DNA from: Peristeroidobacter soli
GTDB lineage: Bacteria > Pseudomonadota > Gammaproteobacteria > Steroidobacterales > Steroidobacteraceae
NCBI RefSeq assembly: GCF_004138485.1
Contig: NZ_RYEV01000004.1
Coordinates: 163,718-195,717 of the forward strand
Reading direction: 5' to 3'
Length of the DNA stretch: 32,000 nucleotides
Position numbers and translations under genes: made by a program. The notes below the pieces were generated by a model. That model was not told the DNA's origin. It saw only the letters and a list, made by a program, of their open reading frames with translations, and did no database searches. Below are positions 1-32,000 of this stretch, piece after piece; positions within the stretch are counted from its first letter, which is position 1, and every line of letters begins with the position of its first letter.

Positions 1-894
1 ACGCCGCCGCAGCGGATCGCCGGGTTGGTCCGCCGGCCCAATCGCAAATTCATATCGATGGTTTCCTCGAGGCTGGGTAGCGCATAGTCTGGCATGCCCA
101 GCACGTGCGTGCGCCCTGCTTCGTGACACACGACGATCACATCGGGCTGGCTGCCATGGAGCAACCCGAGCGAGACGGCCGCATAGGCGGGATGAAACAG
201 CGAGCCCTGCCCTTCGATCACGTCCCAGTGATCCGGTGCCGCCTCCGGCGAGAGCACTTCCGCCGCGCCAGCCTCGAAGTCCGACACCACCGCGTCCATC
301 GGCATGCCGCTGCCGGCGATCATGATGCCGGTCTGGCCCGTCGCCCGAAAATCCGCCTTCACGCCGCGGCGCTTGAGCCCCTTCCAGATCGCGAGCGCGG
401 TGTACTTCTTGCCGAGCGCGCAATCGGTGCCGACCGCCAGGATTCGCTTGCCACTGCGCTTGCGACCCGTGCCGGTCGGAATGCCTCGCGGTGGCGTGCG
501 AACGTCGATCAGACGACGCCCGTGACGCTCGGCGGCCGCAACCAGCGCCGGCGTGTCGACCAGCCGGGTGTGCATTCCTCCGACCAGATCGAGCCCCGCT
601 TCCAGGGCTTCGATCAGCGAGGGCATCCAGCTGTCCAGGATGCGCCCGCCCATGTTGGCCACGCCGATGATCATGGAGCGTGCGCCCTTCGCGTACGCCT
701 GCGCCGGCGTGAGCTTGGGCAGGCCCAGTGAAATCGCATCGGGCGAGCAGGCGAGCTCGCCGACGCATTGTTCGGGCGCCCAGTCCCTGAGGCCAAAGGC
801 CGTTTTGGCGAAGCCCGCCTCGGTCGTATCGCCCAGGAACAGCAGATACGGTTGCGGCAGATCCAATGTGGTCGAGAGGTTTGCTGTTGTCACG
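1..894 (-). CDS. DUF1611-family protein, DgcN-like (putative D-glutamate N-acetyltransferase type); C-terminus lies outside the window
   Basis: Absent from the ORF track because it runs off the window edge. Hand translation of the minus strand from GTG at 894 gives VTTANLSTTLDLPQPYLLFLGDTTEAGFAKTAFGLRDW...ILAVGTDCALGKKYTALAI...VIEGQGSLFHPAYA, the pattern I associate with DUF1611, including the P-loop-like GTDCALGKK. An in-frame TGA at 901-903 caps the N-terminus. The start lies 20 nt after the upstream receptor stop. Confidence 0.75.
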
Positions 895-914
895 TTGAAG
901 TCAACTTGTATCAC

Positions 915-3161
915 TTAGAACTGGAAATCGATGCTCAGACCGACGGTGCGCGGCTGAAGCACGGCGAGGTCCAGACGCACGGGCTGATTGGCACCGTCGG
1001 TCGTGACGCCGCCGCCGGTAAAGGCGCGCTCGTCGGTCAGATTCTTCACAAACAATCTCGCCGTCACCTTATCGAACTGCAGCTCGCCGTAAAGGTCCAC
1101 CACATCGTACGCGGGCAACGCATACGCAAGATTGTCCTCGGTCGTGACGACTTGCGACCAGCGCTCATCGATATAGCGCCAGCCGCCGCCGACGTTGGCC
1201 TCGTGGCCGCCGAAGGCCGTAAACGAATAGTTCGCGGTGATCGCGCCACTGTACTCCGGCACGCCCGGCAGCTGCTCGTCCAGCTTGTTCGGCAGATCCG
1301 ACGGGGTGGACTTCAAGGTCGCATCCGTATACGCGAGATTCAAACCCAGCTGCAGGCCGTCGGTTACGTTGAATAGCGATTCGAGCTCGAGGCCCACGCT
1401 GCGCGCGTCACCGGCGTTATCCAGACCGCTCACACCGGCGAAACTGCGGGCCTGCTGGATGTCGTCCCAATCGATGCGGAAGATCGCAGCGTTGATCAGC
1501 GCGCGACCGTCCATGAACAGGCTCTTCACCCCCACCTCGTAATTGGTCAGCTCATCGGCATCCACCGAGCGCGGCAGGTTGAGCGAGATGGTGTTCGGAC
1601 CGCCCGGCCGATAGCCCGTCGCGACACGCACGTACAGCATGGTGTCATCGCTCAGGTGCCAGCGCGGACTCACCGCGTAGGTGAAGACGTCTTCATCGGA
1701 CTCGCCCGGATCGTTCGCGGTAGGCAGGACGGCACCGCCACTGACCTGACGAAACTTCTGATCGTTGCGCGCGAAACGCAACCCGGTGATCACATCGAAG
1801 CTGTCGGTGATCTTGAAGGTCACATCGCCGAACACCGCGAGCTCCTTGTATTCCGAGGGCAGCGAGGCGAACGCGAAATACGGCAGGAATCCGGGGATCG
1901 GCACGTAATTGAAATCGGTGGCGTCGACGATCTGCTCGTTCTTGCTGTCTTCCTCGGTATAGAACGCACCGACGCGCCATTCGATGGCGCCCTCGCCGCT
2001 GGAGGCGAGCCGGAACTCCTGCGTCCACTTCTCGTGATCGAGCTTGATGTTGAACTTCGCGAGGCCCGGATCGAAGGGCGCGCCCGGCAGTTCCAGCAGC
2101 ACGCTGTAGATGGGGAAGAACGCACCGAACGTGATGCTCGCATCCTGCGTCTGCACGGTATGCGTCTTCGAATAACTGGTGGCGGACACGAACTCGCCCC
2201 ACCCCAGGCCCCAGTTGAGCGTCGCCGAGTAATAGTCCACGTCCTTGCTGAACGGCTCCGCGTTTGCAATCGAGTTGCCGAGATCGCCGTAGGTGCGCGT
2301 GCCGCGATACGGATCGGTGCTGGTCAAGCCCAACGCCATCGTGCCGTTGGCGTCCGAATCCAGACGCTGCCACATGCCACCGAGCTTCAACGAGGCGTTC
2401 TCGTTGATCTGCCATTTCAGCGCGAGGCGGCCGCCGCTCTGCTCCACCTCGTTCACGTCTTGCCGGTTCGTGTAGGCGTTGTCGATGTAGCCTGGCGTGT
2501 TTTGCTGGAAGTAGCTGGCACGCAGCGCCACCGTGTCGCCGAGCGGGACGTTGACGCCGGCACGCGCACCCCAGCCCAGATCGTCGGCGCCACTCACATC
2601 GGAGCCTTCCACACCGGCGCGGAATTCGAGCGCCTCGGTGGTCGGCTCTTTCAATACATACTTGAGCAGGCCGCCCATGGAGCCTGCACCGTACAGCGTG
2701 CCCTGTGGACCGCGCAGCACTTCGACGCGCTCGATGTCATAGGGCATGAGATCGAGCGCGAAGCTGGTCGCGCGAGCATAGTTGTTGCTCGCACCGAGCG
2801 GCGTGTCATCGACATACGTTCCCACGACGGAGCCCGGGCCCACCGGCGCGATACCACGCAAGGTGATGCTAGTCTGACCGGGGCTGCCGCCGCTCGTGAT
2901 ATTGATACCGGGCATGTAGGCCGCGTAGTCCTGCAGCTGCGTCGCGTGTACGCGCGACAACTGCTCCTCGGCGAACGCGCTCACCGACACCGGCACGTCC
3001 TGCACGCTTTCGCTGCGCTTCTGCGCGGTCACGACGATCTCGTCGATCACGCCCGACGGGCCCTCCGCCGCTCTTACATTGGTCGCGCTCATCATCAGCG
3101 CGAAGGCGCTGGTCGAGACTCCTATCGTCATCCTTCTCGACAGACTCGAAACATTACTCAT
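915..3161 (-). CDS. TonB-dependent outer-membrane receptor
   Basis: Signal peptide (MSNVSSLSRRMTIGVSTSAFALMMSATNVRA), plug-domain motifs (IVVTAQKR, VEVLRGPQGTLYG) and a beta-barrel ending in the terminal aromatic ...GLSIDFQF. GGGGAG Shine-Dalgarno lies 5-6 nt before the ATG at 3161, so the ORF-track start at 3188 is probably too long. Confidence 0.9.
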   Translation of the reverse strand: MSNVSSLSRRMTIGVSTSAFALMMSATNVRAAEGPSGVIDEIVVTAQKRSESVQDVPVSVSAFAEEQLSRVHATQLQDYAAYMPGINITSGGSPGQTSITLRGIAPVGPGSVVGTYVDDTPLGASNNYARATSFALDLMPYDIERVEVLRGPQGTLYGAGSMGGLLKYVLKEPTTEALEFRAGVEGSDVSGADDLGWGARAGVNVPLGDTVALRASYFQQNTPGYIDNAYTNRQDVNEVEQSGGRLALKWQINENASLKLGGMWQRLDSDANGTMALGLTSTDPYRGTRTYGDLGNSIANAEPFSKDVDYYSATLNWGLGWGEFVSATSYSKTHTVQTQDASITFGAFFPIYSVLLELPGAPFDPGLAKFNIKLDHEKWTQEFRLASSGEGAIEWRVGAFYTEEDSKNEQIVDATDFNYVPIPGFLPYFAFASLPSEYKELAVFGDVTFKITDSFDVITGLRFARNDQKFRQVSGGAVLPTANDPGESDEDVFTYAVSPRWHLSDDTMLYVRVATGYRPGGPNTISLNLPRSVDADELTNYEVGVKSLFMDGRALINAAIFRIDWDDIQQARSFAGVSGLDNAGDARSVGLELESLFNVTDGLQLGLNLAYTDATLKSTPSDLPNKLDEQLPGVPEYSGAITANYSFTAFGGHEANVGGGWRYIDERWSQVVTTEDNLAYALPAYDVVDLYGELQFDKVTARLFVKNLTDERAFTGGGVTTDGANQPVRLDLAVLQPRTVGLSIDFQF

Positions 3162-3203
3162 GGTCGCTCCCCGTATGTTGTCGATCACCGCACCACAGGC
3201 GGA

Positions 3204-4235
3204 CTACTTGCTGTCTCCCCAAACATTGCTTGCGCAGTACACGCTGCCGTCCCGATAGGTGATGCTGGGCTGACGGTCTTCCGCCAGAAACACCGGCCCA
3301 TCCAGATCCACGTAGTCGCACAGCTGCGCGACCACGAACGACGGCGCCATGGCGAGGCTGGTGCCCACCATGTTGCCAACCATGACTTGCATGCCCAGAC
3401 GGCGCGCCTCGTGCGCCATCGCAAGTCCTTCCGTCAAACCACCGCACTTGTCGAGCTTGATGTTCACGACCTGGAAGCGGCCTTGCAGACCGCGGATGTC
3501 GGCGAGCCCCTGCACGCTCTCATCGGCAGCGAGCGGAATCGGGCTCTTGAATCCGTCGAGGTCGGCCTCGCGCCCGCGCGGCAACGGCTGCTCGACCAGC
3601 TTCACGCCGGCCTCGACGAACGCCGGCATGATGGCCTTCAACTTCTCGATCGAATAACCCTGATTCGCATCGACCCCGATCCAGATATCCGGACGCAGGC
3701 GGCGCACGGCGCGCACGCGCTCTTTATCCATCTGCAGATCGCCATCGAGTTTCAGCTTGAGCGCTTTGGCATGCGGTAGCGCTTCGGCTGCGCTCACGAC
3801 CGCCGGCGGACCGTCGGCGCTCAAGGTGAATGTCGTGATTTTCGGCACGAGACTTTCCACGCCCGCCAGTCGCCACACCGGCACGCCGGCATGTTTGGCT
3901 TCCAGATCCCACAGCGCGCAGTCGAGCGCGTTGCGAGCACCGCCCAGCGGCAGCAGCTCAAGCAGCTGCGCCCGCGTGAGGCCGCTCTCGATGATCCGGC
4001 GGTGGGCCTCGAGCGTCTCAACGATCTGCTCGGGCGTGTCTTTGAGGTAGTACACACCGGCCGCTTCACCGCGACCGCGGGCGCGCTCGCTTTCCAGGGT
4101 CACCACGACCACGGGCACTTCGGTGAACGTGTAGCCGGAGATCCGGAACGGATTGCGCAATCGCAACCGCTCGATCTCGACCTGCATCTGCATGGGAACC
4201 GCGGTGCTCATCATCATCGACTCGGCAGTGCTCAT
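3204..4235 (-). CDS. Enolase-superfamily (MLE subgroup) dipeptide epimerase / N-acyl amino acid racemase-like, DgcA-like
   Basis: KLKLD (KxK), IGVDANQGY, VEQPLP, ADES and NIKLDKCGG motifs match the metal ligands and catalytic lysines of L-Ala-D/L-Glu epimerase-type enzymes. GAGGA Shine-Dalgarno lies 5 nt before the ATG at 4235 and overlaps the upstream stop. Confidence 0.85.
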   Translation of the reverse strand: MSTAESMMMSTAVPMQMQVEIERLRLRNPFRISGYTFTEVPVVVVTLESERARGRGEAAGVYYLKDTPEQIVETLEAHRRIIESGLTRAQLLELLPLGGARNALDCALWDLEAKHAGVPVWRLAGVESLVPKITTFTLSADGPPAVVSAAEALPHAKALKLKLDGDLQMDKERVRAVRRLRPDIWIGVDANQGYSIEKLKAIMPAFVEAGVKLVEQPLPRGREADLDGFKSPIPLAADESVQGLADIRGLQGRFQVVNIKLDKCGGLTEGLAMAHEARRLGMQVMVGNMVGTSLAMAPSFVVAQLCDYVDLDGPVFLAEDRQPSITYRDGSVYCASNVWGDSK

Positions 4236-4242
4236 TGTTTCC

Positions 4243-6246
4243 TCAGTAGTTCGCATCGAATGCGATGAGATGGAACGTCAGCGCGAGATACAGCAGCAGG
4301 AGCAGCGACAGCGCCACCACGACCGCCCAGAATTTCGCGTACCACTTGCGCGGGCCGCGCACGACCACCCAGGCATTCCAGACACCGAAGATCGCGCCGC
4401 CGACGAACACGACGAGCGACAGCAACTGCATCAGCCACACCCAGGCATCGGAGCTCTCCGAGAGCAGCACCAGGTTGCCCATCATCTTGCCGATCGTCAT
4501 CGCCCAGCCGATGCACAGCACGACGGCGGCGGTCGCGGCGATGCGAACCCAGCGATGCGCCTTGGCATCCTCACCGGACAATCCGTAAGCCACGCCGTAG
4601 TGACGACGCACCAGCGCGGACACCGGCCAGGCGAGACTCGTGAGCAACAGCGCGATCACGCCGAGGATCAGCGCAGGCAGCAGCCAGCTGGGCGAACGCG
4701 ACGCCGGCGTGCGATCGAACATCATGAACGGCGAGATCCCATCGAAGCTGAACCGGACGACCTGCCCGTCGGTCACCTGCGCGGACAACAGATTCTTGCC
4801 ATCGACATCGCGATACACGAACGGCTCGATCTCACGCCATTTGATGGGCGCACCCGCGAGGTTCCGGGCCATCGACACGCTGATGGTGTGGTCCGGATTG
4901 GGCATGACTTTGATGGGACCGGCGAGGCCCAACAGCTTGAAGAAGCTCGAGTCGGCGCGACGCGAGTTCTCATACACCCCGGCCATCATGCGGGCGTGCT
5001 CGGCCGCGGTTTTCTCATCGACCTTGCCGTCGAGCGGCGCGCCCGGCAGATACCGGTCGGCGAACTGATCGAACAGCGTGCTGCGGATCTGGTGAGAGGC
5101 GCCCGGCTTGCCGGCGCTGTTCAAGGAGATATACATGCCGACGCCGTCGTCGATGAACAGATGCAGATCGCTGTGGAACCAGTTGGTGTCGCCGCCATGA
5201 CCGAGCGCACGATGACCGTTGTAGTTCTGCTCATAGAAGCCGAGCAGCATCCGCTGCACGCGCGGCAGGATGGTGAGCGCGGTGGAGTGCATCTGTTTCG
5301 CGGTGTCTTCCTGCAGAATGCGCACCGAGCCGAACGCGCCGTTTTGCAGATGAGCGATCATGAACTTCGCCATGTCCGCGCCCGACGCGGCAAGGCTGCC
5401 GGCCGGCGACACACCGACAATTTCATACGGCTTGGCTTCGCCTGAAGAGGCAAGCTCATAGCCACTCGACATCAGCGGCTGCAGATTCTCGGGCAACGGC
5501 TGACGGAAGCTTGCATGCTGCATGCCCAGCGGCGCGAAGATGTTCTGTTCGATGTAGTCGTAGAACGGCACGCCCGAGACACGCTGCACGATATAACCGG
5601 CGAGCGCGGTCGCGTAGTTGGAGTACGCCGGCGTCGTGCCCGGTGCGAAGATCCGCTCCGGCACCCAGTTCTTCAGCCGCTCATCGAAGGGCTTCACCGA
5701 CGCGCGATTCTCGCCCATCAAGCCCTTGAGCTGCTCTTCGAAGCCGGCCGTGTGGGTCATGATGTTGCGCAGGGTGACGGGCTGACCGTCGCGCGCCGGA
5801 ATCTGGAAATCCAGATACTTGTTGACGTCGGCATCCAGATCGAGCTTGCCCTGCTCGACCTGCTGCATCACCGCCGTCCAGGTGAACAGCTTGGAGATCG
5901 AACCGGGACGAAACAGCGTGAGCTCCGGATCGACCGGCTTGCGGGCTTTCACGTCCGAGTAGCCATAGCCCTTCTGCACCAGGACCTGACCGTCCTTCAC
6001 GACGACCACGACGGCGCCGGCGACATCGCCGGTCTGCAGCGCATACGGCAGATAGCCATCGAGCCAGGCCTCGACGTTCTCACGGGTCAGTGGCGCCGCC
6101 CCGGCCGGTTCCGCCGGCGGCACGGTCGCTTCGGTCGCAGGCCCCGGCGGCGGCAGTGGAGCGCCCTCCTGGGCCAAGCCCAGAGTGGCCCAGGAAAACA
6201 GGGCAGTACACAACGTCGCCCTCGTTATCGCCTTGGCTAAGCGCAT
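4243..6246 (-). CDS. Serine hydrolase, beta-lactamase/PBP4*-like fold, with a C-terminal four-helix membrane domain
   Basis: Signal peptide, then SISKLFT (SxxK) and a YSN box (YSNYATAL) typical of class C beta-lactamase-fold hydrolases. The last ~148 aa hold four hydrophobic helices. GAGGA Shine-Dalgarno lies 4 nt before the ATG at 6246. Confidence 0.85.
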   Translation of the reverse strand: MRLAKAITRATLCTALFSWATLGLAQEGAPLPPPGPATEATVPPAEPAGAAPLTRENVEAWLDGYLPYALQTGDVAGAVVVVVKDGQVLVQKGYGYSDVKARKPVDPELTLFRPGSISKLFTWTAVMQQVEQGKLDLDADVNKYLDFQIPARDGQPVTLRNIMTHTAGFEEQLKGLMGENRASVKPFDERLKNWVPERIFAPGTTPAYSNYATALAGYIVQRVSGVPFYDYIEQNIFAPLGMQHASFRQPLPENLQPLMSSGYELASSGEAKPYEIVGVSPAGSLAASGADMAKFMIAHLQNGAFGSVRILQEDTAKQMHSTALTILPRVQRMLLGFYEQNYNGHRALGHGGDTNWFHSDLHLFIDDGVGMYISLNSAGKPGASHQIRSTLFDQFADRYLPGAPLDGKVDEKTAAEHARMMAGVYENSRRADSSFFKLLGLAGPIKVMPNPDHTISVSMARNLAGAPIKWREIEPFVYRDVDGKNLLSAQVTDGQVVRFSFDGISPFMMFDRTPASRSPSWLLPALILGVIALLLTSLAWPVSALVRRHYGVAYGLSGEDAKAHRWVRIAATAAVVLCIGWAMTIGKMMGNLVLLSESSDAWVWLMQLLSLVVFVGGAIFGVWNAWVVVRGPRKWYAKFWAVVVALSLLLLLYLALTFHLIAFDANY

Positions 6247-6394
6247 CGCATCCTCACCTGACATCGGGGACCGCTCTGGCGGCGGCGGTATTTTCTCCTA
6301 TTGGCAATAATAGTCCTGATTAGAGAATCGTCAACCTGATCATGCAAAACAACGCCGGTGCGCGCCTCGGCCGGTCCGTTACAATCCGACCTCA

Positions 6395-7153
6395 ATGAAA
6401 ACACCCAAAGCTGCCGAAAAATCCGCTGTTCCGCCCGCCGAGCGCCCCGCGGACAAGCCGACGCTCGGCCGCGTCCTGCGCGCCCTGCGGACCCGCAACG
6501 ACTGGACCTTGAAGGAAATGAGCGATCGCACCGGCATTCCGCTGTCGACGCTCGCGAAGGTCGAGCACGACCGGCTGACGCTCACCTACGACAAGCTGTT
6601 GCAGCTGAGCGAGCGTCTGAAAATCCGCATGTCGGATCTGTTCGCCGAGTCGAGCGAGCCCACGGCGCAGCCGGTCACCGCCCGACGCAGCATCGGCAGA
6701 ATGGAGCGCGCGATCCGCGTCAACACGCCGAACTACGATTATTTCTATTTATGCGCGGAGCTGCGCCGTAAACGGATGATTCCCATCCTGACGCGCATCC
6801 GCGCCAAGAGCGTCGAGGAATTCGGCGAGCTGGTGCATCACTCCGGCGAGGAATATATCTACGTGCTGGAAGGCCAGGTGGAGATCCACACCGAGTTCTA
6901 CGATCCCATCGTGCTGTCCGCCGGCGAGTCCATCTATATCGATTCGAACATGGGCCATGCGTACGTCGCCGCCGAGGGCTGCGACGAGGCGACCGTGCTC
7001 GGCGTGTGCTCGAGCGCCGATGAGGAGGATCTGATGGAGTCGCTGATGGAATTGCACGGCGACGATCAGGTGCGCCTGTCGCCGCCGGAAGAAACATCGC
7101 GCGCGACGCCGGCCGCCAAGCCCAAAGCGCGCTCGAAAAAGACCGCGGCTTAA
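6395..7153 (+). CDS. XRE-family HTH transcriptional regulator with a C-terminal cupin domain
   Basis: LGRVLRALRTRNDWTLKEMSDRTGIPLSTLAKVEHD is an XRE helix-turn-helix. HSGEEYIYVLEGQVEIH...GESIYIDSNMGHAY is cupin-like. It is divergent from the hydrolase operon. Confidence 0.85.
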   Translation: MKTPKAAEKSAVPPAERPADKPTLGRVLRALRTRNDWTLKEMSDRTGIPLSTLAKVEHDRLTLTYDKLLQLSERLKIRMSDLFAESSEPTAQPVTARRSIGRMERAIRVNTPNYDYFYLCAELRRKRMIPILTRIRAKSVEEFGELVHHSGEEYIYVLEGQVEIHTEFYDPIVLSAGESIYIDSNMGHAYVAAEGCDEATVLGVCSSADEEDLMESLMELHGDDQVRLSPPEETSRATPAAKPKARSKKTAA

Positions 7154-8244
7154 GTCAGCAGCTTCAACGTGCTGGCGCTGGTCAGGGCGATCGCGACAGC
7201 GACTGTGACTGCGAGCGCCACGATGCGGCCGCCGAGCTGACGCATCGAGTCGACCGACACTCCGAGCCCCATCGCGCACATCCCGGCGATAAGGAGCCAG
7301 CTCGACACGCTGCCGGCGACCGCTAGCAGCGCATTCCATCCTTGCCGAGCCACCGAACCGGCGCTCAACCAGGTATCCGCCGCCATTCGTAGCGCCGCGA
7401 GCGCGATGAACGCGAGGATGAATCCGGGCAGCACATCCAGCAGACGCGGCCGCTTCGATGCATCCACCGACTCGCCGCGCACATTCATCAGCGTCGCGAG
7501 CAATGGCACCAGGATCAGCAACGACAGATTGCGGAACAGCTTGGTCGCCCCCGCCATCGCGGCGGCGCCCGGCACGTCGAAGTGCTGTTCGTACAGCAAG
7601 GCGGCGCCGATCACCTGACTGGTGTCGTGAATGGACGTGCCCAGAAACACCGCGGCCGCGCGCGGATCGTTTGCAAACAGCTCCTGCGCAAGCCACGGAT
7701 AGAACAACATCCCTGCGCCGCCGATCAGTACCACGCAGCACAACGCCGCCCCCGTTTCTTCCGCTCGCGCGCGAACGACCGAGGCCGTCGCTGCGATCGC
7801 GGTACATCCACACACGGCACTGCCCACCGCGAGCAGCGCCCGCAGCGGCGCTCTGATCGACAGCCACCTGCCGATGACCGCGCTCACGAGTAATGCCACG
7901 CTGATGCAGGCGACGATGACCGGCAGCGCCAGACCGATGACGGATTCGACGCCACGCAGCGTCAGCTGCAATCCCACCAGCGCGATACCGGTCCGCAGTA
8001 ACTGGTGAGCAATCCATTCGACGCCAGGTCGCGATTCATCGGCCACGCCGTGCCAATGGCGCCAGCAGATGCCGAGCGCGATGGCAAAGAGCACGGGACT
8101 CAGCACCGGTTTGGGAGAATCGCTCAGCGGCGCGCTCAGCATCTGCGCCGCCATGGCACCGGCGAGCGCCAGCACCGACACCAGCACGATGCCCGGTGCC
8201 CGACCGCGCCAGCGCTCCATCCAATGGGCAAACGCGACCGTCAT
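7150..8244 (-). CDS. YeiH/UPF0324-family integral membrane protein (putative sulfate exporter family)
   Basis: Polytopic membrane protein with the GSAVCGCTAIAATASV motif characteristic of the YeiH family. Confidence 0.8.
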   Translation of the reverse strand: MTVAFAHWMERWRGRAPGIVLVSVLALAGAMAAQMLSAPLSDSPKPVLSPVLFAIALGICWRHWHGVADESRPGVEWIAHQLLRTGIALVGLQLTLRGVESVIGLALPVIVACISVALLVSAVIGRWLSIRAPLRALLAVGSAVCGCTAIAATASVVRARAEETGAALCCVVLIGGAGMLFYPWLAQELFANDPRAAAVFLGTSIHDTSQVIGAALLYEQHFDVPGAAAMAGATKLFRNLSLLILVPLLATLMNVRGESVDASKRPRLLDVLPGFILAFIALAALRMAADTWLSAGSVARQGWNALLAVAGSVSSWLLIAGMCAMGLGVSVDSMRQLGGRIVALAVTVAVAIALTSASTLKLLT

Positions 8245-8373
8245 CGCGACGGCCAGTCGTGTGGGGACTTCATGCCGGCCAGCTTAGTCAGCCGGCCGGG
8301 CGACACGATTGCGAAGTTGAGGAAGCGGACCGCGCCGGACGCAACATTGTTGCGCCATCGTGCGCTGGTTGGA

Positions 8374-8973
8374 TCAGCTCAGGGTGCGGCGGCCGGCGAG
8401 CGCATGGGCGAGCGTGCCGCCGTCCACATACTCGAGCTCACCGCCGATCGGCACGCCGTGAGCGATGCGACTGGATTTCACGTTGCGACGGGCGGCGATC
8501 TCGGCGATCACGTGCGCGGTGGCATCGCCCTCCACCGTCGTGTTGGTGGCGAGAATCGCCTCGGTGATCTCGCCCTCAGCCAGCAATGTTTCCAATTGCG
8601 CGAAGCCGAGCTCATCGGGTCCGATGCCATCCAGCGGCGAAAGATGGCCCATCAGGACGAAATACGTGCCGCGATAACTGCCTGACTGCTCGATCGCCGC
8701 GACATCGGCGGGCGACTCCACCACGCACAGCGTCCCGCGATCGCGCGAGGCGTTGGCGCAAATTGGACACAGATCCGCATCGGCGAACATCCGGCAGCGC
8801 TGGCACCGGCCGACGCCGACCACTGCCTTCTGCAAGGCATCGGCCAGCAGGCTGGCGGCGTTGCGATCCTTTTCCAGCAGATGAAACGCCATGCGCTGCG
8901 CCGACTTCGGCCCGACGCCGGGCAGACAACGCAGCGCCTCGATCAGGCGAATGAGAGAGGGTGGGTAGATCAT
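8374..8973 (-). CDS. recR: Recombination protein RecR
   Basis: [24 protein letters not shown] (helix-hairpin-helix), C4 zinc finger [16 protein letters not shown] and a Toprim region. Conserved dnaX-ybaB-recR synteny. Confidence 0.95.
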
Positions 8974-8980
8974 TCGACAT

Positions 8981-9012
8981 CAAAAGCGCCGGCCGAACGA
9001 TGCGGTCGGCGC
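8981..9012 (-). terminator. Hairpin plus U-run between ybaB and recR (possible intra-operon attenuator)
   Basis: On the minus strand, GCGCCGACCG-catcgtt-CGGCCGGCGC (10-bp stem with one mismatch) is followed by TTTTG. Confidence 0.45.
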
Positions 9013-9027
9013 GAGCGGACGATTCCT

Positions 9028-9354
9028 TCAGAACGGCATCTTGAAGCCCGGGGGCAGATTCAGGCCGCCCATCAGGCTCGACATTCTTTCCTGGGTGGTG
9101 CGATCGACCTTCTGCACGGCGTCGTTGATGGCCGCGGCGATCAGATCTTCCAGCATGTCCTTGTCGTCGCTGCTCACGATCGACGCATCGAGCGACACGC
9201 GACGCACTTCGTGCTTGCCGGTCATCACCACCTTGGCCATGCCGCCGCCCGCCTCGCCCGTGACTTCGAGCTGGGCGATCTCGGCCTGCGCGCGCTGCAT
9301 GTTGGCTTGCAGCTGCTGCGCCTGTTTCATCATGTTGCCGATATTGCCTTTCAT
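9028..9354 (-). CDS. ybaB: Nucleoid-associated protein YbaB/EbfC
   Basis: 108 aa, MKGNIGNMMKQAQQLQANMQRAQAEIA...PPGFKMPF, the classic YbaB sequence and position. Confidence 0.95.
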   Translation of the reverse strand: MKGNIGNMMKQAQQLQANMQRAQAEIAQLEVTGEAGGGMAKVVMTGKHEVRRVSLDASIVSSDDKDMLEDLIAAAINDAVQKVDRTTQERMSSLMGGLNLPPGFKMPF

Positions 9355-9369
9355 AGCTGAAACACTCCG

Positions 9370-11061
9370 TCAGTGATTGTCGGTCGGCCGGATCGACTCG
9401 GGTGTGACCGTCGCGCCGAAGATCTCTTTCATGGCACGAATGTTGGGATCGTTCTCGATGGACGAGCGCGCATTCTGCAGCCGGTCATCCGCCGCGGCCT
9501 TGAGCTGACGGGCCGGCGTGTTCATCACCTCACCGCCGCTCGCCTCGCCTTCGACGAACTCCAGCACCACCGACTCGCCGTAGTAGGTGCTCAACGCCTG
9601 CTTCAGTTTCTCTTCCATCATTGCCGTGCGGTAGTGCGCGCCTTCTGGCGCAAGCGACAGACGCACTTTGTTTCCTTGCCGGCCGAGGAACGCGCAATTC
9701 GCCGCGAGCTGACGCGTGATGCCACCGAGGCCCATCTGCGCGACCATCGCATTCCAATCGCCATCGCTGCCCGAGGCCGCCGCCGGTGCGGCGGGTGCCG
9801 CTGGCGCGGACGGCGCAGCGTGCGCCGCCTGAACAGCCGGTGCAGGCGACTGCGTGGGCGCAGGCGCGGCGGCCGCGGCACGCACGGAGGCCGGCACACC
9901 ACCACCGGAAGAGGCACCCGCTGAACGAGCCGGCGCGGGCGCCGCCGACGGCGCACTGCCCGCCGAGGCCACCACTTCCTGCGCGCTGAACGCCAGCATG
10001 CGCAACAACACCATCTCGAATCCACCGCGCGCATCGGGCGCGAGCTCCAGATCGCGACGGCCGACGATGGCGATCTGATAGAACAGCTGCGCATCCTCCG
10101 GCGTGATCGCGGCGGCGAGCTTCTTATAGGTTTCTACGTCATCCGACTCATCGATCTGCAGATCGGGCACAGCCTGCAGCAGCGCGAGCTTCTGTAACAG
10201 CGACGCGAGCTCCGCGAGCACTTCGCGATAGTCCGGCGCGTGCTCATCCAGCTCGTTCACTCGATCGAGCACCTTGCGCGCATCGCGAGCCATCAACGCC
10301 TCGACGATGCCGAACACCTGCGCACGATCCAGCGTGCCGAGCATGGTGCGCGTGTCCTCGGCGGTGAGCTTGCCGCCACCGAACGCAATGACCTGATCGA
10401 GCAGACTGAGCGCATCACGCATGCTGCCCTCGGCAGCGCGCGCGACCATGCGCAGCGCGTCGATTTCGAACTCGATGCTCTCCTGCTCACAGATGAACTT
10501 GAGCCGGTTCAGAATCATCGCCGGCGGAAAGCGCTTCAGGTTGAACTGCAGACAGCGCGACAGCACCGTCACCGGCAGCTTCTGCGGATCGGTGGTCGCG
10601 AGCAGGAATTTGACGTGCGGCGGCGGCTCTTCGAGCGTCTTCAGCAACGCATTGAACGAATGCGTCGAGAGCATGTGCACTTCGTCGATCAGGTAGACCT
10701 TGTAGCGACCACGCGCGGGTGCGTACTGCACGTTGTCGAGCAGCTCGCGCGTGTCGTCGACCTTGGTGCGCGAGGCGGCGTCGACTTCGATCAGGTCGAC
10801 GAAGCGGCCCTCGTCGATCTCGCGACAGGCGCTGCAGACACCGCACGGCGTCGGCGTCATGCCGGTTTCGCAATTCAGCGACTTGGCGAGAATGCGCGCG
10901 ATGGTCGTTTTGCCTACGCCGCGCGTACCGGTGAACAGGAACGCGTGGTGCACCCGCCCGGTCTGCAGCGCGTTCACGAGCGCGCGCATCACGTGATCCT
11001 GGCCAGCCAGCTCAGTAAAACTGCGCGGCCGCCATTTGCGGGCGAGAGCTAGATAGGACAT
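9370..11061 (-). CDS. dnaX: DNA polymerase III subunit tau/gamma
   Basis: MSYLALARKWRPRSF...FTGTRGVGKTT (P-loop)...CGVCSACREI zinc module, then a Pro/Ala-rich linker. The start is set at 11061, because the upstream 47 codons of the track ORF run through the SRP RNA. Confidence 0.95.
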   Translation of the reverse strand: MSYLALARKWRPRSFTELAGQDHVMRALVNALQTGRVHHAFLFTGTRGVGKTTIARILAKSLNCETGMTPTPCGVCSACREIDEGRFVDLIEVDAASRTKVDDTRELLDNVQYAPARGRYKVYLIDEVHMLSTHSFNALLKTLEEPPPHVKFLLATTDPQKLPVTVLSRCLQFNLKRFPPAMILNRLKFICEQESIEFEIDALRMVARAAEGSMRDALSLLDQVIAFGGGKLTAEDTRTMLGTLDRAQVFGIVEALMARDARKVLDRVNELDEHAPDYREVLAELASLLQKLALLQAVPDLQIDESDDVETYKKLAAAITPEDAQLFYQIAIVGRRDLELAPDARGGFEMVLLRMLAFSAQEVVASAGSAPSAAPAPARSAGASSGGGVPASVRAAAAAPAPTQSPAPAVQAAHAAPSAPAAPAAPAAASGSDGDWNAMVAQMGLGGITRQLAANCAFLGRQGNKVRLSLAPEGAHYRTAMMEEKLKQALSTYYGESVVLEFVEGEASGGEVMNTPARQLKAAADDRLQNARSSIENDPNIRAMKEIFGATVTPESIRPTDNH

Positions 11062-11078
11062 GCGGGAACCTTGATGGA

Positions 11079-11190
11079 GACGGCCCGCGCCGGCGCTTCT
11101 CCGGCGCCCGATATCACCGTTACCGTTGCTCCCTTCCGGGCCTGGCGGGGTTCGCGGCTGATCGTCGCGGAGAAACCGACGCGAGCCGCC
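11079..11190 (-). ncRNA. ffs: Small (4.5S-type) signal recognition particle RNA
   Basis: The minus strand reads ...CCGCCAGGCCCGGAAGGGAGCAACGG..., the conserved domain IV with a GGAA tetraloop and AGG/AGCA symmetric loop. By hand, a long hairpin pairs GGCGGCUC (11190-11183) with GGGCCGUC (11086-11079), about 112 nt in total. It sits immediately upstream of dnaX, as in Bacillus scr-dnaX. Ends are uncertain by a few nt. Confidence 0.75.
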
Positions 11191-11231
11191 ATAGAAGCCC
11201 ACGAAAATCGGCAGTCGATTTGAGGCGGCGG

Positions 11232-11237
11232 AATATA
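11232..11237 (-). promoter_or_regulatory. Candidate extended -10 (TGgTATATT) for ffs
   Basis: The minus strand reads TGGTATATT about 40 nt upstream of the predicted mature 5' end. This would imply a processed leader, as is known for 4.5S RNA. There is no convincing -35. Confidence 0.3.
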
Positions 11238-11245
11238 CCAGACGC

Positions 11246-11261
11246 CTACGGTTTGCCGTAG
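11246..11261. promoter_or_regulatory. Palindrome CTACGG-N4-CCGTAG, copy a, overlapping the -35 region of the putative ffs promoter
   Basis: Perfect 6-bp arms. The same arms occur 33 bp away at 11279-11294. Confidence 0.35.
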
Positions 11262-11270
11262 ATCTTGACT

Positions 11271-11294
11271 AACGAAACCTACGGCGCGCCGTAG
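11271..11294 (-). terminator. queF terminator candidate (palindrome copy b plus T-rich tail)
   Basis: On the minus strand, CTACGGCGCGCCGTAG starts 10 nt after the queF stop and is followed by GTTTCGTT. Confidence 0.5.
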
Positions 11295-11304
11295 CGACGC
11301 CCTG

Positions 11305-11793
11305 CTAGCCTCGCCCCCGGTACCCAGGTACGCCCTGGTCCGGCAGCCACAGGTCCTTGGGAGGCGCTCCGGTCTGCCAGAACACATCTATGGGGATGCC
11401 GCCGCGCGGATACCAGTACCCGCCGATGCGCAGCCAGCGCGGTTTCAGGAAGTCCACCAGGCGTGCACCGATGGCGACAGTGCAGTCCTCGTGGAATGCG
11501 CCGTGATTGCGGAACGAGCCCAGGTACAGCTTGAGCGACTTGCTCTCGACCAGCCACTGCCTGGGCACATAGTCGATCACGAGATGCGCAAAGTCAGGCT
11601 GCCCCGTCACCGGACACAGCGAGGTGAACTCGGGCGCCGTGAAGCGCGCAAGATACAGCTTGTCCGGATGCGGATTCGGCACGCGCTCGAGCGTCGCCTC
11701 CTCCGGCGAGGTCGGCCACGCGACGTTCGAGCCGAGCTGACTCACGTGCTCAGCGACATCCGCGCCGCGTTTCTTTTTTGAACCCTTCGCCAT
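11305..11793 (-). CDS. queF: NADPH-dependent 7-cyano-7-deazaguanine reductase (type I QueF)
   Basis: [15 protein letters not shown] (catalytic Cys) and the [20 protein letters not shown] QueF motif. Confidence 0.9.
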
Positions 11794-11796
11794 GGC

Positions 11797-13257
11797 TCAA
11801 AGAATCTCGGACGCGTAGTCCGCCAGGCGCGAGCGCTCACCCCGCATCAGCGTGATGTGCCCGGCGTGCGACCAGTCCCGGAACCGGTTGACCACATAGG
11901 TCAAGCCCGACGTGGTCTCGGTCAGATACGGCGTATCGATCTGCGCGATGTTGCCGAGGCACACCACTTTCGTGCCCGGACCCGAGCGCGTCACCAGCGC
12001 CTTCATCTGCTTGGCGGTGAGATTCTGTGCCTCGTCCAGAATCAGAAACCGATTCAGAAAGGTACGACCGCGCATGAAATTCAGCGAGCGGATCTTGATC
12101 CGGTTGCGCAGCAGATCGTTGGTCGCCGCGCGGCCCCAGTTGCCGCCCTCCTGGCTCTGCGTCAGCACTTCCAGGTTGTCCATCAGCGCGCCCATCCACG
12201 GCTCCATCTTCTCTTCCTCGGTGCCGGGGAGGAAGCCGATATCTTCGCCGAGCGGAATGGTCACGCGCGTCATGATGATTTCGGCGAAGCGATTGCTTTC
12301 CAGCGTCTGCGCCAGCCCCGCCGCGAGCGTCAGCAGCGTCTTGCCGGTGCCGGCCGGGCCGAGAATGGTCACGAAGTCGATCTCGGGATCGAGCAGCAGA
12401 TTCAGTGCGAAGTTCTGTTCGCGATTGCGTGCGTTGATGCCCCAGATGCTGTGCCGCTCGTTGCGAAAGTCCCGGATCAGCTCGAGCACCGCCTCGTTGC
12501 CGTCGATCTTGCGAACGATGGCTTCGATGCCGGTCGCATCCTGCTGATACAGGAACTGATTGACGTGCCAGTCGCGCACCATCGGGCCGTGCACCCGATA
12601 ATAAGTGCGCGTCTGCTCCTGCCAGGAGTGCATGTTCTTGCCATGCTTCTCCCAGAAGTTCGCCGGCAGCTCCTGCAGGCCGGTGTACAGCAGATCGGCG
12701 TCTTCGATGGTCTTGTCGTTGTAATAGTCTTCCGAATAGACGCCGATGATGGACGCCTTGATGCGCAGGTTGATGTCCTTGGACACCAGCGTGACGCGCG
12801 CATCCGGATGTTCCTTCTGCAAGGCCAGCGCCTGACCGAGGATGGCGTTGTCCGCGCCGTGACCGGGCAACGTGTCCGGCAGGCCGCCCACCAGCACTTT
12901 GGTCTGGAAGAACAGCCGGCCGGCGACGGCCTTCTTCTGGCCGTTGATATATTTGCTGGTCGGCAGCTCGATGCCCGCATCGATCGCCGCCTTGTCGACA
13001 CCGACCATGAGCTCATCGAGGAAGCGGCTCACCTGCCGCACGTTGCGCGCCGCCTCCGACAACCCCTTCTTACCGGCGTCGAGCTCCTCCAGCACGATCA
13101 TCGGAATGTAGACGTCGTGCTCGTCGAAACGAAAGATCGAAGTCGGGTCGTGCATCAGGACGTTGGTGTCCAGCACGAAGATCCGTCGCGGGCCGCGTTT
13201 GCCCGGGCGACTGCGCTTGTCGCCGGCCTTGTGTTCGCTCGATTCGGCTCTGGCCAT
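11797..13257 (-). CDS. PhoH-like ATPase with an N-terminal PIN domain (YlaK type)
   Basis: FVLDTNVLMHDP (PIN), GPAGTGKT (Walker A) and LILDEAQN (Walker B). The start is either the ATG at 13257 (AAGGAG 14 nt upstream) or the GTG at 13272 used by the track. Confidence 0.88.
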   Translation of the reverse strand: MARAESSEHKAGDKRSRPGKRGPRRIFVLDTNVLMHDPTSIFRFDEHDVYIPMIVLEELDAGKKGLSEAARNVRQVSRFLDELMVGVDKAAIDAGIELPTSKYINGQKKAVAGRLFFQTKVLVGGLPDTLPGHGADNAILGQALALQKEHPDARVTLVSKDINLRIKASIIGVYSEDYYNDKTIEDADLLYTGLQELPANFWEKHGKNMHSWQEQTRTYYRVHGPMVRDWHVNQFLYQQDATGIEAIVRKIDGNEAVLELIRDFRNERHSIWGINARNREQNFALNLLLDPEIDFVTILGPAGTGKTLLTLAAGLAQTLESNRFAEIIMTRVTIPLGEDIGFLPGTEEEKMEPWMGALMDNLEVLTQSQEGGNWGRAATNDLLRNRIKIRSLNFMRGRTFLNRFLILDEAQNLTAKQMKALVTRSGPGTKVVCLGNIAQIDTPYLTETTSGLTYVVNRFRDWSHAGHITLMRGERSRLADYASEIL

Positions 13258-13311
13258 GAGAGGTGTCGTCACTCCTTACGTGGATATGGACTGCAGAGTA
13301 GAGACTGGGTG

Positions 13312-13884
13312 TTACAGAGCTTTGGCAGCGTCGAGCACGGCCTCGGCGTGACCCGGCACTTTCACCTTGCGCCATTCCTGCCGCAGCACGCCGTCCGCGC
13401 CGATCAGGAACGTGCTGCGCTCCACGCCCATGAACTTGCGACCGTACATGCTCTTCTCCTTGATCACATCGAACAGCTGGCACAGCGCCTGGCTCTCATC
13501 CGAGAGCAGCTCGAACGGGAACCGATACTTCGCCTTGAACTTCTCGTGCGAGGCGATGCTGTCGGTGGAGACCCCGAGAATCACGGTGTTCGCTTTCTTG
13601 AACGCCGGCGCGAGATCGCGGAACGCCTCGCCTTCGGCCGTGCAACCGGTGGTGTTGTCGCGAGGATAGAAATAGATCACGAGGTTCGAGCCCGCCGCCG
13701 CGCTCGACTTCCACGAGCCGCCGCCCGTGACCGCACTGGAGAACGCGGGGACCTTCTTTCCTACCGCGACCTTGCCCGAGCCGCCGCTACTCTTGACCGG
13801 CGCGCTGTTGGCGACCGGGGCTTTCTTCGCAGGCGCTTGCTTGGCCGATTTCTTTGCGGCGACCGAGGTTTTTTTAGCCGGCAT
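13312..13884 (-). CDS. bcp: Thiol peroxidase Bcp (peroxiredoxin) with a Lys/Ala/Pro-rich N-terminal extension
   Basis: The VIYFYPRDNTTGCT peroxidatic Cys motif aligns to E. coli Bcp YFYPKAMTPGCT. About 40 extra N-terminal residues are present (PAKKTSVAAKKSAKQAPAKKAP...). Confidence 0.9.
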   Translation of the reverse strand: MPAKKTSVAAKKSAKQAPAKKAPVANSAPVKSSGGSGKVAVGKKVPAFSSAVTGGGSWKSSAAAGSNLVIYFYPRDNTTGCTAEGEAFRDLAPAFKKANTVILGVSTDSIASHEKFKAKYRFPFELLSDESQALCQLFDVIKEKSMYGRKFMGVERSTFLIGADGVLRQEWRKVKVPGHAEAVLDAAKAL

Positions 13885-13887
13885 TGC

Positions 13888-14415
13888 TTAGGACTTGACG
13901 GGTTCGAGAATGGCGTCGAGGTTCAGCTGATCGCACAAATCCATGAATTCCTCGCGCAACGCCGCGATATGAATCTTGGCTGGAATGTGGACGACCATCT
14001 GTACGGAAAACATTGGCGCGCCGGTATGCGCGGCGGCGTAGCTGCGCGTGTTCAGCTCGGCGATATCGATGCCGCGCGCGCTGAAAAAACCGGCCAGGTT
14101 GTGCACGATGCCCGGCTGATCCAGGCACACCACGTCGACCGAATACGTGACCACGTCCTTGCGCGGCGGCCGCTGGTCGGTGCGCCGGAGACTGATGGTG
14201 ATCCCGGAGGAATCGCTGAGCTTTTTCAGCTCGGTCTCCAGCTTGGCGAGCGTGTGCCAGTTACCGGACACCAGCAACAGCATGGCGAACTCGCTGCCGA
14301 ACGAGCTCATGCGGCTGTCGACGATGTTACCGGAGCAGTCGAGCACCACGCGGGTCAGATCGTAGACCAGACCGGTGCGATCGCTGCCAAGAGCGGAAAT
14401 GACGATGAACTGCAT
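13888..14415 (-). CDS. gcvR: Glycine cleavage system transcriptional repressor GcvR-like (tandem ACT domains)
   Basis: VISALGSDRTGLVYDLTRVVLDCSGNIVDSRMSSFGSEFAMLLLVSGNW parallels the E. coli GcvR N-terminus. The gcvR-bcp/dapA synteny is as in E. coli. Confidence 0.8.
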   Translation of the reverse strand: MQFIVISALGSDRTGLVYDLTRVVLDCSGNIVDSRMSSFGSEFAMLLLVSGNWHTLAKLETELKKLSDSSGITISLRRTDQRPPRKDVVTYSVDVVCLDQPGIVHNLAGFFSARGIDIAELNTRSYAAAHTGAPMFSVQMVVHIPAKIHIAALREEFMDLCDQLNLDAILEPVKS

Positions 14416-14527
14416 CGAGTGCCTGAGCGGGATTTACGGGTCGCCAGTTTACACGCACCGCGCGCTTGGCGTGCCTAACTGCCGTCAACTTTGGTAGGAT
14501 CGCGCCCCTTCCCCTTCGAGGATGACC

Positions 14528-15406
<879 letters not shown>

Positions 15407-15434
15407 ACGAGGCGCTGGCAACCTTTGCTCCATG

Positions 15435-15466
15435 AAAAAGCCCCTTCGCAGGGGCTTTCTTGTTTG
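15435..15466. terminator. Bidirectional rho-independent terminator between dapA and the convergent receptor gene
   Basis: Perfect 9-bp stem AAAGCCCCT-tcgc-AGGGGCTTT (15437-15458), flanked by an A-run on the left and a T-rich tract on the right. Confidence 0.7.
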
Positions 15467-15476
15467 ATGCCGGCGC

Positions 15477-18068
15477 TCAGAATGAACCTTTGATGGCCAG
15501 CTCGAAGCTTCGGGGCGTGCCATAGCGGTTGTTGCCCACCGTCGTGCCGACGGTCTGATAGTAACGCCGGTCCGCCACGTTCTCGATGTTCAGCGCCACC
15601 AGCCACCGGTCCGTGAGGTGATATCTGGCGGCGGAGGAGACGATGGCACGAGCCGGCTCCGTGAACGAGTAATCCACCGAGGTCCCGGGCACGCACGCCT
15701 GGCGCCCGGTCACCGGATTCGGTACGTCAGGGGTACACGTCGTACCCGCCACATAGGTCGCGGTCTGCGCGTTGATGCCGAGGCTCAGCTCCAAACGACG
15801 CCACGCCCCCGACGGTCGCAACGTCGACCAGACCTTCAGCAGATGCTTGGGAGTCTGAGATTGGAACGACGTGCCCTCAATCTCACCGAACGACGAGCCT
15901 TCCTGGGAATTCTGGTTGAAGGTGTAGCTCGCCTGCAGCTCCAACATCGGCAGCACCTGCCCTGCCACCTCCAGGTCCACGCCCTGGCTCAGCATGGAGC
16001 GGTTGGGATCGGCGATGTAGCAACAGGTGCGGCCATTGCCGTAGTTCACACGCGGGACGCTCAGATCCGAGATCCCGAAATTCTTCTGCTCCAGGCGATA
16101 GAAATCGAACGTTGCGGTGAGTCTGCCATCGGCCGATTGCGCCTTCAGGCCCAGCTCCAGGTTGTCTCCGGTCACCGGCGCCAGCGGCTCGCCACTGGCC
16201 GTGAGCTGGTCTGCCTGTCCCCTGTTGATCGAGGCGTAGGAACCGTAGACCGACAGACTCGAAGTGATGTCGTAGATCACCGCGAACTGCGAGGGTTCGA
16301 ATTCATTCCGCCGCCACAGATACACCGTCGGTGCGCGCGGGACGCCACTGCTCGAATAGCTCTGCTGCACCTGTTCGTACTCATACCCGCTCCAGCGCAC
16401 ACCCAACGGAAAATGCCAGCGATCCCACAGCGTCAGGTTGAGCCTCGCGTAGGCGCCCCATTGCTTCTGCCCCATGGCTGGATAGAGCGAGCGCCGGTAG
16501 TCACTCAACGGCTCAGGGAAATCGGTCGGCTCGAAGCTGAAAATATCGGGAATGGAAATGCCCGACTCTCCCGTGAACACATAGAGCTCGTATTCGCCGG
16601 CATCCACGTCCTGGTAGTTCGCCCCGACCGTCAGGCGCTGGCGCTCGCCGAACAGCTCGAACTCGCCGTTCAACGTGGCGTCCGCGACGAATTGTTTGCT
16701 GGAGTAGAACTCCCGCTGCGCCGACAGACTGGTACCGCCGCCTGTCTGCGTGCCGATGGCACCGTACAGCGCCGCGTATTTCAGCTTGGTCTGCTGATCG
16801 GTCCACGTGCTCTTGAGATCCAGGCTCCACCGCTCGCCCAGCCGCTGCTCGGCGCGCAGGAACACCTCGGACGACTCGGTGTCGAAGTAACCCCAGTCGA
16901 CACAGGCACACAGATCCCTGGGCAGGTGCAGATCGGTGCCATCGAGATAGCGCGGCCAGCCTGTCATGAGGGGAATGGAATCGCGCTTCATGGCGCTGCC
17001 GCCGATGCTCAGCAGCGTACCGGGCGACAGGTCGGCCTCGAAAGTGAGCGACTGCGTCTCGAGCGTCGATTCGGCAACGTCGAAGAAATAATCCTGGTCC
17101 TGATAGGTGGCGATGAAGCGCGCGCGCAATCTGCCATCGAACGCGATCGGCCCGGTGGCATCGCCCACCAGTCGATACTTGTTCCAGGAGCCGGCCGACG
17201 CTTCGGTGCTCAGCTGCACATGCGACAGCGGCCGTTTGCGAACCAGGTTGATGGTCGCGCCAGGGTCGCCATAGCCGCTGAACAGGCCATCCGCGCCGCG
17301 CAGCACTTCGACATGGTCGTACTGCGCCATCTCGAACAGATTCTGATAGGAGTAAGTGGCGCCCATCGAGACCGGGGCACTGCCATCGACTTGCACACGC
17401 GTCACCTCAAAAGCACGCGAGTACGGCGTGAGTGGATTGGTACCGCCGCCCAGCATCGTGATGCCAGCCGCTTGATTCAAGACATCGCTCAGCGAGGTGA
17501 GATTCTGATCGTCCATCCGCTGACGCGTGATGACACTCACGGTCTGCGGCGTATCTTTGATGCTCTCGGGAGATTTGGTTCCGATGCTGATCGCACTCGT
17601 CGTGTAGCTGCGCGTGCCTTCGGTCGCGGTGGTATCGGTGCTGCCGTTGATGCCGGCATTCGCGTTGGCGCCCTGCACCCCTTCCACTCGAACCGGGCCA
17701 AGCGTGCGCGAAGCTTCGCGCGACACGCGGATCAGTGTCGCCGTCATGGCGCCGGTGAAGCGGGCTTCGAGGCCGGTGCCCGCGAGCAGCGCGCCGAGCG
17801 CTTCGGTCACCGTGTAGTCACCGGAGATGCCTGCCGTCTTCATGCCGCTCGCAAGATTGCTCGGATACACGAGCTGCATGCGACTGACCTCCGAGAACGA
17901 GCTGAGCGCCTTGCTCAACTCACCCGCGGCGATATCGAAGCGCAGTCGCTGCTGACTCGCGGACTCTTTCTTATCCGATTGCGCGTGTGCCGTTTGTATC
18001 GAACAGATGAGCGCCGCGCCGAGCAATCCGCCTGCAATCACGCCCGCGCCCGCATTGTGTCTGATCAT
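15477..18068 (-). CDS. TonB-dependent siderophore-type receptor with an N-terminal STN signalling domain (FecA-like transducer)
   Basis: After the signal peptide comes an STN-like segment (FDIAAGELSKALSSFSEVSRMQLVYPSNL...TVTEALGALLAGTGLEA), then plug and barrel ending ...AIKGSF. The start is uncertain (18095, 18080 or 18068). Confidence 0.9.
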   Translation of the reverse strand: MIRHNAGAGVIAGGLLGAALICSIQTAHAQSDKKESASQQRLRFDIAAGELSKALSSFSEVSRMQLVYPSNLASGMKTAGISGDYTVTEALGALLAGTGLEARFTGAMTATLIRVSREASRTLGPVRVEGVQGANANAGINGSTDTTATEGTRSYTTSAISIGTKSPESIKDTPQTVSVITRQRMDDQNLTSLSDVLNQAAGITMLGGGTNPLTPYSRAFEVTRVQVDGSAPVSMGATYSYQNLFEMAQYDHVEVLRGADGLFSGYGDPGATINLVRKRPLSHVQLSTEASAGSWNKYRLVGDATGPIAFDGRLRARFIATYQDQDYFFDVAESTLETQSLTFEADLSPGTLLSIGGSAMKRDSIPLMTGWPRYLDGTDLHLPRDLCACVDWGYFDTESSEVFLRAEQRLGERWSLDLKSTWTDQQTKLKYAALYGAIGTQTGGGTSLSAQREFYSSKQFVADATLNGEFELFGERQRLTVGANYQDVDAGEYELYVFTGESGISIPDIFSFEPTDFPEPLSDYRRSLYPAMGQKQWGAYARLNLTLWDRWHFPLGVRWSGYEYEQVQQSYSSSGVPRAPTVYLWRRNEFEPSQFAVIYDITSSLSVYGSYASINRGQADQLTASGEPLAPVTGDNLELGLKAQSADGRLTATFDFYRLEQKNFGISDLSVPRVNYGNGRTCCYIADPNRSMLSQGVDLEVAGQVLPMLELQASYTFNQNSQEGSSFGEIEGTSFQSQTPKHLLKVWSTLRPSGAWRRLELSLGINAQTATYVAGTTCTPDVPNPVTGRQACVPGTSVDYSFTEPARAIVSSAARYHLTDRWLVALNIENVADRRYYQTVGTTVGNNRYGTPRSFELAIKGSF

Positions 18069-18133
18069 TCCCGTCCCCATTTCTTTCGCGACCATCTACG
18101 CCGCAAAAGAGAGACCAGCCAATGAAAATTTCC

Positions 18134-19057
18134 CTAACCGCGCGGCGTGACGATCAACAGGAATGGCAGGCGTCGCAGCTGCAATCCTGAACCGGCGGCG
18201 AGCGCATCCAGACCGCCGTTGAGATCCTGCACCGACAGCGAGCCGCTCATCGGCATCGCCCCGATGTCGTCATCGAGAAGAATGACAAACCCACGACGAT
18301 AGCGCTCGACGATGCGCAGCGTGTCCTCGAGGCTGGTGTGATCGAGCACGATCCGGCCGGCGCGCCACGCACCTTCGGCATGTGAATCGAAGCCGTGCAC
18401 GCTCGCCGTTGTGCCGGCAACGAACTGCGCCGACTCTCCACTCGCAAGCGGCGTGACGGTGTCGTTGAAATCGACCTCGACGCGACCGTCGCTCACGCTC
18501 ACTTGCAGTCGCGCATCGTGTGTATCGACGGTGAACGCGGTGCCGATGTCGCGAATCACGGCATTCATGGCGCGCACCTGGAACGGGCGACCCGCGTCAT
18601 TGGCGATCGCCACGTGCACTCGCCCGGCACTCACTTCGAGCACTCGCGCTCGAGCATCGTTACGAAAATCTACCGCCGCGCCGCTGTCGAGCCACAGCGT
18701 GCTGCCATCGGGCAATCGCGCCTGACGCACCTCTCCGACCGGTGCGCTGAAGTCGTGCTGAAACAGCCACGGCATCACCGCGAGCAGCATACAAGCGGCG
18801 GCCGCGAGCAGCGCCGGGACGATGAATCTAGAGCGTCGCGGTGGCGCGCGGACTGCGGGCTCAACGGCAGCGAGCCCCGCATACATTCGTCGCGCGCGGT
18901 CGAACGCCCGCCGATGCGATGGATCGCGGTTCAACCACTCCTTCAGTTCCGCCACGTCCTGTTGGGAGACGGCGTCGAGCGACAGACGCGCGACCCAGCG
19001 CACCGCTACATCGGTCACGGTCCGCGGATCGTCTACGGCAGCCACGATTGCATCCAT
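18134..19057 (-). CDS. FecR-family anti-sigma factor / transmembrane sensor
   Basis: VAVRWVARLSLDAVSQQDVAELKEWLNRDPSHRRAFDRA is the typical FecR N-terminus, followed by a single TM (FIVPALLAAAACMLLAV) and a periplasmic domain. The start is taken at MDAIVAAV; the track ORF extends to 19150, overlapping the sigma gene. Confidence 0.85.
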   Translation of the reverse strand: MDAIVAAVDDPRTVTDVAVRWVARLSLDAVSQQDVAELKEWLNRDPSHRRAFDRARRMYAGLAAVEPAVRAPPRRSRFIVPALLAAAACMLLAVMPWLFQHDFSAPVGEVRQARLPDGSTLWLDSGAAVDFRNDARARVLEVSAGRVHVAIANDAGRPFQVRAMNAVIRDIGTAFTVDTHDARLQVSVSDGRVEVDFNDTVTPLASGESAQFVAGTTASVHGFDSHAEGAWRAGRIVLDHTSLEDTLRIVERYRRGFVILLDDDIGAMPMSGSLSVQDLNGGLDALAAGSGLQLRRLPFLLIVTPRG

Positions 19058-19103
19058 GGAGAAAGAGAGACCAGTGAGAATGCAAAACCCCAACCTGCCG
19101 GCG

Positions 19104-19691
19104 TCATCGCTCGTCGTCCTGGGTCGCTTCCAACAGCAGCGACAAGGCATTGCGCAGGTGTTTCTCCACCGCTGTGGTGGAGATCCCGAGCCGCTGCGCG
19201 ATCTCCACTTGCTTCATGCCCTCGAACCGATTCATCGCGAGAATCTGCCGGGTACGCTCCGGCAACCGGCTCAACGTGCCGGTCACCCGGGTGAGCTGCT
19301 CGGTCGCGAGGAAATTGCGCTCCGGCGTGGCTTCATCGATGCCGGACCAGAGCAGATCCTTCACCTCTTCAGTCAGCTCGCTGCGCCGGCGAGCCACGGC
19401 TCGATGATTGGTGGCCAGATTGACGGCGATCCGAAACAGGAACGCGCGTGGGTCGTGCACCGGCTCGGCCGGTGGCGAATGAATGCGAAGGAAGACTTCC
19501 TGGACGATGTCCTGCGCGGTCGCACGACAGCCGATGCGGGCAGCGATGAATCGCAGCAACGCAGGCTCGTGCTCGCGGAACGAAGTGAGCAGGTCGACCG
19601 CAGCGGCCGATCCGCCGGCATCGATGTCGCCGAAGTCTGTCACTCCGCACGCTCCGCGAGCGCTGCGGCTCCCGGTGCGGTCATGGATCAA
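19104..19691 (-). CDS. ECF sigma-70 family factor (FecI-like)
   Basis: Region 2 (AQDIVQEVFLRIH...FLFRIAVNLATNH) and region 4 HTH (QILAMNRFEGMKQVEIAQRLGISTTAVEKHL). Confidence 0.9.
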   Translation of the reverse strand: MIHDRTGSRSARGACGVTDFGDIDAGGSAAAVDLLTSFREHEPALLRFIAARIGCRATAQDIVQEVFLRIHSPPAEPVHDPRAFLFRIAVNLATNHRAVARRRSELTEEVKDLLWSGIDEATPERNFLATEQLTRVTGTLSRLPERTRQILAMNRFEGMKQVEIAQRLGISTTAVEKHLRNALSLLLEATQDDER

Positions 19692-19847
19692 TCCAGGGTC
19701 GAGGGGCGCCTACGGCAAAGAACGTCCGGGCCTCGGCGGGACCGCAATTCGCACCCGCCACTCGCCACTCGCCCGCCGACGGCGTCGCACCGGTCAGCGC
19801 AAGTCCCCGTTCCCGGTCGGCAATCCGGTCCCCGGCCCCTGACAAAT

Positions 19848-19873
19848 TTCAGCAGTTTTCAGCGGACTTCAGC
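19848..19873. repeat. Three TTCAGC hexamers at exact 10-bp spacing (function unknown)
   Basis: TTCAGC occurs at 19848, 19858 and 19868, in the intergenic region between the ECF sigma gene and tRNA-Ser. Confidence 0.5.
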
Positions 19874-19902
19874 CCCTGGCACGGCCGGTCAGAGACCGGG
19901 GT

Positions 19903-19931
19903 TTGCCGACCCGCGCCGCGCCGTGTACCCT
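19903..19931 (+). promoter_or_regulatory. Candidate tRNA-Ser promoter (TTGCCG-17 nt-TACCCT, GC-rich discriminator)
   Basis: The spacing fits a sigma-70 promoter, and the -10 ends 13 nt before the mature tRNA 5' end. The match to consensus is weak. Confidence 0.3.
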
Positions 19932-19944
19932 TCGCGCCCTGACC

Positions 19945-20036
19945 GGAGAGATGGCCGAGTGGTCGAAGGCGCTGGACTGGAATTCCAGTAACATCCTCAC
20001 AGGTGTTCCAGGGTTCGAATCCCTGTCTCTCCGCCA
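19945..20036 (+). tRNA. tRNA-Ser (anticodon GGA), long variable arm, encoded CCA
   Basis: Acceptor GGAGAGA/TCTCTCC. Anticodon stem CTGGA/TCCAG with loop CTGGAAT. T-arm GTTCGAATCC. 3' end ...G-CCA at 20034-20036. Confidence 0.95.
19975..20036 (+). repeat. Left copy of the 62-bp direct repeat (attL-like; equals the 3' part of tRNA-Ser)
   Basis: Identical base for base to 25305-25366 (GACTGGAATTCCAGTAACATCCTCACAGGTGTTCCAGGGTTCGAATCCCTGTCTCTCCGCCA). Confidence 0.9.
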
Positions 20037-20156
20037 CCTATCCAAGAAAAATAAGAATTTACGAACGACTTCCCCGTTTGTACCCCAAACCAACCCTCAA
20101 AAAGTTACCGGTTGGAGGGGCTTTAATAGTTCGTTGGTGCCTATGCCCTGCTAGCT

Positions 20157-20654
20157 TTAGATTTCTCCTGGCATGAGCATCCCGCAAAACAGTAGCAACT
20201 TGCCAAGATCAATCTCGGCGCGAGTCCAGTTCTGCGGCATACCTCCTTCTTTGGAGTCGCACACGAACTGTGGGGCTGCATCTGCGGAGAACTGCCATCG
20301 GTAGCCCGTGCCGTGAATGACCTTATTCGCAATATCCCGGAGCGTCAGCGCGCGCGTTTGACCGCTGGCAACGATCAAGGTCCCGAACTCAACGTCAGTA
20401 TGCTCCTTCATATGCTTTCCAACGTTCTCTTCGTCATCTAGTGCGCGCAGGTACACGGCTAGTTCTAAGAAAGCTTGTATTGCTCGATGCTCCGCCATTT
20501 CGAATACAACGACGCCCAAGTTCGCGAACTCCCCTCTGAAATTCTTCTGGCAGTAAATCTCAAGCGGCGTCCGGCTAAACGCAAATTGGAACACCACACA
20601 CATGTTGCGTTCCATTAGCTGCTTCATTGGGAGCGGAATCTTTAGCGTACTCAT
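20157..20654 (-). CDS. Hypothetical protein, 165 aa, no family recognised; degenerate HEPN-like box LRDIANKVIHG
   Basis: Uninterrupted ORF in ~50% GC DNA. No obvious Shine-Dalgarno and no TM segments. Confidence 0.55.
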   Translation of the reverse strand: MSTLKIPLPMKQLMERNMCVVFQFAFSRTPLEIYCQKNFRGEFANLGVVVFEMAEHRAIQAFLELAVYLRALDDEENVGKHMKEHTDVEFGTLIVASGQTRALTLRDIANKVIHGTGYRWQFSADAAPQFVCDSKEGGMPQNWTRAEIDLGKLLLFCGMLMPGEI

Positions 20655-20698
20655 AATTCAACGATGCACTTCAGTCATAGAGACCGTCAAGTTGGGTA

Positions 20699-20733
20699 TA
20701 GAAAAGACCGGGCAGAAAGGACGCACTACCCGG
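20699..20733 (-). terminator. Candidate terminator after the 119-aa gene
   Basis: On the minus strand, CCGGGTAG-tgcgtccttt-CTGCCCGG (one G-U pair) is followed by TCTTTTCT. Confidence 0.4.
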
Positions 20734-20769
20734 CAACCGCAATCGCAACGCCGGCACTGAACTCTGCGA

Positions 20770-21129
20770 TTAGTCGAAGCCGCCAACGCGGGAATTCATC
20801 TTGCTGGCTTGCAACTTATCGGCGAAGTACATGCACACTTTCGCCGCCGTCGCCTTGAACTTGACCGGTACATCCTGAAGCGCGTCGCTGCGCTCCATCT
20901 TTTCCCATACCTTGGGCCCATGGGTCTTGATGGCATCAAAGCGCATGCTGCTGTGAGCCTTCTCGTTCAATCCGAGTAGGAACGACTCGGAATTGAAAAG
21001 CACAATGACAATGTTCTTGTTCGTTCGAACAAGGTCATACAGCTTCGTAACACCGTCTTCCCTCGCAGCTTGTTCGCGAATGAATGTCATGATGGCCGCG
21101 TCGCATGCCAACTGATCAGTCGCTTGCAA
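20770..21129 (-). CDS. Hypothetical small protein (119 aa from TTG at 21129, or 106 aa from ATG at 21090)
   Basis: ORF only; soluble, no recognised motifs; start uncertain. Confidence 0.45.
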   Translation of the reverse strand: MQATDQLACDAAIMTFIREQAAREDGVTKLYDLVRTNKNIVIVLFNSESFLLGLNEKAHSSMRFDAIKTHGPKVWEKMERSDALQDVPVKFKATAAKVCMYFADKLQASKMNSRVGGFD

Positions 21130-21242
21130 GTAGCACAGGTCAACGCGAAATTTGTCTGCGGACGAGATTCAGTGTGTGCGAGCTGATGACAAGCAATGGA
21201 TGCGCTCAGGACCTCCGCAGTTCCCATAGAACCGCACCACTT

Positions 21243-22232
21243 CTAACGCATCCACTGGAATTGCGCAGGGTTGAACGGAGCACTTCCCACCGCGCCCACG
21301 ATCAGCGCGAACCCGATGACTCCGATGAGCCTTCTATTCTGTAATACACGATGGCGAGCGACGGCATAGATGGTGCGATCGATCAATGGCCAAACGAACT
21401 TGTGGAGCAGAACGACACCGAAGACGATGGTGAACACAGACGCGGTTACCACCAGAAAGGCTCGACTTGCCATGAGGAGCACCAGAAATGACCCCAGCCA
21501 TGGATTCCGGTGCATAACGCCAGCAATCATTCCGGATTGCCCGACAGTAAGCAGAATACCTGGCGCGGCGAGATAGATAAGAAGTGATATGAGCGTTGGC
21601 AACAGCTTCTGCGATGCACTCACCTTGCGCGAGACCCACCGGACAAGTAATGACCACAGGAAATCGATTGGGACCGACAAGGCCAATGAGCCGACAAAAA
21701 TGTAGTTGATGAGCAAGAATTCCGGGCCATATGGATCGGGGCGACGGACATACTCTGATGCAATCGTCCAAGTAAACATGATCAGGAATATTGCAAAAGA
21801 GAGTGGCAGCAGGAATATCAAGCGTTCGATCCTTCTGCCGCCCATGAGCGCCGGCAAACTGCCGAGCGCAACAAAAATGACTGGCATGGCCCATACTGCT
21901 GGAATATTCGGTCGGCCCGTGGCAGCAATCAAGTACACGGACATCGAAGCGAGCGCGTAGCTAAAGGACACCCCAACTGCTCGAACCGAAAACAGGGTGG
22001 GACCGAAGATCGCGTCAAATGCTCGCGAGCTTAACTTGGCAGTTTCGGTAACTAGGCGCCGTATGAATGTGCTTGCATTATCGGACCGATCGTTGACGCG
22101 AATCCATAAGTTCTCGAGAGCGTTATGCAGCCGGCTCTCTTCATCCTCATAGAGAAAGAACGCGATGTACAGACAAAGGCTGCCGACTGCGATTGCAAGG
22201 ATTTGGATGGCCATTGTTGATGCTTCTGTCAT
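21243..22232 (-). CDS. Hypothetical polytopic membrane protein, 329 aa
   Basis: N-terminal TM (AIQILAIAVGSLCLYIAFFLY), a ~50-aa polar helical segment, then about seven further hydrophobic helices. No family recognised. Confidence 0.65.
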   Translation of the reverse strand: MTEASTMAIQILAIAVGSLCLYIAFFLYEDEESRLHNALENLWIRVNDRSDNASTFIRRLVTETAKLSSRAFDAIFGPTLFSVRAVGVSFSYALASMSVYLIAATGRPNIPAVWAMPVIFVALGSLPALMGGRRIERLIFLLPLSFAIFLIMFTWTIASEYVRRPDPYGPEFLLINYIFVGSLALSVPIDFLWSLLVRWVSRKVSASQKLLPTLISLLIYLAAPGILLTVGQSGMIAGVMHRNPWLGSFLVLLMASRAFLVVTASVFTIVFGVVLLHKFVWPLIDRTIYAVARHRVLQNRRLIGVIGFALIVGAVGSAPFNPAQFQWMR

Positions 22233-22379
22233 GATCGATTTCGGACGACCTCCTCACACCGTAGTCATAGTCGGCGAATGTCAACTTCTCAGCGGGCCTG
22301 GTCCTGCGACACTGCGCCCAACGTTCCATAGACCCTGCCACACGGGAACGAGCCGGCAATGTCGCATTATATGCGAGAA

Positions 22380-23035
22380 GACGTGAGCAAGGGTCGGTCC
22401 GCACGACAGGAAATATTTGATCGAGTTCACGACCTTTTATTGGAAACAGCGGGTCAAGCCGATGGTACTGCTCAAACCGACAAAGGCGAACCGGCAGAGA
22501 TCGACCAAGCCATCGACCGTCGATGGGGCTACGCGCGTTTCTTGAGGTGACCTAGACTGAGTTGCTTGATATTGCGACTAGCCAGGACTGGAAAACGAAG
22601 AAAGCCTATAACAACGGACTCACACCGCTGCGCCGTGCTTTCGCGTTCGAAAATCATCTGGACGGGAAGAACCCGGCGGAGAATCTGGAGAACTTTCGGG
22701 TCACGATAAAGATCGCCGACCGTCGAGGAGCCCTCACCGCGCAAGAGACCGCACTCATCATCGCGTCCATTCATGGCAAACGGGGGGCGAGCTCATCGGC
22801 AACTATGATGAGTTCCAGTTTTTCACCGGCCTGCGGTAGTCGGAGCAGATTACGCTATGTGCGCACAATGCAGCCGGTTGGACCGAAGAAGATATCGTGC
22901 GAACAAACAAGCAATGGCGGCGAGGTAACCGGCGGGCGCATCAGGGCGCCCTCGCATGCCCGCAGGCTCCCCAGCAAACGCAACTTGAAGCCATCCGCTC
23001 CGGTTGGGAACCAAGTAAGTCACTGACTTTAATGG
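22380..23035 (+). pseudogene. Tyrosine recombinase (phage-type integrase) remnant, frameshifted, with a premature stop and 3'-truncated
   Basis: One frame gives the core-binding-like LDIATSQDWKTKKAYNNGLTPLRRAFAFENHLDGKNPAENL...LTAQETALIIASIH. A shifted frame continues GELIGNYDEFQFFTGLR*SEQI, with TAG at 22837-22839 where TGLRPSE normally has Pro. The HxxR and catalytic Tyr regions are absent. Confidence 0.7.
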
Positions 23036-23154
23036 CGACTTGAGCCCAAGGCCACCTGAAGTCCCCGCTCCTACCACCATAGCTGCCACCAATTGCGCGT
23101 CGAGGGCGCCCTCCAGCTGACTCTCTCCGAGCGTTATTTTTGAAAAAAATATTT

Positions 23155-23175
23155 AATCGTAGCCCTACTACGATT
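23155..23175. promoter_or_regulatory. Inverted repeat 1 upstream of abiEi (AATCGTAG-N5-CTACGATT)
   Basis: Perfect 8-bp arms inside an AT-rich promoter-like tract containing two TTGAAA hexamers. Confidence 0.5.
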
Positions 23176-23212
23176 ATCTTGAAAAATTTAAACTTTGGAG
23201 GAATACTTGTAT

Positions 23213-23229
23213 TCGTAGCATGACTACGA
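23213..23229. promoter_or_regulatory. Inverted repeat 2 spanning the abiEi start codon (TCGTAG-cATGa-CTACGA)
   Basis: Same core arms as repeat 1, 58 bp downstream. The ATG at 23220 sits in the spacer. Confidence 0.5.
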
Positions 23230-23963
23230 CACGACACACTATCCTAAAGACCGTCCTGGCGCGTTTGCCCGCCGGTGCTCCCGTGACCTCGGCCGACCTG
23301 ACCGGGTACGGAGTTTCGCCGGACCTCGCCGTTCACTATGTTCGAGCCGGGTGGCTCAACCGGCTCGAGCGCGGTGTGTTTCTACGCCCTGGCGATACGT
23401 TATCGCTCGCTCCCTCTCTGCTGTTGCTAGAACGCAAGCTGACCGGATTGCATGTCGGTGGGAAATCGGCGTTGGAGTGGCACGGCATACGCCACTACGT
23501 CTCGCAGCAGACGACGCTGCATCTTTACGGCTGGGTGGCGGGTCGCCTTCCCGCGTGGTTCACAGACCAATTCCCCTCGGACTACCACCGCAAACGCCTT
23601 TTTAAAGAAAAGCCAGAGACCCCGCTGCATGTGGCTCGCTTCGAAGGGCTGCAAGCGGGCGGCAACCCACTGGTGTCGTCGCCTGAGCGCGCCCTACTCG
23701 AACTGCTTAGCGAGGTCGGCGTCCGCCAGCCACTGTCGGAAGCTCGTGAGCTCACCGAAGGCACTCACACACTGCGTGCTAGCGCCTTATCGAATCTGCT
23801 CAAACACTGCACGAGCGTTAAAACGGTCCGCCTCTGCCTCACGCTTGGACGGGAACTCTCCTCACCCTGGGTTAGCAAACTCGATCCCAAGCAACTTCCC
23901 ACGGGCAGTGACAAACCGTGGGTGTCGCGATCCTCCGAAGGCACACTGGTATTGAAGCCGTGA
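23220..23963 (+). CDS. abiEi: Type IV toxin-antitoxin system AbiEi-family antitoxin / transcriptional regulator
   Basis: N-terminal winged-helix-like region (VTSADLTGYGVSPDLAVHYVRAGWLNRLERGVF) and the SSPERALLELL motif typical of AbiEi. It is paired with an AbiEii gene. Confidence 0.88.
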   Translation: MTTTRHTILKTVLARLPAGAPVTSADLTGYGVSPDLAVHYVRAGWLNRLERGVFLRPGDTLSLAPSLLLLERKLTGLHVGGKSALEWHGIRHYVSQQTTLHLYGWVAGRLPAWFTDQFPSDYHRKRLFKEKPETPLHVARFEGLQAGGNPLVSSPERALLELLSEVGVRQPLSEARELTEGTHTLRASALSNLLKHCTSVKTVRLCLTLGRELSSPWVSKLDPKQLPTGSDKPWVSRSSEGTLVLKP

Positions 23964-24877
23964 ATCAGGTGTATCTCGACACCGCTCGCTTGCTCACGCA
24001 AGTCGCACCTCTCGTGCTGAACACAGATGACTTTGCCCTCAAAGGCGGCACTGCAATCAACTTGTTCCTCCGAGACATGCCACGGCTGTCGGTCGACCTC
24101 GATCTCGCATTCATCGATCACACCCTCTCGCGCGAGGACGCACTCAAGCGCATCAGCGATACACTCCATGGAAGCCGAAAACAGCTGCAGCGATTGGGCT
24201 TCAACGTCAGAACCGTTGCGGTTGCAAGCGCTCCGGACACCAAAATGTTCGTCCGTCGACAGAACATCGAGATCAAAGTTGAAGTCAATTTCGTCACTCG
24301 CGGCCTGGTCGGCCGCGTGGTCTCACGATCACTCACGCAGCGAGCACAGGACGCTCTCCAGGCGGAAACCGAAGTCCCCATCGCCTCGAGCGAGGACGTC
24401 TATGCGGGCAAGCTGGTCGCAGCGCTCGACCGACAGCATCCACGCGACCTGTTTGATGTAATGCAGCTATTTGAGCACGAAGGCATTACACCAGCGATCC
24501 GCCGTGCGTTCGTCCTCTATCTCGCCAGCCACGATCGCCCGCTTCACGAAGTGCTCGCCCCAAAGCGTCGAGACCTCACGCTGGACTATGAAGGCGCCTT
24601 TAAGGGCATGACGGCTGACGTCGTTCCCCTGGATCAACTCGAGGGGGCACGCGAACGTCTCGTCGCTGATCTCCAACGGGACCTCGATGCGACCGAGCGC
24701 CAGTTCCTCCTATCGTTTGTGAACCTGACACCTGAATGGGCGCTGCTGAATATTCCGCACGCTGCAACCCTGCCCGCGCTTCGCTGGAAGATCTCGAACT
24801 TGGAACGCCTGCGGGAGAAGAATCCAGCAAAGTTCGCCCAGCAGGCGGATTCATTGGCCGCAGTCCTCAATATGTAG
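23960..24877 (+). CDS. abiEii: Nucleotidyltransferase AbiEii/AbiGii-family toxin
   Basis: FALKGGTAINLFLRDMPRLSVDLDLAF is the AbiEii nucleotidyltransferase motif. The GTG at 23960 overlaps the abiEi TGA (GTGA), suggesting translational coupling. The track's ATG at 23918 would overlap abiEi by 46 nt. Confidence 0.88.
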   Translation: MNQVYLDTARLLTQVAPLVLNTDDFALKGGTAINLFLRDMPRLSVDLDLAFIDHTLSREDALKRISDTLHGSRKQLQRLGFNVRTVAVASAPDTKMFVRRQNIEIKVEVNFVTRGLVGRVVSRSLTQRAQDALQAETEVPIASSEDVYAGKLVAALDRQHPRDLFDVMQLFEHEGITPAIRRAFVLYLASHDRPLHEVLAPKRRDLTLDYEGAFKGMTADVVPLDQLEGARERLVADLQRDLDATERQFLLSFVNLTPEWALLNIPHAATLPALRWKISNLERLREKNPAKFAQQADSLAAVLNM

Positions 24878-25304
24878 CTCGCGAGTTTCTCTCATTTTCT
24901 CGTCAGGCCGACGGCGACGAGACCATCGTGGCGCAGAGACGCGCGTGTTCATGTGCGCTGTGGGTATGCTAAAAAGCAATGGCCAATTTTCTTCGGTCGC
25001 AATCGCTGCCTTTTTCCAGACGCCGTCCTCGCCGGCTGAAAATCCATAGGAGTTTCGCAGTGCGCTTACCCGGGCCTGAGCCAGCCCGCTCGTATACAAT
25101 CAAGCCGCTTAAGATGCTGGAACGGAGCGACGAGGCCTCGAACTTTCGGTACGCGCGCCGTCGAGCTTGGCGGTGAAGCCGGTACCCATTCTGTACCCAA
25201 CAGAGGAAAAGCGAGCGTGATCTGGGGTAACGAAGAGCCTTCGAGTTTGGCTGTAACACCTTACGCTGGCTCATGTTAGCTGTTAGTCGCTGCTGTGAAG
25301 ATGA

Positions 25305-25366
25305 GACTGGAATTCCAGTAACATCCTCACAGGTGTTCCAGGGTTCGAATCCCTGTCTCTCCGCCA
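25305..25366 (+). repeat. Right copy of the 62-bp direct repeat (attR-like partial tRNA-Ser)
   Basis: Exact copy of 19975-20036. It lacks the tRNA 5' half, so it is not a functional tRNA. Confidence 0.9.
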
Positions 25367-25395
25367 GATCCCCCCCTCGTGCCGGCGCACGCCTC

Positions 25396-28300
25396 TCAAT
25401 ACTCCTTTTTGAATTGAGGGTGCACCCAGCGAAACTCCTGCCGCTTCGAGAGCACCCGAACCAGGCCGCCGTAGTTCGCCGCCGGGTCCACTCGCCTCAG
25501 CAGGGCATGGAACTCTCTCAAGCCGGCGCCATCCGCCACGACGACGGCGCCGGGACCTTGCAACCAACGCTCGCTCTCGGCGGCCGTCTCATCTAGGAGC
25601 TCTCCGGCACCGAGCGTCGCGTCGATCACCTCCTTGGAGAAATCGAGCTGATGCTCGAGCTCCTTGTACCGCGCCTCCTCGATGAGCAGCGGCGCGCCGG
25701 AAACCGCCACGGGCAGAACAAGCCTCAGCGCGGTATTCATCACCTTCAAATAAGGCGCGACCGTTTTGAACCAGGCTCGGTCCAGCTCGATCTCATACAC
25801 CCCGACGCGCTCGTCGCCGCCCAGGAAATGGGTCGGCAGGCGCGAATGTTCGCACCATAGGGTGATTCTGAATTTCGCGGAGAGCCACTGCCGCGGATGA
25901 AACTTGCTTCGCTCGACGGGCGCCACGCTGATCAGACGCGGTCCGTTGACGGCCTCATCGGTCAAAGAGCGAACGATGGCGGCATAGCAACTGTCGGCGC
26001 GACTGAGCAGCTCGCGCTGCCCCGCCGTCAGCTCCGACACTCGAGCGATGAGCGCACCGTGATGCGCGGTGAGCAGTTGCCGGATGTCACGCAGCTCCTG
26101 AACGATGCGCGCGCCTTGTAAATCAGCCGGCACCGGCGCGGCCGGAAGCGCATTCCGAAGCAAATGGTCGATCTGCTGCCACATGCCGCACGTCGGACAG
26201 GGAAACTCGGAGCGCCCTCCGCGCTTGCTCGCCAGCAGTGGATCCACGCGAAACAGACCGGTGCCCGCCGCGCCCCGACCGCACGGATGAACGCATGGGA
26301 CCATGACTTCGCACTCCAGTCCGGTCCAGTAGCTCTCCACCAGATATTTCACCTCACTGGTGAGCATCGCAAGCAAGCGCTCGGGGTAAGCCGCGCGCAC
26401 CGTGATGCGAACGTTCGAATCGACGTACTCGAGCAACGCCCGGCCGTTGTAGCTGTCATCGACCACCAGTCCGCGCTGCCAGTGCACGCTGTGAGCGAAG
26501 TTCACACGCCCCAGCGAGTACTTATGCAGACGCACGATCAATTGATAAAACAGCCCCTCGGCCAGTGCCGGAGTCCCTTTGCCGTCGACGATTCTGCAGA
26601 TCTGCTGCTGCTGCTGATCCCCGCTCTGGAGCGAGGCGTCGGGCCAGACCTGCTGCAGATCGACCATCGGCCTGACATCGGGAACGAGCTGAGCGATGAG
26701 GCTCGTGTAAGCAAGCGGGCGCGCGTCGATGACCGCGTGCGACACGTGACTGGCCGCCTGCAATTTCACCTGCTGGCTGAAACTCAGACTATCGATCGGC
26801 TCACCCGCGAGCACGACCTTGTAAGAGATGTCGAATCGTTCCATGAGCCGCAGAAACAATGGATGCAGATCGGGCGCATATCGGACTGCCTCGGGCCGCC
26901 GCGGATCGTTCCAGAGTTGACTCAGGCGCGTGAAGCTCACCAGGCCCCGGCTGTCCCGCGTGACCTTGTCGTCGAGCACGAAACTGATCGCGGTGGCGAG
27001 CCAATCCGGCTTGAGAATGACGAGATCGCGCAGCGCCAGATCGTGTTCGTAGTGAATCAAGTGGCCGAGCCGATGTGAGATTGCGAGGAACAGCGCGATC
27101 TCCTCGTCGCTCATCGCGAAGCCACGACAAATCTTCCGGACTGTCTCGACACTCAGGTAAGGCGCGCCCCGATGCAACAGTCGCTGACGGGCTCCGCGCC
27201 ATTTGAGCGGTGCGACCCGTCGGACATCCGGTAACTCGAGCGCCGCACGGCCAATGGCCTCTCTGAGCTCCGGGACACCGCGACGATGCCGCTGGGAGTC
27301 GGGCTTGTTCTCGACATGAAAGAAATCGAGCACGGTGTCGCGCCCGAACAGATCCCACAACTCCTGTCGGTCGATATCGGGCTGCCGTTCATCCGGGCCA
27401 CCGTGCGTGCCCACCACGAAGATTTTCGCGGCGGGCGCACGATGCAAGATCAGGCGAATCCACTCCTTCACCAGATTCTGCTGTGCCCCCTCGCGCGGTT
27501 TCCAGACCACCAGGTAAATCGCAGGCGCGGAGAAGAACAATTGATGCGTGGGCCGATAGACGCGCTGCCCGCCGAAATCCCAGCAGTTCAGCGACAGCCC
27601 CGGCGCCCCCGGTGCGCTGATTTTCATCGGCTGAACCTGGATGCCGTGCGTCGAGGAGTGTTCCTTCCACGGCCGCTCGCACAGCGCATCCAGCAGACAC
27701 GTCTTGCCCACCTCGCCTTCGCCGACCAGGATGAGCTTCGCCTCGAACAGCGGCGCGTGTTCCAGCTTCTGCGCCTTCAGGTACGTCTTGAGCGACGGGA
27801 AACCCAGTTCGATCGCGGCTCGCAACTCGTAGGACAGCGGATTCTTCCCGCTCTCCAGATAGGAGAGATTGCACTCAGCCAACGACGGCGGCAGCGTGAC
27901 GAGGTGGTTGCGATCGACCCAGAGGCTCTGCAGGCCCGTATTGCCGATCGAGTCCGGCAGGTTCATCAGCTCGTTCTCGGAGAGTCGCAACTCCCGCAGG
28001 TTCCTGAGAGCGCCAATGGCATCGGGCAACGACCGCAGCTTGTTGCGATGAAGAATCAAGACTTCCAGAGCGCGACACCGTGTCAGCTCCGCCGGCAATT
28101 CCGTCAGCGCATTGTTGTGAGCAAATAGCTCCCGAAGCGAGCGCCACTCACTGCAGTAGCCCGGCAGACTCTGCAGACGATTGTTCGAGATCAACAGCGC
28201 TCTGAGCGACGCCATCCCGCGCAGAGCATCGCCCATGCGCTCGATCCCACAACTGGTCAGATTCAGATACTCCAACTGCGACAACAGCCGCAACGACTCC

Positions 28301-28599
28301 GGCAGCGTCGGCAGATGAGCGCTCGCGAGGCTCAGCCGTTTCAAGGTTTTCAGTTGATAAAGCGACTCCGGCAGCGCGAGCAAACGCGAGCCGTCGGCAG
28401 CGGGCTCGAGCACCAGCTCGGTGGCGCCGCCGGCGCGCGCCGCTTCGATCTTGGCGGCAGCCTTGACGTAGGCTGCGTTGAGCGTATACGGGGGCGGCCC
28501 CTTGCCGCGATCTGTCATTCTCACGATCGTTCTTCCATCCCCTGTGTGAGCCCCGAAGAGCGCCGGGGCGAATGGCCTCTTCCAGGTAGACCGTCGCAT
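25396..28599 (-). CDS. Prokaryotic ROCO protein: LRR - Roc GTPase - COR - Cys-knuckle - unassigned C-terminal domain
   Basis: About 9-10 LRRs (LxxLxLxxNxLxxLP). Roc P-loop ILVGEGEVGKT, G3 WDFGGQ and an LRRK-like G4 VVGTHGGPD. COR-like HRLGHLIHYEHDLALRDLVILKPDWLATAISFVLD. The start is either the ATG at 28599 or the ATG at 28518 (MTDRGKG...). Confidence 0.85.
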   Translation of the reverse strand: MRRSTWKRPFAPALFGAHTGDGRTIVRMTDRGKGPPPYTLNAAYVKAAAKIEAARAGGATELVLEPAADGSRLLALPESLYQLKTLKRLSLASAHLPTLPESLRLLSQLEYLNLTSCGIERMGDALRGMASLRALLISNNRLQSLPGYCSEWRSLRELFAHNNALTELPAELTRCRALEVLILHRNKLRSLPDAIGALRNLRELRLSENELMNLPDSIGNTGLQSLWVDRNHLVTLPPSLAECNLSYLESGKNPLSYELRAAIELGFPSLKTYLKAQKLEHAPLFEAKLILVGEGEVGKTCLLDALCERPWKEHSSTHGIQVQPMKISAPGAPGLSLNCWDFGGQRVYRPTHQLFFSAPAIYLVVWKPREGAQQNLVKEWIRLILHRAPAAKIFVVGTHGGPDERQPDIDRQELWDLFGRDTVLDFFHVENKPDSQRHRRGVPELREAIGRAALELPDVRRVAPLKWRGARQRLLHRGAPYLSVETVRKICRGFAMSDEEIALFLAISHRLGHLIHYEHDLALRDLVILKPDWLATAISFVLDDKVTRDSRGLVSFTRLSQLWNDPRRPEAVRYAPDLHPLFLRLMERFDISYKVVLAGEPIDSLSFSQQVKLQAASHVSHAVIDARPLAYTSLIAQLVPDVRPMVDLQQVWPDASLQSGDQQQQQICRIVDGKGTPALAEGLFYQLIVRLHKYSLGRVNFAHSVHWQRGLVVDDSYNGRALLEYVDSNVRITVRAAYPERLLAMLTSEVKYLVESYWTGLECEVMVPCVHPCGRGAAGTGLFRVDPLLASKRGGRSEFPCPTCGMWQQIDHLLRNALPAAPVPADLQGARIVQELRDIRQLLTAHHGALIARVSELTAGQRELLSRADSCYAAIVRSLTDEAVNGPRLISVAPVERSKFHPRQWLSAKFRITLWCEHSRLPTHFLGGDERVGVYEIELDRAWFKTVAPYLKVMNTALRLVLPVAVSGAPLLIEEARYKELEHQLDFSKEVIDATLGAGELLDETAAESERWLQGPGAVVVADGAGLREFHALLRRVDPAANYGGLVRVLSKRQEFRWVHPQFKKEY

Positions 28600-28632
28600 T
28601 CTGAGTCATGAGCCCTGAAGAGAGGTGTCGGA

Positions 28633-29598
28633 TCAGCGCGGCTCCTCCACACCATGGCCCGCGGCACGCAGGCTGGCCACGACACCCTTGCCCCGTGAGA
28701 CCACGTGGATGGGTAACACCACCAGCGTCGTCTCATTGCGATTCAGCGCCCGTTCGAGCGCGCTGAGCAGCTTGTTCTCCGCCTCCAGCTGCAGCTGCCC
28801 CACTTGCTGCTGACTGAGAAAGGGCCAGCTGTACGCCAACGATTGAGCGTACGAAGCATCCGCTTCCACCAACGTCCGCAACACCTCCATGTCGCCCCGG
28901 GCCCAGGCATTCGCGCGAGCGCGCGCCTGTGTCATGTCGATTTCCAAACGATCCATCGTCTCGACCAGATAGTTGACGGCGTTCTGGCGAGACAGCCGCG
29001 AGCTGTTCTTGTCCGGTGTCACCGGCCCCATCTCATATTGCAGCCCGCGAATGGGCACCGCATGCGCGCCCGCGACCTGATAGATCCTGCGCCACACGTC
29101 ATCGCCGTAGCTGAGCCCGATGCGCTCATATGCTCGCGACCGAAGCAGCAGGGCCGCCGCCGTCGGCAATAGTTTCTCCGTCTCGGGATCCTCGCCGATG
29201 TACTCGTCCCGCAACGTTCGCCACCGCGCATACACCTTGCGAGGCAAGACATCTTTGAGTCTGCTGCCTTGAGACTGATAGGGCTGCACCTGCTTCACTC
29301 GCAACGAAGCCGAGTACGGTCCCAGCACTTCGTTCGACGCCGCGATCACTTCTTCCACCTGCTTCGATCGCCACACCATTCCTCGGGGCGTCGGAACATA
29401 TGTTCCGAGAATCCACAATGTGTGCGAGCCCTTCGTCACTTTCCAGAGCCCTGGTCCCGGCTGCTCGCCGAGCACCAGCACTTCTTCCGGCACGCCCACG
29501 GGAGTGCTTTCCTCCGACGCGCATGCATCCCATGCCACTGCAAAAAGCAGCCGGCAGAACCAGGCACAGCCCACGCCGATGTTTCTGATCTTTTCCAT
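28633..29598 (-). CDS. Secreted TraB/GumN-family protein
   Basis: Signal peptide, LWKVTKGSHTLWILGT N-terminal block, and C-terminal ALERALNRNETTLVVLPIHVVSRGKGVVASLRAAGHGV block typical of the family. The usual His after the GT block reads Tyr here. Confidence 0.7.
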   Translation of the reverse strand: MEKIRNIGVGCAWFCRLLFAVAWDACASEESTPVGVPEEVLVLGEQPGPGLWKVTKGSHTLWILGTYVPTPRGMVWRSKQVEEVIAASNEVLGPYSASLRVKQVQPYQSQGSRLKDVLPRKVYARWRTLRDEYIGEDPETEKLLPTAAALLLRSRAYERIGLSYGDDVWRRIYQVAGAHAVPIRGLQYEMGPVTPDKNSSRLSRQNAVNYLVETMDRLEIDMTQARARANAWARGDMEVLRTLVEADASYAQSLAYSWPFLSQQQVGQLQLEAENKLLSALERALNRNETTLVVLPIHVVSRGKGVVASLRAAGHGVEEPR

Positions 29599-29677
29599 GA
29601 GACGCAGCTCACACCTCTCGTCACGAGATCATAAACGACTCCTTGACCTCTAACTCCACATATGTAGACTTATCGCC

Positions 29678-29992
29678 ATGGCACGCACCCGACGCCCCTC
29701 CGGTCAGACGCTCAATCTGTTCCGCAGCCTCATCGAGGAGCCGAAGCAGTGGCGCCATGGATATGAGCTTTCCAAGGCGACGGAGCTCATGTCCGGCACG
29801 CTCTATCCCATCTTGATGCGCCTGTCCGAGCGAGGTTTGCTCGAACACAAGTGGGTACCGCCCGACGATGGCGGCCGCCTGCCCCGCCACGTCTATCGCC
29901 TGACCGCGAAGGGTCTCGCGCACGCCCGGGAACAGATCGAGCTGTGCGCGGCGACGAATGCACCGGCCGGTCGTCCCCTGCGTCACGCATGA
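29678..29992 (+). CDS. PadR-family transcriptional regulator
   Basis: HGYELSKATELMSGTLYPILMRLSERGLLEHKW...RHVYRLTAKG is the canonical PadR winged helix. Confidence 0.9.
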   Translation: MARTRRPSGQTLNLFRSLIEEPKQWRHGYELSKATELMSGTLYPILMRLSERGLLEHKWVPPDDGGRLPRHVYRLTAKGLAHAREQIELCAATNAPAGRPLRHA

Positions 29993-30639
29993 ACGATCTC
30001 ATCTCACTGTGCCTGCGCCTCACGTCTGCGCTGATGGGCAAGGACGGCAGTGAGTGGTCGCGTGCGATGTACGTCGAATTGAATCACGTGCCCCACGACG
30101 ACCGACTCTCGTGGGCACTGGGCTGTGTGATTGCGGGCATGAAATGGAGGATTGAAACCATGCGCAGCGGGAATCTTCGGGTCTCGCGCGGAGTGCTGTT
30201 CCTGGAATTGCTCCTTTGTTTCCTGCCAATCACGCTGGGCTGGTGGGATGCGGTGTTCGGGGCATCCGGCGTGCTCGGCCTGAACCAAAGCACCCTCCAG
30301 GACTACTTCCTGGCCACGCCACTCGGCCGCGCCATCCTGGGCATGATGATCGGCGGCGCCGTCATCGGCCTGTCGGGACCGATCGGATTGTTTCTAACCT
30401 CACGAGCGGTGATCACGGGTGCCGGCCTGCGCAGTCGCCCGCTCGGCATCGCGATGATTGCCGGCGTCACGCTCTTCATCCTGGCCTCCATCCTGCTGCG
30501 GCTGATCGCCGCGCCCGGCGCCTACGCCGCGAACTTCAGCTTCGTCGTTCTGATCGGCCTGTTGCCCGTGCTCGGCACGGCGCATCTCATGTATCTCTCA
30601 CACACCGAGCCTCGCGCCGGGTTGTCCGTTTCTAGATAA
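29989..30639 (+). CDS. Hypothetical membrane protein coupled to PadR
   Basis: The ATG at 29989 overlaps the PadR TGA (ATGA). It has a short cytoplasmic N-terminal region and then about 4-5 TM helices. This is a common PadR partner arrangement. Confidence 0.7.
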   Translation: MNDLISLCLRLTSALMGKDGSEWSRAMYVELNHVPHDDRLSWALGCVIAGMKWRIETMRSGNLRVSRGVLFLELLLCFLPITLGWWDAVFGASGVLGLNQSTLQDYFLATPLGRAILGMMIGGAVIGLSGPIGLFLTSRAVITGAGLRSRPLGIAMIAGVTLFILASILLRLIAAPGAYAANFSFVVLIGLLPVLGTAHLMYLSHTEPRAGLSVSR

Positions 30640-30699
30640 TTCCTGTCCCGAACGAACGAGTCACGAGCGCGCGATCTCGACGACTGGACGAGCCGACTC

Positions 30700-30727
30700 A
30701 CCGCCGTGCATCATCGCGGCGGTTTTC
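30700..30727 (+). terminator. Candidate terminator after the PadR-membrane pair
   Basis: ACCGCCG-tgcatcatcg-CGGCGGT followed by TTTCC. Confidence 0.45.
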
Positions 30728-30745
30728 CAACGTCCCGCGTGCGCA

Positions 30746-32000
30746 ATGAATCCACGTCCTTCGCTCTTTTGCCTGCTCGCCCTGCTTTTCTTCGCAGCCA
30801 CCTCCGCGATGAGCGCGGAGCAGCCGCTCGACGTACTCATCGTCAACGCGCGCATCGTCGATGGCGGCGGCAATCCCTGGTATCGCGGTAGCGTAGGCAT
30901 CCGTGACGGGCGCATCGTTGCCGTCGTGCCCGGACCGCTGCAAGCGCCGAGCAAGCGCACGATCGACGCCGCCGACCGGGTGCTGGCGCCGGGCTTCATC
31001 GACCTGATGGGACAGGAAACATTTGTCTACCTGACCGATCCCGACACCGCGCGCTCTCGTCTGTATCAAGGCGTGACGACACACGTGAGCGGCGAAGGCT
31101 CCTCCCATGCGCCACAGAACGAGCGTACCCAGAGCAAGCCCGAGATGCTCGATGGCAAGCCGGTGCGCTGGCGCAGCTACAAGGAATACTTCCAGATCCT
31201 GGAGTCGCACGGCGTGCCCATCAACGTGGCACACAACGTCGGCGCGGGCCAGATTCGCTCGGTGGTCATGGGCGAGGCGGATCGAGCGCCGACGCCGGCC
31301 GAAATGGAACAGATGAAGAAGCTCGTCGCGGAGGCCATGGACGACGGCGCGTTTGGCCTGTCCACCGCGCTCATCTATCCGCCCGGCGCATATGCGACGA
31401 CGCAGGAGATTGCCGAGCTCGCCAAGGTGGCGGCGAGCCGCGGCGGGTTCTACTCGACTCACATGCGCAACGAAAGCGTCGGCCTGCTGCAGGCCATCGA
31501 TGAGAGCATTCAAATTGGAGAGCTGGCCGGACTGCCGGTGCACATCTATCACTTGAAGGCCGCCGGCAAGCGACAGTGGCCGCTGATGACCCAGGCCATC
31601 GACCGCATCGATGCGGCACGCGCTCGCGGACTGGATGTGACGTCCGATATCTATCCTTACATCCGCAACGGCATCGGTCTCGAGTCGTTCCTGCCGCCGA
31701 CGCTCTATGCCAATGGCTTCGAGGCGGCGAAGAAACAGGTTGCCAAGGCAGCCAAGCGGCGCGAGCTGCGCACGGAGCTGGAGAATCCGAACACGACGTG
31801 GGAGAACTGGTATCAGCACGTGGGTGCCGACTGGAGCAAGGTGCTGGTCACCGATGCAGGCAAGTACCCGCGCGAGGCCGCGGGCCTGTCAGTGGCGGAC
31901 ATTGCCAAGAAGGAAGGCCGCGACGTCTGGGAGACCTTCTTCGATCTGTCGATGGCGCAAGTGACCGTGGCCCCGGAGAGCATGGATGAGGAACAAAAGC
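30746..32000 (+). CDS. Periplasmic D-aminoacylase-like amidohydrolase (N-acyl-D-amino-acid deacylase family); 3' end outside the window
   Basis: Absent from the ORF track (no stop within the window). Hand translation from the ATG at 30746 gives MNPRPSLFCLLALLFFAATSAMSAEQPLDVLIVNARIVDGGG...APGFIDLMGQ...GVTTHVSGEGSS...YSTHMRNES...VHIYHLKA...DIYPY, colinear with Alcaligenes D-aminoacylase. Confidence 0.85.
   Translation, partial: MNPRPSLFCLLALLFFAATSAMSAEQPLDVLIVNARIVDGGGNPWYRGSVGIRDGRIVAVVPGPLQAPSKRTIDAADRVLAPGFIDLMGQETFVYLTDPDTARSRLYQGVTTHVSGEGSSHAPQNERTQSKPEMLDGKPVRWRSYKEYFQILESHGVPINVAHNVGAGQIRSVVMGEADRAPTPAEMEQMKKLVAEAMDDGAFGLSTALIYPPGAYATTQEIAELAKVAASRGGFYSTHMRNESVGLLQAIDESIQIGELAGLPVHIYHLKAAGKRQWPLMTQAIDRIDAARARGLDVTSDIYPYIRNGIGLESFLPPTLYANGFEAAKKQVAKAAKRRELRTELENPNTTWENWYQHVGADWSKVLVTDAGKYPREAAGLSVADIAKKEGRDVWETFFDLSMAQVTVAPESMDEEQK

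Follow-up and report, generated by a model that had tools for sequence, protein, structure and literature searches.

Three minus-strand reading frames beside AbiE in a tRNA-Ser island of Peristeroidobacter soli: probably separate passengers rather than one defence module

A small genomic island of Peristeroidobacter soli carries, in the half nearest its tRNA gene, three open reading frames on the minus strand, here called A, B and C. These are probably unrelated passengers, each acquired and transcribed independently of the others, and not the parts of one system. The island lies in a stretch of 32,000 nt (contig NZ_RYEV01000004.1, positions 163,718 to 195,717), referred to below as the window. 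A first-pass annotation made from the letters alone had read the trio as a candidate defence or exclusion module, in which a membrane effector is paired with small cytosolic sensors. That layout did not hold up: a tblastn search of 19 A loci and 41 C loci, the latter with duplicates, found no second member of the trio beside A or C, and the annotation had itself named such a lack of co-occurrence as evidence against its proposal. The association with defence genes on which it relied holds, as a qualitative observation, for the membrane protein C alone.

The island and the arrangement of its genes

The island is a decayed, low-GC element of 5.3 kb, bounded by exact 62-bp repeats of the 3′ end of tRNA-Ser (Table 1). 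It has the features of a tRNA-integrated genomic island, namely the 62-bp repeats, a deviant GC content and an integrase, the last as a broken remnant only. The lower GC that had been noticed by eye is confirmed, with values of 0.52-0.54 over positions 20001-22500 and 0.52-0.60 over the island as a whole, against 0.62-0.68 in the flanks. The two copies of the repeat have not diverged, which makes the insertion a recent one. In nine genomes of the same genus the tRNA and its upstream gene are common and the downstream DNA differs in each; no clean empty site could be demonstrated among them.

Table 1. Features of the tRNA-Ser island and its borders (positions in the window)
Feature	Position	Strand	Basis
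tRNA-Ser(GGA), integration target	19945..20036	+	ARAGORN
attL, final 62 nt of tRNA-Ser(GGA)	19975-20036		direct-repeat search
Gene A, 165 aa, soluble	20157..20654	-	ORF, family alignment, AF2 model
Terminator-like hairpin between B and A	20699..20733	-	strand folding
ORF B, 119 aa from TTG; 106 aa from ATG at 21090	20770..21129	-	ORF
Gene C, 329 aa, all-helical membrane protein	21243..22232	-	ORF, homologues, AF2 model
Upstream leader of C	22233..22316	-	within 85% nucleotide match to L001
Tyrosine-integrase remnant, frameshifted, without C-terminal catalytic half	22380..23035	+	three-frame translation
abiEi, first gene of type IV toxin-antitoxin/abortive-infection pair	23220-23963	+	Pfam, PADLOC
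abiEii, second gene of AbiE pair	23918-24877	+	Pfam, PADLOC
attR, exact 62-bp copy of tRNA-Ser 3′ end	25305..25366	+	direct-repeat search

The three reading frames are present between attL and the integrase remnant as first described. They are alike in strand, GC (0.52-0.53) and spacing, with gaps of 113 and 115 nt, and C and B may be co-transcribed. The hairpin between B and A has a GC-rich stem of 9 bp, with CUUUUCU after it, and a folding energy of -17.7 kcal/mol; its z of -1.7 makes it only modestly better than shuffled sequences, and a simple terminator scan does not call it. Taken together, the gaps and the hairpin with its U-tract would argue against a single transcription unit, which fits the earlier caution that the three might be transcribed separately.

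In the integrase remnant an in-frame TAG falls within the TGLR-x-SE box, which reads FFTGLR*SE, and the longest remaining piece has no Pfam match. The idea of a tandem island, in which a middle att site between C and this remnant would have been lost, was rejected: no third copy of the repeat occurs within three mismatches, and the best local alignment is no better than those obtained with shuffles.

The neighbouring AbiE pair, also recognized in the first-pass annotation, gives strong matches in both Pfam (AbiEi_3, E = 2.9e-36; AbiEii, E = 4.4e-37) and PADLOC (AbiEi, E = 1.3e-66; AbiEii, E = 4.1e-109). It is this pair, in the same island, that supplies the trio with its defence neighbourhood. 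However, abiEi and abiEii are neighbouring cargo outside the trio: they lie on the opposite strand, have a higher GC (0.55-0.60) and are separated from A, B and C by the broken integrase. The two genes make up a whole AbiE system, which has no need of A, B or C.

Gene A and ORF B

As the first-pass annotation had stated, none of the three products belongs to a family already described; profile searches and searches of PDB sequences gave nothing significant. Against PADLOC the trio gives nothing below E = 0.018 and against PHROGs nothing below E = 0.1, and the plasmid collections hold no match for A, B or C. Similarity to phage structural or housekeeping families, which the first-pass annotation had listed as a result that would speak against it, was found neither in PHROGs nor in 50,697 phage records. 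Its other concern, that the frames might lack homologues and be spurious, applies to B and is removed for A and C, which are real genes because homologues exist.

The A family comprises 269 cluster representatives at E ≤ 1e-3 in hmmsearch (172 at E ≤ 1e-10), mostly of 150-165 aa, and its hosts include Gammaproteobacteria, Gemmatimonadales, Acidobacteriota, Verrucomicrobiota and Burkholderiales. In a 40-sequence alignment R70, G91, R106, K111, H114, W143 and A146 are invariant and D73 and N110 nearly so; the window's A is full length against this alignment and keeps all invariant residues. The AF2 model of this cytosolic protein is an alpha/beta fold with a five-strand element (pLDDT 85.9, pTM 0.81). 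A has no match in Pfam, NCBIfam, PHROGs, PADLOC or PDB sequences, and Foldseek of its model returns nothing at E ≤ 0.001 in PDB or BFVD, with TM scores of at most 0.4. A weak similarity to DUF3037 (E = 0.032) is absent from the 39 other family members and was dismissed as chance, and the 40 members give chance-level single matches only when compared with PADLOC. Conservation of the polar set R70, R106, K111 and H114, accompanied by the nearly invariant D73 and N110, suggests that A is an enzyme or that it binds nucleotides or nucleic acid.

Part of this set recalls the HEPN RNases of abortive-infection systems, which carry an Rx4-6H motif. A likewise has a conserved R-x3-N-K-x2-H helix and occurs in mobile or defence-type contexts. 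However, its motif, R106-x7-H114 (R-[DE]-x-x-N-K-[IV]-[IV]-H), has a spacing of 7 between R and H, outside the 4-6 of HEPN enzymes. None of the 40 members matches a Pfam HEPN family, the predicted fold is alpha/beta and not a four-helix bundle, and Foldseek finds no HEPN structure; the best PDB fold match (E = 0.11, TMq 0.21) is not HEPN either. Assignment of A to the HEPN RNases was rejected on these grounds.

Members of the A family almost always stand alone, often at island edges. A-like genes are found in the orders tRNA-Ser, integrase, A and tRNA-Leu, A, and beside GmrSD. Their contexts are mixed, and include a general accessory region (L086) and a place between housekeeping genes (L089). 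When the proteins encoded around A at 10 loci of its family were compared by all-against-all BLAST, no conserved partner emerged; only the A-like proteins themselves are common to these loci.

ORF B has no homologue in a search of 5.8 billion proteins, in 400 genomes of the family or in 380 genomes of the class. It has no match in IMG/VR, plasmids, PDB or, by tblastn, the 50,697 phage records, and nothing significant in Pfam, PADLOC, PHROGs or NCBIfam. Its open frame of 132 codons is no longer than chance allows, the mean longest frame in shuffles of the 2.4-kb stretch being about 131. Its GC at the three codon positions (0.53/0.36/0.69) looks coding. B is an ORFan, and may be either a young gene or no gene.

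Gene C, its family and its surroundings

C was first described as a polytopic membrane protein, and both Kyte-Doolittle hydrophobicity and the AF2 model (pLDDT 78.7, pTM 0.63) agree on about nine transmembrane helices. The protein is rare: about 25 relatives were found, in soil metagenomes, Acidobacteriota MAGs and one probable Bacteroidota contig. An alignment of 16 sequences, 18-83% identical to the window's C, has 15 invariant columns. The family is marked by an N-terminal hallmark, TM1-Y[IV]AFF[LM]YEDEE-xxQNxLExxW, and a C-terminal hallmark, HKxxWPLxxRxIYAxxR. About one third of the copies elsewhere are truncated or frameshifted; the window's C is full length against the alignment and keeps every invariant residue. 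Compared with the copy in L001, a metagenome contig from a related organism, C has a dN/dS of 0.26, a ratio which indicates that it is under purifying selection.

No match to C is found in Pfam, NCBIfam, PHROGs, PADLOC or PDB sequences, none of the 16 family members matches PADLOC, and Foldseek of the model against PDB gives nothing at E ≤ 0.001, with TM scores of at most 0.4. A search of PDB with the family profile brought up only Ninjurin-2 (E = 0.006, 19 bits); the match covers a hydrophobic stretch and was taken as compositional. A tblastn search of the 50,697 phage records yields no match to C, and IMG/VR holds one partial match.

The L001 contig also bears on how C travels. It shares only positions 21232-22316 of the window, at 85% nucleotide identity, a segment which consists of C plus about 85 nt upstream; A and B are absent there. 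The neighbours of the gene in L001 are an ECF sigma gene on one side and an alginate-export-like (porin) gene on the other, a different locus from that in the window, and the right end of the contig matches another contig of the window's genome at 89% identity. As judged from this alignment, the mobile unit is a cassette of C alone and the leader upstream of it, and this leader probably carries the promoter of the gene.

Relatives of C recur among defence genes and in mobile islands. At L003 a relative lies beside bNACHT and AbiL-like genes, with DUF4062-NACHT-NCAB2 and AAA_21/RloB (PADLOC AbiLi, E = 1.6e-93), and at L054 another lies among OLD, Mrr_cat-nSTAND3, CHAT and Hypoth_Ymh. One context contains RHS and SocA_Panacea, and further relatives lie in mobile islands, including those of L025 and L026 and ones of the form tRNA-integrase-DUF3987. 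Comparison of 92 neighbours with PADLOC also gave Old (E = 1.2e-65), PDC-S73 (E = 3.8e-247) and PD-Lambda-3_B (E = 8.5e-83). The PDC-S73 match was sought in four Acidobacteriota MAGs and is not there; its source is probably the Mrr-nSTAND3 protein of L054, which has 761 aa. Defence-like genes are lacking around C in L001 and in L023, where transporters are found. The defence neighbours seen in the window (AbiE), L003 and L054 are a qualitative observation on a handful of informative contigs. Since genes of the C family recur in defence islands, and also in islands borne by an integrase, it is reasonable to regard C by itself as a candidate one-gene defence.

It is a distinct possibility, though short of probable, that C would work by itself in the inner membrane, in phage exclusion or abortive infection. 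Its functional site would then be made up of a conserved acidic collar (YEDEE) that follows TM1 and a basic face (WPLxxRxIYAxxR). This mode of action is purely inferred, since C resembles none of the membrane proteins known from exclusion or Abi systems. A wider proposal is that the C family is a new, partner-free anti-phage system at the membrane, with a predicted fold that has no solved counterpart, which spreads in the form of a 1.1-kb cassette (approximate length) from one defence island to another in Acidobacteriota, Gammaproteobacteria and probably Bacteroidota; it is tentative, and rather unlikely to be right.

Competing readings and known systems

The reading of A, B and C as one module, with C as the effector in the membrane and the other two as its cytosolic sensors or regulators, draws on their common strand, GC and regular spacing and on their position next to AbiE in a tRNA island. 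It is nevertheless very improbable: none of about 60 related loci holds two of the three genes, the close copy of C in L001 stands without A or B, B has no homologue, a terminator-like hairpin separates B from A, and PADLOC offers no match. Decay is another way to account for the same stretch, with B as a chance frame and A and C as inactive remnants of a dead island. The broken integrase, the chance-level length of B with its lack of homologues and the damaged state of about one third of C copies elsewhere are consistent with it. Decay is still improbable, as A and C are full length with every invariant residue in place, the dN/dS of C is 0.26 and the repeats are identical, marking a recent insertion.

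A less easily dismissed alternative, though somewhat unlikely, is that A and C are accessory genes with no part in phage defence, such as orphan immunity genes against polymorphic toxins or genes with membrane or stress roles. They would then hitch-hike in variable regions, and their defence neighbours would reflect no more than the gathering of all horizontally acquired cargo in shared hotspots. An A-like gene does occur in a same-strand array of small ORFs which includes a SUKH/SMI1_KNR4 immunity-type protein, C-like genes have an RHS toxin gene and a gene for a Tle1-like phospholipase in their vicinity, and several contexts are not defence-like. However, recognised defence genes flank relatives of C on both sides in two or more independent loci, neither family has a conserved toxin partner beside it, and the R/K/H set of A, with its near-invariant D/N, resembles a catalytic or ligand site more than a typical immunity surface.

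If, as is probable, the three are separate passengers, there is no three-gene system of the kind proposed, and cloning effort on the wrong unit is spared. Two uncharacterised families are left, both lacking a Pfam model and a relative of solved structure. The A family, with 269 clusters in several phyla, a confident predicted fold that has no PDB or BFVD match and its invariant R/R/K/H residues, would be a sensible choice for annotation by structure and biochemistry. The C family is small, constrained, mobile as a single gene and repeatedly located among NACHT, OLD, AbiL, STAND and CHAT genes, which makes it a cheap one-gene candidate for a new defence or exclusion function acting at the membrane.

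In this respect C resembles the candidate defence families catalogued through guilt by association, such as those designated PDC-* in PADLOC: by the same informal criterion, it is likewise uncharacterised and recurs beside defence genes in unrelated genomes. It differs from those candidates in that its family is small (about 25 loci found), known from sequence alone and not included in PADLOC-DB v2.0.0. Stand-alone membrane proteins are also known from phage exclusion and abortive infection, for example SieA of P22, RexB of lambda and Imm of T4. C is larger than these (329 aa, about nine transmembrane helices), no similarity of its sequence or fold to known proteins was found, and it was found in no sequenced phage. 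What it shares with them, a likeness by description, is that a lone membrane protein which lacks an enzymatic domain is encoded on a mobile element, among defence genes.

The tRNA-Ser site and its island

The island is a 5.3-kb insert delimited by two exact repeats of the tRNA-Ser 3′ end; a search for a third copy of the 62-nt repeat found none. GC content is 0.62-0.68 in the flanks but falls to 0.52-0.54 between 20001 and 22500, where three minus-strand ORFs (A, B and C) lie, and is 0.55-0.60 over 22501-25500, where a tyrosine-integrase remnant is followed by AbiEi and AbiEii (PADLOC E-values of 1.3e-66 and 4.1e-109). The two segments thus differ in composition (0.52-0.53 for A-B-C proper), and the mid-island position of the integrase makes a mosaic origin likely; no internal att remnant survives in the island as proof of tandem accretion. 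If each gene is drawn as its longest ORF, abiEi and abiEii share 46 nt (23918-23963), and the real abiEii start may lie further downstream.

The tRNA-Ser is an integration hotspot. In one congener genome the tRNA 3′ end recurs ~65 kb further downstream, implying that this att site holds a far larger island in that related species. Among same-genus genomes, nine have a homologue of window 13950-15410 directly abutting the tRNA and lack the TonB-dependent receptor/FecR/ECF-sigma block that stands between them in the window. The block is therefore variable too, a second variable segment at tRNA-Ser.

Features of the window and of loci holding A or C relatives
Feature	Location	Strand	Description
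TonB-dependent receptor/FecR/ECF-sigma block	15411-19918		upstream of tRNA
tRNA-Ser(GGA)	19945-20036		island's left boundary
A	20157-20654	-	165 aa
Hairpin	20699-20733	-	9-bp stem, then CUUUUCU
B	20770-21129	-	119 aa from TTG; 106 aa from ATG of public gene call
C	21243-22232	-	329 aa
Tyrosine-integrase remnant	mid-island, between C and AbiE		two frames, FFTGLR*SE interrupted by TAG
tRNA-Ser 3′ end copy	25305-25366		direct repeat; exact copy of final 62 nt
Congener region with second copy of tRNA-Ser 3′ end	G402:C1:118689-183687		copy of 66 nt, 99% identical
A relative	L060		near Schlafen/AlbA_2 gene
A relative	L061		straight after integrase at tRNA-Ser
A relative	L063		straight after tRNA-Leu
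A relative	L064		adjoining split GmrSD restriction gene
A-like gene	L065:889-4433		in same-strand run of eight ORFs (about 100-180 aa), including SUKH/SMI1_KNR4 protein
A relatives	L086, L089		plain accessory or housekeeping surroundings
C relative	L003		between 1,529-aa DUF4062-NACHT-NCAB2 (bacterial NACHT type) and AAA_21 + RloB pair
C-like gene, Acidobacteriaceae	L024:9318-10613	-
C relatives	L025, L026		cargo in tRNA-integrase-DUF3987 islands
C relative	L052		near RHS, RDD and SocA_Panacea genes
C relative	L054		between OLD-family nuclease and CHAT protease; Mrr_cat-nSTAND3 and Hypoth_Ymh adjoining
C relative	L057		near NYN nuclease gene
Truncated or frameshifted C copies	L026, L034-L036, L042/L043, L044/L046, L047, L048, L050

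Three ORFs examined as genes and as a module

The first-pass annotation described this region accurately, from the ORFs, their gaps (115 and 113 nt), the membrane protein (about nine hydrophobic helices in C) and the low GC to the AbiE neighbour, the tRNA island and the hairpin, which does lie on the minus strand. C is a gene: relatives share 83%, 58% and 39% identity with it, remoter ones occur in MAGs of Acidobacteriota and in metagenomes from soil or peat, its dN/dS against the 83% copy is 0.26, and the family alignment backs the ATG at 22232 as its start. A is a gene too, as its profile, run against 1.84 billion representatives, retrieves 269 proteins at E<=1e-3 (172 at E<=1e-10) and alignment backs the ATG at 20654. 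The standing of B as a gene is doubtful. Its GC by codon position is coding-like, its open frame is not longer than the longest expected from shuffled sequence, and no homologue is found among 5.8 billion proteins, 400 family genomes and 380 class genomes, or in IMG/VR, plasmids, phages or the PDB; B is an ORFan.

The annotation had further proposed that A, B and C together form a candidate defence or exclusion module with an effector-plus-sensor layout. In a tblastn comparison with 85 fetched loci outside the window, A relatives occur in 19 and C relatives in 41, and not one locus holds two of the three. The genes do not co-occur in these loci, an outcome that the annotation itself had named as counting against a module, and the module reading is not supported. 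Ten A-family loci were found to have no proteins in common except the A-like ones. The C locus L001 belongs to a related organism, and its far end shares 89% identity with a different contig of the window's genome. Its similarity to the window is confined to 21232-22316, a stretch that takes in C and about 85 nt upstream of it and stops about 10 nt past the C stop codon; there C is flanked by genes for an ECF sigma factor and an alginate-export-type protein, and neither A nor B is present. C is thus a cassette complete in itself, about 1.1 kb long. Such a cassette, along with the hairpin and U-tract that separate B from A, fits A, B and C being separate transcription units. This leaves the uncharacterised families A and C, and B as an ORFan.

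Family C as a membrane defence candidate

That none of the three fits a known family holds up for C: neither it nor 15 relatives match Pfam, NCBIfam, PHROGs or PADLOC models. The N-terminus is a TM helix ending Y[IV]AFF[LM]YEDEE, followed by a long amphipathic helix and eight further TM helices, the last preceded by a basic membrane-proximal HKxxWPLxxRxIYAxxR. Across 16 aligned sequences, numbered from the second Met, Y16, A18, F19, F20, Y22, E23, E25, W37, G71, S76, R192, W275, R280, Y283 and R287 are invariant, and D184, H271, P276 and N293 nearly so. The AlphaFold2 model is all-helical (pLDDT 78.7, pTM 0.63), and Foldseek finds no PDB counterpart (best E-value 0.33, TM scores <=0.22). Of the copies found in metagenomes and MAGs, about a third carry truncations or frameshifts, suggesting rapid turnover with fast gain and loss. 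The sole match in viral collections covers 41 residues of the N-terminus, where a 4.1-kb IMG/VR contig is cut off (L051, UViG_3300018016_000140, 4013-4135).

Guilt by association, on which the annotation had leaned, applies to C, some of whose relatives lie amid NACHT, AbiLi (PADLOC, 1.6e-93, at L003), OLD and CHAT genes, but not to the trio. PADLOC matches among 92 neighbouring ORFs include Old (1.2e-65), PDC-S73 (3.8e-247), PD-Lambda-3_B (8.5e-83) and three AriA-like ATPases. At L024 the Acidobacteriaceae gene converges on one with a T6SS Tle1-like (DUF2235) phospholipase domain, about 220 nt from it, and the contexts at L001 and L023 are not defence-like. C is a reasonable one-gene defence candidate. 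That it works on its own at the membrane, in exclusion or abortive infection, is a tentative reading, and the stricter claim of a new one-gene, partner-free anti-phage system at the membrane is unlikely. Any action would take place at the inner membrane, through the conserved acidic and basic juxtamembrane faces.

Family A and its relation to known systems

Members of the A family are mostly stand-alone proteins of 150-165 aa from Gammaproteobacteria, Gemmatimonadales, Acidobacteriota, Verrucomicrobiota, Competibacter and Burkholderiales, and A is a solitary accessory gene; the ORF run at L065 resembles a polyimmunity locus. A few members bear N-terminal extensions that are unassigned. Two of these fusions, P0007 and P0093, share one of about 220-240 aa with FEEFLKEAGKDHYRLLK; it has no Pfam match and, if it is a partner domain, might offer a clue to A function.

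In 40 A sequences R70, G91, R106, K111, H114, W143 and A146 are invariant and S27, G41, D73, N110, W120 and P128 nearly so; the conserved polar cluster among them suggests catalysis or ligand binding. The R-D-I-A-N-K-V-I-H box is a family hallmark rather than a chance match. Membership in HEPN is unsupported, given the R-to-H spacing of 7 residues, the absence of Pfam HEPN matches (0 of 40 members) and the predicted fold: HEPN proteins form a four-helix bundle, whereas the confident AF2 model of A (pLDDT 85.9, pTM 0.81), which has no match in the PDB or BFVD, packs a two-helix hairpin against a small alpha/beta unit. If the defence reading of C is true, C would define a new membrane defence protein. 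The newness is modest, A and C being new members of a well-known class, the unassigned cargo of islands.

Follow-up and report, generated by a model that had tools for sequence, protein, structure and literature searches.

An LRR-Roc-COR protein with a conserved C-terminal domain at a variable tRNA-Ser locus in Peristeroidobacter soli

For about 20 years, biochemists have used prokaryotic Roco proteins as stand-ins for LRRK2. They have been described as LRR-Roc-COR proteins only (PMC6337361, PMC11052575), with the leucine-rich repeats (LRRs) at the N-terminus in the group-1 layout (PMC6337361). The Roco protein of Chlorobaculum (Chlorobium) tepidum, CtRoco, undergoes a GTP-driven swing of the LRRs and a dimer-to-monomer cycle (PMC11052575, PMC6337361). 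Roc-COR modules also occur in other bacterial systems: a Roc-COR-CHAT protease is the activator in the Runella gasdermin system (bioRxiv 10.1101/2021.06.07.447441), and AP-GTPase modules, which are Roc-like, strictly linked to COR and enriched in multicellular bacteria, are found with COR in vWA-MoxR 'ternary' systems that have a predicted conflict role (Kaur et al. 2020, PMC7159879). The LRR-ROCO proteins of brown algae are candidate immune receptors, for which an immune role has only been proposed (PMC11378527). In line with the original prediction for the locus studied here, two reviews give no cellular role for prokaryotic Rocos (PMC6337361, PMC11378527).

We analysed a stretch of 32,000 nucleotides from P. 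soli (the window; positions refer to it throughout), which carries a ROCO gene beside a tRNA-Ser (Table 1). The predicted minus-strand ORF is present as described, runs uninterrupted over 3.2 kb and is a 100% match to an NCBI entry of 1040 aa, 'COR domain-containing protein [Peristeroidobacter soli]'. As both the NCBI annotation and the alignments with homologues begin at M28, translation probably starts there (nt 28518) and yields the 1040-aa product; residues are numbered below on the 1067-aa ORF unless M28 numbering is given. The 114 nt upstream of M28 yielded no predicted promoter-like site. The GC3 of the gene (0.776) resembles that of host core genes and thus gives no sign of recent import.

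Table 1. Coordinates of the ROCO gene, its domains and the adjoining tRNA-Ser locus within the window.
Feature	Position (nt)	Strand	Basis or remark
Maximal ROCO ORF, 1067 aa	25396..28599	-	stop codon included; ORF list
Likely true ROCO CDS, 1040 aa from M28	25396-28518	-	NCBI annotation and homologue alignments
Leucine-rich repeat array, residues ~61-265	27805..28419	-	Pfam LRR_8, LRR_4, LRR_14; AF2 model
Roc GTPase domain, residues 288-399	27403..27738	-	PF08477, E 2.5e-20 (Pfam span)
COR-A, residues 464-595	26815..27210	-	PF16095, E 4.7e-28
COR-B, residues 678-815	26155..26568	-	PF25497, E 2.9e-24
Family-specific C-terminal domain (tail), residues 816-1067	25399..26154	-	alignment; AF2 model
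tRNA-Ser(GGA)	19945..20036	+	3' 62 nt form the left repeat copy
Left copy of the 62-nt repeat	19975-20036	+	perfect direct repeat
Low-GC island between tRNA-Ser and ROCO gene	20037..25304	.	GC and repeats
AbiEi	23220-23963		inside island
AbiEii	23918-24877		inside island
Right copy of the 62-nt direct repeat (tRNA-Ser 3' end)	25305..25366	+	right boundary of 5.3-kb island

The encoded protein has the hallmarks of the ROCO family. An N-terminal LRR array, a Roc domain and a COR region directly C-terminal to it had been read from the translation, and all were recovered by Pfam HMMs. The LRR_8 match covers residues ~72-265 (E 1.7e-14), and the AF2 model contains ~9 repeats at intervals of 22-23 residues, visible as nine evenly spaced beta-strands with a block-mean pLDDT >85. 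The Roc G domain is intact: the predicted P-loop GEGEVGKT (residues 292-299, nt 27703-27726) and switch II DFGGQ (residues 341-345), which supplies the DxxG motif, are both present in the translation and invariant in the family, as are the intact residues of G1, G2 and G3. The P-loop lysine is K298 (K271 in M28 numbering). Roc is 71% identical to its homologues, and the LRR is the least conserved region of the protein (37%). The original reading of the G4 box was correct in its letters, GTHxxxD (GTHGGPD, residues 397-403), but D403 is replaced by Q in most homologues. Only T398-H399-G-G, the TH-GG segment at residues 398-401, is invariant in the G4 region, and the conserved acidic residue in homologue alignments is D408, within the motif RQPD. 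COR-B contains four invariant cysteines, C763, C769, C801 and C804 (C736, C742, C774 and C777 in M28 numbering), which form a possible zinc site.

Fold comparison placed the protein with the solved Roco structures. The full-length AF2 model, whose pTM is only 0.54, is closest to CtRoco in a Foldseek search of the PDB (6HLU, E 1.4e-22), followed by LRRK2 (1e-21), LRRK1 (8e-21) and MbRoco2 (1.5e-16). PDB sequence matches likewise include CtRoco (E 1e-28), LRRK2 and MbRoco2.

Beyond COR-B lies a tail that, as predicted, cannot be assigned by database matches. Its length is ~250 residues rather than the ~300 first suggested, because COR-B reaches residue 815. The tail starts with a variable helical hairpin, followed by an alpha/beta core with the motifs G-P-R-L (886-889) and W-C-E-H (915-918, nt 25846-25857), a long hydrophobic helix (residues 955-973, nt 25681-25737), a disordered loop and a terminal E-F-x-W-V-H (1055-1060). 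P887, R888, C916, E917 and W943 are invariant across 75 representative tails. Across phyla, identity to the query is 55% in the tail core and 65% at the tail end, compared with 37% in the LRR. We found the tail in 1085 representative clusters (50% identity), mostly from Chloroflexota and filamentous cyanobacteria, and it sits at the C-terminal end among the matches listed. The species genomes scanned contain at least 301 loci with the tail. All ten tail proteins that were scanned have COR-A/COR-B upstream of the tail; a complete Roc is present in five of them and a partial one in another two, and the rest are cut at the N-terminus.

The tail has no domain match in Pfam or NCBIfam, and its AF2 model, which is only moderately confident (pLDDT 74.9, pTM 0.74), has no Foldseek match in the PDB (best E 1.8) or in the viral structure library BFVD (best E 0.27). 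A tail profile found nothing among PDB sequences, nor did a single-sequence search of the PDB with residues 561-1067 match the tail; this silence at the sequence level is weak evidence, since the same search missed the COR-B of CtRoco too. When the members of the tail alignment were scanned one by one against Pfam and NCBIfam, only scattered weak matches emerged: coiled-coil models matched 2-3 members, and SLATT_1 matched one of 23 tails (E 0.03). The tail departs from the SLATT model of two transmembrane helices in having one borderline hydrophobic helix (median KD19 1.56), and no recognisable catalytic fold was found in it. A gasdermin-like tail was rejected for lack of a PDB fold match. Searches of IMG/VR contigs, PLSDB plasmids and INPHARED phages returned no relatives of the tail.

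The conserved and variable parts of the protein also differ in their rates of evolution. Among nine syntenic Microcoleus orthologues, dN/dS is 0.63 in the LRR (maximum 1.7), 0.17 in Roc-COR and 0.20 in the tail, so that the LRRs are fast-evolving and Roc-COR and the tail are constrained. The LRRs of these orthologues are 69% identical, with gain and loss of repeats, and misaligned repeats may inflate the LRR dN/dS. The dS of the LRR is also higher than elsewhere in these orthologues. In the family as a whole, the length before the P-loop ranges from 104 to 467 residues.

The closest relatives of the ROCO protein come from other phyla (53-57% identity), and its distribution is patchy, with ~50% identity common to distant phyla. 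Chloroflexota or cyanobacteria, many of them filamentous, account for 54 of the 80 best genome loci, and the hosts of homologues are free-living Chloroflexota, cyanobacteria and Acidobacteriota. The homologues are solitary genes, and clustering of the flanks of 60 loci revealed no conserved operon partner; synteny is kept only within genera, as in Microcoleus. Seven annotated homologue neighbourhoods consist mostly of metabolic or housekeeping genes. In Anaerolineae, NACHT-TM proteins and further LRR-Roc-COR paralogues form arrays with the gene, and at one homologue locus patatin and TIR_2 genes stand directly upstream on the same strand, as an operon. We searched the 150 nearest ORFs at 45 homologous loci, which were crudely called and whose counts come without a background rate. 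PADLOC models matched at most three ORFs per family on this sample (PDC-S60, 3); GajB models matched two ORFs each, and the same ORFs match Pfam UvrD-helicase domains. The most frequent Pfam families in this set were those of other LRR-Roc-COR proteins (up to 6 ORFs), PDDEXK_3 (4) and NACHT (3). The nearest neighbours of the homologues at these 45 loci, with their crude ORFs, thus show no clear excess of defence genes.

In P. soli, the gene is flanked by TraB/GumN, PadR and the AbiE island. The island has a GC content of 52-58%, compared with 61-66% in its flanks, and the 25-nt 3' core of its repeats is expected zero times by chance. With the ROCO stop codon at 25396-25398 and the right repeat ending at 25366, the predicted spacing of 29 nt holds. 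The AbiE island is the present context of the ROCO gene and is separate from it. The locus had also been predicted to be a hotspot for accessory genes, and its variability is borne out by related genomes: in relative L088, whose flanks are 98% identical, only 152 bp separate tRNA-Ser and TraB, and both the island and the ROCO gene are missing, while Steroidobacter flavus carries unrelated ORFs over 7 kb there. The other sequenced genomes of Steroidobacter and Peristeroidobacter do not have the ROCO gene, and the neighbouring TraB/GumN has orthologues of 84-98% identity within the genus. Presence of the ROCO gene is polymorphic, and the locus itself is variable and tRNA-linked. A local inversion may simply have removed the gene from L088; as the base composition is host-like, either gain or loss could explain the polymorphism. 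A second, degenerate tRNA 3' end beyond the ROCO gene, as a mark of an older island, was not found with up to 3 mismatches, and the window contains no counterpart of the terminator hairpin that follows tRNA-Ser in L088.

Modelled on CtRoco, the P. soli protein would rest with its LRR folded back on Roc-COR, as a dimer through Roc and COR-B. Binding of GTP, possibly favoured by a ligand at the fast-evolving LRR surface, would let the LRR swing away and change the oligomeric state, and GTP hydrolysis would reset the switch. The output would most likely be the conserved tail, released or re-oriented onto a target; it may act there through its unusually hydrophobic helix or as an enzymatic or metal site centred on the invariant Cys-Glu-His. 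Our data show the domain make-up of the protein, the variability of its locus and the pattern of conservation; we infer the GTP cycle from homology, and likewise infer the tail as output and the role in conflict. Given the polymorphism at a tRNA-linked locus and a sensor that evolves faster than switch and tail, the most likely biological role would be conflict or stress sensing, for example in defence against invading elements; the NACHT/Roco clusters and the patatin-TIR operon point circumstantially the same way, and a conflict or defence role is plausible. Our best explanation, held tentatively and as something just short of probable, is thus an intact, cytoplasmic, stand-alone Roco-family GTPase of LRR, Roc, COR-A, COR-B and a C-terminal domain, which works as a CtRoco-like GTP-gated switch with the tail as output and a role in conflict or stress.

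A real possibility, to be weighed against it, is that the protein is an ordinary, non-immune signalling or regulatory GTPase, for instance a scaffold that ties an LRR-bound partner to envelope, cytoskeletal or developmental processes, with a tail that serves localisation or oligomerisation. Signalling and trafficking roles are known for eukaryotic ROCO proteins (PMC6337361), and the prevalence of Chloroflexota and cyanobacteria, many of them filamentous, among the best loci fits such a role, as do the mostly metabolic or housekeeping neighbours, the stable Microcoleus synteny, the host-like composition of the gene and the strong purifying selection on Roc-COR and tail. It is also consistent with the PADLOC-DB 2.0 search of the ROCO protein, which returned 0 families at E up to 1 and so lends nothing to the original suggestion of an anti-phage sensor-effector. 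A signalling GTPase sits less easily with the absence of the gene from other Steroidobacter and Peristeroidobacter, including the 98%-identical relative, with its patchy distribution at ~50% identity across distant phyla, with LRRs that evolve quickly and change in copy number, and with paralogue arrays that include NACHT proteins.

Two further readings carry little weight. Partial NCBIfam matches to XopAC (88 bits, cut-off 450), XopAE (80 bits, cut-off 600), XopL, SlrP and SspH2, with a further T3SS-effector score of 58 bits against a cut-off of 500, could suggest an LRR effector secreted to act on a eukaryotic host, like Xanthomonas XopAC/XopAE/XopL or Salmonella SlrP/SspH2. As these matches lie within the LRR region only and their scores are far short of the curated cut-offs, we rejected a T3SS effector; the homologues' hosts are free-living, no secretion genes occur in the neighbourhoods of the ROCO gene and its homologues that were examined, and such a secreted effector is very improbable. 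That the gene is a decaying or inactive remnant without current function is barely credible: although it is a lone copy beside an island and has no predicted promoter-like site upstream of M28, its ORF is uninterrupted, its codon composition is host-like and all family-invariant residues are kept (G1, G2, G3, the four cysteines, CEH and the terminal WVH).

A large subfamily of Rocos (>1000 clusters at 50% identity) thus has an additional domain that equals the COR domains in conservation and has no recognised fold, and this conserved tail is an obvious candidate for the missing output of the Roco switch. A fast sensor beside a constrained switch and tail makes a concrete, falsifiable hypothesis. 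As P. soli is a named species with a single such gene and a near-identical relative that naturally lacks it, deletion and transfer experiments are helped. A broader reading, which we consider rather unlikely, is that LRR-Roc-COR-tail proteins are widespread single-protein GTPase sensors of immunity or conflict, a Ras-like counterpart of STAND/NLR proteins, in which detection of an invader by the LRR releases the tail, a new kind of effector that acts either on membranes through its hydrophobic helix or as a metal or catalytic site of Cys/His type. If this were true, the ties of LRRK2, and of the ROCO proteins of algae and plants, to innate immunity would have a prokaryotic root; if the role is ordinary signalling, the domain annotation is still useful, but modest.

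Compared with the described systems, the P. soli protein stands closest to CtRoco (PDB 6HLU, 8R4B-D), the best fold match of the full-length model. Both have the order LRR, Roc, COR-A, COR-B and their sequences match over residues 131-565 (E 1e-28), although overall identity is only about 17% and the tail profile gives no match to CtRoco even at E up to 10. LRRK2, LRRK1 and MFHAS1 resemble the P. soli protein in the LRR-Roc-COR core and in a G4 region of the TH type in place of NKxD, and sequence and fold matches were obtained for these eukaryotic ROCO proteins; unlike them, the P. soli protein lacks kinase, WD40, ankyrin and armadillo domains and ends in a different C-terminal domain, and its family does not keep the Asp found in the LRRK2 'THxD' at the corresponding position. 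The Runella Roc-COR-CHAT protease is likewise a bacterial Roc-COR fused to a C-terminal output, there in a cell-death system. The P. soli protein differs from it in having its own N-terminal LRR and an output domain without a recognised fold, with no CHAT or Peptidase_C14 match and no adjacent gasdermin gene. Whereas AP-GTPase modules belong to multi-gene systems with vWA and MoxR partners, the P. soli ROCO gene is solitary. The likeness to STAND/NLR proteins that the original prediction drew is one of analogy, not membership: Avs and bNACHT follow the same logic of repeat sensor, NTPase switch and C- or N-terminal output, but their NTPase is a STAND ATPase, whereas that of the ROCO protein is a Roc/Ras-like GTPase with no NACHT or NB-ARC match in Pfam. 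NACHT proteins do adjoin ROCO family members in some Anaerolineae. The brown-algal LRR-ROCO proteins have no equivalent of the tail and diversify through exon shuffling and splicing, but they share with the P. soli family the LRR-ROC-COR layout and LRRs that diversify and change in copy number (PMC11378527).

The 1067-aa ROCO ORF of the original prediction is present as described, its LRR array, Roc and COR regions are all matched by Pfam models, and the P-loop and switch II motifs can both be read in the translation. In a PDB sequence search, the Roco protein of Chlorobaculum (Chlorobium) tepidum (CtRoco; 6HLU, 8R4B) matched residues 131–565 (E about 1e-28), LRRK2 matched with an E value of about 1e-25, and M. 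barkeri Roco2 (MbRoco2) was also found. The structure nearest to a full-length AlphaFold model (40 input sequences; pLDDT 73, pTM 0.54) was CtRoco 6HLU (Foldseek E 1.4e-22), followed by LRRK2, LRRK1 and MbRoco2. HMM and Foldseek searches with the full protein thus bear out its identity as a bacterial ROCO, and judged by sequence and modelled fold it is a group-1 (LRR-Roc-COR) Roco protein. The proposed likeness to STAND/NLR-type sensors is one of analogy, as the protein is not a STAND NTPase by Pfam. NCBIfam matches to XopAC, XopAE, XopL, SlrP and SspH2 were confined to the LRR, far under the cut-offs, and were rejected. Bacterial Rocos are well known, and NCBI already has a sequence-identical 1040-aa entry with a generic name ('COR domain-containing protein [Peristeroidobacter soli]'). 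Because the alignment of homologues begins at M28, translation probably starts at nt 28518.

Coordinates of features of the ROCO gene, the tRNA-Ser and the island (nt, window positions; aa, residues of the 1067-aa ORF)
Feature	Position	Strand	Remarks
ROCO ORF	nt 25396–28599	-	1067 aa
LRR models	aa ~72–265		Pfam
Roc	aa 288–399		Pfam, E 2.5e-20
P-loop GEGEVGKT	aa 292–299		from translation
Switch II DFGGQ	aa 341–345		from translation
GTHGGPD	aa 397–403		from translation
COR-A	aa 464–595		Pfam, E 4.7e-28
COR-B	aa 678–815		Pfam, E 2.9e-24
tRNA-Ser(GGA)	nt 19945–20036		ARAGORN, one tRNA found in window
Perfect repeat of last 62 nt of tRNA-Ser	nt 25305–25366		right copy
AbiEi antitoxin/regulator	nt 23220–23963		island
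AbiEii nucleotidyltransferase toxin	nt 23918–24877		island, 46-nt overlap with AbiEi

The predicted GTHxxxD G4 box is present as GTHGGPD, but in the alignment of homologues T398-H399-G-G is its sole invariant part, most relatives have Q in place of D403, and the acidic residue that is conserved in the region is D408, within RQPD. Four cysteines in COR-B (C763, C769, C801 and C804; window 26188–26313), spaced C-x5-C ... C-x2-C, are invariant in 40 family members. This suggests a putative zinc site resembling a zinc-binding knuckle, and to our knowledge no such knuckle has been described in COR-B.

The C-terminal tail, left unassigned in the original prediction, is without a domain match, but it is about 250 residues long (816–1067) rather than about 300. 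Searched at full length, the ROCO protein has more than 2000 matches at E values up to 1e-10. As the best non-self homologues (46–57% identity) match over 84–97% of its length and come from many phyla, the tail belongs to the conserved architecture. Mean column identity was 57% in an alignment of 23 tails. Among 75 tails representing 50%-identity clusters, P887, R888, L914, C916, E917, P922, G933 and W943 were each found in at least 95%, and H918 and E-F-x-W-V-H (1055–1060) in at least 80%. The tail had no match in Pfam or NCBIfam, among PDB sequences (full-length CtRoco included), PDB folds (best E 1.8) or BFVD viral folds. Its model (pLDDT 74.9, pTM 0.74) shows a helical hairpin and a five-stranded alpha/beta core, together with two long helices, a disordered loop and a terminal beta-hairpin that leads into a short helix. 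When 1.84 billion cluster representatives were searched with a profile, 1085 proteins bore the tail, which was C-terminal among the matches listed. COR-A and COR-B lay upstream of it in all 10 distant examples scanned; Roc was full in five and partial in two, the remainder being N-terminally cut, and in one of the 10 an additional region gave an nSTAND-like match below threshold. In 117 of 121 family members, hydrophobicity over 19 residues peaks, for the whole protein, in the first long helix of the tail (955–973 here; Kyte-Doolittle mean 1.22–1.97, median 1.56). Such values are borderline for a membrane helix, and a buried core helix would be equally compatible with them.

The domains evolve at different rates. 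Homologues share 37% identity with the query over the LRR, 71% over Roc, 62% over COR-A and 68% over COR-B; for the tail the figures are 55% (core) and 65% (end). The stretch before the P-loop ranged from 104 to 467 residues. In nine syntenic Microcoleus orthologues, the LRR was 69% identical, with gain and loss of repeats, and Roc-COR and the tail were each 91% identical. Nei-Gojobori dN/dS in these orthologues was 0.17 in Roc-COR, 0.20 in the tail and 0.63 in the LRR (maximum 1.70); the LRR value may be inflated by repeat misalignment, as dS there was also higher. This illustrates a fast-evolving sensor (LRR) against a constrained switch (Roc-COR) and tail.

From left to right, the window contains a TonB-dependent receptor, FecR and ORF 19104–19691 (all minus), tRNA-Ser, the island, ROCO and TraB/GumN (both minus) and PadR; ORF 19104–19691 occupies the place of an ECF sigma gene in a relative. 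The 5.3 kb between the repeats have a GC content of 52–58% versus 61–66% outside, and the 25-nt 3' core of the repeat had zero chance occurrences in shuffles. As the right repeat ends at 25366 and the ROCO ORF at 25396, the stop codon lies 29 nt from the repeat, as originally read. Besides the AbiE pair, the island has three large ORFs without a Pfam match, one of which encodes an apparently hydrophobic-rich 329-aa protein (21243–22232). None of the scanned island ORFs matched an integrase; judged by eye, ORF 22562–23026 might be an integrase remnant.

TraB/GumN orthologues are 98% identical in a JGI contig (L088), 85% in Steroidobacter flavus, 84% in S. agaridevorans and 85% in P. agariperforans, whereas no relative of ROCO exceeds 57%. 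The order in L088 is PadR, TraB, a 152-bp gap, tRNA-Ser, sigma, FecR and TonB receptor, with neither island nor ROCO at the locus. By BLASTN, window 28628–32000 is 98.1% identical to L088, and 20037–25304 and 25369–28627 have no match anywhere in it. Relative to L088, tRNA-Ser and about 155 bp upstream (BLASTN segment 19791–20036; 19751–20036 compared with L088 10976–11246) are inverted with respect to the flanks. In S. flavus, the tRNA is oriented as in the window, and 7.05 kb of unrelated ORFs separate its 3' end from TraB. As the tRNA-Ser-to-TraB interval differs in content and size between three genomes (0.15, 7.0 and 8.6 kb), it is truly variable in the genus. ROCO, found in one of the three, is part of this variable content, in line with the predicted accessory locus beside tRNA-Ser. 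With a GC3 of 0.776, ROCO resembles host genes (TraB 0.752, TonB receptor 0.793) and not the island (0.61–0.68). Since the inversion in L088 is derived, recent loss of ROCO there is as plausible as gain in the window. After its tRNA, L088 has a clear hairpin with a T-run (gccccgcgagggggcttttt), which is missing from the window. L088 also has two sigma/FecR/TonB-receptor clusters and the window one (14872–19750 versus L088 11247–20966), which is 98.5% identical to one L088 cluster up to about nt 17703 and 88% to the other over 15476–19750. These alignments suggest that paralogous iron-uptake clusters recombined with each other or that a deletion occurred between them.

Scanning 185,579 species genomes yielded 301 tail-encoding loci. 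Counted by record title, the best 80 comprised 39 Chloroflexota, 15 cyanobacteria (mostly Microcoleus), nine Acidobacteriota, three each of Chlorobi, Verrucomicrobiota and gammaproteobacteria, two Cytophagia, and one each of Desulfococcaceae, Myxococcales, Bdellovibrionales, Calditrichia, Thermoguttaceae (Planctomycetota) and an unclassified bacterium. A member of the Steroidobacter/Peristeroidobacter group is an unusual host for a tail-type ROCO gene. Searches of IMG/VR contigs, PLSDB plasmids and INPHARED phages found no relatives of the tail. The homologue was solitary amid mostly metabolic genes in seven annotated neighbourhoods, with two exceptions. An ORF6N gene lies upstream of one homologue, and on a JGI metagenome contig (L005, 7619–13330) the homologue is immediately preceded, on its own strand and across gaps of 3 to 50 nt, by genes for a 649-aa protein with a weak patatin match and a 125-aa TIR_2 protein, with a DDE transposase 8 kb off; this was the only such association seen. 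When the ORFs flanking 60 loci were clustered, no conserved partner emerged; there was synteny within Microcoleus and, in Anaerolineae, there were arrays with NACHT-like P-loop proteins bearing transmembrane tails and with other LRR-Roc-COR paralogues that lack the tail. In three Chloroflexota/Anaerolineales MAGs (L031, L034, L059; about 3200–13600), the tail-type ROCO and one or two tail-less LRR-Roc-COR paralogues form same-strand arrays. Directly upstream is a P-loop NTPase of roughly 650–730 aa whose long C-terminal region is hydrophobic and rich in glycine. Of the 150 nearest ORFs in the neighbour set, most Pfam matches were to the families of other LRR-Roc-COR proteins (up to six ORFs), PDDEXK_3 (four) and NACHT (three). 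A protein of about 130 aa, which appears to be of PD-(D/E)XK type (PDDEXK_3, 'GxxExxY'), recurs 50–400 nt upstream on the same strand at L033, L040, L058, L063, L075 and L087 (Chloroflexota and one Methylomonas). In two related genomes from one sample (L003, L004; 9619–13600), the homologue lies between the genes for a 92-aa HTH_3 regulator (upstream) and a TadA-like cytidine/adenosine deaminase (downstream), and upstream synteny is identical.

How might such a protein work? In resting CtRoco, the LRR is folded back on Roc-COR in a compact dimer; with GTP, the LRR turns by about 135 degrees and monomerisation follows, hydrolysis being the reset (PMC11052575, PMC6337361). In a similar switch, a ligand on the ROCO LRR would bias the GTP cycle and the tail would be the output, acting either through a metal or catalytic site that comprises the invariant C-E-H and H1060, or through the hydrophobic helix; the biological role would be conflict or stress sensing. 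We hold this chain as a whole tentatively, almost as ready to accept it as to doubt it. Its main rival, a non-immune signalling role, we consider somewhat less likely. This rival is favoured by the housekeeping neighbours of homologues, the host-like base composition of ROCO, the synteny within one genus and the lack of a clear defence signal: PADLOC-DB gave no matches to the ROCO protein, PADLOC models matched at most three of the 150 nearest ORFs each (PDC-S60), and the two ORFs matched by each of the GajB models also match Pfam UvrD-helicase domains. The literature searched, of incomplete coverage, reports no anti-phage or other cellular role for the LRR-Roc-COR-tail layout.

For conflict sensing there are precedents in the Roc-COR-CHAT protease of the Runella gasdermin system (bioRxiv 10.1101/2021.06.07.447441) and in the AP-GTPase and COR modules of predicted conflict systems of multicellular bacteria (PMC7159879). 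Within the same incomplete literature coverage, we found no description of a conserved Roco-specific C-terminal domain. Bacterial Rocos have been described as LRR-Roc-COR only (PMC6337361, PMC11052575).

Follow-up and report, generated by a model that had tools for sequence, protein, structure and literature searches.

The region that follows COR-B in a ROCO protein of Peristeroidobacter soli is a real, conserved domain without an assigned name or fold in the databases that we searched. By comparative sequence analysis, this one unnamed post-COR domain defines a new and large subfamily of bacterial ROCO proteins, and the same core is also found, again newly, after the receiver (REC) domain of response regulators whose genes come immediately behind those of GAF hybrid histidine kinases.

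The gene lies in the window, by which we mean the whole 32,000-nucleotide stretch of DNA that was analysed. Its open reading frame (ORF), at 25396..28599 on the minus strand, encodes 1067 amino acids counted from the first ATG and reads as an intact gene for a single-polypeptide LRR-Roc-COR protein with a C-terminal extension. In the database the gene is called from M28, for a product of 1040 amino acids that is identical to P0002 in our protein collection. The initial annotation had singled out positions 25399-26301 of the minus strand, which do encode residues 767-1067 of the 1067-residue ORF, and the strings it quoted were all found in the translation (VPCVHPCGRG at residue 767, FPCPTCGMW at 799, IVQELRD at 832, WCEHSRLP at 915 and YGGLVRV at 1043). 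The features were assigned as follows.

25396..28599, minus strand: whole ROCO gene, 1067 aa (ORF list, translation).
27775..28434, minus strand: leucine-rich repeats (LRR), residues about 56-275 (Pfam LRR_8, LRR_4, LRR_14).
27403..27738, minus strand: Roc GTPase domain, residues 288-399 (Pfam Roc, E 2.5e-20).
26815..27210, minus strand: COR-A, residues 464-595 (Pfam COR-A, E 4.7e-28).
26155..26568, minus strand: COR-B, residues 678-815, including the Cys knuckle (Pfam COR-B, E 2.9e-24).
26179..26313, minus strand: Cys-braced C-terminal hairpin of COR-B, residues 763-807 (Cys conservation, alignments).
25969..26154, minus strand: variable helical linker, residues 816-877 (AlphaFold2 and low identity).
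25399..25968, minus strand: conserved tail core, residues 878-1067 (AlphaFold2, conservation, hhalign).
25846..25857, minus strand: W915-C916-E917-H918 motif at the end of strand 2 (conservation).
25696..25779, minus strand: long helix, residues 941-968 (AlphaFold2; core residues H70-97).
25531..25611, minus strand: acidic, variable, predicted disordered loop, residues 997-1023 (pLDDT, identity, charge).
25420..25428, minus strand: W1058-V-H1060 at the end of the last strand (clade comparison).

The protein has the Ras-like Roc followed by COR-A and COR-B (Pfam) that makes a ROCO protein. The P-loop (GEGEVGKT) and switch II (WDFGGQ) of Roc are both intact. The G4 motif is THGG, with THGGP as the family consensus, and lacks the Asp found at the fourth position of the canonical N/T-K-x-D. 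The LRR is the fast-evolving part, with a mean identity to homologues of 0.32 versus 0.55-0.73 for the other parts and a column entropy of 1.89 bits versus 0.6-0.9 bits in Roc-COR, where identity is 0.6-0.7.

We found that the cysteine knuckle, which had been read as the start of the extension, belongs to COR-B. The Pfam COR-B match spans residues 678-815 and therefore contains the knuckle; it covers profile positions 12-144 of 145, and a whole-genome search gave the same extent. COR-B was the sole Pfam match to the segment, and no zinc-ribbon profile was found there. Tail-less ROCO paralogues align at this point with a generic C-terminal COR-B hairpin that is Cys-free. The four knuckle cysteines themselves form two conserved pairs, C769-x3-C773 and C801-x2-C804, separated by 22 residues and not by the 24 first counted. 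C769, C801 and C804, together with an additional invariant Cys, C763, were present in 120/120 homologues; C773 was kept in 92/120, and sequences with a deletion there have a Cys a few residues downstream. ROCOs of clade B carry the equivalent four Cys with another spacing. The proposal of a zinc knuckle in the extension thus held for the conservation of its cysteines across 120 homologues and failed for its placement: on alignment, the knuckle is a Cys-braced end of COR-B that lies outside the extension, and the hairpin is probably a structural zinc site.

The true extension consists of the variable helical linker (816-877) and an alpha/beta core of roughly 190 aa (878-1067). A helical stretch had been predicted after the knuckle, and AlphaFold2 (AF2) indeed placed helices at 829-878 with moderate confidence (pLDDT 66-76 for the linker helices); linker identity to homologues was 0.26. 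The core was modelled with a pLDDT of 81.3 and a pTM of 0.79 as three strands, two long helices, a disordered loop, a helix, two strands and a final helix. Its identity to homologues of 0.55-0.64 is comparable with that of Roc (0.66) and COR-A (0.60), unlike that of the LRR. The acidic segment noted earlier is the loop at 997-1023, which is variable (identity 0.19), predicted to be disordered (pLDDT < 50) and has a median net charge of -3, and the C-terminal motif, described as conserved-looking, proved strongly conserved.

The initial annotation had named two outcomes that would speak against a novel function, a confident match to a characterised domain and a tail that is poorly conserved or absent among orthologues. 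Neither was seen. Hundreds of homologues conserve the tail, and it had no match in Pfam (with the single sequence and with 30 members), NCBIfam, PADLOC or PHROGs. Against the PDB, by sequence and by profile, the best row was a proteasome subunit coiled coil at E 0.067. Foldseek comparison of two AF2 models with the PDB and BFVD gave best E values of 0.13-0.7 and TM scores of at most 0.3; rows for the estrogen receptor, ThyX, a homing endonuclease and v-Bcl-2 were dismissed as noise. We also rejected DUF4404, a label used in PMC8195603, as the identity of the tail, since that label belongs to another paralogue, whose C-terminus differs.

The hydrophobic run seen in the tail is real. No 19-mer of the protein is more hydrophobic than residues 956-974, and the second half of helix 941-968 reads LRLVLPVAVSG, with Pro963 conserved. 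One could imagine a latent membrane-active effector in which helix 956-974 is released and inserts in the inner membrane, with depolarisation and abortive infection as the result; that this segment is the most hydrophobic family-wide, that it keeps a mid-helix proline and small residues, and that amphipathic helices flank it in the AF2 model would all agree with such a mechanism. However, the Kyte-Doolittle peak is only 1.49 (family median 1.48), so no stretch of about 19 residues exceeds the 1.6 usually required of a membrane span, and the run contains an Arg. AF2 sets the long helix inside a compact domain, within a globular core modelled with confidence (pLDDT about 88-93), and Foldseek found no pore-former, the best such rows having E > 2.5 and TM about 0.2. 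The invariant polar residues lie elsewhere, which points to a site and not to the helix as the conserved feature. We consider membrane activity unlikely, and the earlier suggestion of membrane targeting found no support beyond this sub-threshold helix.

The residues that are conserved throughout the family suggest a binding or active site. C916-E917 was invariant in all members examined (287/287, clades A and B), and D1038 is also among the family-wide invariants of the core. Clade A has His at position 1060 where clade B has Cys, and this residue covaries with those at 886 and 1063, positions 886, 1060 and 1063 reading G/H/F in clade A and C/C/H in clade B. C916, E917 and D1038 with the His/Cys-swapping position 1060 look like a metal site, and metal binding by the core is what this pattern would imply. 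The metal-site substitutions follow one clade division, so the clade split in the phylogeny alone could yield the same pattern, and clade A, to which the window protein belongs, retains only three candidate ligands. Our best guess at the chemistry is that C916, E917, H918, D1038 and H1060 form a metal-assisted site, enzymatic or ligand-binding, and that the tail is not a transmembrane anchor. The earlier statement that the tail has no catalytic signature should accordingly be softened, given the invariant C916-E917 and D1038 and the covariation of 1060 with 886 and 1063.

Two other activities were considered for the core. A Cys-His protease dyad was rejected because no His is invariant and 1060 swaps to Cys. 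Nucleic-acid binding is not favoured, the net charge of the core being about neutral.

The tail core was present in 587 clusters at 50% identity, and the subfamily comprises 304 loci among species-representative genomes, with a distribution that favours phyla of filamentous or multicellular habit. Among the ROCO members tested the core always came after COR-B (9/9), and in a set of short fragments it did so in 9/10. Four candidates for stand-alone tails were rejected as pieces of broken or truncated ROCO genes. In neighbouring tail-less ROCO paralogues this position is taken by other C-terminal ends.

Some relatives have a REC, which the window protein itself lacks. In at least 15 clusters the core is C-terminal to REC (P0241, P0272-P0276, P0278-P0285 and P0287), and hhalign matched the tail core to P0241 with 99.2% probability and an E of 1.5e-19. 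These proteins of about 350 aa consist only of a receiver, a linker of a length similar to that in the ROCO protein, and the tail domain. Their genes lie 4-24 nt downstream of GAF-GAF-HATPase-REC hybrid kinases in two intact cases from different contexts, with a third, weaker case after a fragmented kinase; a hybrid histidine kinase is immediately upstream of the REC-tail gene in L083-L087. Since nothing else lies beyond the receiver and linker, the tail must be the output of these proteins, or none exists. The fusions thus give independent support to the original view of the tail as an output module.

They also bear on a reading in which the tail serves regulation or oligomerisation and has no effector activity of its own: as an additional device for dimerisation or autoinhibition it would hold the preceding switch in one state, by analogy with LRRK2, whose C-terminal elements stabilise its catalytic core. 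A helical linker is all that separates the tail from the dimerisation element COR-B, its conservation tracks that of Roc-COR, TIR-bearing members already have an N-terminal effector, and an enzyme-like match is absent from all database searches. Yet a receiver with only a linker and a tail, encoded in a kinase operon, is hard to square with a purely regulatory tail, and an invariant Cys-Glu and Asp would be unusual for a purely structural interface. We regard this reading as unlikely.

The N-termini of the family vary. Most members have an LRR, 3/120 have a TIR, and AAA_35-TIR-LRR and nSTAND5 also occur, giving architectures such as TIR-Roc-COR-tail and AAA_35-TIR-LRR-Roc-COR-tail. At one locus, where the assembly is fragmented, the core follows NB-ARC/TPR pieces. 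If the tail is an effector, members of the TIR-Roc-COR-tail type have two effectors but lack an obvious sensor, an arrangement that fits a sensor or regulatory tail better than the explanation that we prefer.

From the same architectures it could be argued that the tail is the input, a sensor or ligand-binding domain, with the N-terminal LRR scaffold or TIR as output, which is the arrangement of effector-NTPase-sensor STAND proteins. In the NB-ARC/TPR case the tail stands at the far C-terminus, the usual place of a STAND sensor, and a metal or small-ligand site is plausible from its conserved residues. But the tail evolves slowly and the LRR fast, which is the reverse of immune sensors; the domain after REC is the output in response regulators; and the TIR variants are few. 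A sensor tail therefore seems to us distinctly improbable.

The explanation that we narrowly favour as a whole is an LRR-Roc-COR GTPase with a putative zinc hairpin, a linker and an output (effector) domain of roughly 190 residues, gated in four steps. A ligand would be sensed by the fast-evolving LRR; the Roc-COR nucleotide cycle would then alter the dimer/monomer state at COR-B; the helical linker would transmit this change to the tail and alter its pairing or exposure; and the tail would act. REC domains dimerise on phosphorylation, and the same logic would serve a tail placed after REC. We infer the gating by dimerisation from this general behaviour of REC and from published work on CtRoco (PMC5714945, PMC11052575). 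More speculatively, and on balance doubtfully, the tail may be a new fold and a new type of effector, either an enzyme that depends on metal or a module that kills the cell, which induced pairing would activate and which bacteria would have wired to two or three unrelated switches: Roc-COR, REC and perhaps STAND ATPases.

The gene adjoins a tRNA-Ser island with AbiE. A protein profile search did not find the ROCO gene in 40 relatives, and its DNA was not found in 30 congeners; by these searches it is specific to the strain. Clustering of 592 neighbour ORFs from 79 loci revealed genus-level synteny only and no conserved partner genes; in a Pfam tally of 78 nearest neighbours no family occurred more than twice; and no defence family recurred among the nearest neighbours of 52 non-redundant loci, which were mostly housekeeping genes. 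With no conserved neighbour gene, the ROCO-tail protein is self-contained. We infer a defence role: the protein would most likely act as an NLR-like switch in conflict or defence, in line with the prediction for its class, though it may instead have a plain signalling role.

Because some two-component response regulators also use the tail as their output end, it offers a concrete handle on the role of bacterial ROCO proteins, the principal structural models of LRRK2, the Parkinson's protein. The invariant residues C916, E917 and D1038 and position H1060 are obvious targets for mutagenesis, and the use of the domain with REC makes it testable; the REC-tail proteins, small and with their own kinase, may be a much easier entry to its activity than a ROCO protein of 1000 aa. 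If the tail is a new fold and a new effector wired to several switches, a large group of bacterial relatives of LRRK2 would have its first biochemical output, and if it is an immune effector, it would be a new module for the bacterial NLR-like toolkit.

Among known systems, the closest are the prokaryotic AP-GTPase (Roc)-COR "counter-invader" proteins of Kaur, Iyer, Burroughs and Aravind 2021 (PMC8195603), with the order LRR-AP-GTPase-COR-effector and a post-COR effector slot that accepts at least 24 domains. The window protein shares with them the fast-evolving N-terminal LRR, Roc, COR and a variable C-terminal slot, the clustering in some genomes of paralogues with different C-termini, and the bias to filamentous or multicellular phyla. 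It differs in that the slot domain is not TIR, DrHyd, caspase, trypsin, FGS, GT4, EADs, DUF4404 or TM+TM, and in that the same tail domain also serves REC proteins. In place of the recognised effector or adaptor that characterises the class, the window protein has a tail without a match in the databases searched, in a slot that varies among paralogues. One member of our family, PKN92930.1, appears in that study as "LRR-repeats+AP-GTPase+COR" and has no post-COR domain in that listing.

[quoted passage not shown] The window protein likewise has LRR-Roc-COR and then a C-terminal region, and a GTP-driven dimer-monomer cycle is its likely switch. Unlike in CtRoco, however, the tail has a greater length, is modelled as ordered and comes after the Cys-braced hairpin; the C-terminal regions, and even the COR-B ends, have no detectable sequence similarity, and the CtRoco region matched neither the window tail nor a family member from Chlorobaculum. 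LRRK2 and DAPK1 share the Roc-COR tandem, and in LRRK2 the output, a kinase, also follows COR, whereas the post-COR module here is not a kinase and there is no WD40 domain; the kinase of DAPK1 is N-terminal. Finally, the REC-tail proteins of the family resemble response regulators with non-DNA-binding outputs, such as REC-GGDEF, in having REC, a helical linker, an output and an adjacent gene for the cognate (hybrid) kinase; the window protein differs from these in that its switch is a GTPase instead of a phospho-receiver and its output is the unnamed tail domain.

Window 25399-26301, on the minus strand, was found by ORF translation to encode residues 767-1067 of an unbroken 1067-aa open reading frame (25396..28599). 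The strings quoted in the initial annotation were all present in this protein at the places given for them; the spacer between its two cysteine pairs, counted there as 24 residues, is 22. The protein-collection copy is 1040 aa and begins at M28 (28518), the longest reading frame at M1 (28599); the difference is window 28519-28599, and residues 1-55 were not kept among homologues. Taken as a whole, the protein belongs to the ROCO family.

Regions of the window protein, with the identity of homologues to it
LRRs, residues about 56-275, minus strand (Pfam): identity 0.32
Roc, residues 288-399, minus strand (Pfam, E 2.5e-20): 0.66
COR-A, residues 464-595, minus strand (Pfam, E 4.7e-28): 0.60
COR-B, residues 678-815, minus strand (Pfam, E 2.9e-24, profile 12-144 of 145): 0.73
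Cysteine knuckle: 0.57
Helical linker, residues 816-877, minus strand (AF2: three helices, pLDDT 66-76): 0.26
Tail core, about 878-1067, minus strand (AF2 on 872-1067: pLDDT 81.3, pTM 0.79): 0.55
Acidic loop: 0.19
Tail end: 0.64

The Roc G4 motif (window 27397-27411, residues 397-401) reads T-H-G-G-P, and 80% or more of the 100 family members aligned have the same residues. Throughout the family N/TKxD lacks its guanine-specifying Asp; these Roc domains may accordingly have a nucleotide specificity or affinity unlike that of others.

The knuckle cysteines (C769, C773, C801 and C804) had been described as arranged like a zinc ribbon or knuckle and placed in the C-terminal extension. All four lie within the COR-B match, and the knuckle aligned residue for residue with the COR-B C-terminal hairpin of tail-less ROCO paralogues that adjoin tail-bearing ones in Chloroflexota MAGs and have no Cys pairs (tail-less VPI..P...P..Y..LL.....G........V.V..LLSG versus tail family VPC..PC...G.F.V..L.....PC..C..WQ.ID.LL.NA). 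We therefore read it, from these alignments, as a cysteine-braced form of the normal COR-B end that probably binds zinc, and neither as a zinc-ribbon domain of its own nor as belonging to the extension. In the best 120 of 248 tail-sharing homologues, C763, C769, C801 and C804 were invariant (120/120) and C773 was present in 92; homologues with a four-residue deletion at C773 had a Cys a few positions further on, and the actinobacterial branch kept the same four Cys at wider spacing (VPC...C.G...C..C). The knuckle is absent from REC-tail proteins (response regulators made of a REC receiver, a linker and the tail core), which are without COR-B, and among the sequences compared it is restricted to ROCOs bearing this tail.

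A word-indexed search with residues 810-1067 retrieved 248 proteins; the best 120, nearly all LRR-Roc-COR proteins, were 41-52% identical across the whole tail. Exhaustive HMMER scanning of 1.84 billion cluster representatives returned 587 at E <=1e-3 and 240 at E <=1e-10. With each species represented by a single genome, pattern scanning located 304 tail loci, the majority in Chloroflexota, with other hosts in Cyanobacteria (Microcoleus, Nostoc, Nodularia), Chlorobi, Acidobacteriota, Verrucomicrobiota, Myxococcales, Thiotrichales and more. The spread over 587 clusters and the identities of core and end speak against a poorly kept, disordered appendage, the outcome that the initial annotation had named as fatal to its proposal. 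Judged by the regional identities, the tail evolves like the protein's catalytic core and unlike a sensor or disordered appendage, and we regard a role as sensor input as improbable.

The AF2 model of the core, built from a 53-sequence alignment from fetched loci, has strands at core positions 19-23, 36-45 and 63-69, long helices at 70-97 and from 104 onward, an acidic disordered loop at 128-152 (protein residues 999-1023) and, after it, a helix, short strands at 176-179 and 185-188, and a last helix. The hydrophobic run pointed out in the initial annotation corresponds to the latter half of the long helix at 70-97. The run is real and is the protein's maximum (Kyte-Doolittle 19-mer 1.49; family median 1.48), but it falls below the customary cut-off of 1.6. 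We consider a latent membrane-active helix quite improbable; a metal-assisted site, for catalysis or for a ligand, seems to us the better guess than insertion into a membrane.

Candidate residues for such a site are conserved. P887, R888, L914, C916, E917, W943, D1038, L1046 and W1058 were invariant or near-invariant in 104 divergent representatives. Two clades were compared among 291 sequences with a full core: A (n=195, including the window protein) and B (n=92), the latter comprising actinobacterial ROCOs and all REC-tail proteins.

Residues in the two clades (number of sequences)
Position 886: clade A, G (193); clade B, C (78)
Position 916: clade A, C (195); clade B, C (92)
Position 917: clade A, E (195); clade B, E (92)
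Position 918: clade A, H (184); clade B, H (66)
Position 1038: clade A, D (190); clade B, D (88)
Position 1060: clade A, H (195); clade B, C (92)
Position 1063: clade A, F or Y; clade B, H (86)

Exchange of His and Cys at a single position, accompanied by two more ligand-type residues elsewhere, is the usual behaviour of metal sites; the substitution pattern at 886, 1060 and 1063 tracks a single clade split. In the predicted order of secondary structure, 886 lies just ahead of strand 1, 916 where strand 2 finishes on its C-terminal side and 1060 where the last strand finishes, an order that would allow these positions to lie together in a putative metal site. A Cys-His protease dyad is unlikely, since no His is invariant.

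The tail followed COR-B in all nine long or mid-length representatives, whose N-termini were LRR, AAA_35-TIR-LRR, nSTAND5...LRR or none; TIR occurred in 3 of the best 120 of 248 relatives. Nine of ten short representatives were COR-B-tail fragments, and the tenth (P0241, 372 aa) consisted of REC, linker and tail core, matching the family profile in hhalign at 99.2% probability (E 1.5e-19, core residues 11-195). Searching from P0241 added at least 15 REC-tail clusters (336-366 aa; family HMM E 1e-15 to 1e-22). In two neighbourhoods unrelated to each other (L083-L085 and L086-L087, fetched loci of relatives), a hybrid histidine kinase gene of GAF-GAF-HATPase_c-REC type is followed after 4-24 nt by the REC-tail gene; in a third, weaker case the upstream kinase is fragmented.

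Two-gene operons of hybrid kinase and REC-tail protein (about 350 aa)
L083 5962-9053
L086 5834-9029

The operons of L083 and L084 have an integrase, transposases and a fragment of GmrSD_N around them. At L089 5959-8245 an NB-ARC piece (316 aa) directly precedes a TPR-tail gene (414 aa), probably one STAND-TPR-tail gene split by assembly error or frameshift; close by are a PemK toxin and genes for a ROCO and an AAA_5 protein. Apparent stand-alone tails were rejected, each having come from a ROCO gene that was broken or truncated at its 5' end. Metagenome assemblies at L019, L022, L055 and L090-L092 split ROCO genes into at least two ORFs and so create false 'stand-alone tail' entries, some labelled 'internalin A'.

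In response regulators the domain that stands behind the REC receiver is, by established knowledge, the output, and the tail's presence there therefore gives independent support, several of the loci being fragmented metagenome assemblies, to its being an output module. The output half of the original proposal gained from this placement beside hybrid kinases; for the membrane half, the hydropathy value lay below the cut-off. REC receivers shift pairing state with phosphorylation state. In CtRoco, the pairing state of COR-B shifts with nucleotide state (PMC5714945, PMC11052575). The helical linkers that connect COR-B and REC to the tail core are alike in length. Because both switches change pairing and the linkers are similar, the simplest common mechanism would be that induced pairing or release of COR-B or REC controls the tail core. 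We lean towards the tail being a self-contained, switch-gated output domain. Given the position behind REC, we consider a regulatory or oligomerisation cap with no effector role unlikely.

The 9.37-Mb genome holds one tail copy and one COR-B. Searches of 40 relatives, among which 24 belong to the same genus, found no tail, and the DNA of window 25400-28600 had no match in 30 congeners, so the ROCO gene is strain-specific. Three features are shared with congeners at DNA level: the TraB/GumN gene (28633-29505 in this comparison), the tRNA-Ser (19945-20036) and, near 25337-25372, the att repeat. The ROCO gene abuts the right end of a low-GC (0.53-0.57) tRNA-Ser island with an AbiEi/AbiEii pair, bounded on one side by tRNA-Ser(GGA) and on the other by a repeat of the 3' portion of that gene; 24 nt separate the right repeat from the gene. 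Directly upstream of it lies:

Window 28633-29598, minus strand, as ROCO: TraB/PrgY/GumN-family gene (Pfam E 9.8e-22)

This gene is 78-82% identical in DNA in two congeners. Its pairing with the ROCO gene is probably accidental, because congeners share it and not the ROCO gene. No conserved neighbour was found across tail-family loci, where nearest neighbours were mostly housekeeping genes. Some Chloroflexota cluster ROCO paralogues of differing C-termini with a NACHT gene. At L029 3209-13538 (Chloroflexi bacterium HGW-Chloroflexi-6), a 769-aa tail-less ROCO, a tail-family member and a ROCO with a DUF4404-type end form a row that looks like a diversifying paralogue array and also includes a NACHT gene (PMC8195603).

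The confident match that would have named the domain did not appear: Pfam (window sequence and 30 members scanned singly), NCBIfam, PADLOC, PHROGs and PDB sequences (phmmer and family profile) gave no match to the tail. Foldseek, run with both AF2 models on PDB and with the first model on BFVD, returned none below E 0.13, with TM-scores <=0.3. A 2021 survey places at least 24 effector-type domains in the post-COR position of prokaryotic AP-GTPase (Roc)-COR proteins (PMC8195603). Its source table lists PKN92930.1 (CVU44_12935, 1044 aa), which is our tail-family member P0109, as 'LRR-repeats+AP-GTPase+COR' only; the tail domain went unrecognised there. The C-terminal region of CtRoco (Chlorobaculum tepidum) differs in sequence, with no similarity to the window tail or to that of a Chlorobaculum family member. 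The layout of the window protein fits that of the predicted AP-GTPase conflict proteins; its effector slot, though, carries a domain outside the recognised set.
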